A stretch of 64,000 bases of DNA, taken from NCBI RefSeq assembly GCF_963676685.1, contig NC_092356.1:40548001-40612000 (forward strand). The letters run 5' to 3'. The DNA is from Mytilus edulis (lineage: Eukaryota). Made by a program: the position numbers and the translations under genes. Positions 1-64,000 of this stretch are shown piece after piece. The stretch's first letter is position 1. Every line of letters begins with the position of its first letter. A model generated the notes under the pieces. That model saw only the letters and a list, made by a program, of their open reading frames with translations, made no database searches and was not told the DNA's origin.

Positions 1-284
1 TTATAAATTGTGATTGGATGGAGAGTTGTCACATTGGCACTCATACCACATCTTTCTATTAGATATAGGAAGATGTGGTGTGAGTGCTATATCTATATAA
101 CAGGCTTCTTGGGGACTATTGAGGTCATAAACCTATTATGCTTAAGTGATATGGTTGTTTGGAATTTTTATGCTCCATTTTTATGCCCCATTTATGGGCA
201 TTATGTTTTCTGGTCTGTGCCTCCTTCCGTCCGTTCGGCCATCTGTCCTGTTTTAGATTAAAGTTTTTGGTCGAGGTAGTTTTT

Positions 285-3200
285 GGAAAGTTTGCTATAG
301 CTTGCTATAGCTACTTTCCTTAGGCGTCGGCCTTAACTTCCGGTGAGACAGACTATCGCAATGTTCTGCTCCAAGATAATGTAGTACTAGTGTTCGAATT
401 CTGATTCTTTGATATTTTGAGTTGCTACTCTTTTTAAAAGATTACAGCTTGAATAAAAAAGGAATGAATGTTCACCGACAATTCAGATGAATTTAACTTC
501 ATTTTAAAAATAAATATCACAAACACTACTTTGCGGATCGGCCATTGGCTGAAGAGGAAATCAAAAGAAATCTATGCGAGACAGCGTTTCATTCACAAAT
601 ATTTCATGAATGAACATTTACCCGCACTATTTTTTACTATGTACGATATTTACAGCTATTTATTATTGAATAAGTAAAAGACCGAGTGTACTGAAAGAGT
701 CCGGTATGGTATGCGAGTACAAGTTGATATTTGACCAAGTTGTCGGATAATTGACAAGTGATAATGGTTTGATTTATTTTAACAATACACAGGTGATAGA
801 ATATAAAATAATCGATAATTATATGGCTTATGTCTCACGCCAAGGACGAGTAAAGGGAAATACCGGCTTTAATAGAAAAGTGCATCGTTTTTGTCAAACT
901 GACATCGATCTGAAAGTTTAGTATCATAGCATCCGTGTAATTTAAAAGCAACCTAGTCACCATATCAAGACTGAGATCAAGCTAAAGACAAGTGCTGTAG
1001 AAATTATTAAAATGATTTAATAACATTTTTACATGTTACTGACATGTACTAGCAAAATGGCTTTCTTAGTGCTTAACAATGCAATGGCGGATTTTGAATT
1101 TTTTATCCTCACACTTTATTCCTGGGGCAGTATGATTCTTTAAGATTGACCTATAATTAACTATGTGTCGTCCTTACACAGAGGCAATGATTACTAGTAT
1201 ATCCAATAAATGGCTTAAAACAAAAATCTCAAATATCATTACCTCAATGGTACTTACACAGCAGCAACTAAAATGTGTTACATGGTTATAAGCCAGGGCC
1301 GTAACTTCATTGAGGCAAATGAGGCAAATGCCTCATGTTGGAAATTTCAAAAAAACGGAAACAAAATATTGTCTTTATATCAAATTGTTTTCACTGAAGG
1401 TCTCTCGCAAGAAGCACATTTTCTTTACTATCTGTTGTTGCCCCTGCATGTTTTCGTGAACCATGTTTCTATTTTACTTTTAGTTTTCAGAGTAGATGGT
1501 CTATTGTTTGTACTTCTGTGTCCCGGGGTTTTCTTTTGTTTGTACTTCCGTGTCTCGGGTTTGTCTTTTGTTCATTTATTGTCCTACTTTATGACTATAG
1601 TCTGAGTGTTGATTTTCATTTGTAAGCGTTTGGTTTTGCAATGTTGCATGTCCACCGCTGTCCAGACATTGTTTGAGAAAATATTTTAAGACTATACGAT
1701 GCTATACTGGACACAGCAAAAAAAAATGTCGTTTCTGCATGGAGAATTGAACTTGATATCAAAGAAAACTGGCTCTTTTTGTAGAAAAAAATAGATAGCT
1801 GACATGGTTTAAATTAAAGTAAGACCTCTAATTTCCCCGTATCAAGTCATCTATATAATTTGAATTATAAAAACATCAATGCATTGCAATATGACCTTTT
1901 ACATTGAAGGGTTAAACTTGCATTAAGTTCAGACCCTTTAACAGAAAATAAAGGAACATGGAGTAAGCGTGCATGCACGGAACCCAATCTCACACAAAGT
2001 CAATGCATAGAAACAAATACAATGATCAATGGTCAAAGTTTTTATTCTTGTTCTTCATCTTGATAGTTACTGGAGGGTCTTCAACAATAAAAGAATCATT
2101 AATACCGTAAAACAAGGTCAAGATGGTCCTTAGTGACGACTTTTCAGTACTAGTATAATTATAATACTGCACTGTCACTATATTTAAATCTAGTAAAAAA
2201 AATAATAAAAAAGTCTAAGCACTATACAAGACAACAACAGATCGACAGACAGATCCGGTTTTAATGATTATGAGATTATGAGATTTACGATTTTTGCTTT
2301 ATCCTACATATCAGTCTAATTTTAATGTTGTCCCTGTAAAACCTAAAAGTCTAAAATTACAATTAATCTATGTTTTAGTTTTGAGACCAGAATATTGTCG
2401 AAAAAATAGCTAAAAATTAGTTGCGTTTCAATGTAAAAAAAAGTCCGGGAAACGCTCAGATGCACGATTTTTGCGTTATTTTTCTCGAGGATCAGACCCC
2501 TCGCAAAAATATATTTTGCCTCACTATTAAAAGAGGCTAGTTACGACCCTGTAAGCACATCAGATCAACATTGTATGAATCTAGTGTATATAAACTTTTT
2601 ATTCCTGAGGTCATACTACTATTTTTATGCCCCCACCATATTGAGTTATCATCCTTGTTTTTTCTGTAAGTATGTGCATCCCGTACTTGTACGTACGTCC
2701 ATACATCCCAAAATTGATTTCTGTTCTCTTACATTAGTTTGCCTGTACCAAATTTTATGAAACTTATACGCAATGCTTATAGTAACCACAAAACACAAGT
2801 CAAGTTTGAATTTTGTTGGCGTCACTTTTACCATTCTAGATGTAATGGGGTGAAATTTTCAGTATATCATATCAAGTATATATACCCTTATATACAAGTT
2901 TGACTTGTAGCTTTCTTCGGTTATACATTTATCAGGTGAACATAATACGGTCTTTAGATTTGGAAGTATAGATATATAAATCATGAATGTGTCCATAGTA
3001 CACGCATGCCCCATCTGCACTATCATTTTCTATGTTCAGTGGACCGTAAAAATGGAATCCGATACCGATACCAATAGTATATTCACCTGTAAAAATGTAT
3101 ATTTTAGCATTATGTTTCTCGCAAATTTAGTAGTGCGTTTACAAAACGTCATAATGAAACGGAACCTCAGGGAAGATTAGTTATATAGTAATATGTTACC

Positions 3201-3957
3201 TATTACCTTATCTGTACGTTTCTCATCTTTTGACACTATTAAATAAATTCAATCATTGTCAAATTGTTCCCTGTTGTTGTATTTTAAGCAGTAAGACTTT
3301 CTAAGATGACAATACGAATACTAAAAATCTGGACTTAAAATAAGGAATATAGGTACAGTTTTCAATTTGTTAGCGGGCATGACATAAAACAGTGAATCAA
3401 AGAATTCAACTTTATTTATAACTAAATTAACAAATATAGGACAATGCTGTTGATTAAAAAATACTCCATTCCAAACCTTCCGAATGATTAATATTACCAA
3501 TAATTGATAAGTTTCAGGTCGACGGGTTCAAACAGAAAGATTTTGAAGGCAGAGAAAACTGTGCATCTTATAATCGGCATAACTTTATCAGATGACAATC
3601 CCAATACTAAAATAAGGCTCACGCATAGTTATATACTTTAATTCAGTCACGGACCCGCAATATCACGGGTGTGTTTTAAGTTTCAAATTGATTGGACTTC
3701 AACTTCATCAAAAACTACCTCGACCAAAAACTTGAACCTGAATGGGACAGACAGAGGAACGGACGCAGACCAAAAAACATAATGCTCATAAATGAGGCAT
3801 AAAAAGTGATTTTTGGAAATTGCTGGCGAGACAATGGATTAGTTTGAAAAATCAAAACTGTGATTAAATACATATTTGAAACAATACACGTCTATAACCT
3901 ATTTGAAATAATACACATATACAGTTGCAAACTTTCCAGAGGTGCTATCCAGCACTT
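285..3957 (+). mobile_element. Non-autonomous Helentron-like element carrying nested repeats
   Basis: Inverted repeat ggaaagtttgc (285-295) / gcaaactttcc (3927-3937), then a 3' hairpin gtgct-atcc-agcac (3942-3955); inserted in a T run without a TSD. Confidence 0.55.
1294..2551. mobile_element. Non-autonomous hAT-like DNA transposon with 5-bp TSD
   Basis: TIRs cagggccgtaact / agttacgaccctg (1 mismatch), subterminal tgaggcaaa motifs at both ends, flanking TAAGC duplication at 1289-1293 and 2552-2556. Confidence 0.8.
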
Positions 3958-4156
3958 TGATTGATGAAGTTGAAGTCCAATCAACTTGAAACTAAGTACA
4001 CATGTTCCCTATGATATGATCTTTCTAATTTAAATGCCAAATTATAGTTTTTAACCCATTTTCACAGTCCACTGAACATAGACAATGATAGTGCGGATGA
4101 GGCATCCCTGTACTATGGACACATTCTTGTTGTTAATACTTTTTTACATTTTTCAG

Positions 4157-4354
4157 GAATTACTGTTCTTTGTTCTTCCATTGGTTAATTTTCAACGTGT
4201 GAAGAATTATTTGTCTAGGAAGGTACTACCAAAGGACATGTCTAGTCAATCTATGTCAAAGAGAAATTTGACAGGATGTGGAATCTGTGGAGAGTGGCCG
4301 ACAAATCCACAGGAAATTGGATGTGCACATGTCTTCTGTTACTATTGTATACAG
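4157..4354 (+). CDS. PEX2: Peroxisome biogenesis factor 2 (RING peroxin), penultimate coding exon
   Basis: tttcag acceptor ends at 4156, CAG|GTAGTA donor at 4355; 66 codons, phase 0. Encodes ELLFFVLPLVNFQRVKNYL...CGICGEWPTNPQEIGCAHVFCYYCIQ, the end of the Pex2/Pex12 domain plus the first part of the PEX2-type RING (CxxCGEWPT...GCxHVFCYYC). Upstream exons lie outside the window. Confidence 0.9.
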
Positions 4355-4706
4355 GTAGTAAATGACATTTAATAGTTACCAGTCTTGTATTACAACTCAA
4401 GTTTCCGGTGCCTGTCAAAACATGGAGGGAAACAAAATAGTCCATTTTTTTCTGTTTGAAGTTTATACGACAATAAAATATTCGATTTGATTTGATTAAA
4501 TTATAGGTTTCAGTTGAATTGAAACATATATATATAGATTTAAAAAAATCTTGCAACTTTTAGGGGATATCAATCCAGGAAAGTGGAAGGATATCATGTT
4601 TACTGGAAGTGGTGCGGCCTAGTAAAAACAGCAAACAGAAAGTAGGAAAAAAAAATTTTGACCCCAGGGTTATGTAACTTTTTATTCTTCGTGGCATGAC
4701 CCTTTT

Positions 4707-6472
4707 TTAGCTCACCTGGCCTAAAAGGCCAAGTGAGCTTTTCTCATCACTTGGCGTCCGGCGTCGTCGTTAACTTTTACAAAAATCTTCTCCTCTGAAA
4801 CTACTGGGCCAAATTAAACCAAACTTGGCCACAATCATCATTGGGGTATCTAGTTTAAAAAATGTGTCCGGTGGCCCGGCCAACCATCCAAGATGGCCGC
4901 CATGGCTAAAAATAGAACATAGGGGTAAAATGCAGTTTTTGGCTTATAACTCAAAAACCAAAGCATTTAGAGCAAATCTGACAGGGGTAGAATTGTTAAA
5001 CAGGTGAAGATCTATCTGCCCTGAAATTTTCAGATGAATCGGATAACCCGTTGTTGGGTTGCTGCCCCTGAATTAGTAATTTTAAGTAAATTTTGCTGTT
5101 TTTGGTTATTATCTTGAATATTATTATAGATAGAGATAAACTGTAAACAGCAATAATGTTCAGCAAAGTAAGATCTACAAAAAAGTCAACATGATTGAAA
5201 TGGTCAGTTGACCACTTTAGGAGTTATTGCCCTTTATAGTCAATTTTTAACCATTTTTCGTAAATCTTAGTAATCTTTTAGAAAAATCTTCTCCTCTGAA
5301 ACTACTGTGCCAAATTTAACCAAACTTGGCCATAATCATCATTGGGGTATTTAGTTAAAAAAATGTGTCCGGTGACCCGGCCAACCAACCAAGATGGCCG
5401 CCATGGCTAAAAATAGAACATAGGGGTAAAATGCAGTTTTTGGCTTATAACTCAAAAACCAAAGCATTTAGATCAAATCTGACAGGTGTAAAATTAATTA
5501 TCAGGTCAAGATCTATCTGCCCTGGAATTTTCAGATGAATCGGACATTTCGTTGTTGGTTTGCTGTCCCTGAAATGGTAATTTTAAGGAAATTTTGCTGT
5601 TTTTGGTTATTATCTTGAATATTATTATAGATAGAGATAAACTGTAAACAGCAATAATGTTCAGCAAAGTAAGATCTACAAATAAGTCAACATGACCAAA
5701 ATGGTCAGTTGACCACTTTAGGAGTTATTGCCCTTTATAGTCAATTTTTAACCATTTTTCATAAATCTTAGTAATCTTTTAGAAAAATCTTCTCCTCTGA
5801 AACTACTGGGCCAAATTTAACCAAACTTAGCCATAATCATCATTGGGGTATCTAGTTAAAAAAATGTGTCCGGTAACTCGGCCAACAAACCAAGATGGCG
5901 CTATGGCTAAAAATAGAACATGGAGGTAAAATGCAGTTTTTGGCTTATAACTCAAAAACCAAAGCATTAAGAGCAAATCTGACAGGAAGTAAAATTGTTG
6001 ATCGGGTCACGATCTATCTGCCCTGGAATTTTCAGATGAATCGGATAATCGGTTGTTAGGTTGCTGCCCCTGAATTGGTAATTTTGAGGAAATTTTGCTG
6101 TTTTTTTGTTATTATCTTGAATATTATTATAGATAGAGATAAACTGTAAACAACAATAATGTACAGCAAAGTAAGAACTAAAAATAAGTCATTATGACCA
6201 AAATAGTCAATTGACCCCCTAAGGAGTTATTGCCCTTCATAGTCAATTTTTAACAATTTTCTTAAAATTTGAAGATTTTCAATAACATTTTCCACAGAAA
6301 GTACTGTTATAGATAGAGATAATTGTAAGCAGCAAGAATGTTTAGTAAAGTAAGATCTACAAACACATCACCATCATAAAAACACAATTTTGTCATGAAT
6401 CCATCTGTGTCCATTGTTTAATATTCACATAGACCAAGGTGAGCGACACAGGCTCTTTAGAGCCTCTAGTTT
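4707..6472 (+). mobile_element. HINE-type element with three internal ~501-bp tandem units, in the PEX2 last intron
   Basis: Starts ttagctcacctggcc...ggcc; units start at 4781, 5282, 5783 (aaaaatcttctcctctgaaactactg); ends ggtgagcgacac-aggctc-ttta-gagcct-ctagtt (subTIR plus 3' hairpin). Confidence 0.8.
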
Positions 6473-6756
6473 TCGATTAAATCATAATTTCACATTAGTA
6501 CATACATGATATGAACATGAAATAAAATTTCTATATAGCATTTTTTATTTTTTTATTTTCAAAGATCAGCTGTTTTGCATGTAAACCTATGGAGCAGTCA
6601 ATTACAAGACTGCAACCTGCAATTATCAGCCATATAAAGACCTATAATGCTAATGTTTTGAAGATATAGTACTGTGGATTCATTAATATTTATTGGATAC
6701 CAATTTTCGTGGATTTTGTGGAAACTTGGGAATCTAAATGGTCAACAAAATACTAG

Positions 6757-7835
6757 TTTTTGTCGAGCCTGCAACTTTTGTTGCAGAAAGCTCGACATAG
6801 GGATAGTGATCCGGCGGCGGTGTTAGCTCACTTCTTAAAAGCTATATATTTTAGAAGGTGGAAGACCTGGATGCTTTATATTTTGTATATAGATGCCTCA
6901 TGTTATGAAGTTTCCGTCAGTCACATGTCCAATGTCCTTGACCTCATTTTCATGGTTCAGTGACCACTTGAAAAAAAAGTTCAGAATTTTTGTAACGTTG
7001 AATTCTCTCTTATTATAAGTAATAGGATAACTATATTTGGTATGTGCGTACCTTGCAAGGTCCTCATGGCCGTCAGACAGTTTTCACTTGACCTCGACCT
7101 CATTTCATGGATCAGTGAACAAGGTTAAGTTTTGGTGGTCAAGTCCATATCTCAGATACTATAAGCAATAGGGCTAGTATATTTGGTGTATGGAAGGACT
7201 GGAAGGTGTACATGTCCAACTGGCAGGTGTCATCTGACCTTGACCTCATTTTCATGGTTCAGTGGTTATAGTTAAGTTTTTGTGTTTTGGTCTGTTTTTC
7301 TCATACTTTATGCAATAGGTCTACTATATTTGTTGTATGGAATGATTGTAAGGTGTACATGTCTAGCGGGCAGATGTCATCTGACCTTGACCTCATTTTC
7401 ATGGTTCAGTGGTCAAAGTTAAGTTTTTAAGTTTTGATCTTTTTATCTAATATTATATGCCAAAGGTCAACTATATTTGGTGTATGGAAATATATTATGA
7501 TCTATATGTCAGTCCCGCAGGTTTTATTTGACCATGACCTCAATTGCATGGTTCATTGGACAGTGTTAAGTTTTTGTGTTTTGGTCTATTTTTCTTAAAC
7601 TATAAGTAATAGGTCAACTATATTTGTTGTATGGAAGCATTGTTAGCTGTACATTTCTGCCTGGCATGGTTCATCTGACCTTGACCTCATTTTCATGGTT
7701 CATTGGTCTTTGTTTAACTATCTTGTTTAATGTTAAGTTTATGTGACAGTTGTAATAACGCTTTATACTTAGGACTATCAACATAATATCAATGATTAGT
7801 AAAGAAGGCGAGACATTTCAGTGTGTACACTCTGT
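6757..7835 (+). mobile_element. HINE-type element with ~148-bp internal tandem units, in the PEX2 last intron
   Basis: 5' tgtcgagc...gctcgaca inverted repeat; ~6 units with core gaccttgacctcattttcatggttca; 3' ggcgagaca plus short hairpin. Inverted degenerate family members at ~13590-14390 and ~36300-36950. Confidence 0.75.
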
Positions 7836-8501
7836 CTAAAGGAATGTATGCAGACTTTGCCAAAACCATGAATTTAAATATCCTAGAATATGCTAGTTTT
7901 CCTCAATTCAAAAAATTGGTACCCACGAAAATAAGTGAATCCAAAGTACCAAAAAGATATAGCAATTGCAATAACCTTTTTGGATGAAAACAATATTTAC
8001 AAGTTTAAAGTCAAAATCAAAAATTATATCGGTTTAGAAAAAAAAACACAGTAAGATTATGAAATAAGATGTATTAATTTAATCTTGCAATATTGTATGA
8101 CAAAAGTCAAACACAAGTTTCCATTAAAAACTTACAAGAAATTAGATATTTTATTTCTTATCTGAAACGTGAAATAGTGTACAAATTGGACAATCTAAGC
8201 TAAACACTTTAGTAAATTTACCAGGTGGGAAAATCAGGCTCATAGAAGCCTCTAGTAGTCGTCCATCACCAATGATTTGTTTTGTTTTTACATAATTTTA
8301 CATTCACTATTAACATATGACTGATAAATTTTGCTTTAACAGTAGTAGAGTACTGCTACAGTTGTTATAAAGTTAGGTTTAATGCTGAAATTAATGTTTC
8401 ATAGGTATAGCGAAAAGAATAACCCAGGACTTGTCCAGTTTCTAAAGGCCTGTCAAGATGAGACTTATTTTAAGTATAACTCATTTATTCATGTATTTCA
8501 G

Positions 8502-8606
8502 AGTAACTACAAGGCAGATCCTGGTTACTGTTGTCCACTCTGTGGTATCAATATACCTGACCTGTCAACCATACAGCATCTGAAAATGGATATCAATCTG
8601 ACATGA
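8502..8606 (+). CDS. PEX2: PEX2 terminal coding exon
   Basis: atttcag acceptor ends at 8501, phase 0; SNYKADPGYCCPLCGINIPDLSTIQHLKMDINLT-stop supplies the last CxxC of the RING begun in the previous exon. Confidence 0.85.
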   Translation, partial: SNYKADPGYCCPLCGINIPDLSTIQHLKMDINLT

Positions 8607-9081
8607 CCATAGTGTGTAACATTGATAATAATCAGATGAAGTTTGATATTCCTACAAGGAACAAAGTTTTAATTCACAAACACAAAACATCAAAGATTTG
8701 ATATAAAACTCCTGGTGATACCAGGGGAAGAATTGTGATACGTAAATCCTGGTTACACCAGATATAAACTGTGATGACTGTGATGATTAAGATGGTGATA
8801 TAATGGTGTTCAAATTTTATAAAGTTGATTTAACATTAAAATATTGAAAAGTGGGATTTTGGTTATCCTTTTATTTACTTCAGGTTGAATGATTAAATTA
8901 TGAAAAATAGATGTGGTTATATATCATACTATCTTAAGAGCTGTGTGAATTACTTGTTTAATAGTTGCAATAGGCCCATGATAGTCAAAAGCCAGAAGAA
9001 AATCCATATGACAGTACGATAGAGTCAACTAAATATGACGACAAACAAACCTACAAAGTATGAAAGCTTTATTTTTAATAT

Positions 9082-9778
9082 CTATACTATTAAATGAGGA
9101 GACCTGATTCTGTGTGTCCCATCTCTTGCATCCTCAATAAATTAATCATCATGCCTCTGTGTCCTATAGGTACCATGCATAGTCGCATTTATCATCCTTG
9201 CTTATGATTATTCCGTATGGGTTTATTTTGGGAGGAAAACCAAAAAAAAAGGCATCTGGATATTGTTTCCGTTATTGGATGGAATTTTAAGTCAGACTAG
9301 ACTTCTGGTTTGCGTTTTTCTTTATACTTTGAACATACATATACTATGAATAAAGTGTATTTGCTATCTGCTGTCATTTTTAAGTTTACTATGCATGCGT
9401 TTACTATGCATGCATTCACTATCCACGGCGGTCAAAGAGTTTTCTAAATAGAGAGGGTCTATATAACATATCAATGACCGCTGTGGATCGATTAGTAAAC
9501 TGAGAATTGATAGCAAAAAGCAAACACACTTTATTTATAGTAATGAATGTTCATAATAAACTAAATGTATGTTCATATAAAAATTAATAGAAAACAAAAA
9601 ATTGTGTATTTTGGAAAAAAAGGAGGGGGGTAGAAAAACATATTCTGTCCCTAAGTACCTATGACTTTTGATACCTTTCCTGAAATTCTCCAGTCGTTAA
9701 ATCTTTTACAAAAAATCATCCTACAACACTTTACATACTTTCAACCATGCTCTGAATGCCCACGGTAATATACTATGT
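9082..9778 (+). mobile_element. Probable non-autonomous Helitron remnant
   Basis: Begins a|tctatactattaaa (Helitron-type TC start after A); degenerate GC-rich 3' end near 9755-9778. Boundaries approximate. Confidence 0.4.
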
Positions 9779-9934
9779 ATAAATCATGCTTCTGTAGTGC
9801 AGTTACTGCGTCTGAGTTTGTTTAATAAAGTTGAACAGTGTTAAAGGAGTTGTGTTTTCAATGTGTTATTGTGGTACAATTGAATAATACTCTTCAAAGT
9901 ACTATAACTCGTGTAAAATCGTGCAATCAAAGTC

Positions 9935-11456
9935 GCAATACAGTGCCATCAACTTAAAAAAGTCATAATACATTATGGCCAACTTCATAAAATCACAATA
10001 CAGTATGGTCAATTTTACAAAATCCATTTTAAAAAATCATAATACAGTATGGTCAACTTCACAAAATCACAATACAGTATGGTCAATTTTACAAAATCAC
10101 AAAACAGTGTAGTCAACTTCACAAAATCACAATACAGAATGGTCACCTTCACAAAATCACAAAACAGTGTGGTCAACTTTACAAAATCACAATACAGCTT
10201 GGTCAACTTCACAAAATCACAATACAGTATGGTCTACTTCACAAAGTCATAATACATTATGACCTTCTTCACAAAATCACAATACAGTATGGCCTACTTC
10301 ATAAAATCACAATACAGTATGGTCTACTTCTTAAAATCAGGATACAGTACGGTCTAAATTACAAAATCACAATACCGTTTGGTAAACTTCACAAATCAAT
10401 ACATTATGGCCTACTTTACAAAATCATAGTACAGTATGGTAAACTTCACAAATCACAATACAGTATGGTCAACTTCACAAATCAATACAGTATGGCCTTC
10501 TTTACAAAATCATAATACAGTATGGTAAACTTCACAAATCATAATACAGTATGGTAAACTTCACAAATCATAATACATTATGACCTACTTCACAAAACCA
10601 CAATACAGTATGGTCAATTTCACAAAATCACAATACAGTATGGTCAACTTCACAAAGTCATAATACATTATGGCCTTCTTCACAAAATCACAATACAGTA
10701 TGGCCCACTTTACAAAATCACAATACAGTATGGTCAACTTCACAAAATCACAATACATTATGGTCAACTTCACAAAATCACAATACAGTATGGTCAACTT
10801 TACAAAATCACAATACATTATGGCCTACTTCACAAAATCACAATACCGTATGGTCAACTTCACAAAATCATAGTACAGTATGGTCAACTTCACAAAATCA
10901 CAATACAGTATATTCAACTTCACAAAATCACAATACAGTATGTTCAACTTCACAAAATCATAATGCAGTATGGTCAACTTCACAAAATCACAATACAGTA
11001 TGGTCAACTTCACAAAATCATAATGCAGTATGGTCAACTTCACAAAATCACAATACTGTATGGTCAACTTCACAAAATCACAATACAGTATGGTCAACTT
11101 CACAAAATCACAATACCGTATGGTCAACTTCACAAAATCACAATACAGTATGGTCAACTTCACAAAATCATAATGCAGTATGGTCAACTTCACAAAATCA
11201 CAATATAGTATGGTCAACTTCACAAAATCACAATACTGTATGGTCAACTTCACAAAATCACAATGCAGTATGGTCAACTTCACAAAATCATAATTCAGTA
11301 TGGTCAACTTCACAAAATCACAATACCGTATGGTCAACTTCACACAAAATCACAATACAGTATGGTCAACTTCACAAAATCACAATACAGTATGGTTAAC
11401 TTCACAAAATCATAATGCAGTATGGTCAACTTCACAAAATCATAATACATTATGGT
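9935..11456. repeat. 30-bp minisatellite, ~50 copies
   Basis: Consensus cacaaaatcacaatacagtatggtcaactt; produces the repetitive ORFs at 10015-11343. Confidence 0.97.
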
Positions 11457-11604
11457 ATGAGTATGTCAAATAGACTCAAATGAGCTACATTCCCAAAGTG
11501 TCATTAATGTACAATAGTAAAACAAAAGGTTAATGCACATCAAATGTCAAAAAAATTGTCAAATCAATACAACAAAACAGTATGATCAAGAGAACATCTT
11601 CTTA

Positions 11605-12300
11605 TTTTTAGATAAGTGAGCTTTTCTCATCACTTGGTGCTCGTCGTTTGTCGTCTTGGTCATCCATCATCGTTAACTTTTACAAAAATCTTCTCCTCTC
11701 AAAATACTGGGCCAAATTTAAGCAAACTTGGCAATAATCATCATTACACTATTTAGTTTTAAAAATGTGTCTGGTGACCTACCTGCTAACTAAGATGGCC
11801 GACATGGCTAAAAATAGCACATGGGGTAAAACTTTTGTCTTTTATTTTTATTATTTTGAAAACTGTAATGAATAGAGAAAATCTGAGTGTTCAAAATGAT
11901 CAGCCCTATCAGTTATCTATATTTGTCAAAACTGTCAGACAACTTCTTATAAAAGTTATAAAATGACATTTTTAACTATTTTTATTTTTTCATTTTGGCC
12001 TATTATCTTGAAAACTATAATAGATAGCAAGAAACTTTAAATGGTAAAAATGATCAGAGTGACAAATTCCACAAGTGAGTCTGAAAGTTGAAATTGTCAG
12101 TCAACTGTTTATTACAGTTATTGCCCTAAAATGACGATTTTCACCGATTTTTTAAAAGTTTTTGTCTTAAAATTATAATAGACAGACATTTTATCTAATA
12201 AAAAAAAATGTCAGCAAGGCAAGATTTACCAGCAAGTCAAATTTTGACGATATAGTTAGTAGACTGTCACTCTATATAGGAGTGATTGCCTTTAAATGAG
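11605..12300 (+). mobile_element. Degenerate copy of the 4707-6472 HINE family
   Basis: aagtgagcttttctcatcacttgg...ttaacttttacaaaaatcttctcctc...aagatggccgacatggctaaaaatag matches 4730-4930. Confidence 0.7.
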
Positions 12301-12414
12301 GCCTCTTCTAATGACTGAAAATGTAAATATTTTACAGTTCGTTGTGTAAAAGTTGGAAAACTGTTAAAGGAGGCAACGCCTCTGCATCTATGTTGTTCAA
12401 CAAAAACGTACCTA

Positions 12415-13285
12415 TGTTCCTGTACAATCCAAAAAATTGGCAAACCTGCAACTCTAGCTCCAGATTATCTTATATTCCTGTGTAATCCAAGAAAATGGCA
12501 AACCTGCAACTCTAGCAATAGATTATTTTATATTCCCGTGCAATCCAAGAAAATGGCAAACCTGCAACTCTAGCTCCAGATTATCTTATATTCCTGTGCA
12601 ATCCAAGAAAATGGCAAACCTGCAACTCTAGCACCAGATTATCTTATATTCCTGTGCAATCCAAGAAAATGGCAAACATGTAACTCTAGCTCCAGATTAT
12701 CTTATATTCTTGTGCAATCCAAGAAAATGGCAAACCTGCAACTCTAGCATCAGATTATCTCATATTCCCGTGCAATCCAAGTAAACGGCAAACCTGCAAC
12801 TCTAGCTCCAGATTATCTTATATTCCTGTGCAATCCAAGAAAATGGCAAACCTGCAACTCTAGCACCAGATTATCTTCTTTTTCCCGTGCAATCCAAGAA
12901 AATGGCAAACCTGCAACTCTAGCACCAGATTATCCTATATTCCTGTGCAATCCAAGAAAATGGCAAACCTGCAACTCTTGCTACAGATTATCTTATATTC
13001 ATGTGCAATTCAAGAAAATGGCATATCTGCAACTCAAGCTCCAGATTATTTTATATTCCTGTGCAATCCAAGAAAATGGCAAACCTGCAACTCTAGCACC
13101 AGATTATCCTATATTCCTGTGCAATTCAAGAAAATTGCATATCTGCAACTCAAGCTCCAGATTATTTTATATTCCTGTGCAATCCAAGAGAATGGCAAAC
13201 CTGCAACTCTAGCACCAGATTATCCTATATTCCTGTGCAATCCAAGAAAATGACAAATCTGCAACTCTAGCTCCAGATTATCTTC
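12415..13285. repeat. 58-bp minisatellite, ~15 copies
   Basis: Consensus caatccaagaaaatggcaaacctgcaactctagctccagattatcttatattcctgtg. Confidence 0.97.
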
Positions 13286-13464
13286 AGATAATACTGTTTA
13301 ACCATCAGTCAACAGAAGAACTCTTTCTCTGTCAATACTTGAAAACCCCAAAGTCTCATATATCTTGTAACATGAACAAAACTGAATTGAAGAAATTAAT
13401 TTGTAGGGCAAACTGGACAGTTTATTTTAAACGAAGGCAATAAAACCTCTACCGCTACAGCAGG

Positions 13465-13585
13465 TATAGGCTTTGCTCATTGTTGAAGGCCGTACGGTGA
13501 CATATAAGGGATAGTGTCTGTGTCATGTTGCTCTCTTGTGGAGAGTTGTCTCATTGGCAATCATACCATATCTTCTTTTTTTTAT
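13465..13585 (+). repeat. 3' portion of an abundant SINE-like interspersed repeat
   Basis: Tail ggagagttgtctcattggcaatcataccatatcttcttttt recurs at 1-60, ~34050-34365 and ~53270-53430; the 5' part of the family also occurs at ~55240-55400. Confidence 0.65.
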
Positions 13586-14085
13586 ACTAACAAGGTAAAG
13601 TTAACATTGATCGTTGTACCATGAAAATGAGGTCAAGGTCAGATGTACCCTACCAGACTGACATGTACTTGATCTTTTGTATATAGTATTTAAGAAACAA
13701 ACTTAACCAGGAAAACTTAAGATTGACCAATGAACCAGGAATAAAGGTCAAGGTCAGATGATAATTTCAAGACGGACATACACCTTACAATGATTCCATA
13801 CACCTAATATAGTTGACCTAGTGCTTAAAGTACCAAAAACCAAAACTTAACATTGAGCAATGAACTTATTAATGACAAGGTCAGAAAAAACATGCCAAAC
13901 TGACATGTACATCGTAAAATATTTTCATACACCAAATATAGTTGACCTATTGCATACAGTGTTAAACAAAACAAAAAATTAAAAACTTAATTTGATCACT
14001 GAACCATGAAAATGATGTCAAGGTCAGATGACACCTGCCAGCTAGACATGTACACCTTTATACAATCATTCCATATATCAAATAT

Positions 14086-14201
14086 TGCAATCTAATTAAA
14101 AACCGATCTCTCATCGCTCCCGTTTTCTGATATGTCGCTGTCTCTCACGGGACATACAAGAAAACGGGAGCGACGACATATCGGTTTTTAATTAGATTGC
14201 A
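14086..14201. mobile_element. 116-bp near-palindromic MITE
   Basis: 22-bp perfect TIR tgcaatctaattaaaaaccgat plus inner IR tcgctcccgttttct / agaaaacgggagcga; AATAT duplicated at 14081-14085 and 14202-14206; interrupts a caaatatagt motif of the 148-bp HINE unit. Confidence 0.85.
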
Positions 14202-14546
14202 AATATAGTAGACCTATTGCATACAGTATAAGAAAACAGACCAAAACACAAAACTTGTCTTTAACCACTGAACGATAAACATGAGGTCAAGGTCACATGA
14301 CACCTCAGTGCCAGTTGAACATGTACACCTTACAATCATTCCATACACCAAATATAGTAGATCTATTTGACAGATGGAAACTTCGTTACATAAGCAGTGG
14401 CGGATCCAGATTTTTTTAAGGGGTGGAGCACTGACTGCCATAACTGGGGCCCATTACAGTCATGCATCAGTGATTCCCTATGTAATCAACCAAATTTTTC
14501 CCATGTACTCGGCCACTATATAAGACCCCTTTCACTTGATGATCAT

Positions 14547-15111
14547 TATGCTGAGCCTGACTCAGCTAGTATAACCATGGGACTGTATCGCAATCTCGGC
14601 AAATTATAAAGAATAACAACTTGTGTTTGAAGATTGTAGATTATAATTCCACCAGAAATGACACAGGAGTTTTTACAGAGCGTGTATTGTTTGGTAATCT
14701 GAAAGAAATAAAAATACAATATTTATAATATGTACGAAAGAAATATATGAATGTTCAATGCAATAATAATATCAAGTCAAAAACCAAAGTAGAATTCTCA
14801 GGTCAATTCATAGAAATAAACAATTACAGTTCGTATTTGTTGAATAAACGTGGAATTCAAGTTAACGGAATTAACGGTATATATATTTAACAGTTTATAA
14901 TCGATTTGAAACATACTTGACGGTGATTTGTCACAATATCCACAGGAGCAGATTTGTCGTGGCATCCATTTGCAATAGACAGGTGGGGAAGAGAAATTAA
15001 ACGGTAGTGAAAATACGGATAAGTCCAGATTATTTCCGGAAAATATGAATGTCTGAAAATTCAATCCAATAGACTTTATAGTAAATGTAGTTGCGTATGT
15101 GATTCAGAATA
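14547..15111 (-). repeat. 3' LTR of the BEL/Pao element
   Basis: 565 bp; about 4 substitutions versus 21998-22562; minus-strand termini TATTCTGAA...CTCAGCATA. Confidence 0.95.
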
Positions 15112-15335
15112 CTCCCCGTCTGAAATCTACCTGATATCACTATTCCAGAAAGTATAATTCCAAATGTGAATGTCACTATATTAATCCACAATATATACAT
15201 ATAATTACACAGGTTTGTTCTCTATGAGAAGAATCATGTCCACGATAGGGCGTGTGTAGGTTGTGGCTTTTCCATTAACGATTACTCGCACTTCTGCTTT
15301 TCGCACATGTTCGTCTGAACTTTTAAATGAATTCA

Positions 15336-16466
15336 CTATAATTCCAACGGGCCATTGGGTACGGCAAATGTTTTGTCCTTTAGAAGAATGACGTCTCCTT
15401 CGATGAGATCACGGCGATCTTCGGTCCATTTTCGTCGTTGTTGTAGTAACGGCAGGTACTCCTTCCTCCAACGGGACCAGAAAACACTGGCTAGAGCCTG
15501 TACTCGTCTCCATTCGGCAAGACAGAGATCTCGTTTGTCGAATTCCCCAAGATGGTCTGAAGTGAAAATGTAGTCGGTTTTCTGCGTCAATAACATAGCC
15601 GGAGTTAATATTAACGGATTCTCTGGATCTGTTGATACCGGTACCAGAGGTCTAGAGTTCACTATTGCTGAAACTTCTGCCATTAGTGTGTTGAGCACGT
15701 CATGTGTTAGGCTTCTTCCGGCTGCGTTAAGAAGCATAGAATCAAGAATTCTCCTAGTGATACCAATCATTCTTTCCCAGGCTCCACCCATGTGGGACGA
15801 ATGCGGCGGATTAAAGATCCAAGTTGTACCAGAATTGTAAAGCAAGTTATTGAAGGGTCCATCTTCAACGTTGATTGAGTCAATCTTTAAATCGTCGATT
15901 GCGCCGATAAAGTTCGTTCCACGGTCAGATCGGAAAATCTTAACTTGGCCTCTTATAGCGGCGAATCTCCTGACAGCGTTTATGAAGGCTGAAAAACTCA
16001 TTTCCTCGATTAATTCGATGTGAATAGCTCTTGTCACTAAGCATGTGAATAAAATTGCCCAACGTTTTGATTTGGCGTATCCACCACGTGTTTTACGTGA
16101 AACAATTGTCCAGGGTCCAAAGGTGTCTATTCCAACGTTAGTAAACGGAGGTGAAGGTTCAAGACGGTCCTCTGGCAAATCAGACATGATTTGATACTCG
16201 GTTTTTCCTCTGAGTTTGCGGCATGTCACACATTTGTGAATAATAGATGAGATCAAGCGTTTTGCTCCTACGATCCAAAATCCTGCGGATCGAATCGCTC
16301 CATCTGTGAAATGGCGACCTTGATGTTTTATCTTGTTGTGGTAGTGTCGAACTAATAATGTCGCTATATGATGGCGTCCAGGGACGATCAATGGTTTCTT
16401 TTCACGGAGGTTTAAGTCAGATTTGGCGATACGGCCTCCTACTCGTAATAGTCCTCGTTCGTCCAA
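15336..16466 (-). CDS. BEL/Pao integrase (frameshift-separated part of the polyprotein)
   Basis: GLLRVGGR; HHCC zinc motif (HYH...HQG...CVTC); DDE triad GIDTFGP / SDRGTNF / GAWERMI; FWSRWRKEYL. Confidence 0.93.
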   Translation of the reverse strand: MDERGLLRVGGRIAKSDLNLREKKPLIVPGRHHIATLLVRHYHNKIKHQGRHFTDGAIRSAGFWIVGAKRLISSIIHKCVTCRKLRGKTEYQIMSDLPEDRLEPSPPFTNVGIDTFGPWTIVSRKTRGGYAKSKRWAILFTCLVTRAIHIELIEEMSFSAFINAVRRFAAIRGQVKIFRSDRGTNFIGAIDDLKIDSINVEDGPFNNLLYNSGTTWIFNPPHSSHMGGAWERMIGITRRILDSMLLNAAGRSLTHDVLNTLMAEVSAIVNSRPLVPVSTDPENPLILTPAMLLTQKTDYIFTSDHLGEFDKRDLCLAEWRRVQALASVFWSRWRKEYLPLLQQRRKWTEDRRDLIEGDVILLKDKTFAVPNGPLEL

Positions 16467-16851
16467 AAACGGATTAAGGTTAGCTATAGGACTCCGCTTA
16501 TGAATTTGTTCCTGACGTTTAATGCATCTATTTCATCTCCGTAAACTTCATATTGAGCAGATATTAAGATGAAATTTTCGGCATTCGAAAAGCCTTCCAG
16601 AGAAGTCACTGGTGCTGTCTGTTTTGACCCGTGTAAACGGGAGAAACGTTCCAAAAAGGCTATCGCTCGCATAAGTGATGTCCAGTTGGAGAATCTGTTG
16701 AATCTATCAGTTCCGATACCTTTATGCTCAAGTGTGGCAAATGTTTTTGCAACATTAACAGTTGCACGTATTTCTCCATCTTCCTCTGGGTCTATTAGCT
16801 GATATATGTCCTCATAATTCTTTTGTTCTGAGAAAAGAAGTTGTCTTGGTC

Positions 16852-19800
16852 CTAATAACCATTCGCTGCTATGAATTTCGTGGGCAGGTACGGACCTTGT
16901 TCCCGAGTCTGCGGGATTACGGTTAGTTGGTACATATTATTCCATTGACTTGGAGAGCTAAATTTTCTTATTTTCTCTACTCGATTGGCGACATAGATAA
17001 AGAACCTTCTTGTCTCGTTACTGATGTAGCCTAGGACTACTTTCCTGTCTGTGTAGAATTTTACGGTGTCTATATGTAAATCTAAATTATCCATGATGGT
17101 CTGTGTTATCTCGACTGCTAATACTGCAGCAGATAGTTCAAGACGTGGAATAGTATGACCACTTGTTGGTGCAACTTTAGCTGTCCCAAGAATGAAACCT
17201 ATGTTTGGTTCACCACTACTGTCGGTCGTGCGTAGATATGCAACAGCTGCTATGGCTTTTTCTGATGCATCAGAGAAGACATGTAACTCCTTTGTGGTGG
17301 TTTTGCTGAGATACGGCACGTAGGTACGTGGAATGCGCAATGTTTCACTAGCAATTAGAGTATCTCTCAAAGATTTCCACTCATCTGCTGTCTCATCAGT
17401 GAGAGGTTGGTCCCAGTCGACGGTTTCTGATACTATTTTCCTTAATAGGAGTTTTCCTTGTATAATCACCGGAGCCAAAAATCCCAGAGGATCGTAGAGA
17501 CTGTTTATCGTCGATAAAATTCCTCTCCGAGTGATCGGTTTGTTTTCTGATGATAATTGAAATAAGAAGTTATCAGTGTTTACGTCCCAGCTGAGACCAA
17601 GACTACGTTGTAGGGGTTTACTGTCGCATTCTAAGTCTAGATCTTTAAGATTTGAAGCCAAATCACTGGCATGAAATGCAGACATAACTTCCGCACAATT
17701 AGACGCAAACTTGTGAAGTCGTAAGTTTCCATATTTTGCTAATGCTTGCTGTGTGTCCTTCATGAGCTTAACAGCTTCCTCTTTAGTAGGACATGATGTT
17801 AGACCGTCGTCGACATAGAAGTCTCTTGTAACAAAGCTAGTCACGTGACTGCCAAACTCTAGTTCTGATGCTTGAGCTGCTTTTCGGAGTCCAAGCGTAG
17901 CAACGGCAGGTGACGGACTATTTCCGAAAACATGAACTCTCATGCGGTATTCGACAAGGTTCTCCTGTAGGTCATTGTCTTTATGCCATAAAAATCTCAG
18001 GTAATTTCGGTGGTCTTTTCTGACAACAAAGCAGTGAAACATATGTTGAACGTCTGCAGTTACTGCGACCATTTCTTTCCTGAAACGCAGCAGTACTCCC
18101 AAGAGATCATTGGTCAAGTCTGGACCTGTAAGCAGGACGCTGTTAAGTGAAACTCCGTTACATTTGGCGGAAGAATCAAACACACCTCTTATCTGATCGG
18201 GTTTCTTCGGATGATAAACATCAAACAATGGCAAATACCAGCACTCCTCATGTTCATGCAATGGTGGAGCGAGCTCTGCATGATTATTGTCTAGGATCTT
18301 ACTCATAAATGTAAGAAAGTGTTCCCGCTTAACTGGGTTTCTATTCAGACTGGTGTCTAACATATTAGCGCGATGAAGAGCTTGTTGTCTGTTGCTTGGC
18401 AATGGCTGTCTTGGCACTCGGAACGGCAACGGTGCTACCCAACTTCCTTCCGAGTCTCTCACAAATTCGTTGTCCATCTGCTTTATGAACATTTTGTCCT
18501 CATATGACTCTCCAGGCTTATCATCGTCCCTTGTTTTTTCAAAGAGTGGCGATTGTAAATCTTTCGTTACAGGGTCTGTGTAGTTTTCCCGGATGTCAAA
18601 CTTGCTTGTGCATGGTTGAAAGGTTGAAGGTTGTCCTGTAGGTAAAATGTTGGTTATTTTGACATTTAACTCAAGAGGTACATGCTGCTTGTTAATGCAG
18701 GTTTCTCCTATCACTACCCAACCCAGGTTCAATTGTTGTGCGTATGGAGTTCTGGATGGTCCTATGCGCTGGTCGAGGACATGGTGTGCCTCTAAAAGGT
18801 CTCTGCCAATTAATAGAAGAATTTGACAATTTTCTTCTATGGGTGGAATGCTACCCCTAAGTTCTTTTAAATGAGGGTGATACATTGTTACTTCAGGAGT
18901 AGGTATTTCGTCCCTATTATTTGGAATATGATCACATTCAATCAGTACAGGAAGGTCAAACTTGTCATAACCATTGATTGATTCCATGACAAAACCTCTT
19001 CCTCTTTTCCCGGAAGTGACTACTTTGCCGGAGCATGTTGATAAAGTATAGTTCTCCGGTTTATCTTTGACGTTGAAAAGATTAAAGAATTCGGGTGATG
19101 CTAGTGACCGGTTGCTTTGGTCATCAATGATGGCGTACATGCGAATAACTTTGTCCTGGTTATCTTTGTGATAAACATTTACAGGCAGTATTTTAGCACA
19201 AGATTTCCCGCTATATGTATCTTTGCAGATCTCAGTACAGGTAGAGTTAACTGAGGTTGCCTTAGTTTCAGCCGATTCTATAGGCTCCCCGCCGTAGGCT
19301 TGCTTAGGCGGGCTAGATTGAGAACTTGCAGGTTGCTGTGGTCTAGTGATGTGAAGTGCGGTAGTGTGTTGTTTACTTCCACATTCTTTACAACTTATGC
19401 GTGCATTGCATTCCCGGCTCCTGTGTGTGGTAGAATCACAACACTTGTAACATACATTGTTTTCTTTTAAAAGACCTTTGCGCTCCTCTATTGACTTGGC
19501 TCGGAACGCTCGACATTCATTTAAGGAATGCTTTGTACTGTGCAGAATACAAAGACCTTGTTTGCTGGAATCTCCAGATTGCTGCTCAACTGCTGTTTTA
19601 TGAGCACCAACTTTAGTCTTAGGGTAAGACGTAGACCTTGGCGCAGCACCTTTTGTATTTGGTGTGACTTTTGACCCAAAGATGAACCCAGGATCGTTCT
19701 TTGTTTTGCTTATTTCCCTGATGAAGGCAGAGAATTCTGTGAAAGGTGGAAAAGCAACTTCATATTTAGACTTGTATCTTGTAGCCCTCGTTGTCCACTT

Positions 19801-19872
19801 TTCTTGGAGTCCGTACGGTAATTTTTCAACAATTGGATTTATACCGGACGAAGAGTCGAAGTATGCTAGCAA
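16852..19872 (-). CDS. BEL/Pao polyprotein: Gag zinc knuckles, aspartic protease, RT, RNase H
   Basis: Three Cys/His knuckles (CILH..H...C; CYKCC....H....C; CKEC....H...LH), AIIDDQS protease site, FYVDDGL RT motif, VFSDAS and TIPRLEL Pao RNase H motifs; frameshifted near 16935. Confidence 0.93.
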   Translation of the reverse strand: MLAYFDSSSGINPIVEKLPYGLQEKWTTRATRYKSKYEVAFPPFTEFSAFIREISKTKNDPGFIFGSKVTPNTKGAAPRSTSYPKTKVGAHKTAVEQQSGDSSKQGLCILHSTKHSLNECRAFRAKSIEERKGLLKENNVCYKCCDSTTHRSRECNARISCKECGSKQHTTALHITRPQQPASSQSSPPKQAYGGEPIESAETKATSVNSTCTEICKDTYSGKSCAKILPVNVYHKDNQDKVIRMYAIIDDQSNRSLASPEFFNLFNVKDKPENYTLSTCSGKVVTSGKRGRGFVMESINGYDKFDLPVLIECDHIPNNRDEIPTPEVTMYHPHLKELRGSIPPIEENCQILLLIGRDLLEAHHVLDQRIGPSRTPYAQQLNLGWVVIGETCINKQHVPLELNVKITNILPTGQPSTFQPCTSKFDIRENYTDPVTKDLQSPLFEKTRDDDKPGESYEDKMFIKQMDNEFVRDSEGSWVAPLPFRVPRQPLPSNRQQALHRANMLDTSLNRNPVKREHFLTFMSKILDNNHAELAPPLHEHEECWYLPLFDVYHPKKPDQIRGVFDSSAKCNGVSLNSVLLTGPDLTNDLLGVLLRFRKEMVAVTADVQHMFHCFVVRKDHRNYLRFLWHKDNDLQENLVEYRMRVHVFGNSPSPAVATLGLRKAAQASELEFGSHVTSFVTRDFYVDDGLTSCPTKEEAVKLMKDTQQALAKYGNLRLHKFASNCAEVMSAFHASDLASNLKDLDLECDSKPLQRSLGLSWDVNTDNFLFQLSSENKPITRRGILSTINSLYDPLGFLAPVIIQGKLLLRKIVSETVDWDQPLTDETADEWKSLRDTLIASETLRIPRTYVPYLSKTTTKELHVFSDASEKAIAAVAYLRTTDSSGEPNIGFILGTAKVAPTSGHTIPRLELSAAVLAVEITQTIMDNLDLHIDTVKFYTDRKVVLGYISNETRRFFIYVANRVEKIRKFSSPSQWNNMYQLTVIPQTREQGPYLPTKFIAANGY

Positions 19873-20138
19873 ACATCCCAGCTTGGGATTTTCCTTGTGA
19901 TATTCTATTTCTGATAGAATGTCAGACAGTTCGTAGAGACGTGCGTTGTCCTAGGCCTTATTCGTCAATGTAGGGAATTTGGCAAGTTTACTCATGAGAG
20001 AGGCTTCCAACATTTCTGGAGCACCATACCGCTCGTCAAGCCTCTTCCATAATCTCTGTATACCTATGGAAGGATTATTGGCGTTCGACGCTCTTATGCT
20101 AATGGCGTGTTTAGCAGACTCTGGACCGAGCCACTTGA

Positions 20139-21857
20139 TCAGTAAATCGATCTGTTCTGAGTCAGAAACTCATCAGTCACGTTCTTGAAGCTTGCTTTCC
20201 AAGTATGAAAGGATTCTGCCCGATCGTTAAAGCTTGTTAATCGGGAGAAAAGCAGGTCCTTGCGTAAGAGGAATCTAGTTATCTCTGATGTAAGGTTGAT
20301 TTGTTGCTGGTGTGCAACAGGGATCTCTTCTATTACGTCTTGTTTTTTGTGTGAAACAGGGATCTCTTCTATAACGTCCTGTTTTGTGCGTAAGACAGGG
20401 ATCGCTTCTTTAACACCCTGTTTTTGGTGTTCAGTAGGGCTCTCATCTGAAAGACCTAGTTTTTGTATGCCGGTTACTAATCCCAGATCTGGGATAAAGG
20501 TAACTTCCGGTGACTTATTATCGGAAGGCAAGACGGCAGATGTCTGTGACAGCAAGTTCGATGCCACGGATGGCATGTACGCTGGTGCTTCGTGACTCAG
20601 CTCGATCTTAACAGGAATTTGTTTTTTCTTTTGAGGTCCTGTTACTTCCTTAACAACAGTTGATACAGGAAGTTTATTGACGAAATCTTGCACACGCTGG
20701 AGCGGGTCTTCCTTTTCGTCAGGGAGATCGCTATACGTTTGGCTATCATCGTATTCCAGGATACGAGCCTCGGCTTCTGCGGCTGCAGCTTCTCTCTGTG
20801 CTTCAAGAAGGTTATATTTGGCTTTAAGCTCGGCCTTTTCCCGGCTTACTCGTGCGGCTTCTTGTTGCATTTGAGCCTTCCTGCGCATAGCTTCTTGTTC
20901 TAATTGCGTTTTTCTGTGAGAGGCCTCTTGTTCTAATTGCATTTTTCTTTGAGCGGCCTCTTGTTCTAATTGCATTTTTCTGTGAGCGGCCTCTTGTTCT
21001 AATTGCACTTTTCTGTGAGCAGCCTCCTGTTCTAGCTGAACTGTTCTCTGTGCGGCCTCATGTTTACGTTGAGCGACTTCTTGCTCCATTTCTGCCTGTT
21101 TACGACTGGCTTCCTGTTCCATTTCAGCCTTTTTGTGTGCTGCTTCCTGTTTCATCTCAGCCTTTTTGCGTGCTGCTTCCTGTTCCATTTCATTTTGTCT
21201 GAACAGGGCTTGTTCTTCTAACATTGCTTCCTGTTGTAGGATAAGGGCATGTTTTTCGACAAATGCTATCTTAGACTTTGAAGCCTCTGCCTTGGCTCGC
21301 TTTCTCCGTGCCAGGCTTGACATGTCTGACACGTTAGAGCTACCGCTGTGCGAGGTTTTCTTACCCCTTGAGGTCTTTGTTTTAGTGGATTTGGCCTTTG
21401 TTAGAGCGAGGCGATGCTCGTGTAGTTTTTCCATAACTAGCTCCACTTTAGACAGACGTAAATCCAAAGAGAGTTTACATGCATCAATTTCTTTTTGACT
21501 CTCCAATGTTCGGGTCCTTTTCAGAAAGTCTAGGTATTCATCTGTGAGCCTACGATAATTATTACAGGCTTTAACAAGTTTGTCCTGGACTGTTAGGAGT
21601 TGCTGGAGATCGTTAGGAGGCGTTGTTACTTCCAATAACTGGGATTCAATGTCTGCCCAGAGAGCCTCTAGTTCCTGACAGAACTTGTCACGTTTTTCAG
21701 TGAAAGCTCCTTGTCCTTTTTCCGTGAGGTCACGTACTCGCCTAGCCTCGGGAGTTTCATCTGACTGTGATGTATTAGACGGATTTTCTAAAAGTTCAGG
21801 GACATCTCCATCTTGGGGCTGAATCTCTTCTTGTTGTTCCACATGACTGGGATCCAT
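20139..21857 (-). CDS. BEL/Pao Gag N-terminal part (frameshifted near 20170)
   Basis: 572-aa ORF with coiled-coil 11-aa repeats (EQEAAHRKMQL) and FLLRKDLL...FNDRAESFHTWKASF; the continuation (LLIKWLGPES) lies in another frame. Confidence 0.85.
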   Translation of the reverse strand: MDPSHVEQQEEIQPQDGDVPELLENPSNTSQSDETPEARRVRDLTEKGQGAFTEKRDKFCQELEALWADIESQLLEVTTPPNDLQQLLTVQDKLVKACNNYRRLTDEYLDFLKRTRTLESQKEIDACKLSLDLRLSKVELVMEKLHEHRLALTKAKSTKTKTSRGKKTSHSGSSNVSDMSSLARRKRAKAEASKSKIAFVEKHALILQQEAMLEEQALFRQNEMEQEAARKKAEMKQEAAHKKAEMEQEASRKQAEMEQEVAQRKHEAAQRTVQLEQEAAHRKVQLEQEAAHRKMQLEQEAAQRKMQLEQEASHRKTQLEQEAMRRKAQMQQEAARVSREKAELKAKYNLLEAQREAAAAEAEARILEYDDSQTYSDLPDEKEDPLQRVQDFVNKLPVSTVVKEVTGPQKKKQIPVKIELSHEAPAYMPSVASNLLSQTSAVLPSDNKSPEVTFIPDLGLVTGIQKLGLSDESPTEHQKQGVKEAIPVLRTKQDVIEEIPVSHKKQDVIEEIPVAHQQQINLTSEITRFLLRKDLLFSRLTSFNDRAESFHTWKASFKNVTDEFLTQNRSIY

Positions 21858-21997
21858 GTTGACTCAACGTTGTTGGGTTGCTGTCGAGTTCACACAAGAT
21901 ATGTAGTCCACTGTCAGTGTAAAGGTATGTACGTATGTACGTTGCTACGTTGTCGTTCCTTGTCTGGATATGTAAAGACAGGTTGTCGTCAATTTAC

Positions 21998-22562
21998 TAT
22001 GCTGAGCCTGACTCAGCTAGTATAACCATGGGACTGTATCGCAATCTCGGCAAATTATAAAGAATAACAACTTGTGTTTGAAGATTGTAGATTATAATTC
22101 CACCAGAAATGACACAGGAGTTTTTACAGAGCGTGTATTGTTTGGTAAACTGAAAGAAATAAAAATACAATATTTATAATATGTACGAAAGAAATATATG
22201 AATGTTCAATGCAATAATAATATCAAGTCAAAAACCAAAGTAGAATTCTCAGGTCAATTCATAGAAATAAACAATTACAGTTCGTATTTGTTGAATAAAC
22301 GTGGAATTCAAGTTAACGGAATTAACGGTATATATATTTAACAGTTTATAATCGATTTGAAACGTACTTGACGGTGATTTGTCACAATATCCACAGGAGC
22401 AGATTTGTCGTGGCATCCATTTGCAATAGACAGGTGAGGAAGAGAAAGTAAACGGTAGTGAAAATACGGATAAGTCCAGATTATTTCCGGAAAATATGAA
22501 TGTCTGAAAATTCAATCCAATAGACTTTATAGTAAATGTAGTTGCGTATGTGATTCAGAATA
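21998..22562 (-). repeat. 5' LTR of the BEL/Pao element
   Basis: Direct repeat of 14547-15111; internal region begins GTAAATTG on the minus strand, with no obvious TGG primer-binding site. Confidence 0.95.
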
Positions 22563-22816
22563 ATCATTTATCTATATTTAAAATCAATGGTGGACATCAA
22601 TAATTATGCAAATTGGGTCAAAGCCACTTACATACTATTTATACCGAGTGTGATACAATATCGTTTTCAGACCAAAATATGAGTGTGCACGTATCATTAC
22701 AGCTGTTTAATTTGTCAACATATACTTGTTTCCTCAAATTGACAAACCTAAAGATCATAAATGGAAATGGGACGCGTTTGAGTTTGATGATCTGGGGCTG
22801 CAATATCTATGAAGGT

Positions 22817-22945
22817 CAGAGGCGGATTTAGGTTGAGGAAAAATTTGGTTGCTTATATTGGAAATCACTGAAGCATGACTGGAGCCATCCCCCTATCAGG
22901 CAGTCAATAGGCCCCAACTTATAAAAAATTCTGGATCCGCCACTG
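22817..22945. mobile_element. Short hAT-like MITE
   Basis: Termini cagaggcggatt / ggatccgccactg; a truncated inverted copy lies at 14395-14502 and the same TIR type at 55642-55767. Confidence 0.65.
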
Positions 22946-23639
22946 AATGTGATGGTACATTTACTATTGTAACTGGTAATATTAATGTTTTAAAGTATAT
23001 TGAGATTATTGACAATTTTATTGCTCATCAGTTCCCCGGTGACAATATTATAAATGATGATGACAAATTCAATGTCCCGGTTCATAGAGCTATATCTGTG
23101 AAAGAGTATATCTAAAAAAAAAATCAACTAAGCCGTGCACTCCACAGAGAGTCAAAAAGTAAATAATCATGTAACTACCACAGATCAGTTTAAGCTAGCC
23201 TCTACTGGACATTTGAAGGTCAACACATGACTAGTCTATGTATTGGTTTCCTAAACTAAATCGGCCTCTAGTAAGTGTACTACTACTTATGTTTCAGTGC
23301 TTTTAACTTGTTCCTGCATTCCCACATACCAAACTAATCATTAACTTTTGTAATAAAACATATGAAAATAGTAAAATTAAATTTTTTGTAGTGTAAAAAA
23401 GTCTTTAGATGTTTTAGATGAACTACATGTACATACCTTTGGTGGTCCTTTTGATTCGGTTGACAGTTTTGACTTTCCACTCTTTATACTGCACTCCCAA
23501 ACGAAAAGTTTTTGTTTTGATCAAATGGTAGTTTGAAATATCAGGTTGCAAATTTATTTTCTGCAACTCATATAAAGTTAACTTGATGATAAATAAACTC
23601 ATCATAGATACATTTATACCAGGACTAAATTTTGTATAT

Positions 23640-23685
23640 ACGCCAGACGCGCGTTTCGTCTACAAAAGACTCATCGTTGACGCTC
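23640..23685 (-). ncRNA. Degenerate minimal type I hammerhead ribozyme motif within a short interspersed repeat (~23595-23715)
   Basis: Minus strand: gcgtca-ACGATGA-gtct-tttgt-agac-GAAAC-gcgc-GTC-tggcgt. Stems I and II and the palindromic stem III are intact; the CUGAUGA core is mutated. Confidence 0.7.
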
Positions 23686-23739
23686 GAATCCAAAAAAGTT
23701 AAAGGCCAAATAAATGATGATATTGTTTTCGTTGAATAA

Positions 23740-24350
23740 TCAAGAATACCTTAAATATACTGTCGAAATCTACTCTAAGGAAGTAAATCAAATATTACAA
23801 GAAATAAATGTTCTTTCATAGATTTTGATATATCAGTCTTACACTAGAAACTCTACACAAAAAATACGACAAAAAAAAAATGTTCCTTTGGTACCGTCTA
23901 ATTGTGTTTAGACATCCCAACTCGTCCATACTCGTTTCTGTGTTTCTGTTTTGACGTTTTAAATTTCAATGTATTACTGATAAATTATTTAGTCATGAAT
24001 TTCGTTACCAAAAATTACTTGAAACATTAAAAATTTTCCTAAATTATTCCATAGGTACAAATAATTGTTTGAAAACGTATTTCAAACCGAATAGCACATC
24101 TTAATTTTTATGGTCATGTTGTATGCCGAGCCTGGAACTTCAGATGGGAATCAGGTATTTGGCTCTCAATAGTGACGACTTCATTACGTATACTAAAGAA
24201 ATGTATCCTGTTGAACTTACTTTAAATAAAGCTAATACTAACAATGACCACTGCCCTTTCCTTGATCTTGATATATCATTAACGGAAAGCTTAATACAAA
24301 AAATTATGATAAGAGAGATGATTTTTCATTTCCTATCGTTAATTATCCAT
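23740..24350 (+). mobile_element. Degenerate Penelope-like RT fragments
   Basis: 24150-24350 encodes F..YTKEMYPVELTLNKAN...CPFLDLDI and, after a frameshift, a YDKRDDFSFPIVNYPF-like motif; a more decayed similar piece lies at 23740-24120. Confidence 0.65.
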
Positions 24351-25399
24351 TTTAGTCCGGCGGCTACAAGCATATTTCAGACGAATTGTGCACATCCTGC
24401 TACAAGCATGAAATTTGGCAAAGATCTTCCTCAACTATTACTCTTTCATTTCAGATAGGGAGGCATTTGAAAAAAATGTTTCACTTCCGGTAAAATCCAA
24501 AATGGCGGACATCATACTTAAATCAGCCCTATATCGAAGGCTATTAAGTGAAAATGTGTTATTATCATGCCACTAACATAATATTTCGTATCAACCTTTG
24601 TTTTGTACTACTTTGGGATATATGATATAGATAAGATGTCTTCAAAAACCCTACTTCCGGTAAAATCCAACATTGCGGATATAGTAGTGAGTTGCCCATC
24701 ATACAACTTTTACAAATAATTTCACAATGCCAGCTGAAAAGGTTAAAAGAAAACAAACTGGTGATACACTTCACTACCAAAGAAATAACATAACTTATAA
24801 ATTTAAGCCATAAATTTTGTACTAAAAGACCAAGATTTATGATAGTTACATACAAAGGAATGACAGGAACTATAAACGAGCGACTAAATATGTCATGTTT
24901 GAAAAATTAGTTTCTTATATCTCCTCTGCTGCTTTTCTAACTTATCAAGCATGCAATAACCCCTTAATTGCACGTGTAAAAATAAAATAAGTGCATTTAA
25001 AAAAACATGTTGGATAAACGTCAATTACATGTAGCAACATAACGACAAAAATATAACTATATGTGCACGTATGGCGGTAAAACAGATGCGAGTTTTCCTC
25101 AATGAGACAGTATCATAGCAACACAATTTATTGATGAATGGTGTACTACTTGACTGATGCTTCTATTTGTTGTTTTTGTCAATTTTTTCTAAAACCTCTT
25201 GATATCTTTAATTTACACAATGGTTAACAAAACTGTATATGAAACAAAAACTGTATACAGTAAAGAAAAGTTTCTTTCGTTAGTAAAATAATTGCTTCAT
25301 TCATTATTTCATATTTTAAACCCCGCACGTCGCAGGTGCTTTCGACTCCAATCTGTATTGACTAAGATAGCCAGTTTTCGTGTCTAAGGTCGGATAGTT

Positions 25400-26700
25400 C
25401 TCAACCGTCGACACTCCGGTTTTCCACTTATGTGATATTCAATGATCTTATTACAGTGTTGATTTGGTAACCTTTTAGAATAAGTTTATTTTAAGGAGCG
25501 ATAAGTTTACAAGGATCATTTCTAAATTTCCGGGCACGGTTAACAACATTTCCGTAAAAATGAGGATGTGCTATCCTGTTTGAAATAAGTTTTCTACAGG
25601 TACAACCAAACTTCAAAACCAAATCTTTATATATATGGAAAACATTAGTAAAGGTTTTAAGTAATTTATGGTAACGATATCCCTGGTTTAATAATTTACC
25701 AGTAATACATAGATTACGTTCGTTAAAATCAAAAACGTCACAACAGACACGGGCATAGCGAACGAGCTGGGAAATATAAACACCGTAAGATGGTGCCAAA
25801 GGAACATCCCCATAAAAAAATGGAAAATTATTAATAGGGAACGAAAAATCAAAACTGTCAACAGAATCAAAAGGACCATCAAAAGCACGTAATTTATCTA
25901 AAACATCCAAAGAATTTTTTACACTCCAAAAATAGTTTATTCCAATACATGTATGTTCATTTATTTTATTACAATAGTTTATGATAAGCTCTTTAATAGT
26001 AGTTAATGAACTTGTTAAAAGCACTGAGAGATTAGCTGTAGAACACTTACTATAGAGGCCGAGATTAAACGATATTTAGCTGTTTTTTTGCGTAGTTTAG
26101 GTAGCCATGGCAATACATAGTCATGATAGTAGAGACCTTCAAATGTTCCGAAGCCTTAAGCTTTGATGTGGTTGTGATATGTTTGTTTACCATATGAATC
26201 TCTGTGGAGCGGATGGATTTGAACGTAGATGAATTTAAAATTTCACTTTTAAGAACGTCCGTGTAGTATTTACGGCATACCACCACCACATTGTTGCCGG
26301 GCTGCTTTGTCGGCCGGTACAGACACAAACTGCTTTGAAAGTTCTTGAAGTTTATTTCTTATTCTGGAAATAGGTGTATTATGGACTCTATTATTTTCTT
26401 CTAAATTATTTTCAAAATGTGATATTCTCTTATCTACCACATTCATACATTTGTTTAAATAAGAATCAAGAGATTTTTTATCAGATTTTCCCCGTTTACT
26501 CCACCTTTTACAAAACTAAATCTATTTTAGATGGAGGACGATATTTTAGTCCTTTTTTCAAAAACTTTTTAACCTCTCTGTCCTGGACGATATTGAGGTC
26601 CCCTGTAATAACATGGCCATAGGGAACATATCTAAACTTCGACGATTCACATTTTCAAGTTAAGGGAGTATTGTTATCTACATAAGTTCGTTCTCTAACT
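25400..26700 (-). mobile_element. Internally deleted Penelope-like RT relic
   Basis: NNVVVVCRKYY, INYFWSVKNS, DSFDFS joined directly to FPINNFPF..GDVPLAPSYGVYISQLVRYARVC, so the RT core is deleted. Confidence 0.75.
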
Positions 26701-27432
26701 TTGTGTCGACACCTGTAGATATTAAATATTTATTTCTAATATGAAAAGGTGTGTTTTATGTCCAATAATTGAAAAAATTCTTTGAATGAATCGCGAAGTT
26801 TTTTTTAAATGCATCATTGGTTAGCTAAGCAGACATGTCTTTAGGGGCAAAAAATTGCTTCACTGACAGTGTCTGTAAAGATCCTATGTGCAAAAAATTT
26901 AAATCTTTTTTTCTAAAACCTCTTGGTATCCTTAATTTACACAATGGTAAACCATACTGTATATGGAACAAAAACTGTAAACAGTGAAAAAAGTTTCTTT
27001 CGTTAGAGAAATTATTGCTTCATTAATTATTTCAGATTTTTAACCCCGCACGTGGCAGATGCTATCGATTCCAATTTTTATTGACTTGGATAGCCAGTTT
27101 TCGTGCCTATGGTCGGATAGTGCATTGTGGTGTATTTTCTGCCGCTGGACATGAACTAGCTAATAAATAATAAAAAAATGTTTTTGAATACTTTGAAGAA
27201 TTATAGATAAATATGCCGGTATTTACTGGAATACATTTTGAACGTTAGTTTAAGTTATAGAAATGTGATACAAATCGCTAACAAAGAAATAACATAACTA
27301 ACAATTTTGAACGAAAAGACAATGAAATGATAGGTCCATACATAAGATATTAGGAACCATATTTATAGACAACCGATTATGATCGACAAAACATGTAATT
27401 TTTGTAAAATTAAACCATTTATTTTTTATTTC

Positions 27433-27657
27433 GTGGGTCTCATTGGGGTCTAAGCGTGACGCGGGATTGCCGATTTTTCGTAAGCGTGACACGGGAAAGT
27501 CCAATTATTGTGCCGTAAAAACGGGAATTAAGGTCTAGCGGGACACGGGAAATTACAAAAAAAATGAGAATTGCTTAGGTACATAGTATAAGCGGGATAC
27601 GGGAATCTGACAAAACAGTAAGCGGGATCCGGGATCAGAACCCCCAATGAGACCCCC
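27433..27657. mobile_element. 225-bp MITE with 6-bp TSD
   Basis: TIR gtgggtctcattgggg / ccccaatgagaccccc, internal cggga repeats, TATTTC duplicated at 27427-27432 and 27658-27663. Confidence 0.8.
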
Positions 27658-28729
27658 TATTTCTATTTCATACTTTGATCTTCTTTAATGCTTTAATCGC
27701 TTTATCAAGCATGAAATAAGACGTTTTCTAATACATCGTAATATTCAATGATAAAAAATATCACTCTTTGAACAACATTGAAAGGCTTGGAATCTATATA
27801 TACAATATTAGGTGAATGTCAGAAAAATATAAACTTTTTTGTATGAGGCTGAGAAACTGGAGAATTAAGGACTCGCCCTTCCCCATTTGCGCCGAGTACA
27901 AAAAAATATATATTTTTATGACATTGACCTAATATTATTTATACTGCAATTTAAATTAGAGCATTGATAAGTATTTAAATCGTAACACAAATGTCAAACA
28001 TATTTTCATCCCTTAAAGGACCCCTGATTGTGGAGAAAGTGATCCATGATGAAATTGACATTATAGAAAATATAGCTTTAGGAAATAAACACAGGTAGTT
28101 GCAGTATAAAATACCGAATTTACATAGATACTTGTAATTTGTACCAAACTGACCAGTACGTATGATGTTGGTGTCACATTATGAGCGAGCGTAAATTTAA
28201 TGTTGGCACTTACACTGTTTTTAAATTACTCTTTGAAATTTTTCAGTTTTATACAAGTTTATGTTCACATTTTCTGAGAGTCCTTGTAATACATGCACAT
28301 GTCAATGTTTACATTTTCAAATATTAATTCTAATAAACTGTTGAAATAAATGGTTGAATGTGTTCTTTGAAAATGGTAATGCATCTGCTGTAATTTACCA
28401 AAGGTAACACTGCTCTGAAATGTTTATCAAAGATACTTTTGTCTGTATTTATTCTTACTAGAAGATCAAATGAGATACAATTCAGTACACTTTAAAGACA
28501 CTAATGGTAATGATAAGTATAAAATCTTCTATATAAAATGAGAAAATGAAACCACTTAAACCATGATTTATTGTGTAAGATTAATTGGTTTTTTTTTTAT
28601 TTAATCTGAAGGTTCTATAAAAAAAAAAACATGAGGCCAAATACATAAATATGGCTCCACTTCATTTGAGTTGACAAAAAGAGGACTACTGGAATCGACA
28701 ATTGGAATTGCGATACCATATGGTTGCAA

Positions 28730-31070
28730 TGACAAAATTGATGGTATAGGTATTCTATCTAGTTCTTCCTGTAACTCGGTGAATGTGATGATTATTTGCA
28801 ACTCTAGTCCTCGACGTCATTATACATCACCTACTTTGCATGTTTTCTCTGTTAATGACTTACTGCCATTTATACAAAAGCCGTTAGGTATTTATCACAT
28901 TCAGTTTGCATTGGAAAAGATGAAAAAGAGAACAGATCTTTTCTTAAACTTACTTTTGCCAACAAAGGTCTGGATGGCGTTAACTTAGGCAACATCCTTC
29001 ATCATAATTTAATTCTGACAGTCGAAAATACCTCCTTAATTAAAGGTCAGTCTGTACCAATAATTTCTTATACCTATACCAAACCAATTGCAACTAAAAT
29101 TTTCAATTACAAACAAGTTTTGCAGGATCTCAACATTGACGACTTCAAGTCTAAACCTCAACTGTGCTAGTTCCCAATTTACACATAATCCGGCTGTCCA
29201 CGTTATTATCGGAGACCTCAAAATTATCAATAACACTTTACTGCGAAATTTGTTATCCAAAGATCCGAAATATTGTGAGCCTAAATCCATCAATAGGAAA
29301 TACAACTTCAAAATACTGATGGATTCAGTCGAGGATTATGCCAGCCAATGGGCTAAACGCGAGAAAGAAGACGTAGATACTCTTTCCGAATGAATTAATG
29401 CTGTGAGGTCGTTGATACAAATCCGAATTAAGAAACTAAATGAGTCTATCAATACCCACACTTCGCCAATTTTTAAAGACCCTAATGTTGCAAAACACTT
29501 GTCCTACCTCCATGACAAATATGTGGTTGTCCCCGCAGATAACCCCCAAATAACATCGTTTTTGTGTGTAAATATCATTACTTATCTGCTTGATAAATGA
29601 AATAGGTATTGACAATTCACTTGGAAACTCAACATCTACCCTCACGACACTTGCCAAAGAGGAAATCCTGGATGATCACAGGTCTTTTCTATGTTCCTTT
29701 GGAATTTCAAGTAAAGATGAAGAACTGGATCTTCCATCACTGTATTGGATACATAAACTACATAAGTGTCCTTACAAACAACGGTATAATGCTGGGTCTT
29801 CCAAGTGGCCCAAAAAACCTCTTTCTAAAATACTAACATCTATTTTATCAGCAATCAAAGCCGGGCTCCAAAGTTACTGTGAAATTGCCTATTCTAGAGG
29901 TGGCTTGAATCAGATGTGGGTACAAAAAAATTTCCAAAGATCTTTTAGAGTACATACAATCTAAGACTCTCTCATCTTACCATAGTATTAAAACATTTGA
30001 CTTTTCTACACTATACACAAGTATTCCCCATTCCAAACTAAAATACAAATTGAAAGAGTTGGTATAACTTTGTTTTATTATAAAGAATGGCGAACGTCGA
30101 TACAAGTGTCTTGTCTTGGGGAAGTATAAATCCTACTTTGTAAAAAATCACTCCGATTCAAAAAAAATAAATCTCTGAAACTGACATTATCAAGATGCTT
30201 GTTTTCTTGATTGACAACATATTTGTTACGTTTGGAGGACCTGTTTGTCAACAGACTGTCGGAATTCCAATGGGAACCGATTGTGCCCCTCTTCTTGCCG
30301 ACTTGTTTCGTTATTATTATGTGGCTGACTTCATACAGGAACTTCTTTGGAAGAAAGATAAGAAGTTAGCGGTATCCTTTAACTTTTACCTTCCGCTATA
30401 TAGATGATGTTCTCTCACTAAATAATACACAATTCGGTGACTACTAGTATGTTGAACGAATCTATCCTATCGAACTGGAGATAATAGATACAACAGATAC
30501 TGTTAAGTCTGCATCATATCTTGACTTACATCTAGAAATTGATAATGAGGGTCGGTTGAAAACAAAACTTTACGACAAAAGAGATGATTTCAGCTTTCCA
30601 ATAGTGAACTTTCCATTTCTATGTAGCAACATTCCAGCAGCGCTTGCAAACGGAGTACATACTGAACGATATTCCCGGGTTTGTATTTCATAAATTTTAC
30701 GGACGCATTTTGAGTCGATTAACCGTTACGGAATAACTGTTTCATAAATGATATCGGATATGTTCCTTATGTCGTAACTACAATACCCTTCCCTTTTCAT
30801 GAATGTGACCTACCGAATTAGACTATTTACCGGATTTGTAATTACATAAGCAACAGGAAGGGTTCCACATGTAGAGCAAGATCTGCTCACCCTTCCGGAG
30901 CACATGAGATCACCCCTAGTTTTGGTGGGTTGTGTGTTGCTTAGTCTTTAGTTTTCTATGTTGTGTTTTTTGTACTATTATTTGTCTGTTTGTCTTTTCA
31001 TTTTTAGCTATGGCAGTTTATTTTCAATTTATGAGTGTGACTCTCCATCTGGTATCGTTATTCCCTCTTC
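28730..31070 (+). mobile_element. 5'-truncated, decayed Penelope-like retroelement (RT, probably Naiad/Chlamys type) with 3' tail
   Basis: Across frames: PKYCEP, VVVPAD, LPSLYWIHKLHKCPYK, NQMW..KN, FDFSTLYTSIPH, QTVGIPMGTDCAPLLADLF, YIDD, SYLDLHLEID, LYDKRDDFSFPIVNFPF; multiple stops and frameshifts. 5' boundary approximate. Confidence 0.85.
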
Positions 31071-31225
31071 TACATATCAATACTAATTGAAGTAATCATT
31101 TGAGGAGCAATATAATAAAACAAGTATTACACTTCGTGAGCAGTATGTAAACACTCTGAAATATGATATTTCTACTTTTTATTACGTATCTGATTTATTA
31201 AAAAGAAGCGTACAATACTGTATGA

Positions 31226-32335
31226 TTATATAGAAAAAATAGAGTCACAATACTCAAGTGCATTCAAAATTGATTGATCCATATTAAAATATTTATAACT
31301 GGCTAGTCGTCCTACAAAATGTATATTTCTCTCCTTCTCTGCTAATGTTTTGTATTGTTCATACAGTTCCATATTTCTTTTGTTTGGAACAGGATAGTAG
31401 GGATCACCGTCGCTACATGTTGTCTCTGAGATAATCGTGGTGTGTGGCGAATCTTGATTAAGGAGATGTTTGTATTCTATTATCCTGGTAAATGGAGTTT
31501 CGGGACCTAGATGATTAACGTGAGCACATGGCTGGAAGAATTTAGTATTCTTCAAGCGTTGAATTTCAAAGTTTACGGATCGATACTCTAATTTGGGGTA
31601 ACCAACATTTGTGAAGAAATCATCAATAGGTCCAGAATATATAATGGTACTGTTGGAAATAGCAGAAGGATCCATGTCAAAATAGTCGCATGACAGGCGT
31701 ACTGTTATATTCTCATGGTCCAGAATGTTTTCGAAAAATTTTGTATAACCATCAGTAGGAAGTGCTTGATATTTGTCACTGAAGTAACGGTCATCGAAAT
31801 TATTTCTTACTGGTATTCTAGCTAACACTGATGCATCCAATTCCTCTGGGTACCTCCCCCATTGTTTTAATGTATAATGCTTAAATATTTTTTCATACAA
31901 GGTTTCACCTACCCTTGACGTGGCCATTTGATACCCATTATCAATATGTTCATGCTTCAATTGGTTTCGGGACAACCAGTCATCTGCTTCTTGTTTATTT
32001 GTTAAATGCTGTCCACATAACATATTAATTGTTGTTATGTTGGGTGGCAATGGTATGTATTGTCCATCAATTACCCCTAGGACTTTGTGTTCCCATCTTG
32101 TCCAGCTAGAAAAACGATTTACGTATTGCCATACTCTTTCGCTATTTGTATGAAACAAATGGACTCCATATTTATTAATTCTTATTCCGTTTTCATCGAT
32201 GTAATCATAGCAGTTCCCGCCAATGTGATCTCTTTTGTCTACAATCAGAACTTTCTTATGTCTTTCTTCAGCCATAAATCTGGCCATGACTGCCCCTGAA
32301 AGACCACACCCGACAACCAAATAGTCTGCCGACAT
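31226..32335 (-). CDS. glf: UDP-galactopyranose mutase, bacterial Glf-type flavoenzyme, 369 aa, CDS uninterrupted
   Basis: GCGLSG FAD-binding motif, RDHIGGNCYD, KYGxHLFHT, YTxKQWG, RIPVR..FDDRYFxDxYQALPxDGYT, LEYRS, FTRIIEYKH, PYYPVP, GRLASYKYFNMDQ. Acc-ATG start; AATAAA signals ~30-50 nt after the stop. Confidence 0.95.
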   Translation of the reverse strand: MSADYLVVGCGLSGAVMARFMAEERHKKVLIVDKRDHIGGNCYDYIDENGIRINKYGVHLFHTNSERVWQYVNRFSSWTRWEHKVLGVIDGQYIPLPPNITTINMLCGQHLTNKQEADDWLSRNQLKHEHIDNGYQMATSRVGETLYEKIFKHYTLKQWGRYPEELDASVLARIPVRNNFDDRYFSDKYQALPTDGYTKFFENILDHENITVRLSCDYFDMDPSAISNSTIIYSGPIDDFFTNVGYPKLEYRSVNFEIQRLKNTKFFQPCAHVNHLGPETPFTRIIEYKHLLNQDSPHTTIISETTCSDGDPYYPVPNKRNMELYEQYKTLAEKERNIHFVGRLASYKYFNMDQSILNALEYCDSIFSI

Positions 32336-32389
32336 GGTATTGACGTATCAGTTTCAAAATTGTATGACAATTATGATCAGCTTACATCC

Positions 32390-32410
32390 GCTGTAAAACA
32401 AATTTAGACT
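32390..32410 (-). promoter_or_regulatory. Candidate 3' splice acceptor of a 5'-UTR intron of glf
   Basis: Minus strand gtctaaatttgttttacAG|cggatg, 55 nt upstream of the ATG. The paralog has gtctaaatttgttttgcAG|tggata at 49579-49600, and similarity between the copies ends ~35 nt upstream of the AG. Confidence 0.6.
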
Positions 32411-32899
32411 TACAATAATACATTCTTCTTATTTTTAAATTTTTTAATACAATTAACGATGGCATACAAGTTAAAGTAGGTTTTTTTTAGGAATACTCTA
32501 TATCTTAATCTTAATTTCAAACCCGAAACAAAATTAGAGAAATAGTTTGAAAAAAATGTATTTACAAACAATGATCCTGATGTATCATGGCAAGAAAAAG
32601 AAGGTACCCAATAATATGATACAATTACCAAACATACAACACATGTTTGCGAAATAATATTAATCAGGCAAACTCGTTTACCTGAATTTAGAAATCCTAA
32701 ACCCCCAAAATATTATTAAAATTCAACAAGCACGCCCCTTCTTAGTTACGTTAATCTAATTGCAACTTTTGTATATTGGTTACCGTGGTTTTTTGTTGTT
32801 TATTTTTTTTTTTTGCTCAGTCATAATGTATTGGCATTATGTTTTGTACTATGTTGTTTGTTTGGGTAGTTTGTTTTGTTTTGACAAGGTATTGAAAGG

Positions 32900-33186
32900 G
32901 AGACGAAAGATGCTAGAGGGACAGTCAAACTCAAAAATTGAAAATAAACTGACAACGACATGGCTAAAAATTAATAAAAAAAAAAAAACAGACAAATAAT
33001 AGTACAGAAGACAACATAGAAAACTAAAGACTAAACAACACGAACCCCATCAAAAACGGGGGGGGGGGGGTGATGTCAGGTGTTTCGGAGGGGTAAGCAG
33101 ATCCTGGTACACACGTCGTGTTGCTTTTTATTAAAAATCCAGTAAATAGTCCAATTCAGTAGGTAACATTCGTGAAAAAGGAAGGG
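32900..33186 (-). mobile_element. Isolated 3' tail of the Penelope-like family
   Basis: Reverse complement of 30785-31070; another minus-strand copy at ~47140-47500. Confidence 0.8.
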
Positions 33187-33510
33187 TGAAAAAGACAGTA
33201 TGCAATAAAATTATATTTTACATTATCCATGTGGTCTTATACAAGTGTTTTGTGAGTTTATTTACAACCACTGGGTCGATGCCACTGCTGGTGGAATATG
33301 TATTCCCTGGGAGTATAACTAGCCTCAGTAGTCAGCACTTCTATGTTGTCATGAATTATCATCGTGTTTTGAAATACTAAGAGTTTTCTACCTTAGTGCT
33401 ACCTCAGGAATAGATAACATTAGCTGTATCTGACAAAACTTTTAGGACGTTTTGGTCTTCAATGCCCCTCAACTTTGTACTTTATTAGGCCTTTAACATT
33501 TTGATTCCCT

Positions 33511-33552
33511 GGTCACTGATGAGTCTTTTGAAGAGGAAACGCGCGTCTGGCG
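33511..33552 (+). ncRNA. Degenerate minimal type I hammerhead ribozyme motif within a short interspersed repeat (~33260-33590)
   Basis: gtca-CTGATGA-gtct-tttga-agag-GAAAC-gcgc-GTC-tggc. Core boxes intact; the core-proximal G-C pair of stem II is mutated to G-G. Confidence 0.7.
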
Positions 33553-36500
33553 CAAATATATAATTTTAATCCTGGTATCTATGATTAGATCATTGTTACG
33601 ACCTTGGACTTGACCGCATTTAATGAAAAAAAAATGCAAAAAACAGATTACCTAATACTTTTGATATGGTTTTTTTTATAATAGATGCAGAGCTTTTCAG
33701 AAACAACGTATCGTTTGTATTATGTACCATAATGTATTTACAATTTAATAAACGATATTTTGAAAATTTATTTCGATTGATTTTGTTTCACTACGTTAAC
33801 GTGTGTCATGTTTCTAAAATTAATTTCACAAACACATTGTGTAAGAGTTTCAAAATTATATACCCAATCAAACAATGACAATTAGGCGAACACGCGTAAT
33901 ATTTTCAGTATGTGCTGGACAAAATTTATTTTATGGACGAAAGAGGACATCACTTTTTTACTCGGGTCAAACATCTGTTGTTTTTTAAACTTTATACAAG
34001 AAGAGCTTTTACTTTCCAATAAAATACTGCAAGTTCAAGGTTAGGGGTCCCGTTAACATGTTAACCCCACCATATTCTCTATGTATGTGCCTGTCCCAAG
34101 TCAGGAGCCTCTAAGTCAGTGGTTGTCGTTTGTTGCTGTGTTATATATTTGTTTTCGATCATTTTTGTACATTGATAAAACGGTATGTTTTCTCGTTTGA
34201 ATTGTTTTACACTTGTGAATTGAGAGACTTTTATAGCTTACTATGCAGTATGTGCTTTGCTTATTATTTATTGCTATAAGGTGAAATATAGCTGTTAATT
34301 TCTGTGTCATTTAGCCTCTTGTGGGGTGTTGTCTCGATGGCAATCATACCACCATTTTTTTTATGTATGTTCTGAAACCAAAATATTTTCAAATTATAAA
34401 TCTCATTATATTAATTCATCATTCACTCATTTTAAAAGAAATTTTCTTTATGTATTTACTTCAAATCTGAAATAGATTTTTGTGTTCATACACTTTCAAT
34501 CAGACATTATTTAATGCAATGTCAAAAACAACAGATAATTAGTCAGCACCAACAGAAAAAACTTACACATGTTACAGTCGACATAATGTTATACTTTAGA
34601 CTGAGGTGATTCAAAAGATAAAAAAATTTATAAGATTTTTAAATGAGATAACTATAAGTAATGTACATGTATATTTAACTCAGAGATATAAGGAATTGTC
34701 TCAGACCTGAATACTAATTGAAGTTTCCGTTGTACCCTACTGAAAATGAGATTTCTTAATTATATAGTAATACTTACCTAGATGATAGTTTTCCTCTTTT
34801 GTGTACGTGGACATCACTTGATATTGATGTAGAAAACACGACAGGTTGTGCATCCATTAAAGACATATGTTTGATAAAAAAAAGTTGTTTCAAAATATAT
34901 ATATGAATAATGTAGCGTTTATTCTCATCAGTAATAAATAAAGAGTTATCATAGAATTTTAAAAGTTTTAATGGTTGGCTTATTATACTAAAAAAGGCAC
35001 GACGATAATGAAGCGATCAAACCCCATGAGACGAAGAAAACATACTCACTTTAAATAAAATACTACTTATTTCGTACAATTTTATTTTAGGAGTTCAGAA
35101 AAAAATATTTTTTTAAAATAATTATTCGGTTGACCATTCGTTTTAAATAATTAGAAAAATGTTCAAACACATGGCGTATTTAGAAAAACGCTTCTAATTA
35201 TCCATCCAAAATCTGATATCAACACAAGCTCATTGGTAAGTGAGACATTTTAAAATGTCATTTTTAAAAACATATTTTACAGATATATGTAACGATTATC
35301 ATTGATAACCTCACCCAGTCGCATTAATATAAACCTCGCAAAGATATTCGTACAGTATTTAAGATGAATAGACGATATCTGTTAGTATTTATCGATACGT
35401 TAGTATACCAAACTACTTTACAACATAGATCGTCAACACAAATACAGACGTGTATACAATTTATGAAACTGATTGCAAAACCATTAATGATATAGAACGT
35501 TAACAAAATCATCGAGTTTGCAGTCTGACTGTCATGTTTTGTTTTTTGTATTTTTTTTTTAGAAATAAAATTGAGAATGGAAATGGGGAATGTGTCAAAG
35601 TGACAACAACCCGACCTTAGAATATATTAATTCTTTGTAGATGTTTTTTTTTTTTTTACTTTTGTTCATATGTTAATTTATTCTATTTTTTTTTCTTTCC
35701 ACTTTATTTCGGAGACTTCTTTTAACAGTATAGACTGTCCCTGTTTATTCTAAGGAAGTTCAAGGAAAAAGTACTTTAAATTGCTAATAATTAAAACATA
35801 TATACTAGTAGCTAAATATTTGTAATGTGTTGCACTCATTTAACATCGACTATTACTAGTTCATCTTAATTTTCATGATATACCATTTAATAACCTTTGG
35901 GTTTTTTTCTTCTTTTTATGTGTGCATTTAAATGTATTTATTCCCATATCTCATGTTTTGCACTAATGTTTTTTTTATCTAATGTTGAATAGAAATGTAT
36001 TCTTTGTTCTATTACAAATACTGCACAAAAGTAGAATCATGTATCTTGAATTTTGAATATTTAATTATGTTTTTCATGTATAATTAAGAAGCGGAAATGG
36101 TTTAAGCAAACAAATGGAAATTAAAGGCAACAGTAGCATACCGCTTTTCAATAGTCACAAATCGATTCGGCTAGCTCATTTAAAAGTCTATGATTATCGT
36201 TCTGCTGCTACTATGAGACATAATTTCAAATTACAGTATACATGGTAAACAAAAAATACCGAATAACAATGTAAAACGTCTAAGCATGCATGCCAAACAA
36301 ATATTTACACCTTAGTATCATTCCATACACCAAATATAGTAGTCTTATCGTGAACAGTACCTGAGAAACAGATCAAACCATAGCAACTCAGCACTGAACA
36401 TTGGACCATGAAACTGAGGTTATATTCTCATGAGCCCTTGAAGATAGATATGTACACCCATACACCAAATATAGTTGACCCATTACTTATAGTATCTCAT

Positions 36501-38077
36501 AAACTGACAACAAAAAACGAACACTGAATAGACCAACGACCTTCTAGTAAATGATCATTAAATACACGAAATAGTGACAACTTTGCTTACAATGTCTGAT
36601 GAAAAAAAACAAAACCACATAATTTTAGCATTGTCTAATGAACCCTCAAGTTGAAATAAAGGTCAGATGTTACCAGCCAGTCAGATATGTACACGTTATT
36701 CCATAAACCAAATGTAGTTGACCTGATGCGTGTAGTATTGGAGATACTGACCTGACCATACAACTTTAACCTTTAACCTCAGCTGAACCCAACATGACGG
36801 ATTTGTAGATGTTGCTACAAATCCATTGTAAGTCAGTGTTTCACTCCACCAAAGAAACAGAATTTTTGTTCAAGCATCCACTGAACCATAAAAATGAGGT
36901 CCAGGAGAATGAAAATATGACTGACGGAAACTTCGTTACATAAGGTTTCTGTTTATAAATTAAGAAGCATCCGGACAAAGCTTTTTACAAATAATATACG
37001 CCATTGCTGATGATGGACTGTAATACTTATGTCTGACAGTCTGTGGTTCAAATTGGTTACAAGTAAGAAGAAAAGTGTCCATTTTACTAATTATACACAG
37101 GTTGTTTCAAATTTCATTCATGCACGTACACAAAAGGATTTAAAATCTACAATTTTAAAGCCCGTTATCCATTGGGTACAAACTCGAAGATTTTAATTTG
37201 GGCAGGTGGTGGTTCACTGTTGGGTATTTAACATTTGTGTTGATTAGTTTGATCGCAACCTCGCTTTGGTCTTTTCGAAATACGTCGGCAAGATTGCAGC
37301 AGACGAAAATTGGACGAGAAAATAATCTTCTTAAAAAAGTTGAAATAACACCTGAAATAGGTTTGATAAAGGGCTATAAGTTTATTTTGATATACGATAA
37401 AGACGGATTGATATCGATTTAATCCCGATGTCTTGAAATTTTAGTTAAAAACGACATTTAAAAACATACAAAAATTTAATGTGCAAATGAATGTCGAATT
37501 TAAGTAAACGGTCACAGCCAAAAATAAATCAAACCAAGATTGTGTTAGACATTATATTTTTATGCAATTTGAAAATGTGAAGGAATTTATAACTGTTATT
37601 GCCGTACTTTAGTGATATAAAGGGTTTTCAAATCAACCAAATATTTTCACAATGCAATTTTGAAATAGCTTATTGTCAGCATATAAATTGATGCAGTCGA
37701 TAACTTAGTTCATCTAAATACAGGACAAAAATGAGCAAAAAGTTGAGTGTTTCGACTCTATTTATTGACAAACTTGTAATGACAAACTTCCGGTTAACGG
37801 TGGGCATAAAAACCGAAACCGGCTTTGATAAACTCGTATGTTTCGGATTTGCACAAATGGCAAAACAATCATTTTAGTAAGTAGTAATTGATTCTTAGTT
37901 TATATATCCTGAGAATAACACGAAAGAGCAAACTATAGGCATATAATCGGAGAGAGATTTGTGAAATACGTATGTTTTTGGATATTCACTTTTAATATTT
38001 TATATATATATATATATAAGGTAAAGCACATGTATTTATTTGAATGAAGATAACACATACACTTTAAGTTTCAGATC

Positions 38078-40744
38078 ATGTATAGGAGGTCCGGCAGAAA
38101 AAGGGTGCCGACAAGCAGGGCAAATAATGGAGGCGCAGCGGCTGCTGCAAAGAAGTCGAAACAGCAACAGGAAGAGGCGACTGCTAATATTGCAGATAGA
38201 TTACCTAGGAATTTACCTAGAACAAGTGGAACACCACCTGTACAGCTCGGCTCAAACACAGTGACAACTAATGTACTACCACACAGTCCAATAATGATCC
38301 CAGCAACACTGCCAGCAGAAACAATTTACCCTTCTCCAGGTAATACAACATTACACCAACCCCTAATTAACACAGGTTATGCCTTACCCATTGAAACGGT
38401 TAAGGCGTCAGATGACATAGAGCGAAACGTATCGCAAAATGTCAAACAAAAAGTAATAAATGGGGAATATGTAGATATGGGCAGTTTGTTAAATAATTCA
38501 CAAAACATAACAGGAGTGAATCAAACACTTACATTTAATCAGGGACAGATTATATTACAACCTAAGCAACAGGATACAAGAATTAACACAATAGGTATAT
38601 GGACGGATGCCTTTTTAATATATATCAGTATTTATTGTACTATACATACATCTCAGTTCCAAGAACTGTTGAAGTATATGCAAACTGTCAGGTTAGGGGC
38701 TAAACGCTATGCAGGTTTAGGATGGAAATTGTATGATGAACAGTTTAGACTACGTAGATCACAGGAGCCTGCTGGATCCTGGTCTGTCATAGACACTGAG
38801 CTATGGTTATTGTATATGCAACCAGCAGGTCCAATTAATGGGCCAGAGTTCAATATTGCACAAAAACCAACAAACAATTTTCTTAAATGCTATGCATATA
38901 ATTATAATGGGACGTGCACCCAACAATATTGCACATACAAACATGCTTGTTTAAAATGCAGTGGGGTACATCCGGTTATATATTGCACTAATAGCAAAGT
39001 GACTAACTCTAATAATCCTCAGTCACCTGGGATTGTTCAGAGATTCAGATCAGCCCGGCCTCAAGCACCACAAAAACAGCATCTAATTTTCAACCCTTTG
39101 CTCCTAGGCAAATGCAAAATAACACAAGATTCCGTTCTCCTGGAGCATTTATGGGACAAAGGCAAAACCCCAGTCAAAATTAAATCTTTAAGAGAATTAC
39201 TGTCAAATTATGAAAACAAAACTGATGCAGCAATGTTATTATTGGGATTTATAGAGGGGTTTAGATTAAACTATACTGGTCCAAGGATCTCGAGTTTTGC
39301 AAGCAATCTCATTTCGGCAGAAGTTCACAAAACTGAAACAAATTTAAAATTACAAAAAGAAGTGCATCTGGGTAGAATGTTGGGCCCCTTTTCAAAAATA
39401 CCTATTTCAACTTTAAGAATATCTCCTATTGGGGTAGTTTCAAAAAATGACGGTGGATGGCGTCTTATAACTCACTTGTCATATCCTCTAAACTGGAGTG
39501 TGAATGATTTCATTGATCCAGAAATTTGTAAAGTAAAGTATTCTTCTTTTGATAAAGTGGTTGGGATGATCTCTGAATTAGGAAATAACGTGCTTTGCGC
39601 AAAAATGGACATTAGTCAGGCCTTTAGAATTTTATTGGTTCACCCAGCTGATTTTGACCTTCTGGGAATTTTCTTTGATGGGAAATATTATATTAATAAA
39701 TGTCTGCCTGAAGGCTGTTCTATATCATGTGCCCTCTTTGAAAAATTTGCCACTTTTTTGCATAAAACAGTTGCATTGAAAGCTGGCATTGAGACTTTAG
39801 ACCACTATTTGGATGACTTTTTCTTTGCTGGTGAAAGTTCAACGGATAATTGTACCATTTTGATGGACACTTTTAATGAAGTATGTAGGCAGCTAGGTGT
39901 TCCACTAGCAGAGAATAAAACAGTAGGTCCTACCACATGTATCACATTTTTAGGCCTTGAAATTGACACAGTACTTATGTTGGTTAGAATCCCCCCTGAA
40001 AAACTGGATAAACTTAAATTTATGCTTGATCAGGTCTTGTCGAAAAAGAAAATGGCACTGAAGGAACTTGAATCAATTACTGGTTTAATGGCATTTTGTT
40101 CAAGGGCTATTATATCAGCCCGTGCTTTTATTCGTCGTTTTTACGATTTGATAGCTTCAGTTAAGAATGGAAAGCCTTATTATACTGTCAGATTGAATTC
40201 AGAGGTCAAAGCAGATGCTAGAGTTTGGCTAAATTTTCTAGATCAATTCAATGGTCAGTGTTATTTTCCTGATAGATTTTGGTCGACTAATGAAAGTCTG
40301 GAATTATTCACTGATAGTGTAGGTAATGTTTTATTAGGTCACTGGGTACAATACCAGTGGCCAAGTAGTTGGGCTGATACTAGCATTTTATTGGATATAA
40401 CATGTTTGGAGCTTATTCCCATCGTGCTGTCGTTCATGATATGGGGTCGTTCATTTAGAAATAAAAAGATTCTGTTGAGAATAGATAATCAGGCATTAGT
40501 AAGCATTGTGAACAAAAGAACATCAAAATCAAAGAGAGTTATGATATTGATAAGACAACTAGTTTTTCTCACTAGCAATAACATACAATTTAGGGCACAA
40601 CATATTGAGGGTGAGCATAATGCAATCGCAGATGCTCTTTCTCGATTTCAGGAACAACGTTTTATGGACTTGGTCCCGAATGCAGACAGTTCTCCAGCAG
40701 CAATCCCACAAGAATTCCTGTCGATGATTTCAGAACTGAAATGA
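38078..40744 (+). CDS. Ngaro Gag + reverse transcriptase/RNase H (one 888-aa frame in this copy)
   Basis: GWKLYDEQFR and a Cys/His finger (Gag); ISPIGVV.K, RLITHLSYP, KMDISQAFR, HYLDDFFF (RT); FTDS, LEL, IDN, NAIADALSR (RNase H). Confidence 0.93.
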   Translation: MYRRSGRKRVPTSRANNGGAAAAAKKSKQQQEEATANIADRLPRNLPRTSGTPPVQLGSNTVTTNVLPHSPIMIPATLPAETIYPSPGNTTLHQPLINTGYALPIETVKASDDIERNVSQNVKQKVINGEYVDMGSLLNNSQNITGVNQTLTFNQGQIILQPKQQDTRINTIGIWTDAFLIYISIYCTIHTSQFQELLKYMQTVRLGAKRYAGLGWKLYDEQFRLRRSQEPAGSWSVIDTELWLLYMQPAGPINGPEFNIAQKPTNNFLKCYAYNYNGTCTQQYCTYKHACLKCSGVHPVIYCTNSKVTNSNNPQSPGIVQRFRSARPQAPQKQHLIFNPLLLGKCKITQDSVLLEHLWDKGKTPVKIKSLRELLSNYENKTDAAMLLLGFIEGFRLNYTGPRISSFASNLISAEVHKTETNLKLQKEVHLGRMLGPFSKIPISTLRISPIGVVSKNDGGWRLITHLSYPLNWSVNDFIDPEICKVKYSSFDKVVGMISELGNNVLCAKMDISQAFRILLVHPADFDLLGIFFDGKYYINKCLPEGCSISCALFEKFATFLHKTVALKAGIETLDHYLDDFFFAGESSTDNCTILMDTFNEVCRQLGVPLAENKTVGPTTCITFLGLEIDTVLMLVRIPPEKLDKLKFMLDQVLSKKKMALKELESITGLMAFCSRAIISARAFIRRFYDLIASVKNGKPYYTVRLNSEVKADARVWLNFLDQFNGQCYFPDRFWSTNESLELFTDSVGNVLLGHWVQYQWPSSWADTSILLDITCLELIPIVLSFMIWGRSFRNKKILLRIDNQALVSIVNKRTSKSKRVMILIRQLVFLTSNNIQFRAQHIEGEHNAIADALSRFQEQRFMDLVPNADSSPAAIPQEFLSMISELK

Positions 40745-41625
40745 ATCATTTACTTATAAATTCATTAGCACCCAGTACACAGAAAGCATATTTGCATAGC
40801 ATGGACATATTTGTTAAATTCAGAGAAAATCATGGTTTTTCTGATGTCTGGCCTATTCCGCTTGATGACTTGACATCATTCATTGTTTATATGTTTAGAA
40901 AGAAATTGTCCCACTCAACAGTATCTGGCTATATTTCAGGCTTAAGTTACTTTAATAAAATCAACAATTTAGAAGACAATACACAGAAATTTGTTGTCAG
41001 AAAATTGATTGAAGGAATAAAAAGGTTGGGGGGCCCAAATCAAAAGGACACTAGATTACCCATAACGAGAGATATATTGGAAAAATTATTGAGGTCACTG
41101 GCGGTGATTTGCAAAAACGGGTATGAGACAAAACTGTTTATGGCTTCATTTTCGCTAGCCTTTCATGGTTTTATGAGAGTAGGTGAAATAACAGTTGATT
41201 GTAAAAATAAGCAGATGCATACTGTAAAATTTGAAAATATAAAGCTTTGTGATGCAAGATTAGAGGTTTTATTGACGTCATCTAAAACTGATCAGTTTGG
41301 TTCTGGAACAACAATGGTTATTTCTAAGCAGAAAAACAAAAATGTATGTCCAGTACAAATAATGGCTAATTTTATTAAAGTTCGCCCACCTTATCTGGGA
41401 CCTTTATTTTGTCATTTTGATGGATCCCTCCTTACAAGATACCAGTTTTCAGCATTATTAAAAAGGTCTCTGTCAGTAATTGGTATAGAAAACAATGGAT
41501 TTAAGTCCCATTCCTTAAGAATTGGCATGGCAACTACATGCGCATTAGAAGGTATTTCTGATGAACAAATTAAAGAAATGGGACGTTGGAAGTCACAGGC
41601 CTTTTTGCGTTACATTAGGATTTAA
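40741..41625 (+). CDS. Tyrosine recombinase
   Basis: Intact R-K-HxxR-W-Y set: FMRVGE, SKTDQ, SHSLRIG, GRWKSQAFLRYIR; ATGA overlap with the RT stop. Confidence 0.95.
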   Translation: MNHLLINSLAPSTQKAYLHSMDIFVKFRENHGFSDVWPIPLDDLTSFIVYMFRKKLSHSTVSGYISGLSYFNKINNLEDNTQKFVVRKLIEGIKRLGGPNQKDTRLPITRDILEKLLRSLAVICKNGYETKLFMASFSLAFHGFMRVGEITVDCKNKQMHTVKFENIKLCDARLEVLLTSSKTDQFGSGTTMVISKQKNKNVCPVQIMANFIKVRPPYLGPLFCHFDGSLLTRYQFSALLKRSLSVIGIENNGFKSHSLRIGMATTCALEGISDEQIKEMGRWKSQAFLRYIRI

Positions 41626-41792
41626 ATGCCTGAACATCATATATGTACATTTATTTGTGTAAATATGTTTCTATATTTGCTTATTTTGTAATGCAGTCTT
41701 GAGCTGGCATTTAAATAATATTGTATTATGTAAATAAATGGTATGTCCTGCATCAATATAAGCAAGTAATAATTGCTTTCTAAGAATTGCAG

Positions 41793-42396
41793 GACATGCT
41801 ACAGTTTGGATCGTTGGATCCTCGATTATTAAGCATGCCTTTGGGGAAGCCAGAGGAAGACCGGGAGGGGTAAACTTGGGGCTGCAGAGGAGATGGGAGT
41901 AAATATTTGGTGGCAGGGAAAATGTGGAGGTAAAGTGCTGGACATGAAACAACAAATAAGAACCATGTTAAAATATGAAGATCCGCCAACTATATTAGTT
42001 TTACATATTGGAGGCAATGATATAGGGGAAAAAAGTTCAAAAACTCTTTGTGAACTAATAAGGAAACAGTTCAGTTGGATGCGTCAACTGATGTTGGACA
42101 CAGTTTTTGTCTGGTCTCAAATTATTCCGAGATCAAGTTGGCGTTACTCTGACAATATTAATGCCATGGAAAAATGTAGAATGAGGGTTAATACCTCTAT
42201 AGCATCATTTTTAACCAAAACAGATGGTTGTTACCTCCGTTACCCTGATATAAAGGCTAATGAATTATTCTTAATGAAAGATGGAGTGCATTTGACGTCT
42301 TTGGGAAATAACATTTTTTTGAATACCCTCCAGGGAGGATTAGAAATGATCATCAGGAATCTTGGCATTAATTTAACCTTCCCCGACTGTAATTAG
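41793..42396 (+). pseudogene. SGNH/GDSL hydrolase ORF of the Ngaro element, frameshifted at ~41890
   Basis: Block I VWIVGSS at 41804-41824 is in a different frame from block III HIGGND and block V DGVHL (ORF 41893-42396). Confidence 0.85.
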
Positions 42397-45300
42397 ATAC
42401 AACTGTTATGTTAACATTTTATATCTGACGTTTCAAGTAAGTTACTAGGAAGTAACTTGAAAGTTAATATATTAAACTGTATTTGGCACAGCTTCGCGCA
42501 GCTACACCCCCTCTTTTCAGTGGCGGTTGTCCAATCAGATCAAGTTGTTACCCTGATCTTATCGGACAATTTGGCACATTTCGCTGCGCTGGATTTAACA
42601 TTCATATATTCAGTGAACAGTAATGATAGCCTCTGATTACCAGGGCTCATCAGTCAACTTCTCGTACCAGACATATTACTTAAATATATTTATATTAGTG
42701 GTCTGCCATAATTTGCGGTAGCCACATTATAATTTACATATATATTAAATACAGACATTGATAAATATATTTCAGAGCAAGATTGCCAATTTAAATACAT
42801 ATTATATATCATATATGTTATATTTTATTCAAGATAAAGCTGTGGCCAAATACTGCCAAAACCTTATTATCTATTTGTTATGTTTTGGGCCTCGAGGATA
42901 AAAGGATTTAAAATCTACAATTTTAAAGCCCGTTATCCATTGGGTACAAACTCGAAGATTTTAATTTGGGCAGGTGGTGGTTCACTGTTGGGTATTTAAC
43001 ATTTGTGTTGATTAGTTTGATCGCAACCTCGCTTTGGTCTTTTCGAAATACGTCGGCAAGATTGCAGCAGACGAAAATTGGACGAGAAAATAATCTTCTT
43101 AAAAAACCCACCACCCTCCCAATGTAAATTAATTTTGTGTTACATGTGTATTTGTTCTGAATGGAAGTAAGAAACCAGATACTGCTTTTAAGTTTATATT
43201 TCAGCTTATTTCTGCTAATGGTACTGAGATGGGAGAGAAGGAGACAACTAGTGAACACAATGTAGATGTAAAAGTGGACATTGGCAGAGCACATTTGGCA
43301 CATTTCGCTGCGCTGGATTTAACATTCATATATTCAGTGAACAGTAGTGATAGCCTCTGATTACCAGGGCTCATCAGTCAACTTCTCGTACCAGACATAT
43401 TACTTAAATATATTTATATTAGTGGTCTGCCATAATTTGCGGTAGCCACATTATAATTTACATATATATTAAATACAGACATTGATAAATATATTTCAGA
43501 GCAAGATTGCCAATTTAAATACATATTATATATCATATATGTTATATTTTATTCAAGATAAAGCTGTGGCCAAATACTGCCAAAACCTTATTATCTATTT
43601 GTTATGTTTTGGGCCTCGAGGATAATCATGAGATACTGATGAAACACTCCCATAATTCTTGTCATCTGCTCGAGTTCAGAATTCTATAACATTTTAAAAA
43701 CTTAATCTGAACGACCTGCATGTTACATGGCTTAATCTTAACTATGAGTATCCCATTCCACCATCAAAAACCTTGCTAAAATGAGCATCTATTGGACTGT
43801 ACTGGATGTATACATATGCAGCTAAAACATCAAGATGTGAACTTTTTATCTGATTGCATTATTTCGGAATAGAGCAAGTTGTAACATGTGTAAGTTATAA
43901 GAACCATTGCAACAACTCCAGTCAGTATATTGAGCAATGATGTAAATATTATTTAGTTTGGATCAATTTGTATTGTGGCTTGTATAGGATGAATGAAAAA
44001 AATAAGATATATTGCTGTAAGTTGGGTTGAATAATGAATATTTGTTTTCATGAGAATACTTAAAACATTTGAAACAGGACAATGACCTTGTAAGTTAAAA
44101 AAATGCAGGTTTCAAGTTGAAACAATAATTTTTGAGAATACTTTGAAATATATTCATTTATACCTAAATACTTTTACGCCGTTACTCAAATTTAAGGATA
44201 AATCATTATAGCGTTAGCAATATTGGTTGAGCCTGCGTTTGAAGGTCATTCTGTCCATCACAATTGATGTGTGGTAACCTTCTCTTAAAGTTTTTTTTTA
44301 TATACTTACAATCGACTGGACATGTTATTTTTCAACAAATTCCTTACTTTTAGTTACTTCTTTAATATTCTCTAATGCTTTAATCGCTTTATCAAGCATA
44401 AAGTAACACGTTTCTAATGTATTTGCGATATATCGTTATATACAATGCTTAAAGAAGTCATCTTTTGAACAATATTAAAAGGCTAGGAATCTATAATTCT
44501 GAATTTACATTAAAACTTCTGTGAAATAAACTAAACAATAACGAATGATGTTAATGTCAAATTTAGAGGGAGCGTGAATTTTATGTTCTACCACGGATTG
44601 TTACAATTACTCTTATACACATTTCTATTTTATACAAGTTTATTTACACATTATATGAGAGTCTTTGTTATACATGCACATGTCATTTTTTACATTTTCG
44701 CATATTAGAGTTTTCTTACGAATTGAAGAAAGGTACGTACGCTTGACGAATCATACGTAAGACTCGTTTTAGGGATCCTTTATTTTGGCATATTTAAATT
44801 ATAGTCCAGGAACTTCGGACCATTAACCTACTTGCAACGACACTTACAATGAATTTTTCTTGAGATAGAAAAAACATAAACTTCCTTGATTCAATATTTG
44901 CAACGCCCAGAATAATAAAATGAAGAAAAAAAGATGACCATCATACTATGCCATATGCTGGAGCTCGTTTAATAACTTGTGAATCATCGCCTCTCTGAGT
45001 AATATTCATTGGGCCCCTTAGTGTGTCTATATGATACACGTACCAGAGTTAGGCTCTCCTATGGAATCGTTATTTTAGCGTATAGTTGCGTTTTGCCTAC
45101 AGTCCAGAACATTCATAAAATATAAGTCACTGGACGTTCGCGTCTATCTTCCAAGCATGTGTACTGTTAGATCGTCTTTCTAAAATCCACAAGATATATG
45201 ATGCAAAATTGTAGATTTATTTTCTTCATATACCTTTAGGAGTTTAAATGTGTATGTAATTGAACAAAACGATCTACATGTATATAATTAGCTGATCTAT

Positions 45301-45880
45301 GATTAAAGCTCAAGGGCAGATTTAGGAATGATTCGCACAAGAGAACATTTACTCAACCGACACATTCCTAGCCTCCAATTCTCGATCTTTTCCTCAATCT
45401 ATTAAATACAATTAAGTCAGAAAGATAGAGAGAAAGACGATTTACTTTTCCAAAACACCCAAGTTTTTTGTTTTTGCTTTGAGTGTAAGGGAACCATCAA
45501 TTCACTTCAAGAGTGTTATGCTTTTTTACTTTAAAAATATTCTGGTTCCCAATTTGACCGAAAAAAATGTTGTGGTCAAGCAGATTACAAACAAAATCTG
45601 AATCCAGATTTTCCCTTCACCTTATAGTGTTTAAATTTTGATAAAAATAATTGATTAATAGCGTCGAAAAACTAAGAAAAAAAAAACATAACCCCCTCCC
45701 CTTTTGAAGTTCAATGGTTGCTACCATAACTTTGTTTTTATTCTTTTTCACCCATTGTATACTTGTTTAATAGTGTAAACTTTGTAACGTTAATATTAAA
45801 CTAAATTTACAATTAAAGTTATGGTTTCAATGTATCCCCTGCGATCACAAGAGGTAAATTACCTTTATAACATTAATAGA

Positions 45881-46615
45881 AAACTAGATGTGTCAAAGCG
45901 ACACGAATGGCCCCGTCCCAAAAAGTTGAAAAATCTGCAATTTCAATATAAACATATGTGGACACAAACATGATGGTAGTCTCACATATGAAAAATCAGG
46001 TCAAAATCTGGAGGCGTATTTAAACAAAACACGTATAACTGTGATTTCAATAATTTATCAAAGTCCAAAGCCCGTAATTTCAGCAAATATTAGCGGAGCG
46101 GAACGAAACTTAAAATTGACATGTAACGCATCATTGTTAACTCACATCCGCCCAATATCTGAAGGCATTTAGAAAAAACCCGTATAACTGTGATTTTCAT
46201 CTATTTCTCATAGTCCAAAGCCCGTAATTTCGGCAAAAAATAGTAGAGCGGAACGAAACCTAAACTTGATCTGTAACTCTGTAAAAAAAAATCAGCCCAA
46301 TATCTGAAGGCGTTTAGAAAAAAGTCCGAATAATTGTGATTTTCAACAATTTCTCAAAGCCCAAAGCCAGTAATTTTGTCAAAAACTAGTGGAGCGGAAC
46401 GAAACTTAAACTTGATCTGTAACTCATCATGGTTAACTTGCATACCAAAAATCAGCCCAATATCTGAAGGCGTTTAGAAAAAAAACTGCGTATAATGGTT
46501 TTTTGCGGAATGACGGAATGACAGAATAACGGAATTACGGAATTACTGAATTTCGGAATTTTGGACAAGGGTAAAACTATATGGCACCGACAACTTCGTT
46601 GCGGGGACATTAAAA
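45881..46615 (-). mobile_element. HINE-type element with ~150-bp internal tandem units
   Basis: Minus strand: tttaatgtccccg...(ccgt/attccg microsatellite)...three units (agtccaaagcccgtaatttc at ~46062, 46212, 46359 on +)...cggggcca, hairpin gtgtc-gcttt-gacac, ctagtt. Confidence 0.8.
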
Positions 46616-48413
46616 CTTGATCACAAAATCTGTTTTTCTAGATTTATTTCACATTACTTTTTCAAAATCTGTTTTTCTAGATTGATTTTACATTACTTTT
46701 TCAAAACTTTGCAACATCGTTGTTTTGCAAATCTCGATATTCCAAGTTGACAATTTGCTGATAGTGTACCATAAAAAATAAAATAAATTATAATCTTTGC
46801 CTTTTAATCTAGACTAACGTACTTCAACTATGCCATTAAAATTTTAATCGTGAAACTCGTGCTTAAACAAATCTCGCGGAAATGTGTGTACTCATGGTTC
46901 ACGTAAGTAACGTGTCGGGCGTAAGTATATTTGACACTATTTTTCTTTATTTTCTAATATATAAAAACGTGTATTATTTGCGATATGCTTATTTTTGAAA
47001 GATAAATTTGATTTAGAAAAGAATGCTGTTTTACCGGATAAAACAGAGACTCTAACTTGTTATTTCGGAAATGTAATACGTGTTCCCTTTACGTTCGTTC
47101 GTACCTTTCGTCAATTTGTAAGAAAGCTCTATTGATTCTAATAAAAGAGGCGAAAGATACCAGAGGGACTTTCAAACTCGGGTGGTATATGGTGCTCTGG
47201 AAGGGTAAGCAATCACTTTCTCACGTGTGGCACCCGTCGTGTAGTTCGTGTCAGTACAAACTCGGTAAATAGTCGAATACGGTAAGTCACATTCGTGAAA
47301 AGGGAACGGGATTGTAATAACGACATCAGATACACTCGATATCATATGTTGAACGGTTATTCGATAACAGTTAACCAACTCAAACTTACGAGGGGGTGTG
47401 TCAACTTCATCATTTGGAACTCTTGGTTTAATGGCTCCGTTGTGAGCAGTAACCCTCTATCATGGAAATCATTATAGGAAACACAACCCCAGGAATATCG
47501 AAGACAGGTTAGACATAACAACTGATTAGTTACACTGCTTTGTTATGTTTATTAGAGATCTTTTTTATATATTTATTCTACTTGATCATATGAAATACAA
47601 GTCATGACACTGTGAATACACCAATGGTAATGATAACTAAAAGTGTTTATAAAAGAAATTAGAAAATCAAAACCAAATCATCGAAGATGTATTGTGCAAG
47701 ATTTATAAACGTGTCATTCACAACTTTCACATATGATATGCATATCGTTTTCTTTAAAATCGAACGATACTTCAAATATTCGAGGCAGTTAATAAAATCG
47801 AATTTTATCATAAATGCCAAACACACTATTTGTGAATGTTTTAATGGGTATTGAACTACAAAAGACACCATTATAACAATTTTGCGGTCTTAAATTAACC
47901 CGCATCAGACAATTACACTAGCTCCTTCTTTTCTAAGCTGCCTGTTTCAGGAAAAATCTTACTGCACACAAATGTGTAGTATATAAATGTTACTCGATGC
48001 CGCTTAACTGGTTTTCCATTCAATCTGAAATTTGACATTCTAAACATTAGTGCCAATATATCATTATGGCATCCATTTCTATTTGGGGAGTGGTGGGGTT
48101 GACATACCAGTATCGTTTGGATATTTGTCAATCGAGAAGACCGTATGTACAGTCTTTCTTGTCATTGTATTTCGGTCTGGTTTCCTAATACTGCTCAAAT
48201 ATCCCCTCAAATGTACCAAAATAATTCATGATTACTATTACTGTCACCATTGATACTACATATCAATAAAAATGAGGTAAATTTGCATTTGAGGAGCAAT
48301 ATAATAAGAAAGGTATTACACATCGTAAGCAGTATTTTAACATTCTGAAATATAATATTTCTACTTTTTATTGGCATCTGATTTATTAAAAAGCAGAGTA
48401 TAATGTTGTATTG

Positions 48414-49524
48414 TTATATAGAAAAATTAGAGTCACAATACTCAAGTGCATTCAAAATTGATTGATCCATATTGAAATATTTATAACTGGCAAGTCGTCC
48501 AACAAAATGTATATTTCTCTCTTTCTCTGTCAATGCTTTATATTGTTTAAACAGTTCCATATTTCTTTTGTTTGGAACAGGATAGTAGGGATCACCGTCG
48601 CTACATGTTGTCTCTGAGATAATCGTGGTGTGTGGCGAATCTTGATTGAGGAGATGTTTGTATTCTATTATCCTGGTAAATGCAGTTTCGGGACCCGGAT
48701 GATTAACGGCAGCACATGGCTGGAAGAATTTAATATTCTTCAAAAGTTGAATTTCAAAGTTTACGGATCTATACTCTAATTTGGGATAGCCAACATTTGT
48801 GAAGAAATCATCAATAGGACCAGAATATATAATGGTACTGTTCGAAATAGCAGAGGGATCAATGTCAAAATAGTCACATGACAGGCGTACTGTTATATTT
48901 TCATGGTCAAGGATGTTTTCGAAAACTTTTTGTATAACCATCAGTAGGAAGTGCTTGATATTTGTCACTGAAGTAACGGTCATCGAAATTATTTCTTACT
49001 GGTATTTTACCTAACACTGATGCATCCAATTCCTCTGGGTACCTCTCCCATTGTTTAAATGTATAATGCTTAAATATTTTTTCATACAAGTTTTCACCTA
49101 CCCTTGACGTGGCCATTTGATATCCATTATCAATATGTCCATGCTTCAATTGGTTTCGGGACAACCAGTCATCTGCTTCTTGTTGATTTGTTAAATGCTG
49201 TCCACATAACATATTAATAGTTGTTATGTTGGGTGGCAATGGTATGTATTGTCCATCAATTACCCCTAACACTTTGTGTTCCCATCTTGTCCAGCTGGAA
49301 AAACGATTTACGTATTGCCATATTCTTTCGCGATTTGTATGAAACAAATGTGCTCCATATTTATTAATTATTATTCCGTTTTCATCGATGTAATCATAGC
49401 AGTTTCCACCTACGTGATCTCTTTTGTCTACGATCAGAACCTTCTTATTTCTTTCTTCAGCCATAAATCTGGCCATGACTGCCCCTGAAAGACCACACCC
49501 GACAACCAAATAGTCTGTCTACAT
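48414..49524 (-). pseudogene. glf: UDP-galactopyranose mutase pseudogene (paralog of 31226-32335)
   Basis: Colinear with the intact copy (~27 aa differences by my count). Codon 2 is TAG (TCG in the intact copy), there is a +1 frameshift at ~48925-48931, and QWG>QWE and ARIP>GKIP alter conserved sites. Confidence 0.92.
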
Positions 49525-49619
49525 GGTATTGACGTATTAGTTTCAAAATGTTATGACTCTTATGATCAGCTTATATCCACTGCAAAACAAATTTAGACAT
49601 ACAACAATACATTCGGGGT

Positions 49620-50147
49620 TATTCAAGTTTACAACACATAGCAGGTGCCTATAAGATCAAAGCAATCCATCCAATCCTTACAACAAACACCTTAAACTAC
49701 AGAGAAATCAACAAAATTCCTATTAGAACTACAATTTCAACAGGAAATTACATACTACAATCAAATAGAGCCAAATTCAACAAATGTGAGGTATCTGCCA
49801 CCTGTAAAATTTGTAATAAAGAGGACGAGACTATAGAACACTTCTTAATCTCATTTACTCATCTAGAACCGGAGAGAGAAAATCATCTTAAATTAATACG
49901 TGAGCAGTGTCTTAGAATGTTAGAACTATTTAACATTAGTTTGATTGTAAACTTAATCCATGTGATAATTAACCCATACTACCTTTTGAAATTCTGTGCC
50001 TGCACTCAAACTAGTGATTTATGTAGCTTTATTAGCTTGCATGTTGAACCTGCTTGTAAAACACTTATATATAACCTGCATATGCAAAGGTACAAGCTCC
50101 TAAACACAGGACAGAAACACTTTAAAAAGTCATATTTAGCTAATTAG
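49620..50147 (+). mobile_element. 5'-truncated LINE, ORF2 C-terminal zinc-knuckle region
   Basis: Open frame reading HPIL...TGNYILQSNRAKFNK...TCKICNKEDETIEHFL...CKTLIYNLHMQRYKLL, in frame with ORF 49917-50147. Confidence 0.75.
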
Positions 50148-53100
50148 TACTTGTGTGTGGACTGTAACTTATCATTATTTAAAAGAAAATATATTTTAAA
50201 TTTCATTATTAAGACTTGATGTGTGATACTGGTGAAGAAATATATTGACATACTTCTATAGTGTACATACTTTATTATAATTCTATTGGCATGATTGGTG
50301 ATTGATTTATTACTTCGTACTGAAGGTGTGCCTATATTGGCAGAATATATAAAGATACAGATACAGACGAGACAATATCTGAAAATGTCTAATTTTTGGC
50401 AATAGGAAAGAAAAAAAATTGTCTTTAGAACAGACTGTGTCAGGTATTTTAATAGCACAAATCGAAGAACAAACAATGAGGATTCAGGAACTGTTGTCTG
50501 CAATTCAAACAATTGTTAAATGTGGTAGCAATGACAATTTTAAAAATGGTACACAAAATTCCAGTTCTTTCCTGTTACCAAAGTGAATCAATTTAAAAAA
50601 GATTGTCATGGGAATTAAGAATAAGTTAAAGATACTATATCTGGTTTACTAGTATATCCTACAATATTTTATCAAATGCCAATTATTTATTTTAGCATTT
50701 ACAATACAAAAGGTTAAGAAATATACTAAAATATAGTCCGATATGTCGGTAACATGAAAGAATCTTGAGTAACAGGACACAGTTGGTAACAGGGAGGAAT
50801 ATTTGTTTTCAAAACAATTCCTTTATTTCACAGTTTCAGAAAAATACATCATTACAAATTGTTCACAATTGGAAGATAACAGCAAACAATGTTATTTATC
50901 TTTTAAAACTTTATTTGCAAGATGAAAAATCTGCCTAGGTAAAGAAAAATTCAAAAATAAATTCCTTTCTGTTACCATTTCTACTAGTCTAGAACATGTA
51001 GAATTGCACAATGTTCTCTGCTGTTATCAAAAGTCAAAAACCTGTTTTTACATTCAACATGTTCAAAATACTGTATAGTATGTTGAGATTTATTAAATGA
51101 TGATAATAACTTAATATATTAAATGCAATGGATGGCATGTAGTAGATTAACTTTGTGTTTCATCAGTGAAATTGTCCTTTAACATCCTTCCTGTTACTGA
51201 TTATGGCTATGCTGTTACTTTTTATCAGGTAACATGACAGAACGTAACAGAAAGGAATTACACAGTACTTTTTGTCTTTTTATTTGATTTGTGTGGAAGT
51301 CTACTTCCATCTACATATCAATTTTATAAGATACTATACAAACACATTTAATGTTATAGTGCTGACAATCAAATATTCTCAGAAGGTACACATAAAGGCT
51401 GTAACAGGAATGAACAACAAAATTATTTTTCACTAAATTCTTGTCTTTGGTGAGCTGGGATTTTTCAAACTGGCTACCATTCAAACTATACATGTGGAGT
51501 CATACATTCAGGAAATGATGCTTGCATTATAAGAAATCAAATCTTGGTCTCTCAAACGTTTCCATAGGTGAAAAAATCCAGTGGTAATAGGAGGGAAATT
51601 ACCCCTTGGGACAAAATTTAATTTTTCTTAAATTTTCAAAATTTTATTACATGCTTTAGTTATAATAAATACAGACCAGTAAGGAACAAGTTTCTTATAT
51701 AATCTATTATATTAGTAGGGACTCTGTGGGATTAATGTAGGGATATTTCATAATTAATATCCATGTATTGTTTGAATGTACCCTATGGCAGAAGAAATTT
51801 AACGTACATGGTTTCAGAAAATCATTTGACCTTTGACCCCTAGCACATGTCAGACTTTGATGACGATACAAGTTTTCTCTGCCAAAATTTCTATCCTTAA
51901 TGCCAACTGAATGTACATGTACAAAAAGTGTGGACAACTTGTTTATATACATTGTCTTTAAAACTATTTTTTAAGTTTACTAAAATCTTATGTTGTAGTT
52001 ATCAGCTTTTTCAAATGATTAAAAAAGGAAATAAACAGAGATTATGGTAATGAGATTGCAAAAATGATAAAAATCAATTTGACTAAACTTGAACATATTT
52101 AGCAGGACTGTAGTTATTTTATTACTTAAAGTATGTTTATGATTGTAACTGATTTGGTGGAAATGAAAAATATATAAGCATAAAAAACTGGAGAACATAA
52201 AGGGGAAAAGGGGGGGGGGGTCGGATCAGGCTATTTTTCACTTCGGGATTTCGGAAACGAAGTATATATATTGATAGGGATTTCTGGATTTAGTTTAATC
52301 GAACACGGGCTTTATGTGTATTTACGTCCAGTAATTCAAGATTTTCATCTATCGGGACTCTTGCTTGAAAACAATTGCATTAACTTACCTTTCTGGAGCA
52401 CTTGGGTTTTACTCTTGTTTTTTTGTAGGAATTTGGGCCAATTTTTTTACTGTTTGATGTTGTTTAAACTTTTGTGATTGTTCCTTTTGTACCGGCGTTC
52501 ATTTGTTCAACGGTGTTGCTTATTTTTATATTACTTCTTGCATATATTTGCACATTGTTTGTTCTACAGTTTTAAGGTTTTTGGATTTCTCTGATATAAT
52601 TTGTTCATCTTGATCAAAGTTACAAATTTAAGAGAATTAATAATTAGCTAACCAAAGGATACGATTACACACAGACACAAAGCAGAATTTAAACAAGGTT
52701 CATCAGCACAAGATAAGTATTGTAATAAAAGTAACCATACCACATTTTCCTATATCTATTGTATCACAGTATCCTGGCTACAGACTAGCACAAAAAAAGT
52801 TGCAGAGTTAAGAAGAGTGATAACGTGTACAATGCACTATCATACTCCAAGTAACTGACGAACATTTCTTACCTTCTTTTATTGATCTCAAACTAGACAG
52901 CTTGTTTATGTTTCTTTTAAGTTTTCGAATAATGCGCAGTAGCCGTGTATATATAATCTGTTATAAACTAGATTATATTAATAAGATACAGGGAATCTGC
53001 ACAACAGACAGACTGGTTTCTTTGAACAGAACACAATCATCAATCAATTTATTTTGCAAAAAATAAAAACATGTAATTTTATCGAGGATTTCGCGATATT

Positions 53101-53761
53101 GTCAAATAAGGCCCTGGAAGTCGAGATTGGGCAAAAGTAAACTCGGGATTTAGGAATTGGACCCCCTCCAACCCCCAACCCCACATGATGGAGCAGGTCT
53201 TGCAGCAGTGCAAAAGGAAATCTTCAATAAAAATGCAATTTTAAATGGTTTTACCATGTTTACACTAGTCATATTTTGGGGCCTTTTATAGCTTACTATT
53301 CAGTGTGAGCCAACTTCGGGCTCCGTGTTGAAGACCGTACTTTGATCTTTAATGGTTTTTCTTTTTTACAAATTGTGACTTGGATGGAGAGTTATCTCAT
53401 TGGCACTCATACAACATCTTTTTATATCTATTGATCGTGAATGTCATGTTAGCCAAGAAAAGATACTAAAAGCCCAAGATTTTTTTTTCTTTTGTTGGCT
53501 TTATATAACAAGTACAAAGACATGACAAAAGAATTTTTCAAAATGTTCTAAATTAAGTCTGAATAAAAAGTTCCATCATCAAACACCATCAAACAGTTAG
53601 TTCCATCTTATTGCTCAGCATTTGTTTCACAACCTGAAAGTATAAAATAGTACAAATAATAACCATTTGTTCTATGCCTATATGTTTTTAACAAACATGT
53701 GAACTCTTTATCATTTTATATATAATATTTAAAAAAAAGAAAGAAGTATCTATCTTGCAAA

Positions 53762-53945
53762 GATTATAGATCGGTTGGTAAATGACCAGTGGCAAATATT
53801 TCATTATATTCAGGAGGATCAAAGATATAGATTGGTTGATTAATGTCCAGTGGCAAAAATTTCATTATATTCAGGAGGATCAAAGATATAGATTGGTTGA
53901 TTAATGTCCAGTGGCAAATATTTCATTATATTCAGGAGGATCAAA
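53762..53945. repeat. ~61-bp tandem repeat x3
   Basis: agatatagattggttgattaatgtccagtggcaaatatttcattatattcaggaggatcaa repeated three times. Confidence 0.9.
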
Positions 53946-55641
53946 AATATATATATAAAAATATTGTTTAGATCTGATGAATACAAAATTTAAAAACAAT
54001 TTCCAGTATTGTTTTCTGTAGTTGTAAACCTATATGATGTAACTTTGTCAATATTACCATGTAATTAATTAACCTACTTTCATTAAAATGTTAAAATACT
54101 ACAAATAATTCAGACATTTTAAAATCATATTTACCTTTTAGAAGAATGATTCTTTTGCTTATATACCTGGATTTAACCATGTGAGTGTGTGTACATGCTG
54201 ATTTTATGTTGTTAATTGGCCTGATGTTTCCTTGTTAGAGAACAACAACATAACTGTCATGAGTCATTGCAAGGGTTTTTTAATATTCAGAAAGCAAATC
54301 AGTTTCCATCCAATGCATTATAGTTAAATTAAGTCTCCATCCCCACTGGACGTTACTGCGTATTTAAACACCCAACACAGTCAAAAAGACACCTCCCTTT
54401 TTTAGTGGGTTTTAATACTAATGGAATGATAGAAGTCTAGGTAATTTACACTTATTGAAAGGAGAAATAAAATGTGTGTCATGCATATTTTTTTTTTTTT
54501 TTTTCACATATGTGCCATTTATTTGATTTGCTCATTCACAGCATTCTTATAATTAAATGTATTTACGGGAAAGGTTGCTGCTTTTAGTTAACTAGTTTGA
54601 AATTTCGGTGGTTGTACTTCAATAATAAATTTATGCAACAGAAGTATCAAATGTTTACCAGCAATGGCGGCCCAGTGATATTGTTTGCCTTAAATTACCA
54701 GAGAATAAAGTCTTTTTCCCCTGGAGAAGAAGCCTTAAATTACCGGAGAATAAAGGCTTTTTCCCCTGGAGAAGAATCCCAATTTGAAAAAAAAATGGCT
54801 TAACATTATTCCCATACAGTGCAGTCTCAGTAGTAATTGTGCATAAATACAAACTGGAAAACACTCATTTAAACATTTTTCATGCCTAAAATGACTATAT
54901 GTGCAGATTTGAGGGTCTATTTATGTATCATCACTGACAATAAGGGGTCTTATTTCAAATAAGGGTTTACCTCTTGAAAGGGGGTCTGCAAATTGAAGTT
55001 CCAGTCAAATTCATGGTGTATTATAAATTTCCCAATTTGATAAAAATGACGCATATTTTCCCAATAAAAAAGGGTAAAGGTAGTTTTGAAAGAAAAAAAA
55101 AACAATATCACTGTGGCCAATGTACATACATTTGGTCACATTTATTTATCAATAATTTATCATACTCAAATATATTGAAAGATAATATTGATTATTTCTT
55201 TCAATAAATTATCGATATTAAATTTCAGCAAATAGACTTGGGATCCCGCTAACATATTTAACCCCGCCACATTCTGTATGTATGTGCCTGTCCCAAGTCA
55301 GAAGCCTGTAATTCAGTGGTTGTCGTTTGTTTATGTGTTACATGTTTGTTTTTTGTTCATTTTTGTGCATACATTAAGTCGTTAGTTTTCTCGTTTGAAT
55401 GAGGTATATAATATACAAGGTTATAGATATTGTAACCCGGACTGTAACCTCGTATTTGTGCGCATGCGCGACCGGAACTGGGCGGATCCGTTAATTTCTA
55501 CTTTCACTTTTTGAAAAAAAATCTTCTATGTGGAGATAGATTTGTGTTAATAGGACATGAAACTTGAAACTGGTGAAAATGTAACAAATCTTGTAAAACG
55601 AGAGTGGTTTGATGTTGATGGTAATTTTTCATACACCTTAT

Positions 55642-55767
55642 CAGGGGCGAATCCAGCCATTTGAAAAAGGGGGGGGGGGTCCAACTATAAGTCACCATTC
55701 CAATGCATTGATCGTTAAAAAAGGGGGGGGTCCAACCCCCCTGAACTCTCCCCTGGATCCGCCACTG
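55642..55767. mobile_element. 126-bp hAT MITE with 8-bp TSD
   Basis: TIR caggggcgaatcc / ggatccgccactg; CACCTTAT duplicated at 55634-55641 and 55768-55775. Confidence 0.88.
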
Positions 55768-56049
55768 CACCTTATCACTATATGTCCGCCAATACTGGAT
55801 ATCACACAGGTTGTAGTAAAATTTTGAAGTAAAAAAAAATATCTGAAGCCACAAAGGAAAAATGATTGTTGTATTCGTCAAAAGTTCTATGCAGTCGGGT
55901 CAACCGGGGTTACCAATAATTAAGGTGTATTCAATATGATAGATAATTGCTATATATCTAGGACCTTGATTTATCTCTTCTGTCACTTTATGATATTGGT
56001 CGAGGGTGATGCGGCATGTGATACGGATTTTGCCATGTTATATACGCTT

Positions 56050-59000
56050 TATCATATATTTCACCAGACTTTATATATATGTCACCATACTTTATATATC
56101 TGTCCCCACACTTTATATATATATGTCACCAGACTTTATATATCTGTCACCACACTTTATATATCTGTCACCACACCTTTTATATCTGTCACCACATGCA
56201 CATTTTATATATCCGTCACCACACTTTATATACCTGTCACCAGACTTTATATATCTGTCACCACACTTTATATATATATGTCACCAGACTCCGTCACAAC
56301 ACTTTATATATCTGTCACCACACTTAATATATATCTGTCACAACACTTTATATTCTGTCACCACACTTTATATATCTGCCACCACACTTTCTATATCTGT
56401 CACTAAACTTTCTATATCTGTCACCACACTTTATACATCTGTCACCAGACTTTATATATCTGTCACCACACTTTATATATCTGTCACCAGACTTTATATA
56501 TCTGTCACCACACGTAATATATATCTGTCACCAGACTCTGTCACCACACTTTATATATCTGTCACCACACTTTGTATATCTATCACCACACTTTATATAT
56601 CTGTCATTACACTTGACATATCCATTTCCACACTTTATATGTCTATCACTACTTTATATATCTGTCACCACACTTTATATTCTGTCACCACACTTTATAT
56701 ATCTGCCACCTCACTTTATATATCTGTCACTGAACTTTCTATATCTGTCACCACACTTTATATATCTGTCACCAAACTTTATATTTCTGTCACCACACTT
56801 TATATATCTGTCACCACTCTTTGTATATCTATCACCACACTTTATATATCTGTCATTACACTTGACATATCCATCACCACACTTTATATCTCTATCACCA
56901 CTTTAAATATCTGTCACATGACTTTATATATCTATCACCACACTATATATATATATATCACCATACTTTATATATCTGTCACCACACTTCATATATCAAT
57001 CAGCACACTTTATATATCTCTCATTACACTTTATATATCTATCACCATACTTTATATATCTGTCACCACACTTTATATATCTGTCACCACACTTCATATA
57101 TCTGTCATTATACTTAACATATCCAACACCACACTTTATATATATCCATAATGTCTTTATATATCTATCACCCCACTTTATATATCTGTCACCACACCTT
57201 ATATATCTGTCACCACACTTAACATATCCATCACCACACTTTATATATCAATCACCTCACTATATATATCTATCACCTCACTTGATATATCTATAATTAC
57301 ACTTTATATATCAATCAACACACTTTATATATCTATCACCACACTTTACATATCTGTCACCACACTTTATATATCTGTCACCACACTTTATATATATCTG
57401 TCACCAGACTCTGTCACCACACTTTATATATCTGTCACCACACTTTGTATATCTATCACCACACTTTATATATCTGTCATTACACTTGACATATCTATCA
57501 CTACTTTAGATATCTGTCACCACACTTTATATTCTGTCACCACACTTTATATATCTGCCACAACACTTTCTATATCTGTCACCACACTTTATATATCTGT
57601 CACCAAACTTTATATACCAGTCACCACACTTTATATATCTGTCACCATACTTTATATTTCTGTCACCACACTTTATATATATGTCACCACTCTTTGTTTA
57701 TCTATCACCACACTTTTTATATCTGTCATTACACTTGACATATCCATCACCACACTTTTTATATCTATCACCACTTTATATCAATCAGCACACTTTATAT
57801 ATCAATCAGCACACTTTATAAATCTATCACCATACTTTATATATCTGTCACCACACTTTATATATCTATCACCATACTTTATATATCTGTCACCACACTT
57901 TATATATCTGTCACCAAACTTTATAAATCTGTCATTATACTTAACATATCCATCACCACACTTTATATATTCATAATGTCACTATATATCTATCACCCCA
58001 CTTTATATATCTGTCACCACACCTTATATATCTGTCACAACACTTAACATATCCATCACCACACTTTATATATCAATCACCTCACTATATATATCTATCA
58101 CCTCACTTTATATATCTATATTTACACTTTATATATCAATCAACACACTTTATATATATTTCACCACACTTTATATATCTATCACCACTTTATATATCTG
58201 TCACAAGACTTTATATATCTATCACCACACTTTATATATCTATCACCATACTTTATATATCTGTCACCACACTTTATATATCTATCACCATACTTTATAT
58301 ATCTGTCACCACACTTTATATATCTGTCATTATACTTAACATATCCATCACCACAATTTATATATCCATAATGTCACTATGTATCTATCACCCCACTTTA
58401 TATATCTGTCACCACACTTTATATATATATCACAACACTTTATATATCTGTCACCACACTTTATATATCTGTCACAACACTCTATATATCTGTCACCAGA
58501 ATTTATATATCTATCACCACACTTTATATATCTGTCACCACACTTAACATATCCATCATCACCCTTCATATATCAATCACCTCACAATATATATTTATCA
58601 ACTCACTTTATATATCTATCATTACACTTTATATATCTGTCACCAGACTTTATATATCTGTCACCAGACTTTATATATCTATACCCACACTTTACATATC
58701 TGTCACCACGCTTTAAAAATCTATCACAACACTTTATGTATCTGTCATCAAACCTTATATACCTGTCACAAGACTTTATATATCTATCACCACACTTTAT
58801 TTATCTGTTACCACACTTTATATATTCATCACCACAATTTATTTATCTGTTACCACACTTTATATATCTCCCCAAACTTTATATATGTGTCACAATATTT
58901 TATATATATATGTCACCACACTTTATATATCTGCCACCACACTTCATAAATCTTTCACCACGCTTTTAACATCTGTCACCACACATTATATATACATCAC

Positions 59001-60200
59001 CACACCTTATACATATATATATATATATATATATATATCACCACACTTTATATATCTGTCACCAGACTTCATAAATCTATCACCACACCTTATATATCTG
59101 TCACCACACTTTATATATCTGTCATCAGACTCTGTCACCACACTTTATATATCAGTCACTATACTCTGTCACCACACTTTATATATCTGTCACCAGACTC
59201 TGTCACCACACTTTATATATCCACCACCTCACTACATATATATCTATCACCTCACTTGATATATATTTTACTCCATTATTTATGACTTTATAAATCTATC
59301 ACCACACTACATATATCTGTCTCCATACTTTATATATCTGTCACTACACTTAACATATCCATGATCACACTTTATATATCACTCACCTCACTATATCTAT
59401 ATCTATCTATCTACTCACTTTATATATCTGTAACAACACTCTATATATCTGTCACCACACTTTATTTTTATCCACCAGACCTTATCTGTCACCACACTTA
59501 ACATATACATCATCACACTTTATATATCAATCACTTCACAATATATATCTATCACCTCACTTTATATATCTATCACTACACTCTATATATCTGTCACCAG
59601 ACTTTATATATCTATCCCAACACTTTATATATATATCACTACACTCTATATATCTGTCACTAGACTTTATATATATATATCACCACACTTTATATATCTG
59701 TCACCATACTTAACATATATATCACCAAACTTTATATATCAATCACCTCACTATATCCATATCTATCACCACACTTTATATATCTACCTCCACATCTAAT
59801 ATATCAATCACCTCACTTACTATATCGATCACCACACCTTATATATCAATCACCTCACTTTAGACATTTGTAAGTACACTTTATATATCTTATCACCACT
59901 TTATGTATCTATCACCACATTTCTATATCTATCACCACACTTATATATCCATCACCTCTCTTTGTACATCTGTTTCTACACTTTACATATCTATAATCTT
60001 ACTTTCTTTATCTATCACCTCACATTCTTTATCTATCATCTCACTTTCTTTATCTATCACCTCACTTTTTTTATTTATCACCTCAATTTATATATCCATC
60101 ACCTCGTATGATATAGCCATCACCACAGTCTATATATTTATCACCTAACATGATATCTTCACTTCATTTATCTATCACCACCTTCTATATACATATCACC
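56050..60200. repeat. ~21-bp minisatellite array with internal block duplications
   Basis: Consensus ctgtcaccacactttatatat; degenerate derivatives continue to ~62300 and beyond. Confidence 0.95.
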
Positions 60201-60743
60201 TCAATTCAATTTAATTTTTTCTATCCCCATACTTAATATGTTTGGTATATTCTCTTACTGTATAAGGCTATCACAACTCTATGTGTATCTGTTAAAACCA
60301 TGTTTATACCAATTTGAAAGTGGATATAAGCATACTAACGATTGATTTATATTTGCAGCAATCTGTGTATGTTTGCTGAAAACTAAAAATGATTCAGTTC
60401 GGCACCTATCATTGTAACTATTTGTTTTTCAACATGGTTGATTTTGTTGCACAATCATACACATTTCAATTTTGAAAACTATTATTGTCATCGTAGAAAA
60501 GACTGGTGTTTGTGTGTGTATCTTTTCAGAAAATGGGTGGGATTCTTATTGCTATATAGAGATATTTGAAAAACAAACAGAACATATTAAAGCACACCAC
60601 ATGACTGATATCTGGATAGTATATAAATACAGCCTAGCGATATATGTAGGACTGTATCTGTAGGACACCAAATTGAGGAATAGATATCTATGACCACACT
60701 CTACATATCTATCACCACTCTGTATAATTAATAACCTTACTGT

Positions 60744-61630
60744 ATATATCTATCACCACTCTGTATCATCAATCACCAAACTGAATATATTTTTCACCAC
60801 TCTGTATCATCAGTCACTATATTGTTTATCTCTATCACCACACTAGACATCTATCCCCACTCTGTATCACCAATTACCACACTGTATATAGCTATCAACT
60901 CTCTGTATGTATCTATCACCACTCTGTATCATCAATCGTCACAGTGTATATATCTTTCACCACTCTGTATCATCAGTCACCATATTGTTTATCTCTATCA
61001 CCATACTAGACATCTATCCCCACTCTGTATCACCAATTACCACACTGTATATAGCTATCAACTCTCTGTATGTATCTATCACCACTCTGTATCATCAATC
61101 GTCACAGTGTATATATCTTTCACCACTCTGTATCATCAGTCACCATATTGTTTATCTCTATCACCATACTAGACATCTATCCCCACTCTGTATCACCAAT
61201 TACCACACTGTATATAGCTATCAACTCTCTGTATGTATCTATCACCACTCTGTATCATCAATCCTCATAGTGCATATATCTTTCACCACTCTGTATCATC
61301 AGTCACTATATTGTTTATCTCTATCACCACACTAGACATCTATCCCCACTCTGTATCACCAATTACCACACTGTATATAGCTATCAACTCTCTGTATGTA
61401 TCTATCACCACTCTGTATCATCAATCCTCATAGTGCATATATCTTTCACCACTCTGTATCATCAGTCACTATATTGTTTATCTCTATCACCACACTAGAC
61501 ATCTATCCCCACTCTGTATCACCAATTACCACACTGTATATAGCTATCAACTCTCTGTATGTATCTATCACCACTCTGTATCATCAATCGTCACAGTGTA
61601 TATATCTTTCACCACTCTGTATCATCAATC
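60744..61630. repeat. 163-bp higher-order tandem repeat, ~5.4 copies
   Basis: Near-identical units; identical ORF starts at 60907, 61070, 61233, 61396, 61559; built from tcaccactctgtat sub-units. Confidence 0.95.
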
Positions 61631-62761
61631 ACCCTACCCTTTATATGTATCACCACTGTGTATTACCTTTCAACACACTGTATCATCAATCACTTCACTG
61701 TATATATATATTACCACTCTGTGTCATCAATTATCACACTGTATAATAATCACTCTGTCATTAATCACCTTACTTTATATATCTATCATCACACTGTATA
61801 TATTTATCACCACACTATATACAACTTTCACCTAACTCATCATATGTCAAAACAACTTATGTATCTATCACCACACTTTATATATCTATCATCAAACTTT
61901 ATATATCTATCATCACACTTTATACATCTATCACCTACCTGATCATATGTGACAACACTTTATATATCTATCACCACACTGTATATATGTCACCACACTT
62001 TGTATATCTATCACTTCATTCTATATAAGAAAGACCTCATTTAATTGATACACCATCTCAGTTTATATATGTATCATCTTATTTAATATATCTATCAATA
62101 CACTGTACATCTATCACTACATTTTATACATATATCACCACACTGTGTATCTGTTACCACAATTTGTATATCTATCATCTCACTTTATATATCTTTCTAT
62201 TAAATTTATATATCTATTTCCTCATTTTATATATATATGACATCCCTGAAAAATTTTATTGACCTCACTGTTGATATTTTTTCACCATATTTTATATATG
62301 TATCCCCTCCACATATGTCATGTATGTATCTTTTAACTAACTGCACTGTTTAAATCAATCACAACACCATTGATATATATGTCACCACATAGTATATATA
62401 TATATTTTACAGATCTAACATTGTTGGATTGATGTTTAGATGAGTTGTATATACATTATGTACACAGCCATGTATCACCATCATTGATGGCGATCCGATG
62501 GATTAATCTGTTGGAAAGTTGTCACTGACTCAGACGTACTTATATATATATCAGCAGGGTTAAAGAACATCAGTTGTTCGACCTGTTAGTCAAATGCGTT
62601 TTGTTTAAAAATACTTTTTCACTTTGTTGGTCTTTTGGAAAATGTTGTTTGTGCTGTTTTTAGACCCTTCTACAACGAAATTTGTTTGACATGCACACGT
62701 ATAAAAATTGCGGTTTTTATCCAACACAATCATAGGTTTGAACGTAGTTTTCAATTTAGAC

Positions 62762-62793
<32 letters not shown>

Positions 62794-63434
62794 CATCCTT
62801 TTGTTTATATATCATCACACTGTATATATCTTAATACTATTCTGTGGACCCTTTACCTCACTGTATATATACACATAATCCCACTATAACTAAGTCCACA
62901 CTTATCACCTATCTATATCTTTTTATCACCATCATATCATATTTATAGTAACAAAATGATTATATCTATCATCATTATTTATCTATTTTTCACCAGACTG
63001 TATACTATAACTTGTTGTATTTTCTCTAAGTCAGAGAAATGTACTGGTCATTGTATAATTTGCAGTGGAAGGAGATATGCAGATATGCAATGTCCACTGA
63101 TATATGTTTGTATAAGCTTGTATACTTGTTATGTAGCAATTATCAAATTCATTATTTATATTTGTGTTCTTCTTGCAGAAATACCAAACAACATTTTGCA
63201 GGAATTTAGAGGTCATTGGTGAAAATGGAAAAAAGGAAATGGTTCATCTAATTTTAAGTGAAATAACAAGAATAGTTAAATGATTTACAACCAAGCAGCA
63301 CTCAGAAATAGTGATGGTAAAGTATTTTTAGAAAATAATACTCGAAAAAAGATATATACAGTGTGGTGCTTTATAAATTATATATTCTCCATTGCTACAG
63401 TCGCTGTATTTAGCACCACATTCTTCATATATAT

Positions 63435-63645
63435 CACAACAGTCTCAATAGGGACCCCCATACTATGATTATCTATCACTACAGTCTCAATAGCTATCCC
63501 CATACACTGATTATCTATCACTAGTCTCAATAGCTATCCCCATTCTATGATTATCTATCACTACAGTCTTAATAGCTATCCCCATACTATGATTGTCTAT
63601 CACTACAGTCTTAATAGCTATCCCCATACTATGATTGTCTATCAC
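63435..63645. repeat. ~41-bp tandem repeat x5
   Basis: acagtctcaatagctatccccatactatgattatctatcact. Confidence 0.9.
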
Positions 63646-64000
63646 TTCACTCTCCATACCAATGCCAACAGTCATTATGTATATATCATAATAGTATCAT
63701 AATATTCTCTATGTATATCTCGGGATAATACAAACGCTACCCCCTTACTTTATTTATCAATCACCTCACTTCATATATTAATCACCACACTCTCTATATA
63801 TATCCCCAACTCTCTGTATCCGCCCCAATAGTCTCTCTGTATATCTCCACAAAATAAACACCTATCATCTTACTTTATTTATCAATCACCTCACTATATG
63901 TATCAATCACCACTCACACACTCTCTATATCTATCCCCCACTCTTTTCTGTATACCACAAAAGTCTCTCTGTATAACTCCACATAATAAACACCTATCAC

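Follow-up and report, generated by a model that had tools for sequence, protein, structure and literature searches.

A prokaryote-type UDP-galactopyranose mutase gene family, probably acquired horizontally, resident in a chromosome of the mussel Mytilus edulis

Galactofuranose (Galf) is immunogenic, and in pathogens it serves as a drug target; to our knowledge it is absent from vertebrates, and animals normally do without it. The bacterial UDP-galactopyranose mutases (UGM, Glf) of known structure, among them those of D. radiodurans (3HDQ), E. coli (1I8T) and K. pneumoniae (2BI7), are chains of about 370 aa. The mussel protein considered here has much the same length and the same three-domain fold (TM 0.87–0.95), is 41–44% identical to them and has the same FAD motif and the same substrate-binding Arg, Tyr and Trp. 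The bacterial genes differ from the mussel one in that the latter sits in an animal chromosome, has a spliced 5' UTR, is without a polysaccharide operon and has been segmentally duplicated. The eukaryotic-type enzymes (A. fumigatus, T. cruzi and GLF-1 of C. elegans) carry out the same reaction and belong to the same distant fold superfamily, but their solved chains have 465–513 aa with extra inserts, only 13–18% identity and a target-normalised TM of 0.55–0.63.

UGMs of the bacterial type have been met in animals before. Two Ciona genes, KY21.Chr5.483 and KY21.Chr14.742, each encode a UGM with the bacterial-type domain IPR004379 in a single coding exon and have been read as horizontal transfers (PMC13390645), and the same study reports the UGM domain from only six metazoan species, three of them Mytilus (PMC13390645, Genome Biol Evol 2026). 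The likeness to the mussel gene extends to all three features, a bacterial-type domain in an animal, a single coding exon and a reading as horizontal transfer; the difference lies in there being two copies with clear blood-cell expression in Ciona (PMC13390645), whereas Mytilus has nine copies and weak expression evidence. The 120 best relatives of the Mytilus protein do not include those of Ciona, and because of this the two acquisitions, judged by sequence, are likely to have been independent.

The remaining comparisons are with viruses and algae. Giant-virus UGMs (Nucleocytoviricota MAG contigs of IMG/VR) are 56–60% identical to the mussel protein, similar in length and account for most of its neighbourhood in the tree; unlike the mussel gene, which stands alone, they frequently have putative glycosyltransferase domains (DUF3431, the GT77-like PF03407, PF05704 and GT90) fused to them or next to them. 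Those of the chlorarachniophytes Bigelowiella, Lotharella and Amorphochlora are 61–62% identical and come out in the best tree as sister group (74/63), a placement that is not significant, and they differ in having N-terminal extensions that bring them to 417–438 aa.

The mussel gene, here copy A, lies in the window, by which is meant the whole stretch of 64,000 nucleotides analysed. Its open reading frame has no internal stop (Table 1), and its product of 369 aa has the Pfam domain GLF (PF03275, 1.3e-73) together with an NAD_binding_8 Rossmann domain (9.5e-18) and scores 364.4 bits against the equivalog TIGR00031 (cut-off 303.75), with residues 4–366 covered. The closest solved structure is the D. 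radiodurans UGM 3HDQ (8.8e-101), after which come the enzymes of E. coli, Klebsiella, Corynebacterium and Mycobacterium. The FAD motif GxGxxG reads G9-C-G11-L-S-G14, and its three glycines are invariant in an alignment with 34 relatives. What we take to be the substrate- and FAD-site residues of the D. radiodurans enzyme (Y179, T180, W184, R198, Y209, R305, Y335, R364, Y370, N372 and D374) were transferred to copy A through the 3HDQ alignment; all 11 are kept, as Y154, T155, W159, R173, Y184, R284, Y314, R343, Y349, N351 and D353, and these positions are mostly invariant among the same 34 relatives. An AlphaFold model built on that alignment (pLDDT 91.2) matches the three-domain UGM fold of 3HDQ/3MJ4 with a TM of 0.92–0.95 and an rmsd of about 2 Å, the value for the Deinococcus UGM being 0.94.

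A UDP-GalNAc-accepting mutase of the C. jejuni UNGM type carries arginines instead of the UGM-type residues in the pocket that receives C2 of the sugar. In the mussel protein H59 is invariant among its relatives, and in whole-chain comparison with the copy A model the UNGM 4MO2 is 36% identical as against 43% for UGMs. Copy A encodes a well-preserved member of the prokaryote-type UGM class and, by its length, its identity to the fungal and trypanosomal enzymes and the low target-normalised TM that these give against the model, stands outside the eukaryotic-type class.

Does such a gene belong to the mussel? The window is part of C13, a 75,045,669-bp chromosome scaffold of the 1.37-Gb M. edulis genome, and RefSeq records XP_071145156 to XP_071145164, each named "UDP-galactopyranose mutase-like [Mytilus edulis]", on a scaffold of just this length. 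Copy A is flanked by retroelements of eukaryotic kind (Table 1); satellites are also present around it. The PEX2 exons 23 kb away are real, the RING-finger reading frames in the window being complemented by a Pex2_Pex12 domain 2–3.7 kb to the left of its start. The coding sequence has a GC content of 0.368 and a GC3 of 0.327 next to flanks of 0.31–0.34, and its CpG observed/expected ratio is 0.67 vs 0.63 for the window. When 2,928 ORFs that flank microbial glf loci were compared with the mussel region, only a LINE endonuclease domain and one chance match came up, and this flanking-ORF search found no counterparts there of the neighbours of microbial or viral glf genes; glf arrived alone, or its companion genes were lost later. 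Copy A is not contamination. The sequence-only reading, which had described an intact 369-aa gene of the prokaryotic Glf class rather than the longer eukaryotic one, with host-like composition and no operon neighbours, among eukaryotic transposons and about 23 kb from spliced PEX2 exons, is borne out on each of these points.

Table 1. Features of the glf region of M. edulis. Positions are those of the window, or megabases of scaffold C13 where so marked.
Feature	Position	Strand	State, remarks and basis
PEX2 RING-finger exon ORFs	4085–4372, 8382–8606		
Pao/BEL retrotransposon	15336–21857		Neighbour of copy A
Segmental-duplication unit with copy A	28889–37133	.	Recurs at C13:40.770 and 40.795 Mb, 91–96% identity (blastn, window vs fetched loci)
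Two AATAAA hexamers, polyadenylation-type	31178–31199	-	Read in sequence
glf copy A, coding sequence	31226–32335	-	One exon, ATG to TAA, 369 aa, intact (ORF; Pfam, NCBIfam and PDB matches)
5' UTR part of coding exon, 55 nt	32336–32390	-	Directly downstream of acceptor; joint in run X1 contig
Spliceosomal GT-AG intron in 5' UTR, 2,387 nt	32391–34777	-	Run X1 contig joint and splice-site reading
Non-coding 5' exon, minimum extent	34778–34866	-	Run X1 contig
DIRS-like element, reverse transcriptase and tyrosine recombinase	38078–41625		Neighbour of copy A
Segmental-duplication unit with copy B	43647–49614	.	Recurs at C13:40.78, 40.81 and 40.82 Mb, 95–96% identity (blastn)
glf copy B	48417–49524 (40.596 Mb)	-	Pseudogene: TAG at codon 2, 1-nt insertion after nt 593
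glf copy A, locus	40.579 Mb		Intact, without breaks
glf copy	40.691 Mb		Broken: 5'-truncated, three stops
glf copy	40.759 Mb		Intact; R173K at essential loop arginine
glf copy	40.773 Mb		Intact, without breaks
glf copy	40.785 Mb		Broken: 1-nt insertion after nt 442
glf copy	40.800 Mb		Intact, without breaks
glf copy	40.815 Mb		Broken: 1-nt insertion after nt 442, as in 40.785-Mb copy
glf copy	40.826 Mb		Broken: 2-nt insertion after nt 442; TAG at codon 357

The coding sequence is a single exon, as had been claimed, but the gene does have an intron, in its 5' UTR. A splice acceptor, ttgttttacAG/C, is found about 55 nt upstream of the copy A ATG, with a donor, AG/GTAAGT, at 34778/34777, and in a contig of run X1 positions 34866–34778 are joined directly to 32389–32059; another 53 nt of this contig extend upstream beyond the mapped exon. 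The acceptor is kept in all paralogues; exon and donor are also conserved in paralogues, broken ones included, and the copies at C13:40.773 and 40.800 Mb show 100% identity over the 5' exon. Since intron sequence is present upstream of the acceptor in every genomic glf copy, the joined form of the 5' exon is derived from RNA and not from a DNA retrocopy. The 5' exon contains a short upstream ORF which stops ahead of the main ATG and therefore gives the protein neither an added N-terminus nor a signal peptide. At the other end, the AATAAA hexamers noticed earlier behind the stop are indeed there, at 31199–31194 and 31183–31178, 27–48 nt past the copy A stop codon, and can be regarded as putative poly(A) signals.

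Transcript support comes from the one spliced contig and two further contigs of run X1. The spliced contig has a T at the first base of exon 2 and a 2-nt insertion, which are variants of the 40.800-Mb copy and not of copy A, and it is to that paralogue that it is assigned. In three raw RNA-seq runs that carry the same species label, each sampled to 1.2–1.8 billion letters, depth over the copy A coding sequence is near zero. The glf family, through its 40.800-Mb copy, is transcribed and spliced, and its expression is low or restricted.

Nor is copy A the lone gene that it had seemed to be: its own window holds the broken copy B, 94.8% identical to it, and another seven are found within 250 kb. 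When the entire genome was searched in six frames, nine copies came up on C13 between 40.58 and 40.83 Mb, four intact and five broken, together with a faint fragment on C11, and a search of the M. edulis genome with the GLF profile gave no further GLF domains. Direct inspection of the cluster covered its sequence outside 40.622–40.680 and 40.697–40.750 Mb, which together make up about 111 kb. Host segmental duplications rich in retrotransposons have spread the copies over these 250 kb (Table 1). Splice sites and all active-site residues are retained by three copies. Among the four intact paralogues dN/dS is 0.14–0.36 (dS 0.03–0.13), which points to purifying selection since the duplications. 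In the tree the proteins of M. galloprovincialis are partnered by more than one M. edulis paralogue, so that at least one duplication is older than the edulis/galloprovincialis split, and M. coruscus falls outside them, which makes the acquisition older than the divergence of M. coruscus and the M. edulis complex. Given five broken copies out of nine and R173K in an intact one, part of the family may be in decay; Y349C is found in one copy of M. galloprovincialis.

As to origin, among 5.8 billion proteins only M. galloprovincialis, M. edulis and M. coruscus supply named relatives above 63% identity. After these come two environmental protein clusters: P0002, 75% identical, has 28 members from JGI, ENA and Logan, the longest contig being 751 kb, and P0004, 70% identical, comes exclusively from Logan contigs about 1.6 kb long, its nearest relatives being P0002 and Mytilus. 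Neither has a match in the genome, metagenome and viral contig collections, where the best is 60–63%, and the ESM Atlas look-alikes of P0002 are mixed viral and bacterial clusters. In a careful maximum likelihood tree of 59 rows, from which the Ciona and ostracod proteins were left out, Mytilus, P0002 and P0004 form one clade (100/100) on a long stem. All other relatives are 56–63% identical and come from chlorarachniophytes, giant-virus MAG contigs and the genomes of Bacteroidales and Pseudomonadales. The MAG contigs found by tblastn in IMG/VR range in GC from 0.19 to 0.49, and the flanks of the two viral contigs checked have NCLDV-like content, for instance an Rpb3/11-like subunit, along with many ORFans. 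Beyond the Mytilus/P0002/P0004 clade the backbone collapses into a polytomy made up of enzymes from giant viruses, chlorarachniophytes and Bacteroidales.

The horizontal acquisition of Mytilus glf, which the sequence-only reading had put forward, is well supported, because a gene of a prokaryote- and virus-type family is embedded in a mussel chromosome with close orthologues among named animals only in Mytilus, a spliceosomal intron and host-like composition. On the donor that reading had been broad, naming a bacterium, an alga or a giant virus, and all three are still compatible with the data, given the polytomy and the result of the AU test considered below. The neighbourhood of the clade nevertheless appears, on sequence grounds, to lean towards the virus- or protist-associated part of the family.

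Two other accounts would do away with a transfer altogether. A prokaryote- or virus-type protein with an intronless coding sequence is just what a contaminant or a chimeric assembly would bring in from a co-sequenced bacterium, alga or virus, but it would hardly come as nine copies within retrotransposon-bearing segmental duplications of the host on a 75-Mb scaffold, with host-like composition and a spliceosomal intron in the 5' UTR. Nor would it be expected in independent assemblies of three Mytilus species, with M. galloprovincialis orthologues on a scaffold of 74 Mb and further ones in M. coruscus, and as near-identical sequence in sequencing runs from 15 studies under five organism labels; this account is already effectively refuted, and we give it next to no credence. 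An ancient metazoan gene, kept by Mytilus and lost nearly everywhere else, can point to the same domain in a few other metazoans, namely Ciona, an ostracod and some echinoderm matches (PMC13390645). It has against it that the search of 5.8 billion proteins found no named animal other than Mytilus above 63% identity, that the Mytilus clade lies amid viral, algal and bacterial sequences, and that very many independent losses would be required, all of which leaves it highly improbable.

The other two alternatives accept the transfer and differ on where the gene came from or on what has become of it. A direct bacterial donor, such as a Bacteroidota associate of mussels, without a giant virus or protist in between, would accord with the Bacteroidales and Pseudomonadales relatives at 56–60% identity and with an AU test that does not reject a topology of Mytilus with Bacteroidales (p-AU 0.31), and the 751-kb contig of P0002 would suit a bacterial genome. 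Yet nothing closer than 60% was found among 185,579 species-representative prokaryote genomes, most of the sequences around the Mytilus clade are from giant-virus MAG contigs, its sister group, weakly supported at 74/63, is the chlorarachniophyte algae, and the Flavobacteria-type clade is set apart from it at 100/100; we rate such a donor as unlikely, though a contender to be taken seriously. Might the transfer be real and the gene a fading relic, its function lost and its intact copies simply spared so far? The five broken copies of nine, the replacements R173K in the 40.759-Mb copy and Y349C in one copy of M. galloprovincialis and the almost complete lack of reads in three RNA-seq runs would be in keeping with that. 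The dN/dS values of 0.14–0.36 among intact paralogues, the intact 369-aa orthologues in three species, the three copies with splice sites and all active-site residues and the existence of a spliced transcript speak against it, and we consider a relic improbable.

With good though not complete confidence we prefer to see glf as a horizontally acquired UGM of the prokaryote/giant-virus type that is now a resident nuclear gene family in Mytilus. Its history could then have run as follows. A single transfer would have brought in glf by itself, without neighbour genes, from a source lineage that may be represented today by the environmental clusters P0002 and P0004, and would have taken place before M. 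coruscus and the M. edulis complex separated. Later the gene would have gained its non-coding 5' exon and spliceosomal intron, its base composition would have drifted to host values, and segmental duplication would have raised it to nine copies on one chromosome, of which the four still intact would be those held by purifying selection. The 369-aa protein, being without a signal peptide, is presumably a cytosolic flavoenzyme which, with reduced FAD, would interconvert UDP-galactopyranose and UDP-galactofuranose and so might provide the donor from which Galf is added to some mussel glycoconjugate, confined to a certain tissue, stage or condition.

How far does this warrant the Galf pathway that had been proposed for the animal? 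The enzyme itself argues for it, with an intact active site and purifying selection on the gene, so that a mussel Galf pathway is a reasonable inference from an intact, constrained enzyme; on the other side stand the thin expression evidence and the lack, so far, of partners and product. The flanking-ORF and DUF3431 searches of mussel DNA found no Galf-transferase, UDP-Galf transporter or co-transferred gene, and DUF3431 is absent from the results of the mussel genome search, which says little as control genomes gave no match either. The GT77-like domain PF03407 does occur in the mussel genome, as nine single-exon matches, but their identity to the virus-fused domain is no more than 19%, and with so distant a relationship to the viral module they were rejected as a linked transfer with glf. 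A literature search found no report of Galf in Mytilus glycans, and the published M. edulis N-glycans, as cited in reviews, are without it. The fuller proposition, that Mytilus makes Galf glycoconjugates by means of UGM genes taken over from a giant virus, or from that virus's protist host, and afterwards tandemly amplified, is accordingly a tentative one that we are inclined to doubt. If true, it would give molluscs their first Galf pathway and be a case of virus-mediated transfer of sugar metabolism into an animal.

The gene was not new to the databases: UniProt and RefSeq carry it for three Mytilus species under the labels UDP-galactopyranose mutase, UDP-galactopyranose mutase-like or glf, and Mytilus is listed in PMC13390645, so that the novelty claimed for it holds only in part. 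What does hold is that no study devoted to Galf or UGM in mussels was found in the literature, and likewise no prior description there of the nine-copy tandem family, its 5' UTR intron and its purifying selection, or of the giant-virus and chlorarachniophyte neighbourhood and the sister clusters P0002 and P0004.

Molluscs are food species and biomonitors, with byssus, mucus and shell matrices that are of interest to materials research; animal Galf made by way of a captured microbial enzyme would, if true, widen their known glycan repertoire. Should P0002 and P0004 turn out to be from animals, the transfer would be older and its taxonomic range wider. For the family at large, candidate galactofuranosyl-transferases are offered by the DUF3431 and GT77-like domains to which UGM is repeatedly fused in giant viruses. 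And the locus itself is a clean case of a foreign gene turning into a host gene, with gain of a 5' exon and intron, amelioration, tandem amplification and partial decay.

The UDP-galactopyranose mutase (UGM) of the mussel forms, with support of 100/100, a single clade with two environmental protein clusters, P0002 and P0004, to which it is 75% and 70% identical respectively; P0002 has 28 members with a longest contig of 751 kb, and the contigs of P0004 are ~1.6 kb. UGM of giant-virus relatives is recurrently fused with DUF3431 (PF11913), or immediately adjoins a gene for it, and PF03407 (GT77-like), PF05704 and GT90 are the partners in further UGM fusions at giant-virus or metagenome loci. The DUF3431, PF03407, PF05704 and GT90 modules are candidate galactofuranosyl-transferases. 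Nine matches to PF03407, here a nucleotide-diphospho-sugar transferase domain, are present in the mussel genome, each of a single exon, and they share only 19% identity with the PF03407 domain of the viral UGM fusions.

Features of the window, and loci elsewhere, with coordinates
Feature	Coordinates	Strand	Domains or remarks
Host peroxin PEX2 exons	window 4085-4372, 8382-8606; G000:C13:40544321-40546003	+ (window exons)	RING finger, Pex2_Pex12 domain
30-nt tandem array	window 10033-11456		48 copies
58-nt array	window 12413-13284		15 copies
Pao/BEL-type LTR retrotransposon	window 15336-21857	-	Peptidase_A17, integrase, DUF5641
DIRS-like element	window 38078-41625	+	reverse transcriptase, tyrosine recombinase
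21-nt satellite	window 56047-60145		~196 copies
DUF3431/other-domain + UGM loci (giant-virus/metagenome)	L115:274-3156, L207:8748-12692, L105:1273-2973, L228:11145-12104
PF03407 matches, mussel	G000:C6:84273460, C6:84237101, C6:23602641, C13:48495364 and five more

The host PEX2 gene starts to the left of the window. The Pao/BEL-type and DIRS-like elements both have long open frames, and open frames within the 30-nt and 58-nt arrays were dismissed as repeat artefacts. Toward the right end the 21-nt satellite has an extreme strand bias (GC skew ~-0.7); beyond it, related arrays whose periods are 101-164 nt extend to ~62.2 kb.

RNA-seq reads pile up within the glf intron (33253-33585) and just upstream of it (35525-35721), with depth reaching ~300 at 35.5-35.7 kb. 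Since many of these reads continue into unlike sequence or have joints of the 'goes back 286' kind, the pile-ups are transcripts of dispersed repeats and not of glf.

On another chromosome a faint glf-like fragment (G000:C11:62404739-62405003), 56-67% identical over ~90 residues, contains stops. Among the paralogues the mobile-loop arginine is replaced (R173K) in the otherwise intact L017 (G000:C13:40759373-40760479), and one Mytilus galloprovincialis copy (P0001) has a substrate-binding tyrosine altered (Y349C); the two substitutions possibly mark the beginnings of functional loss.
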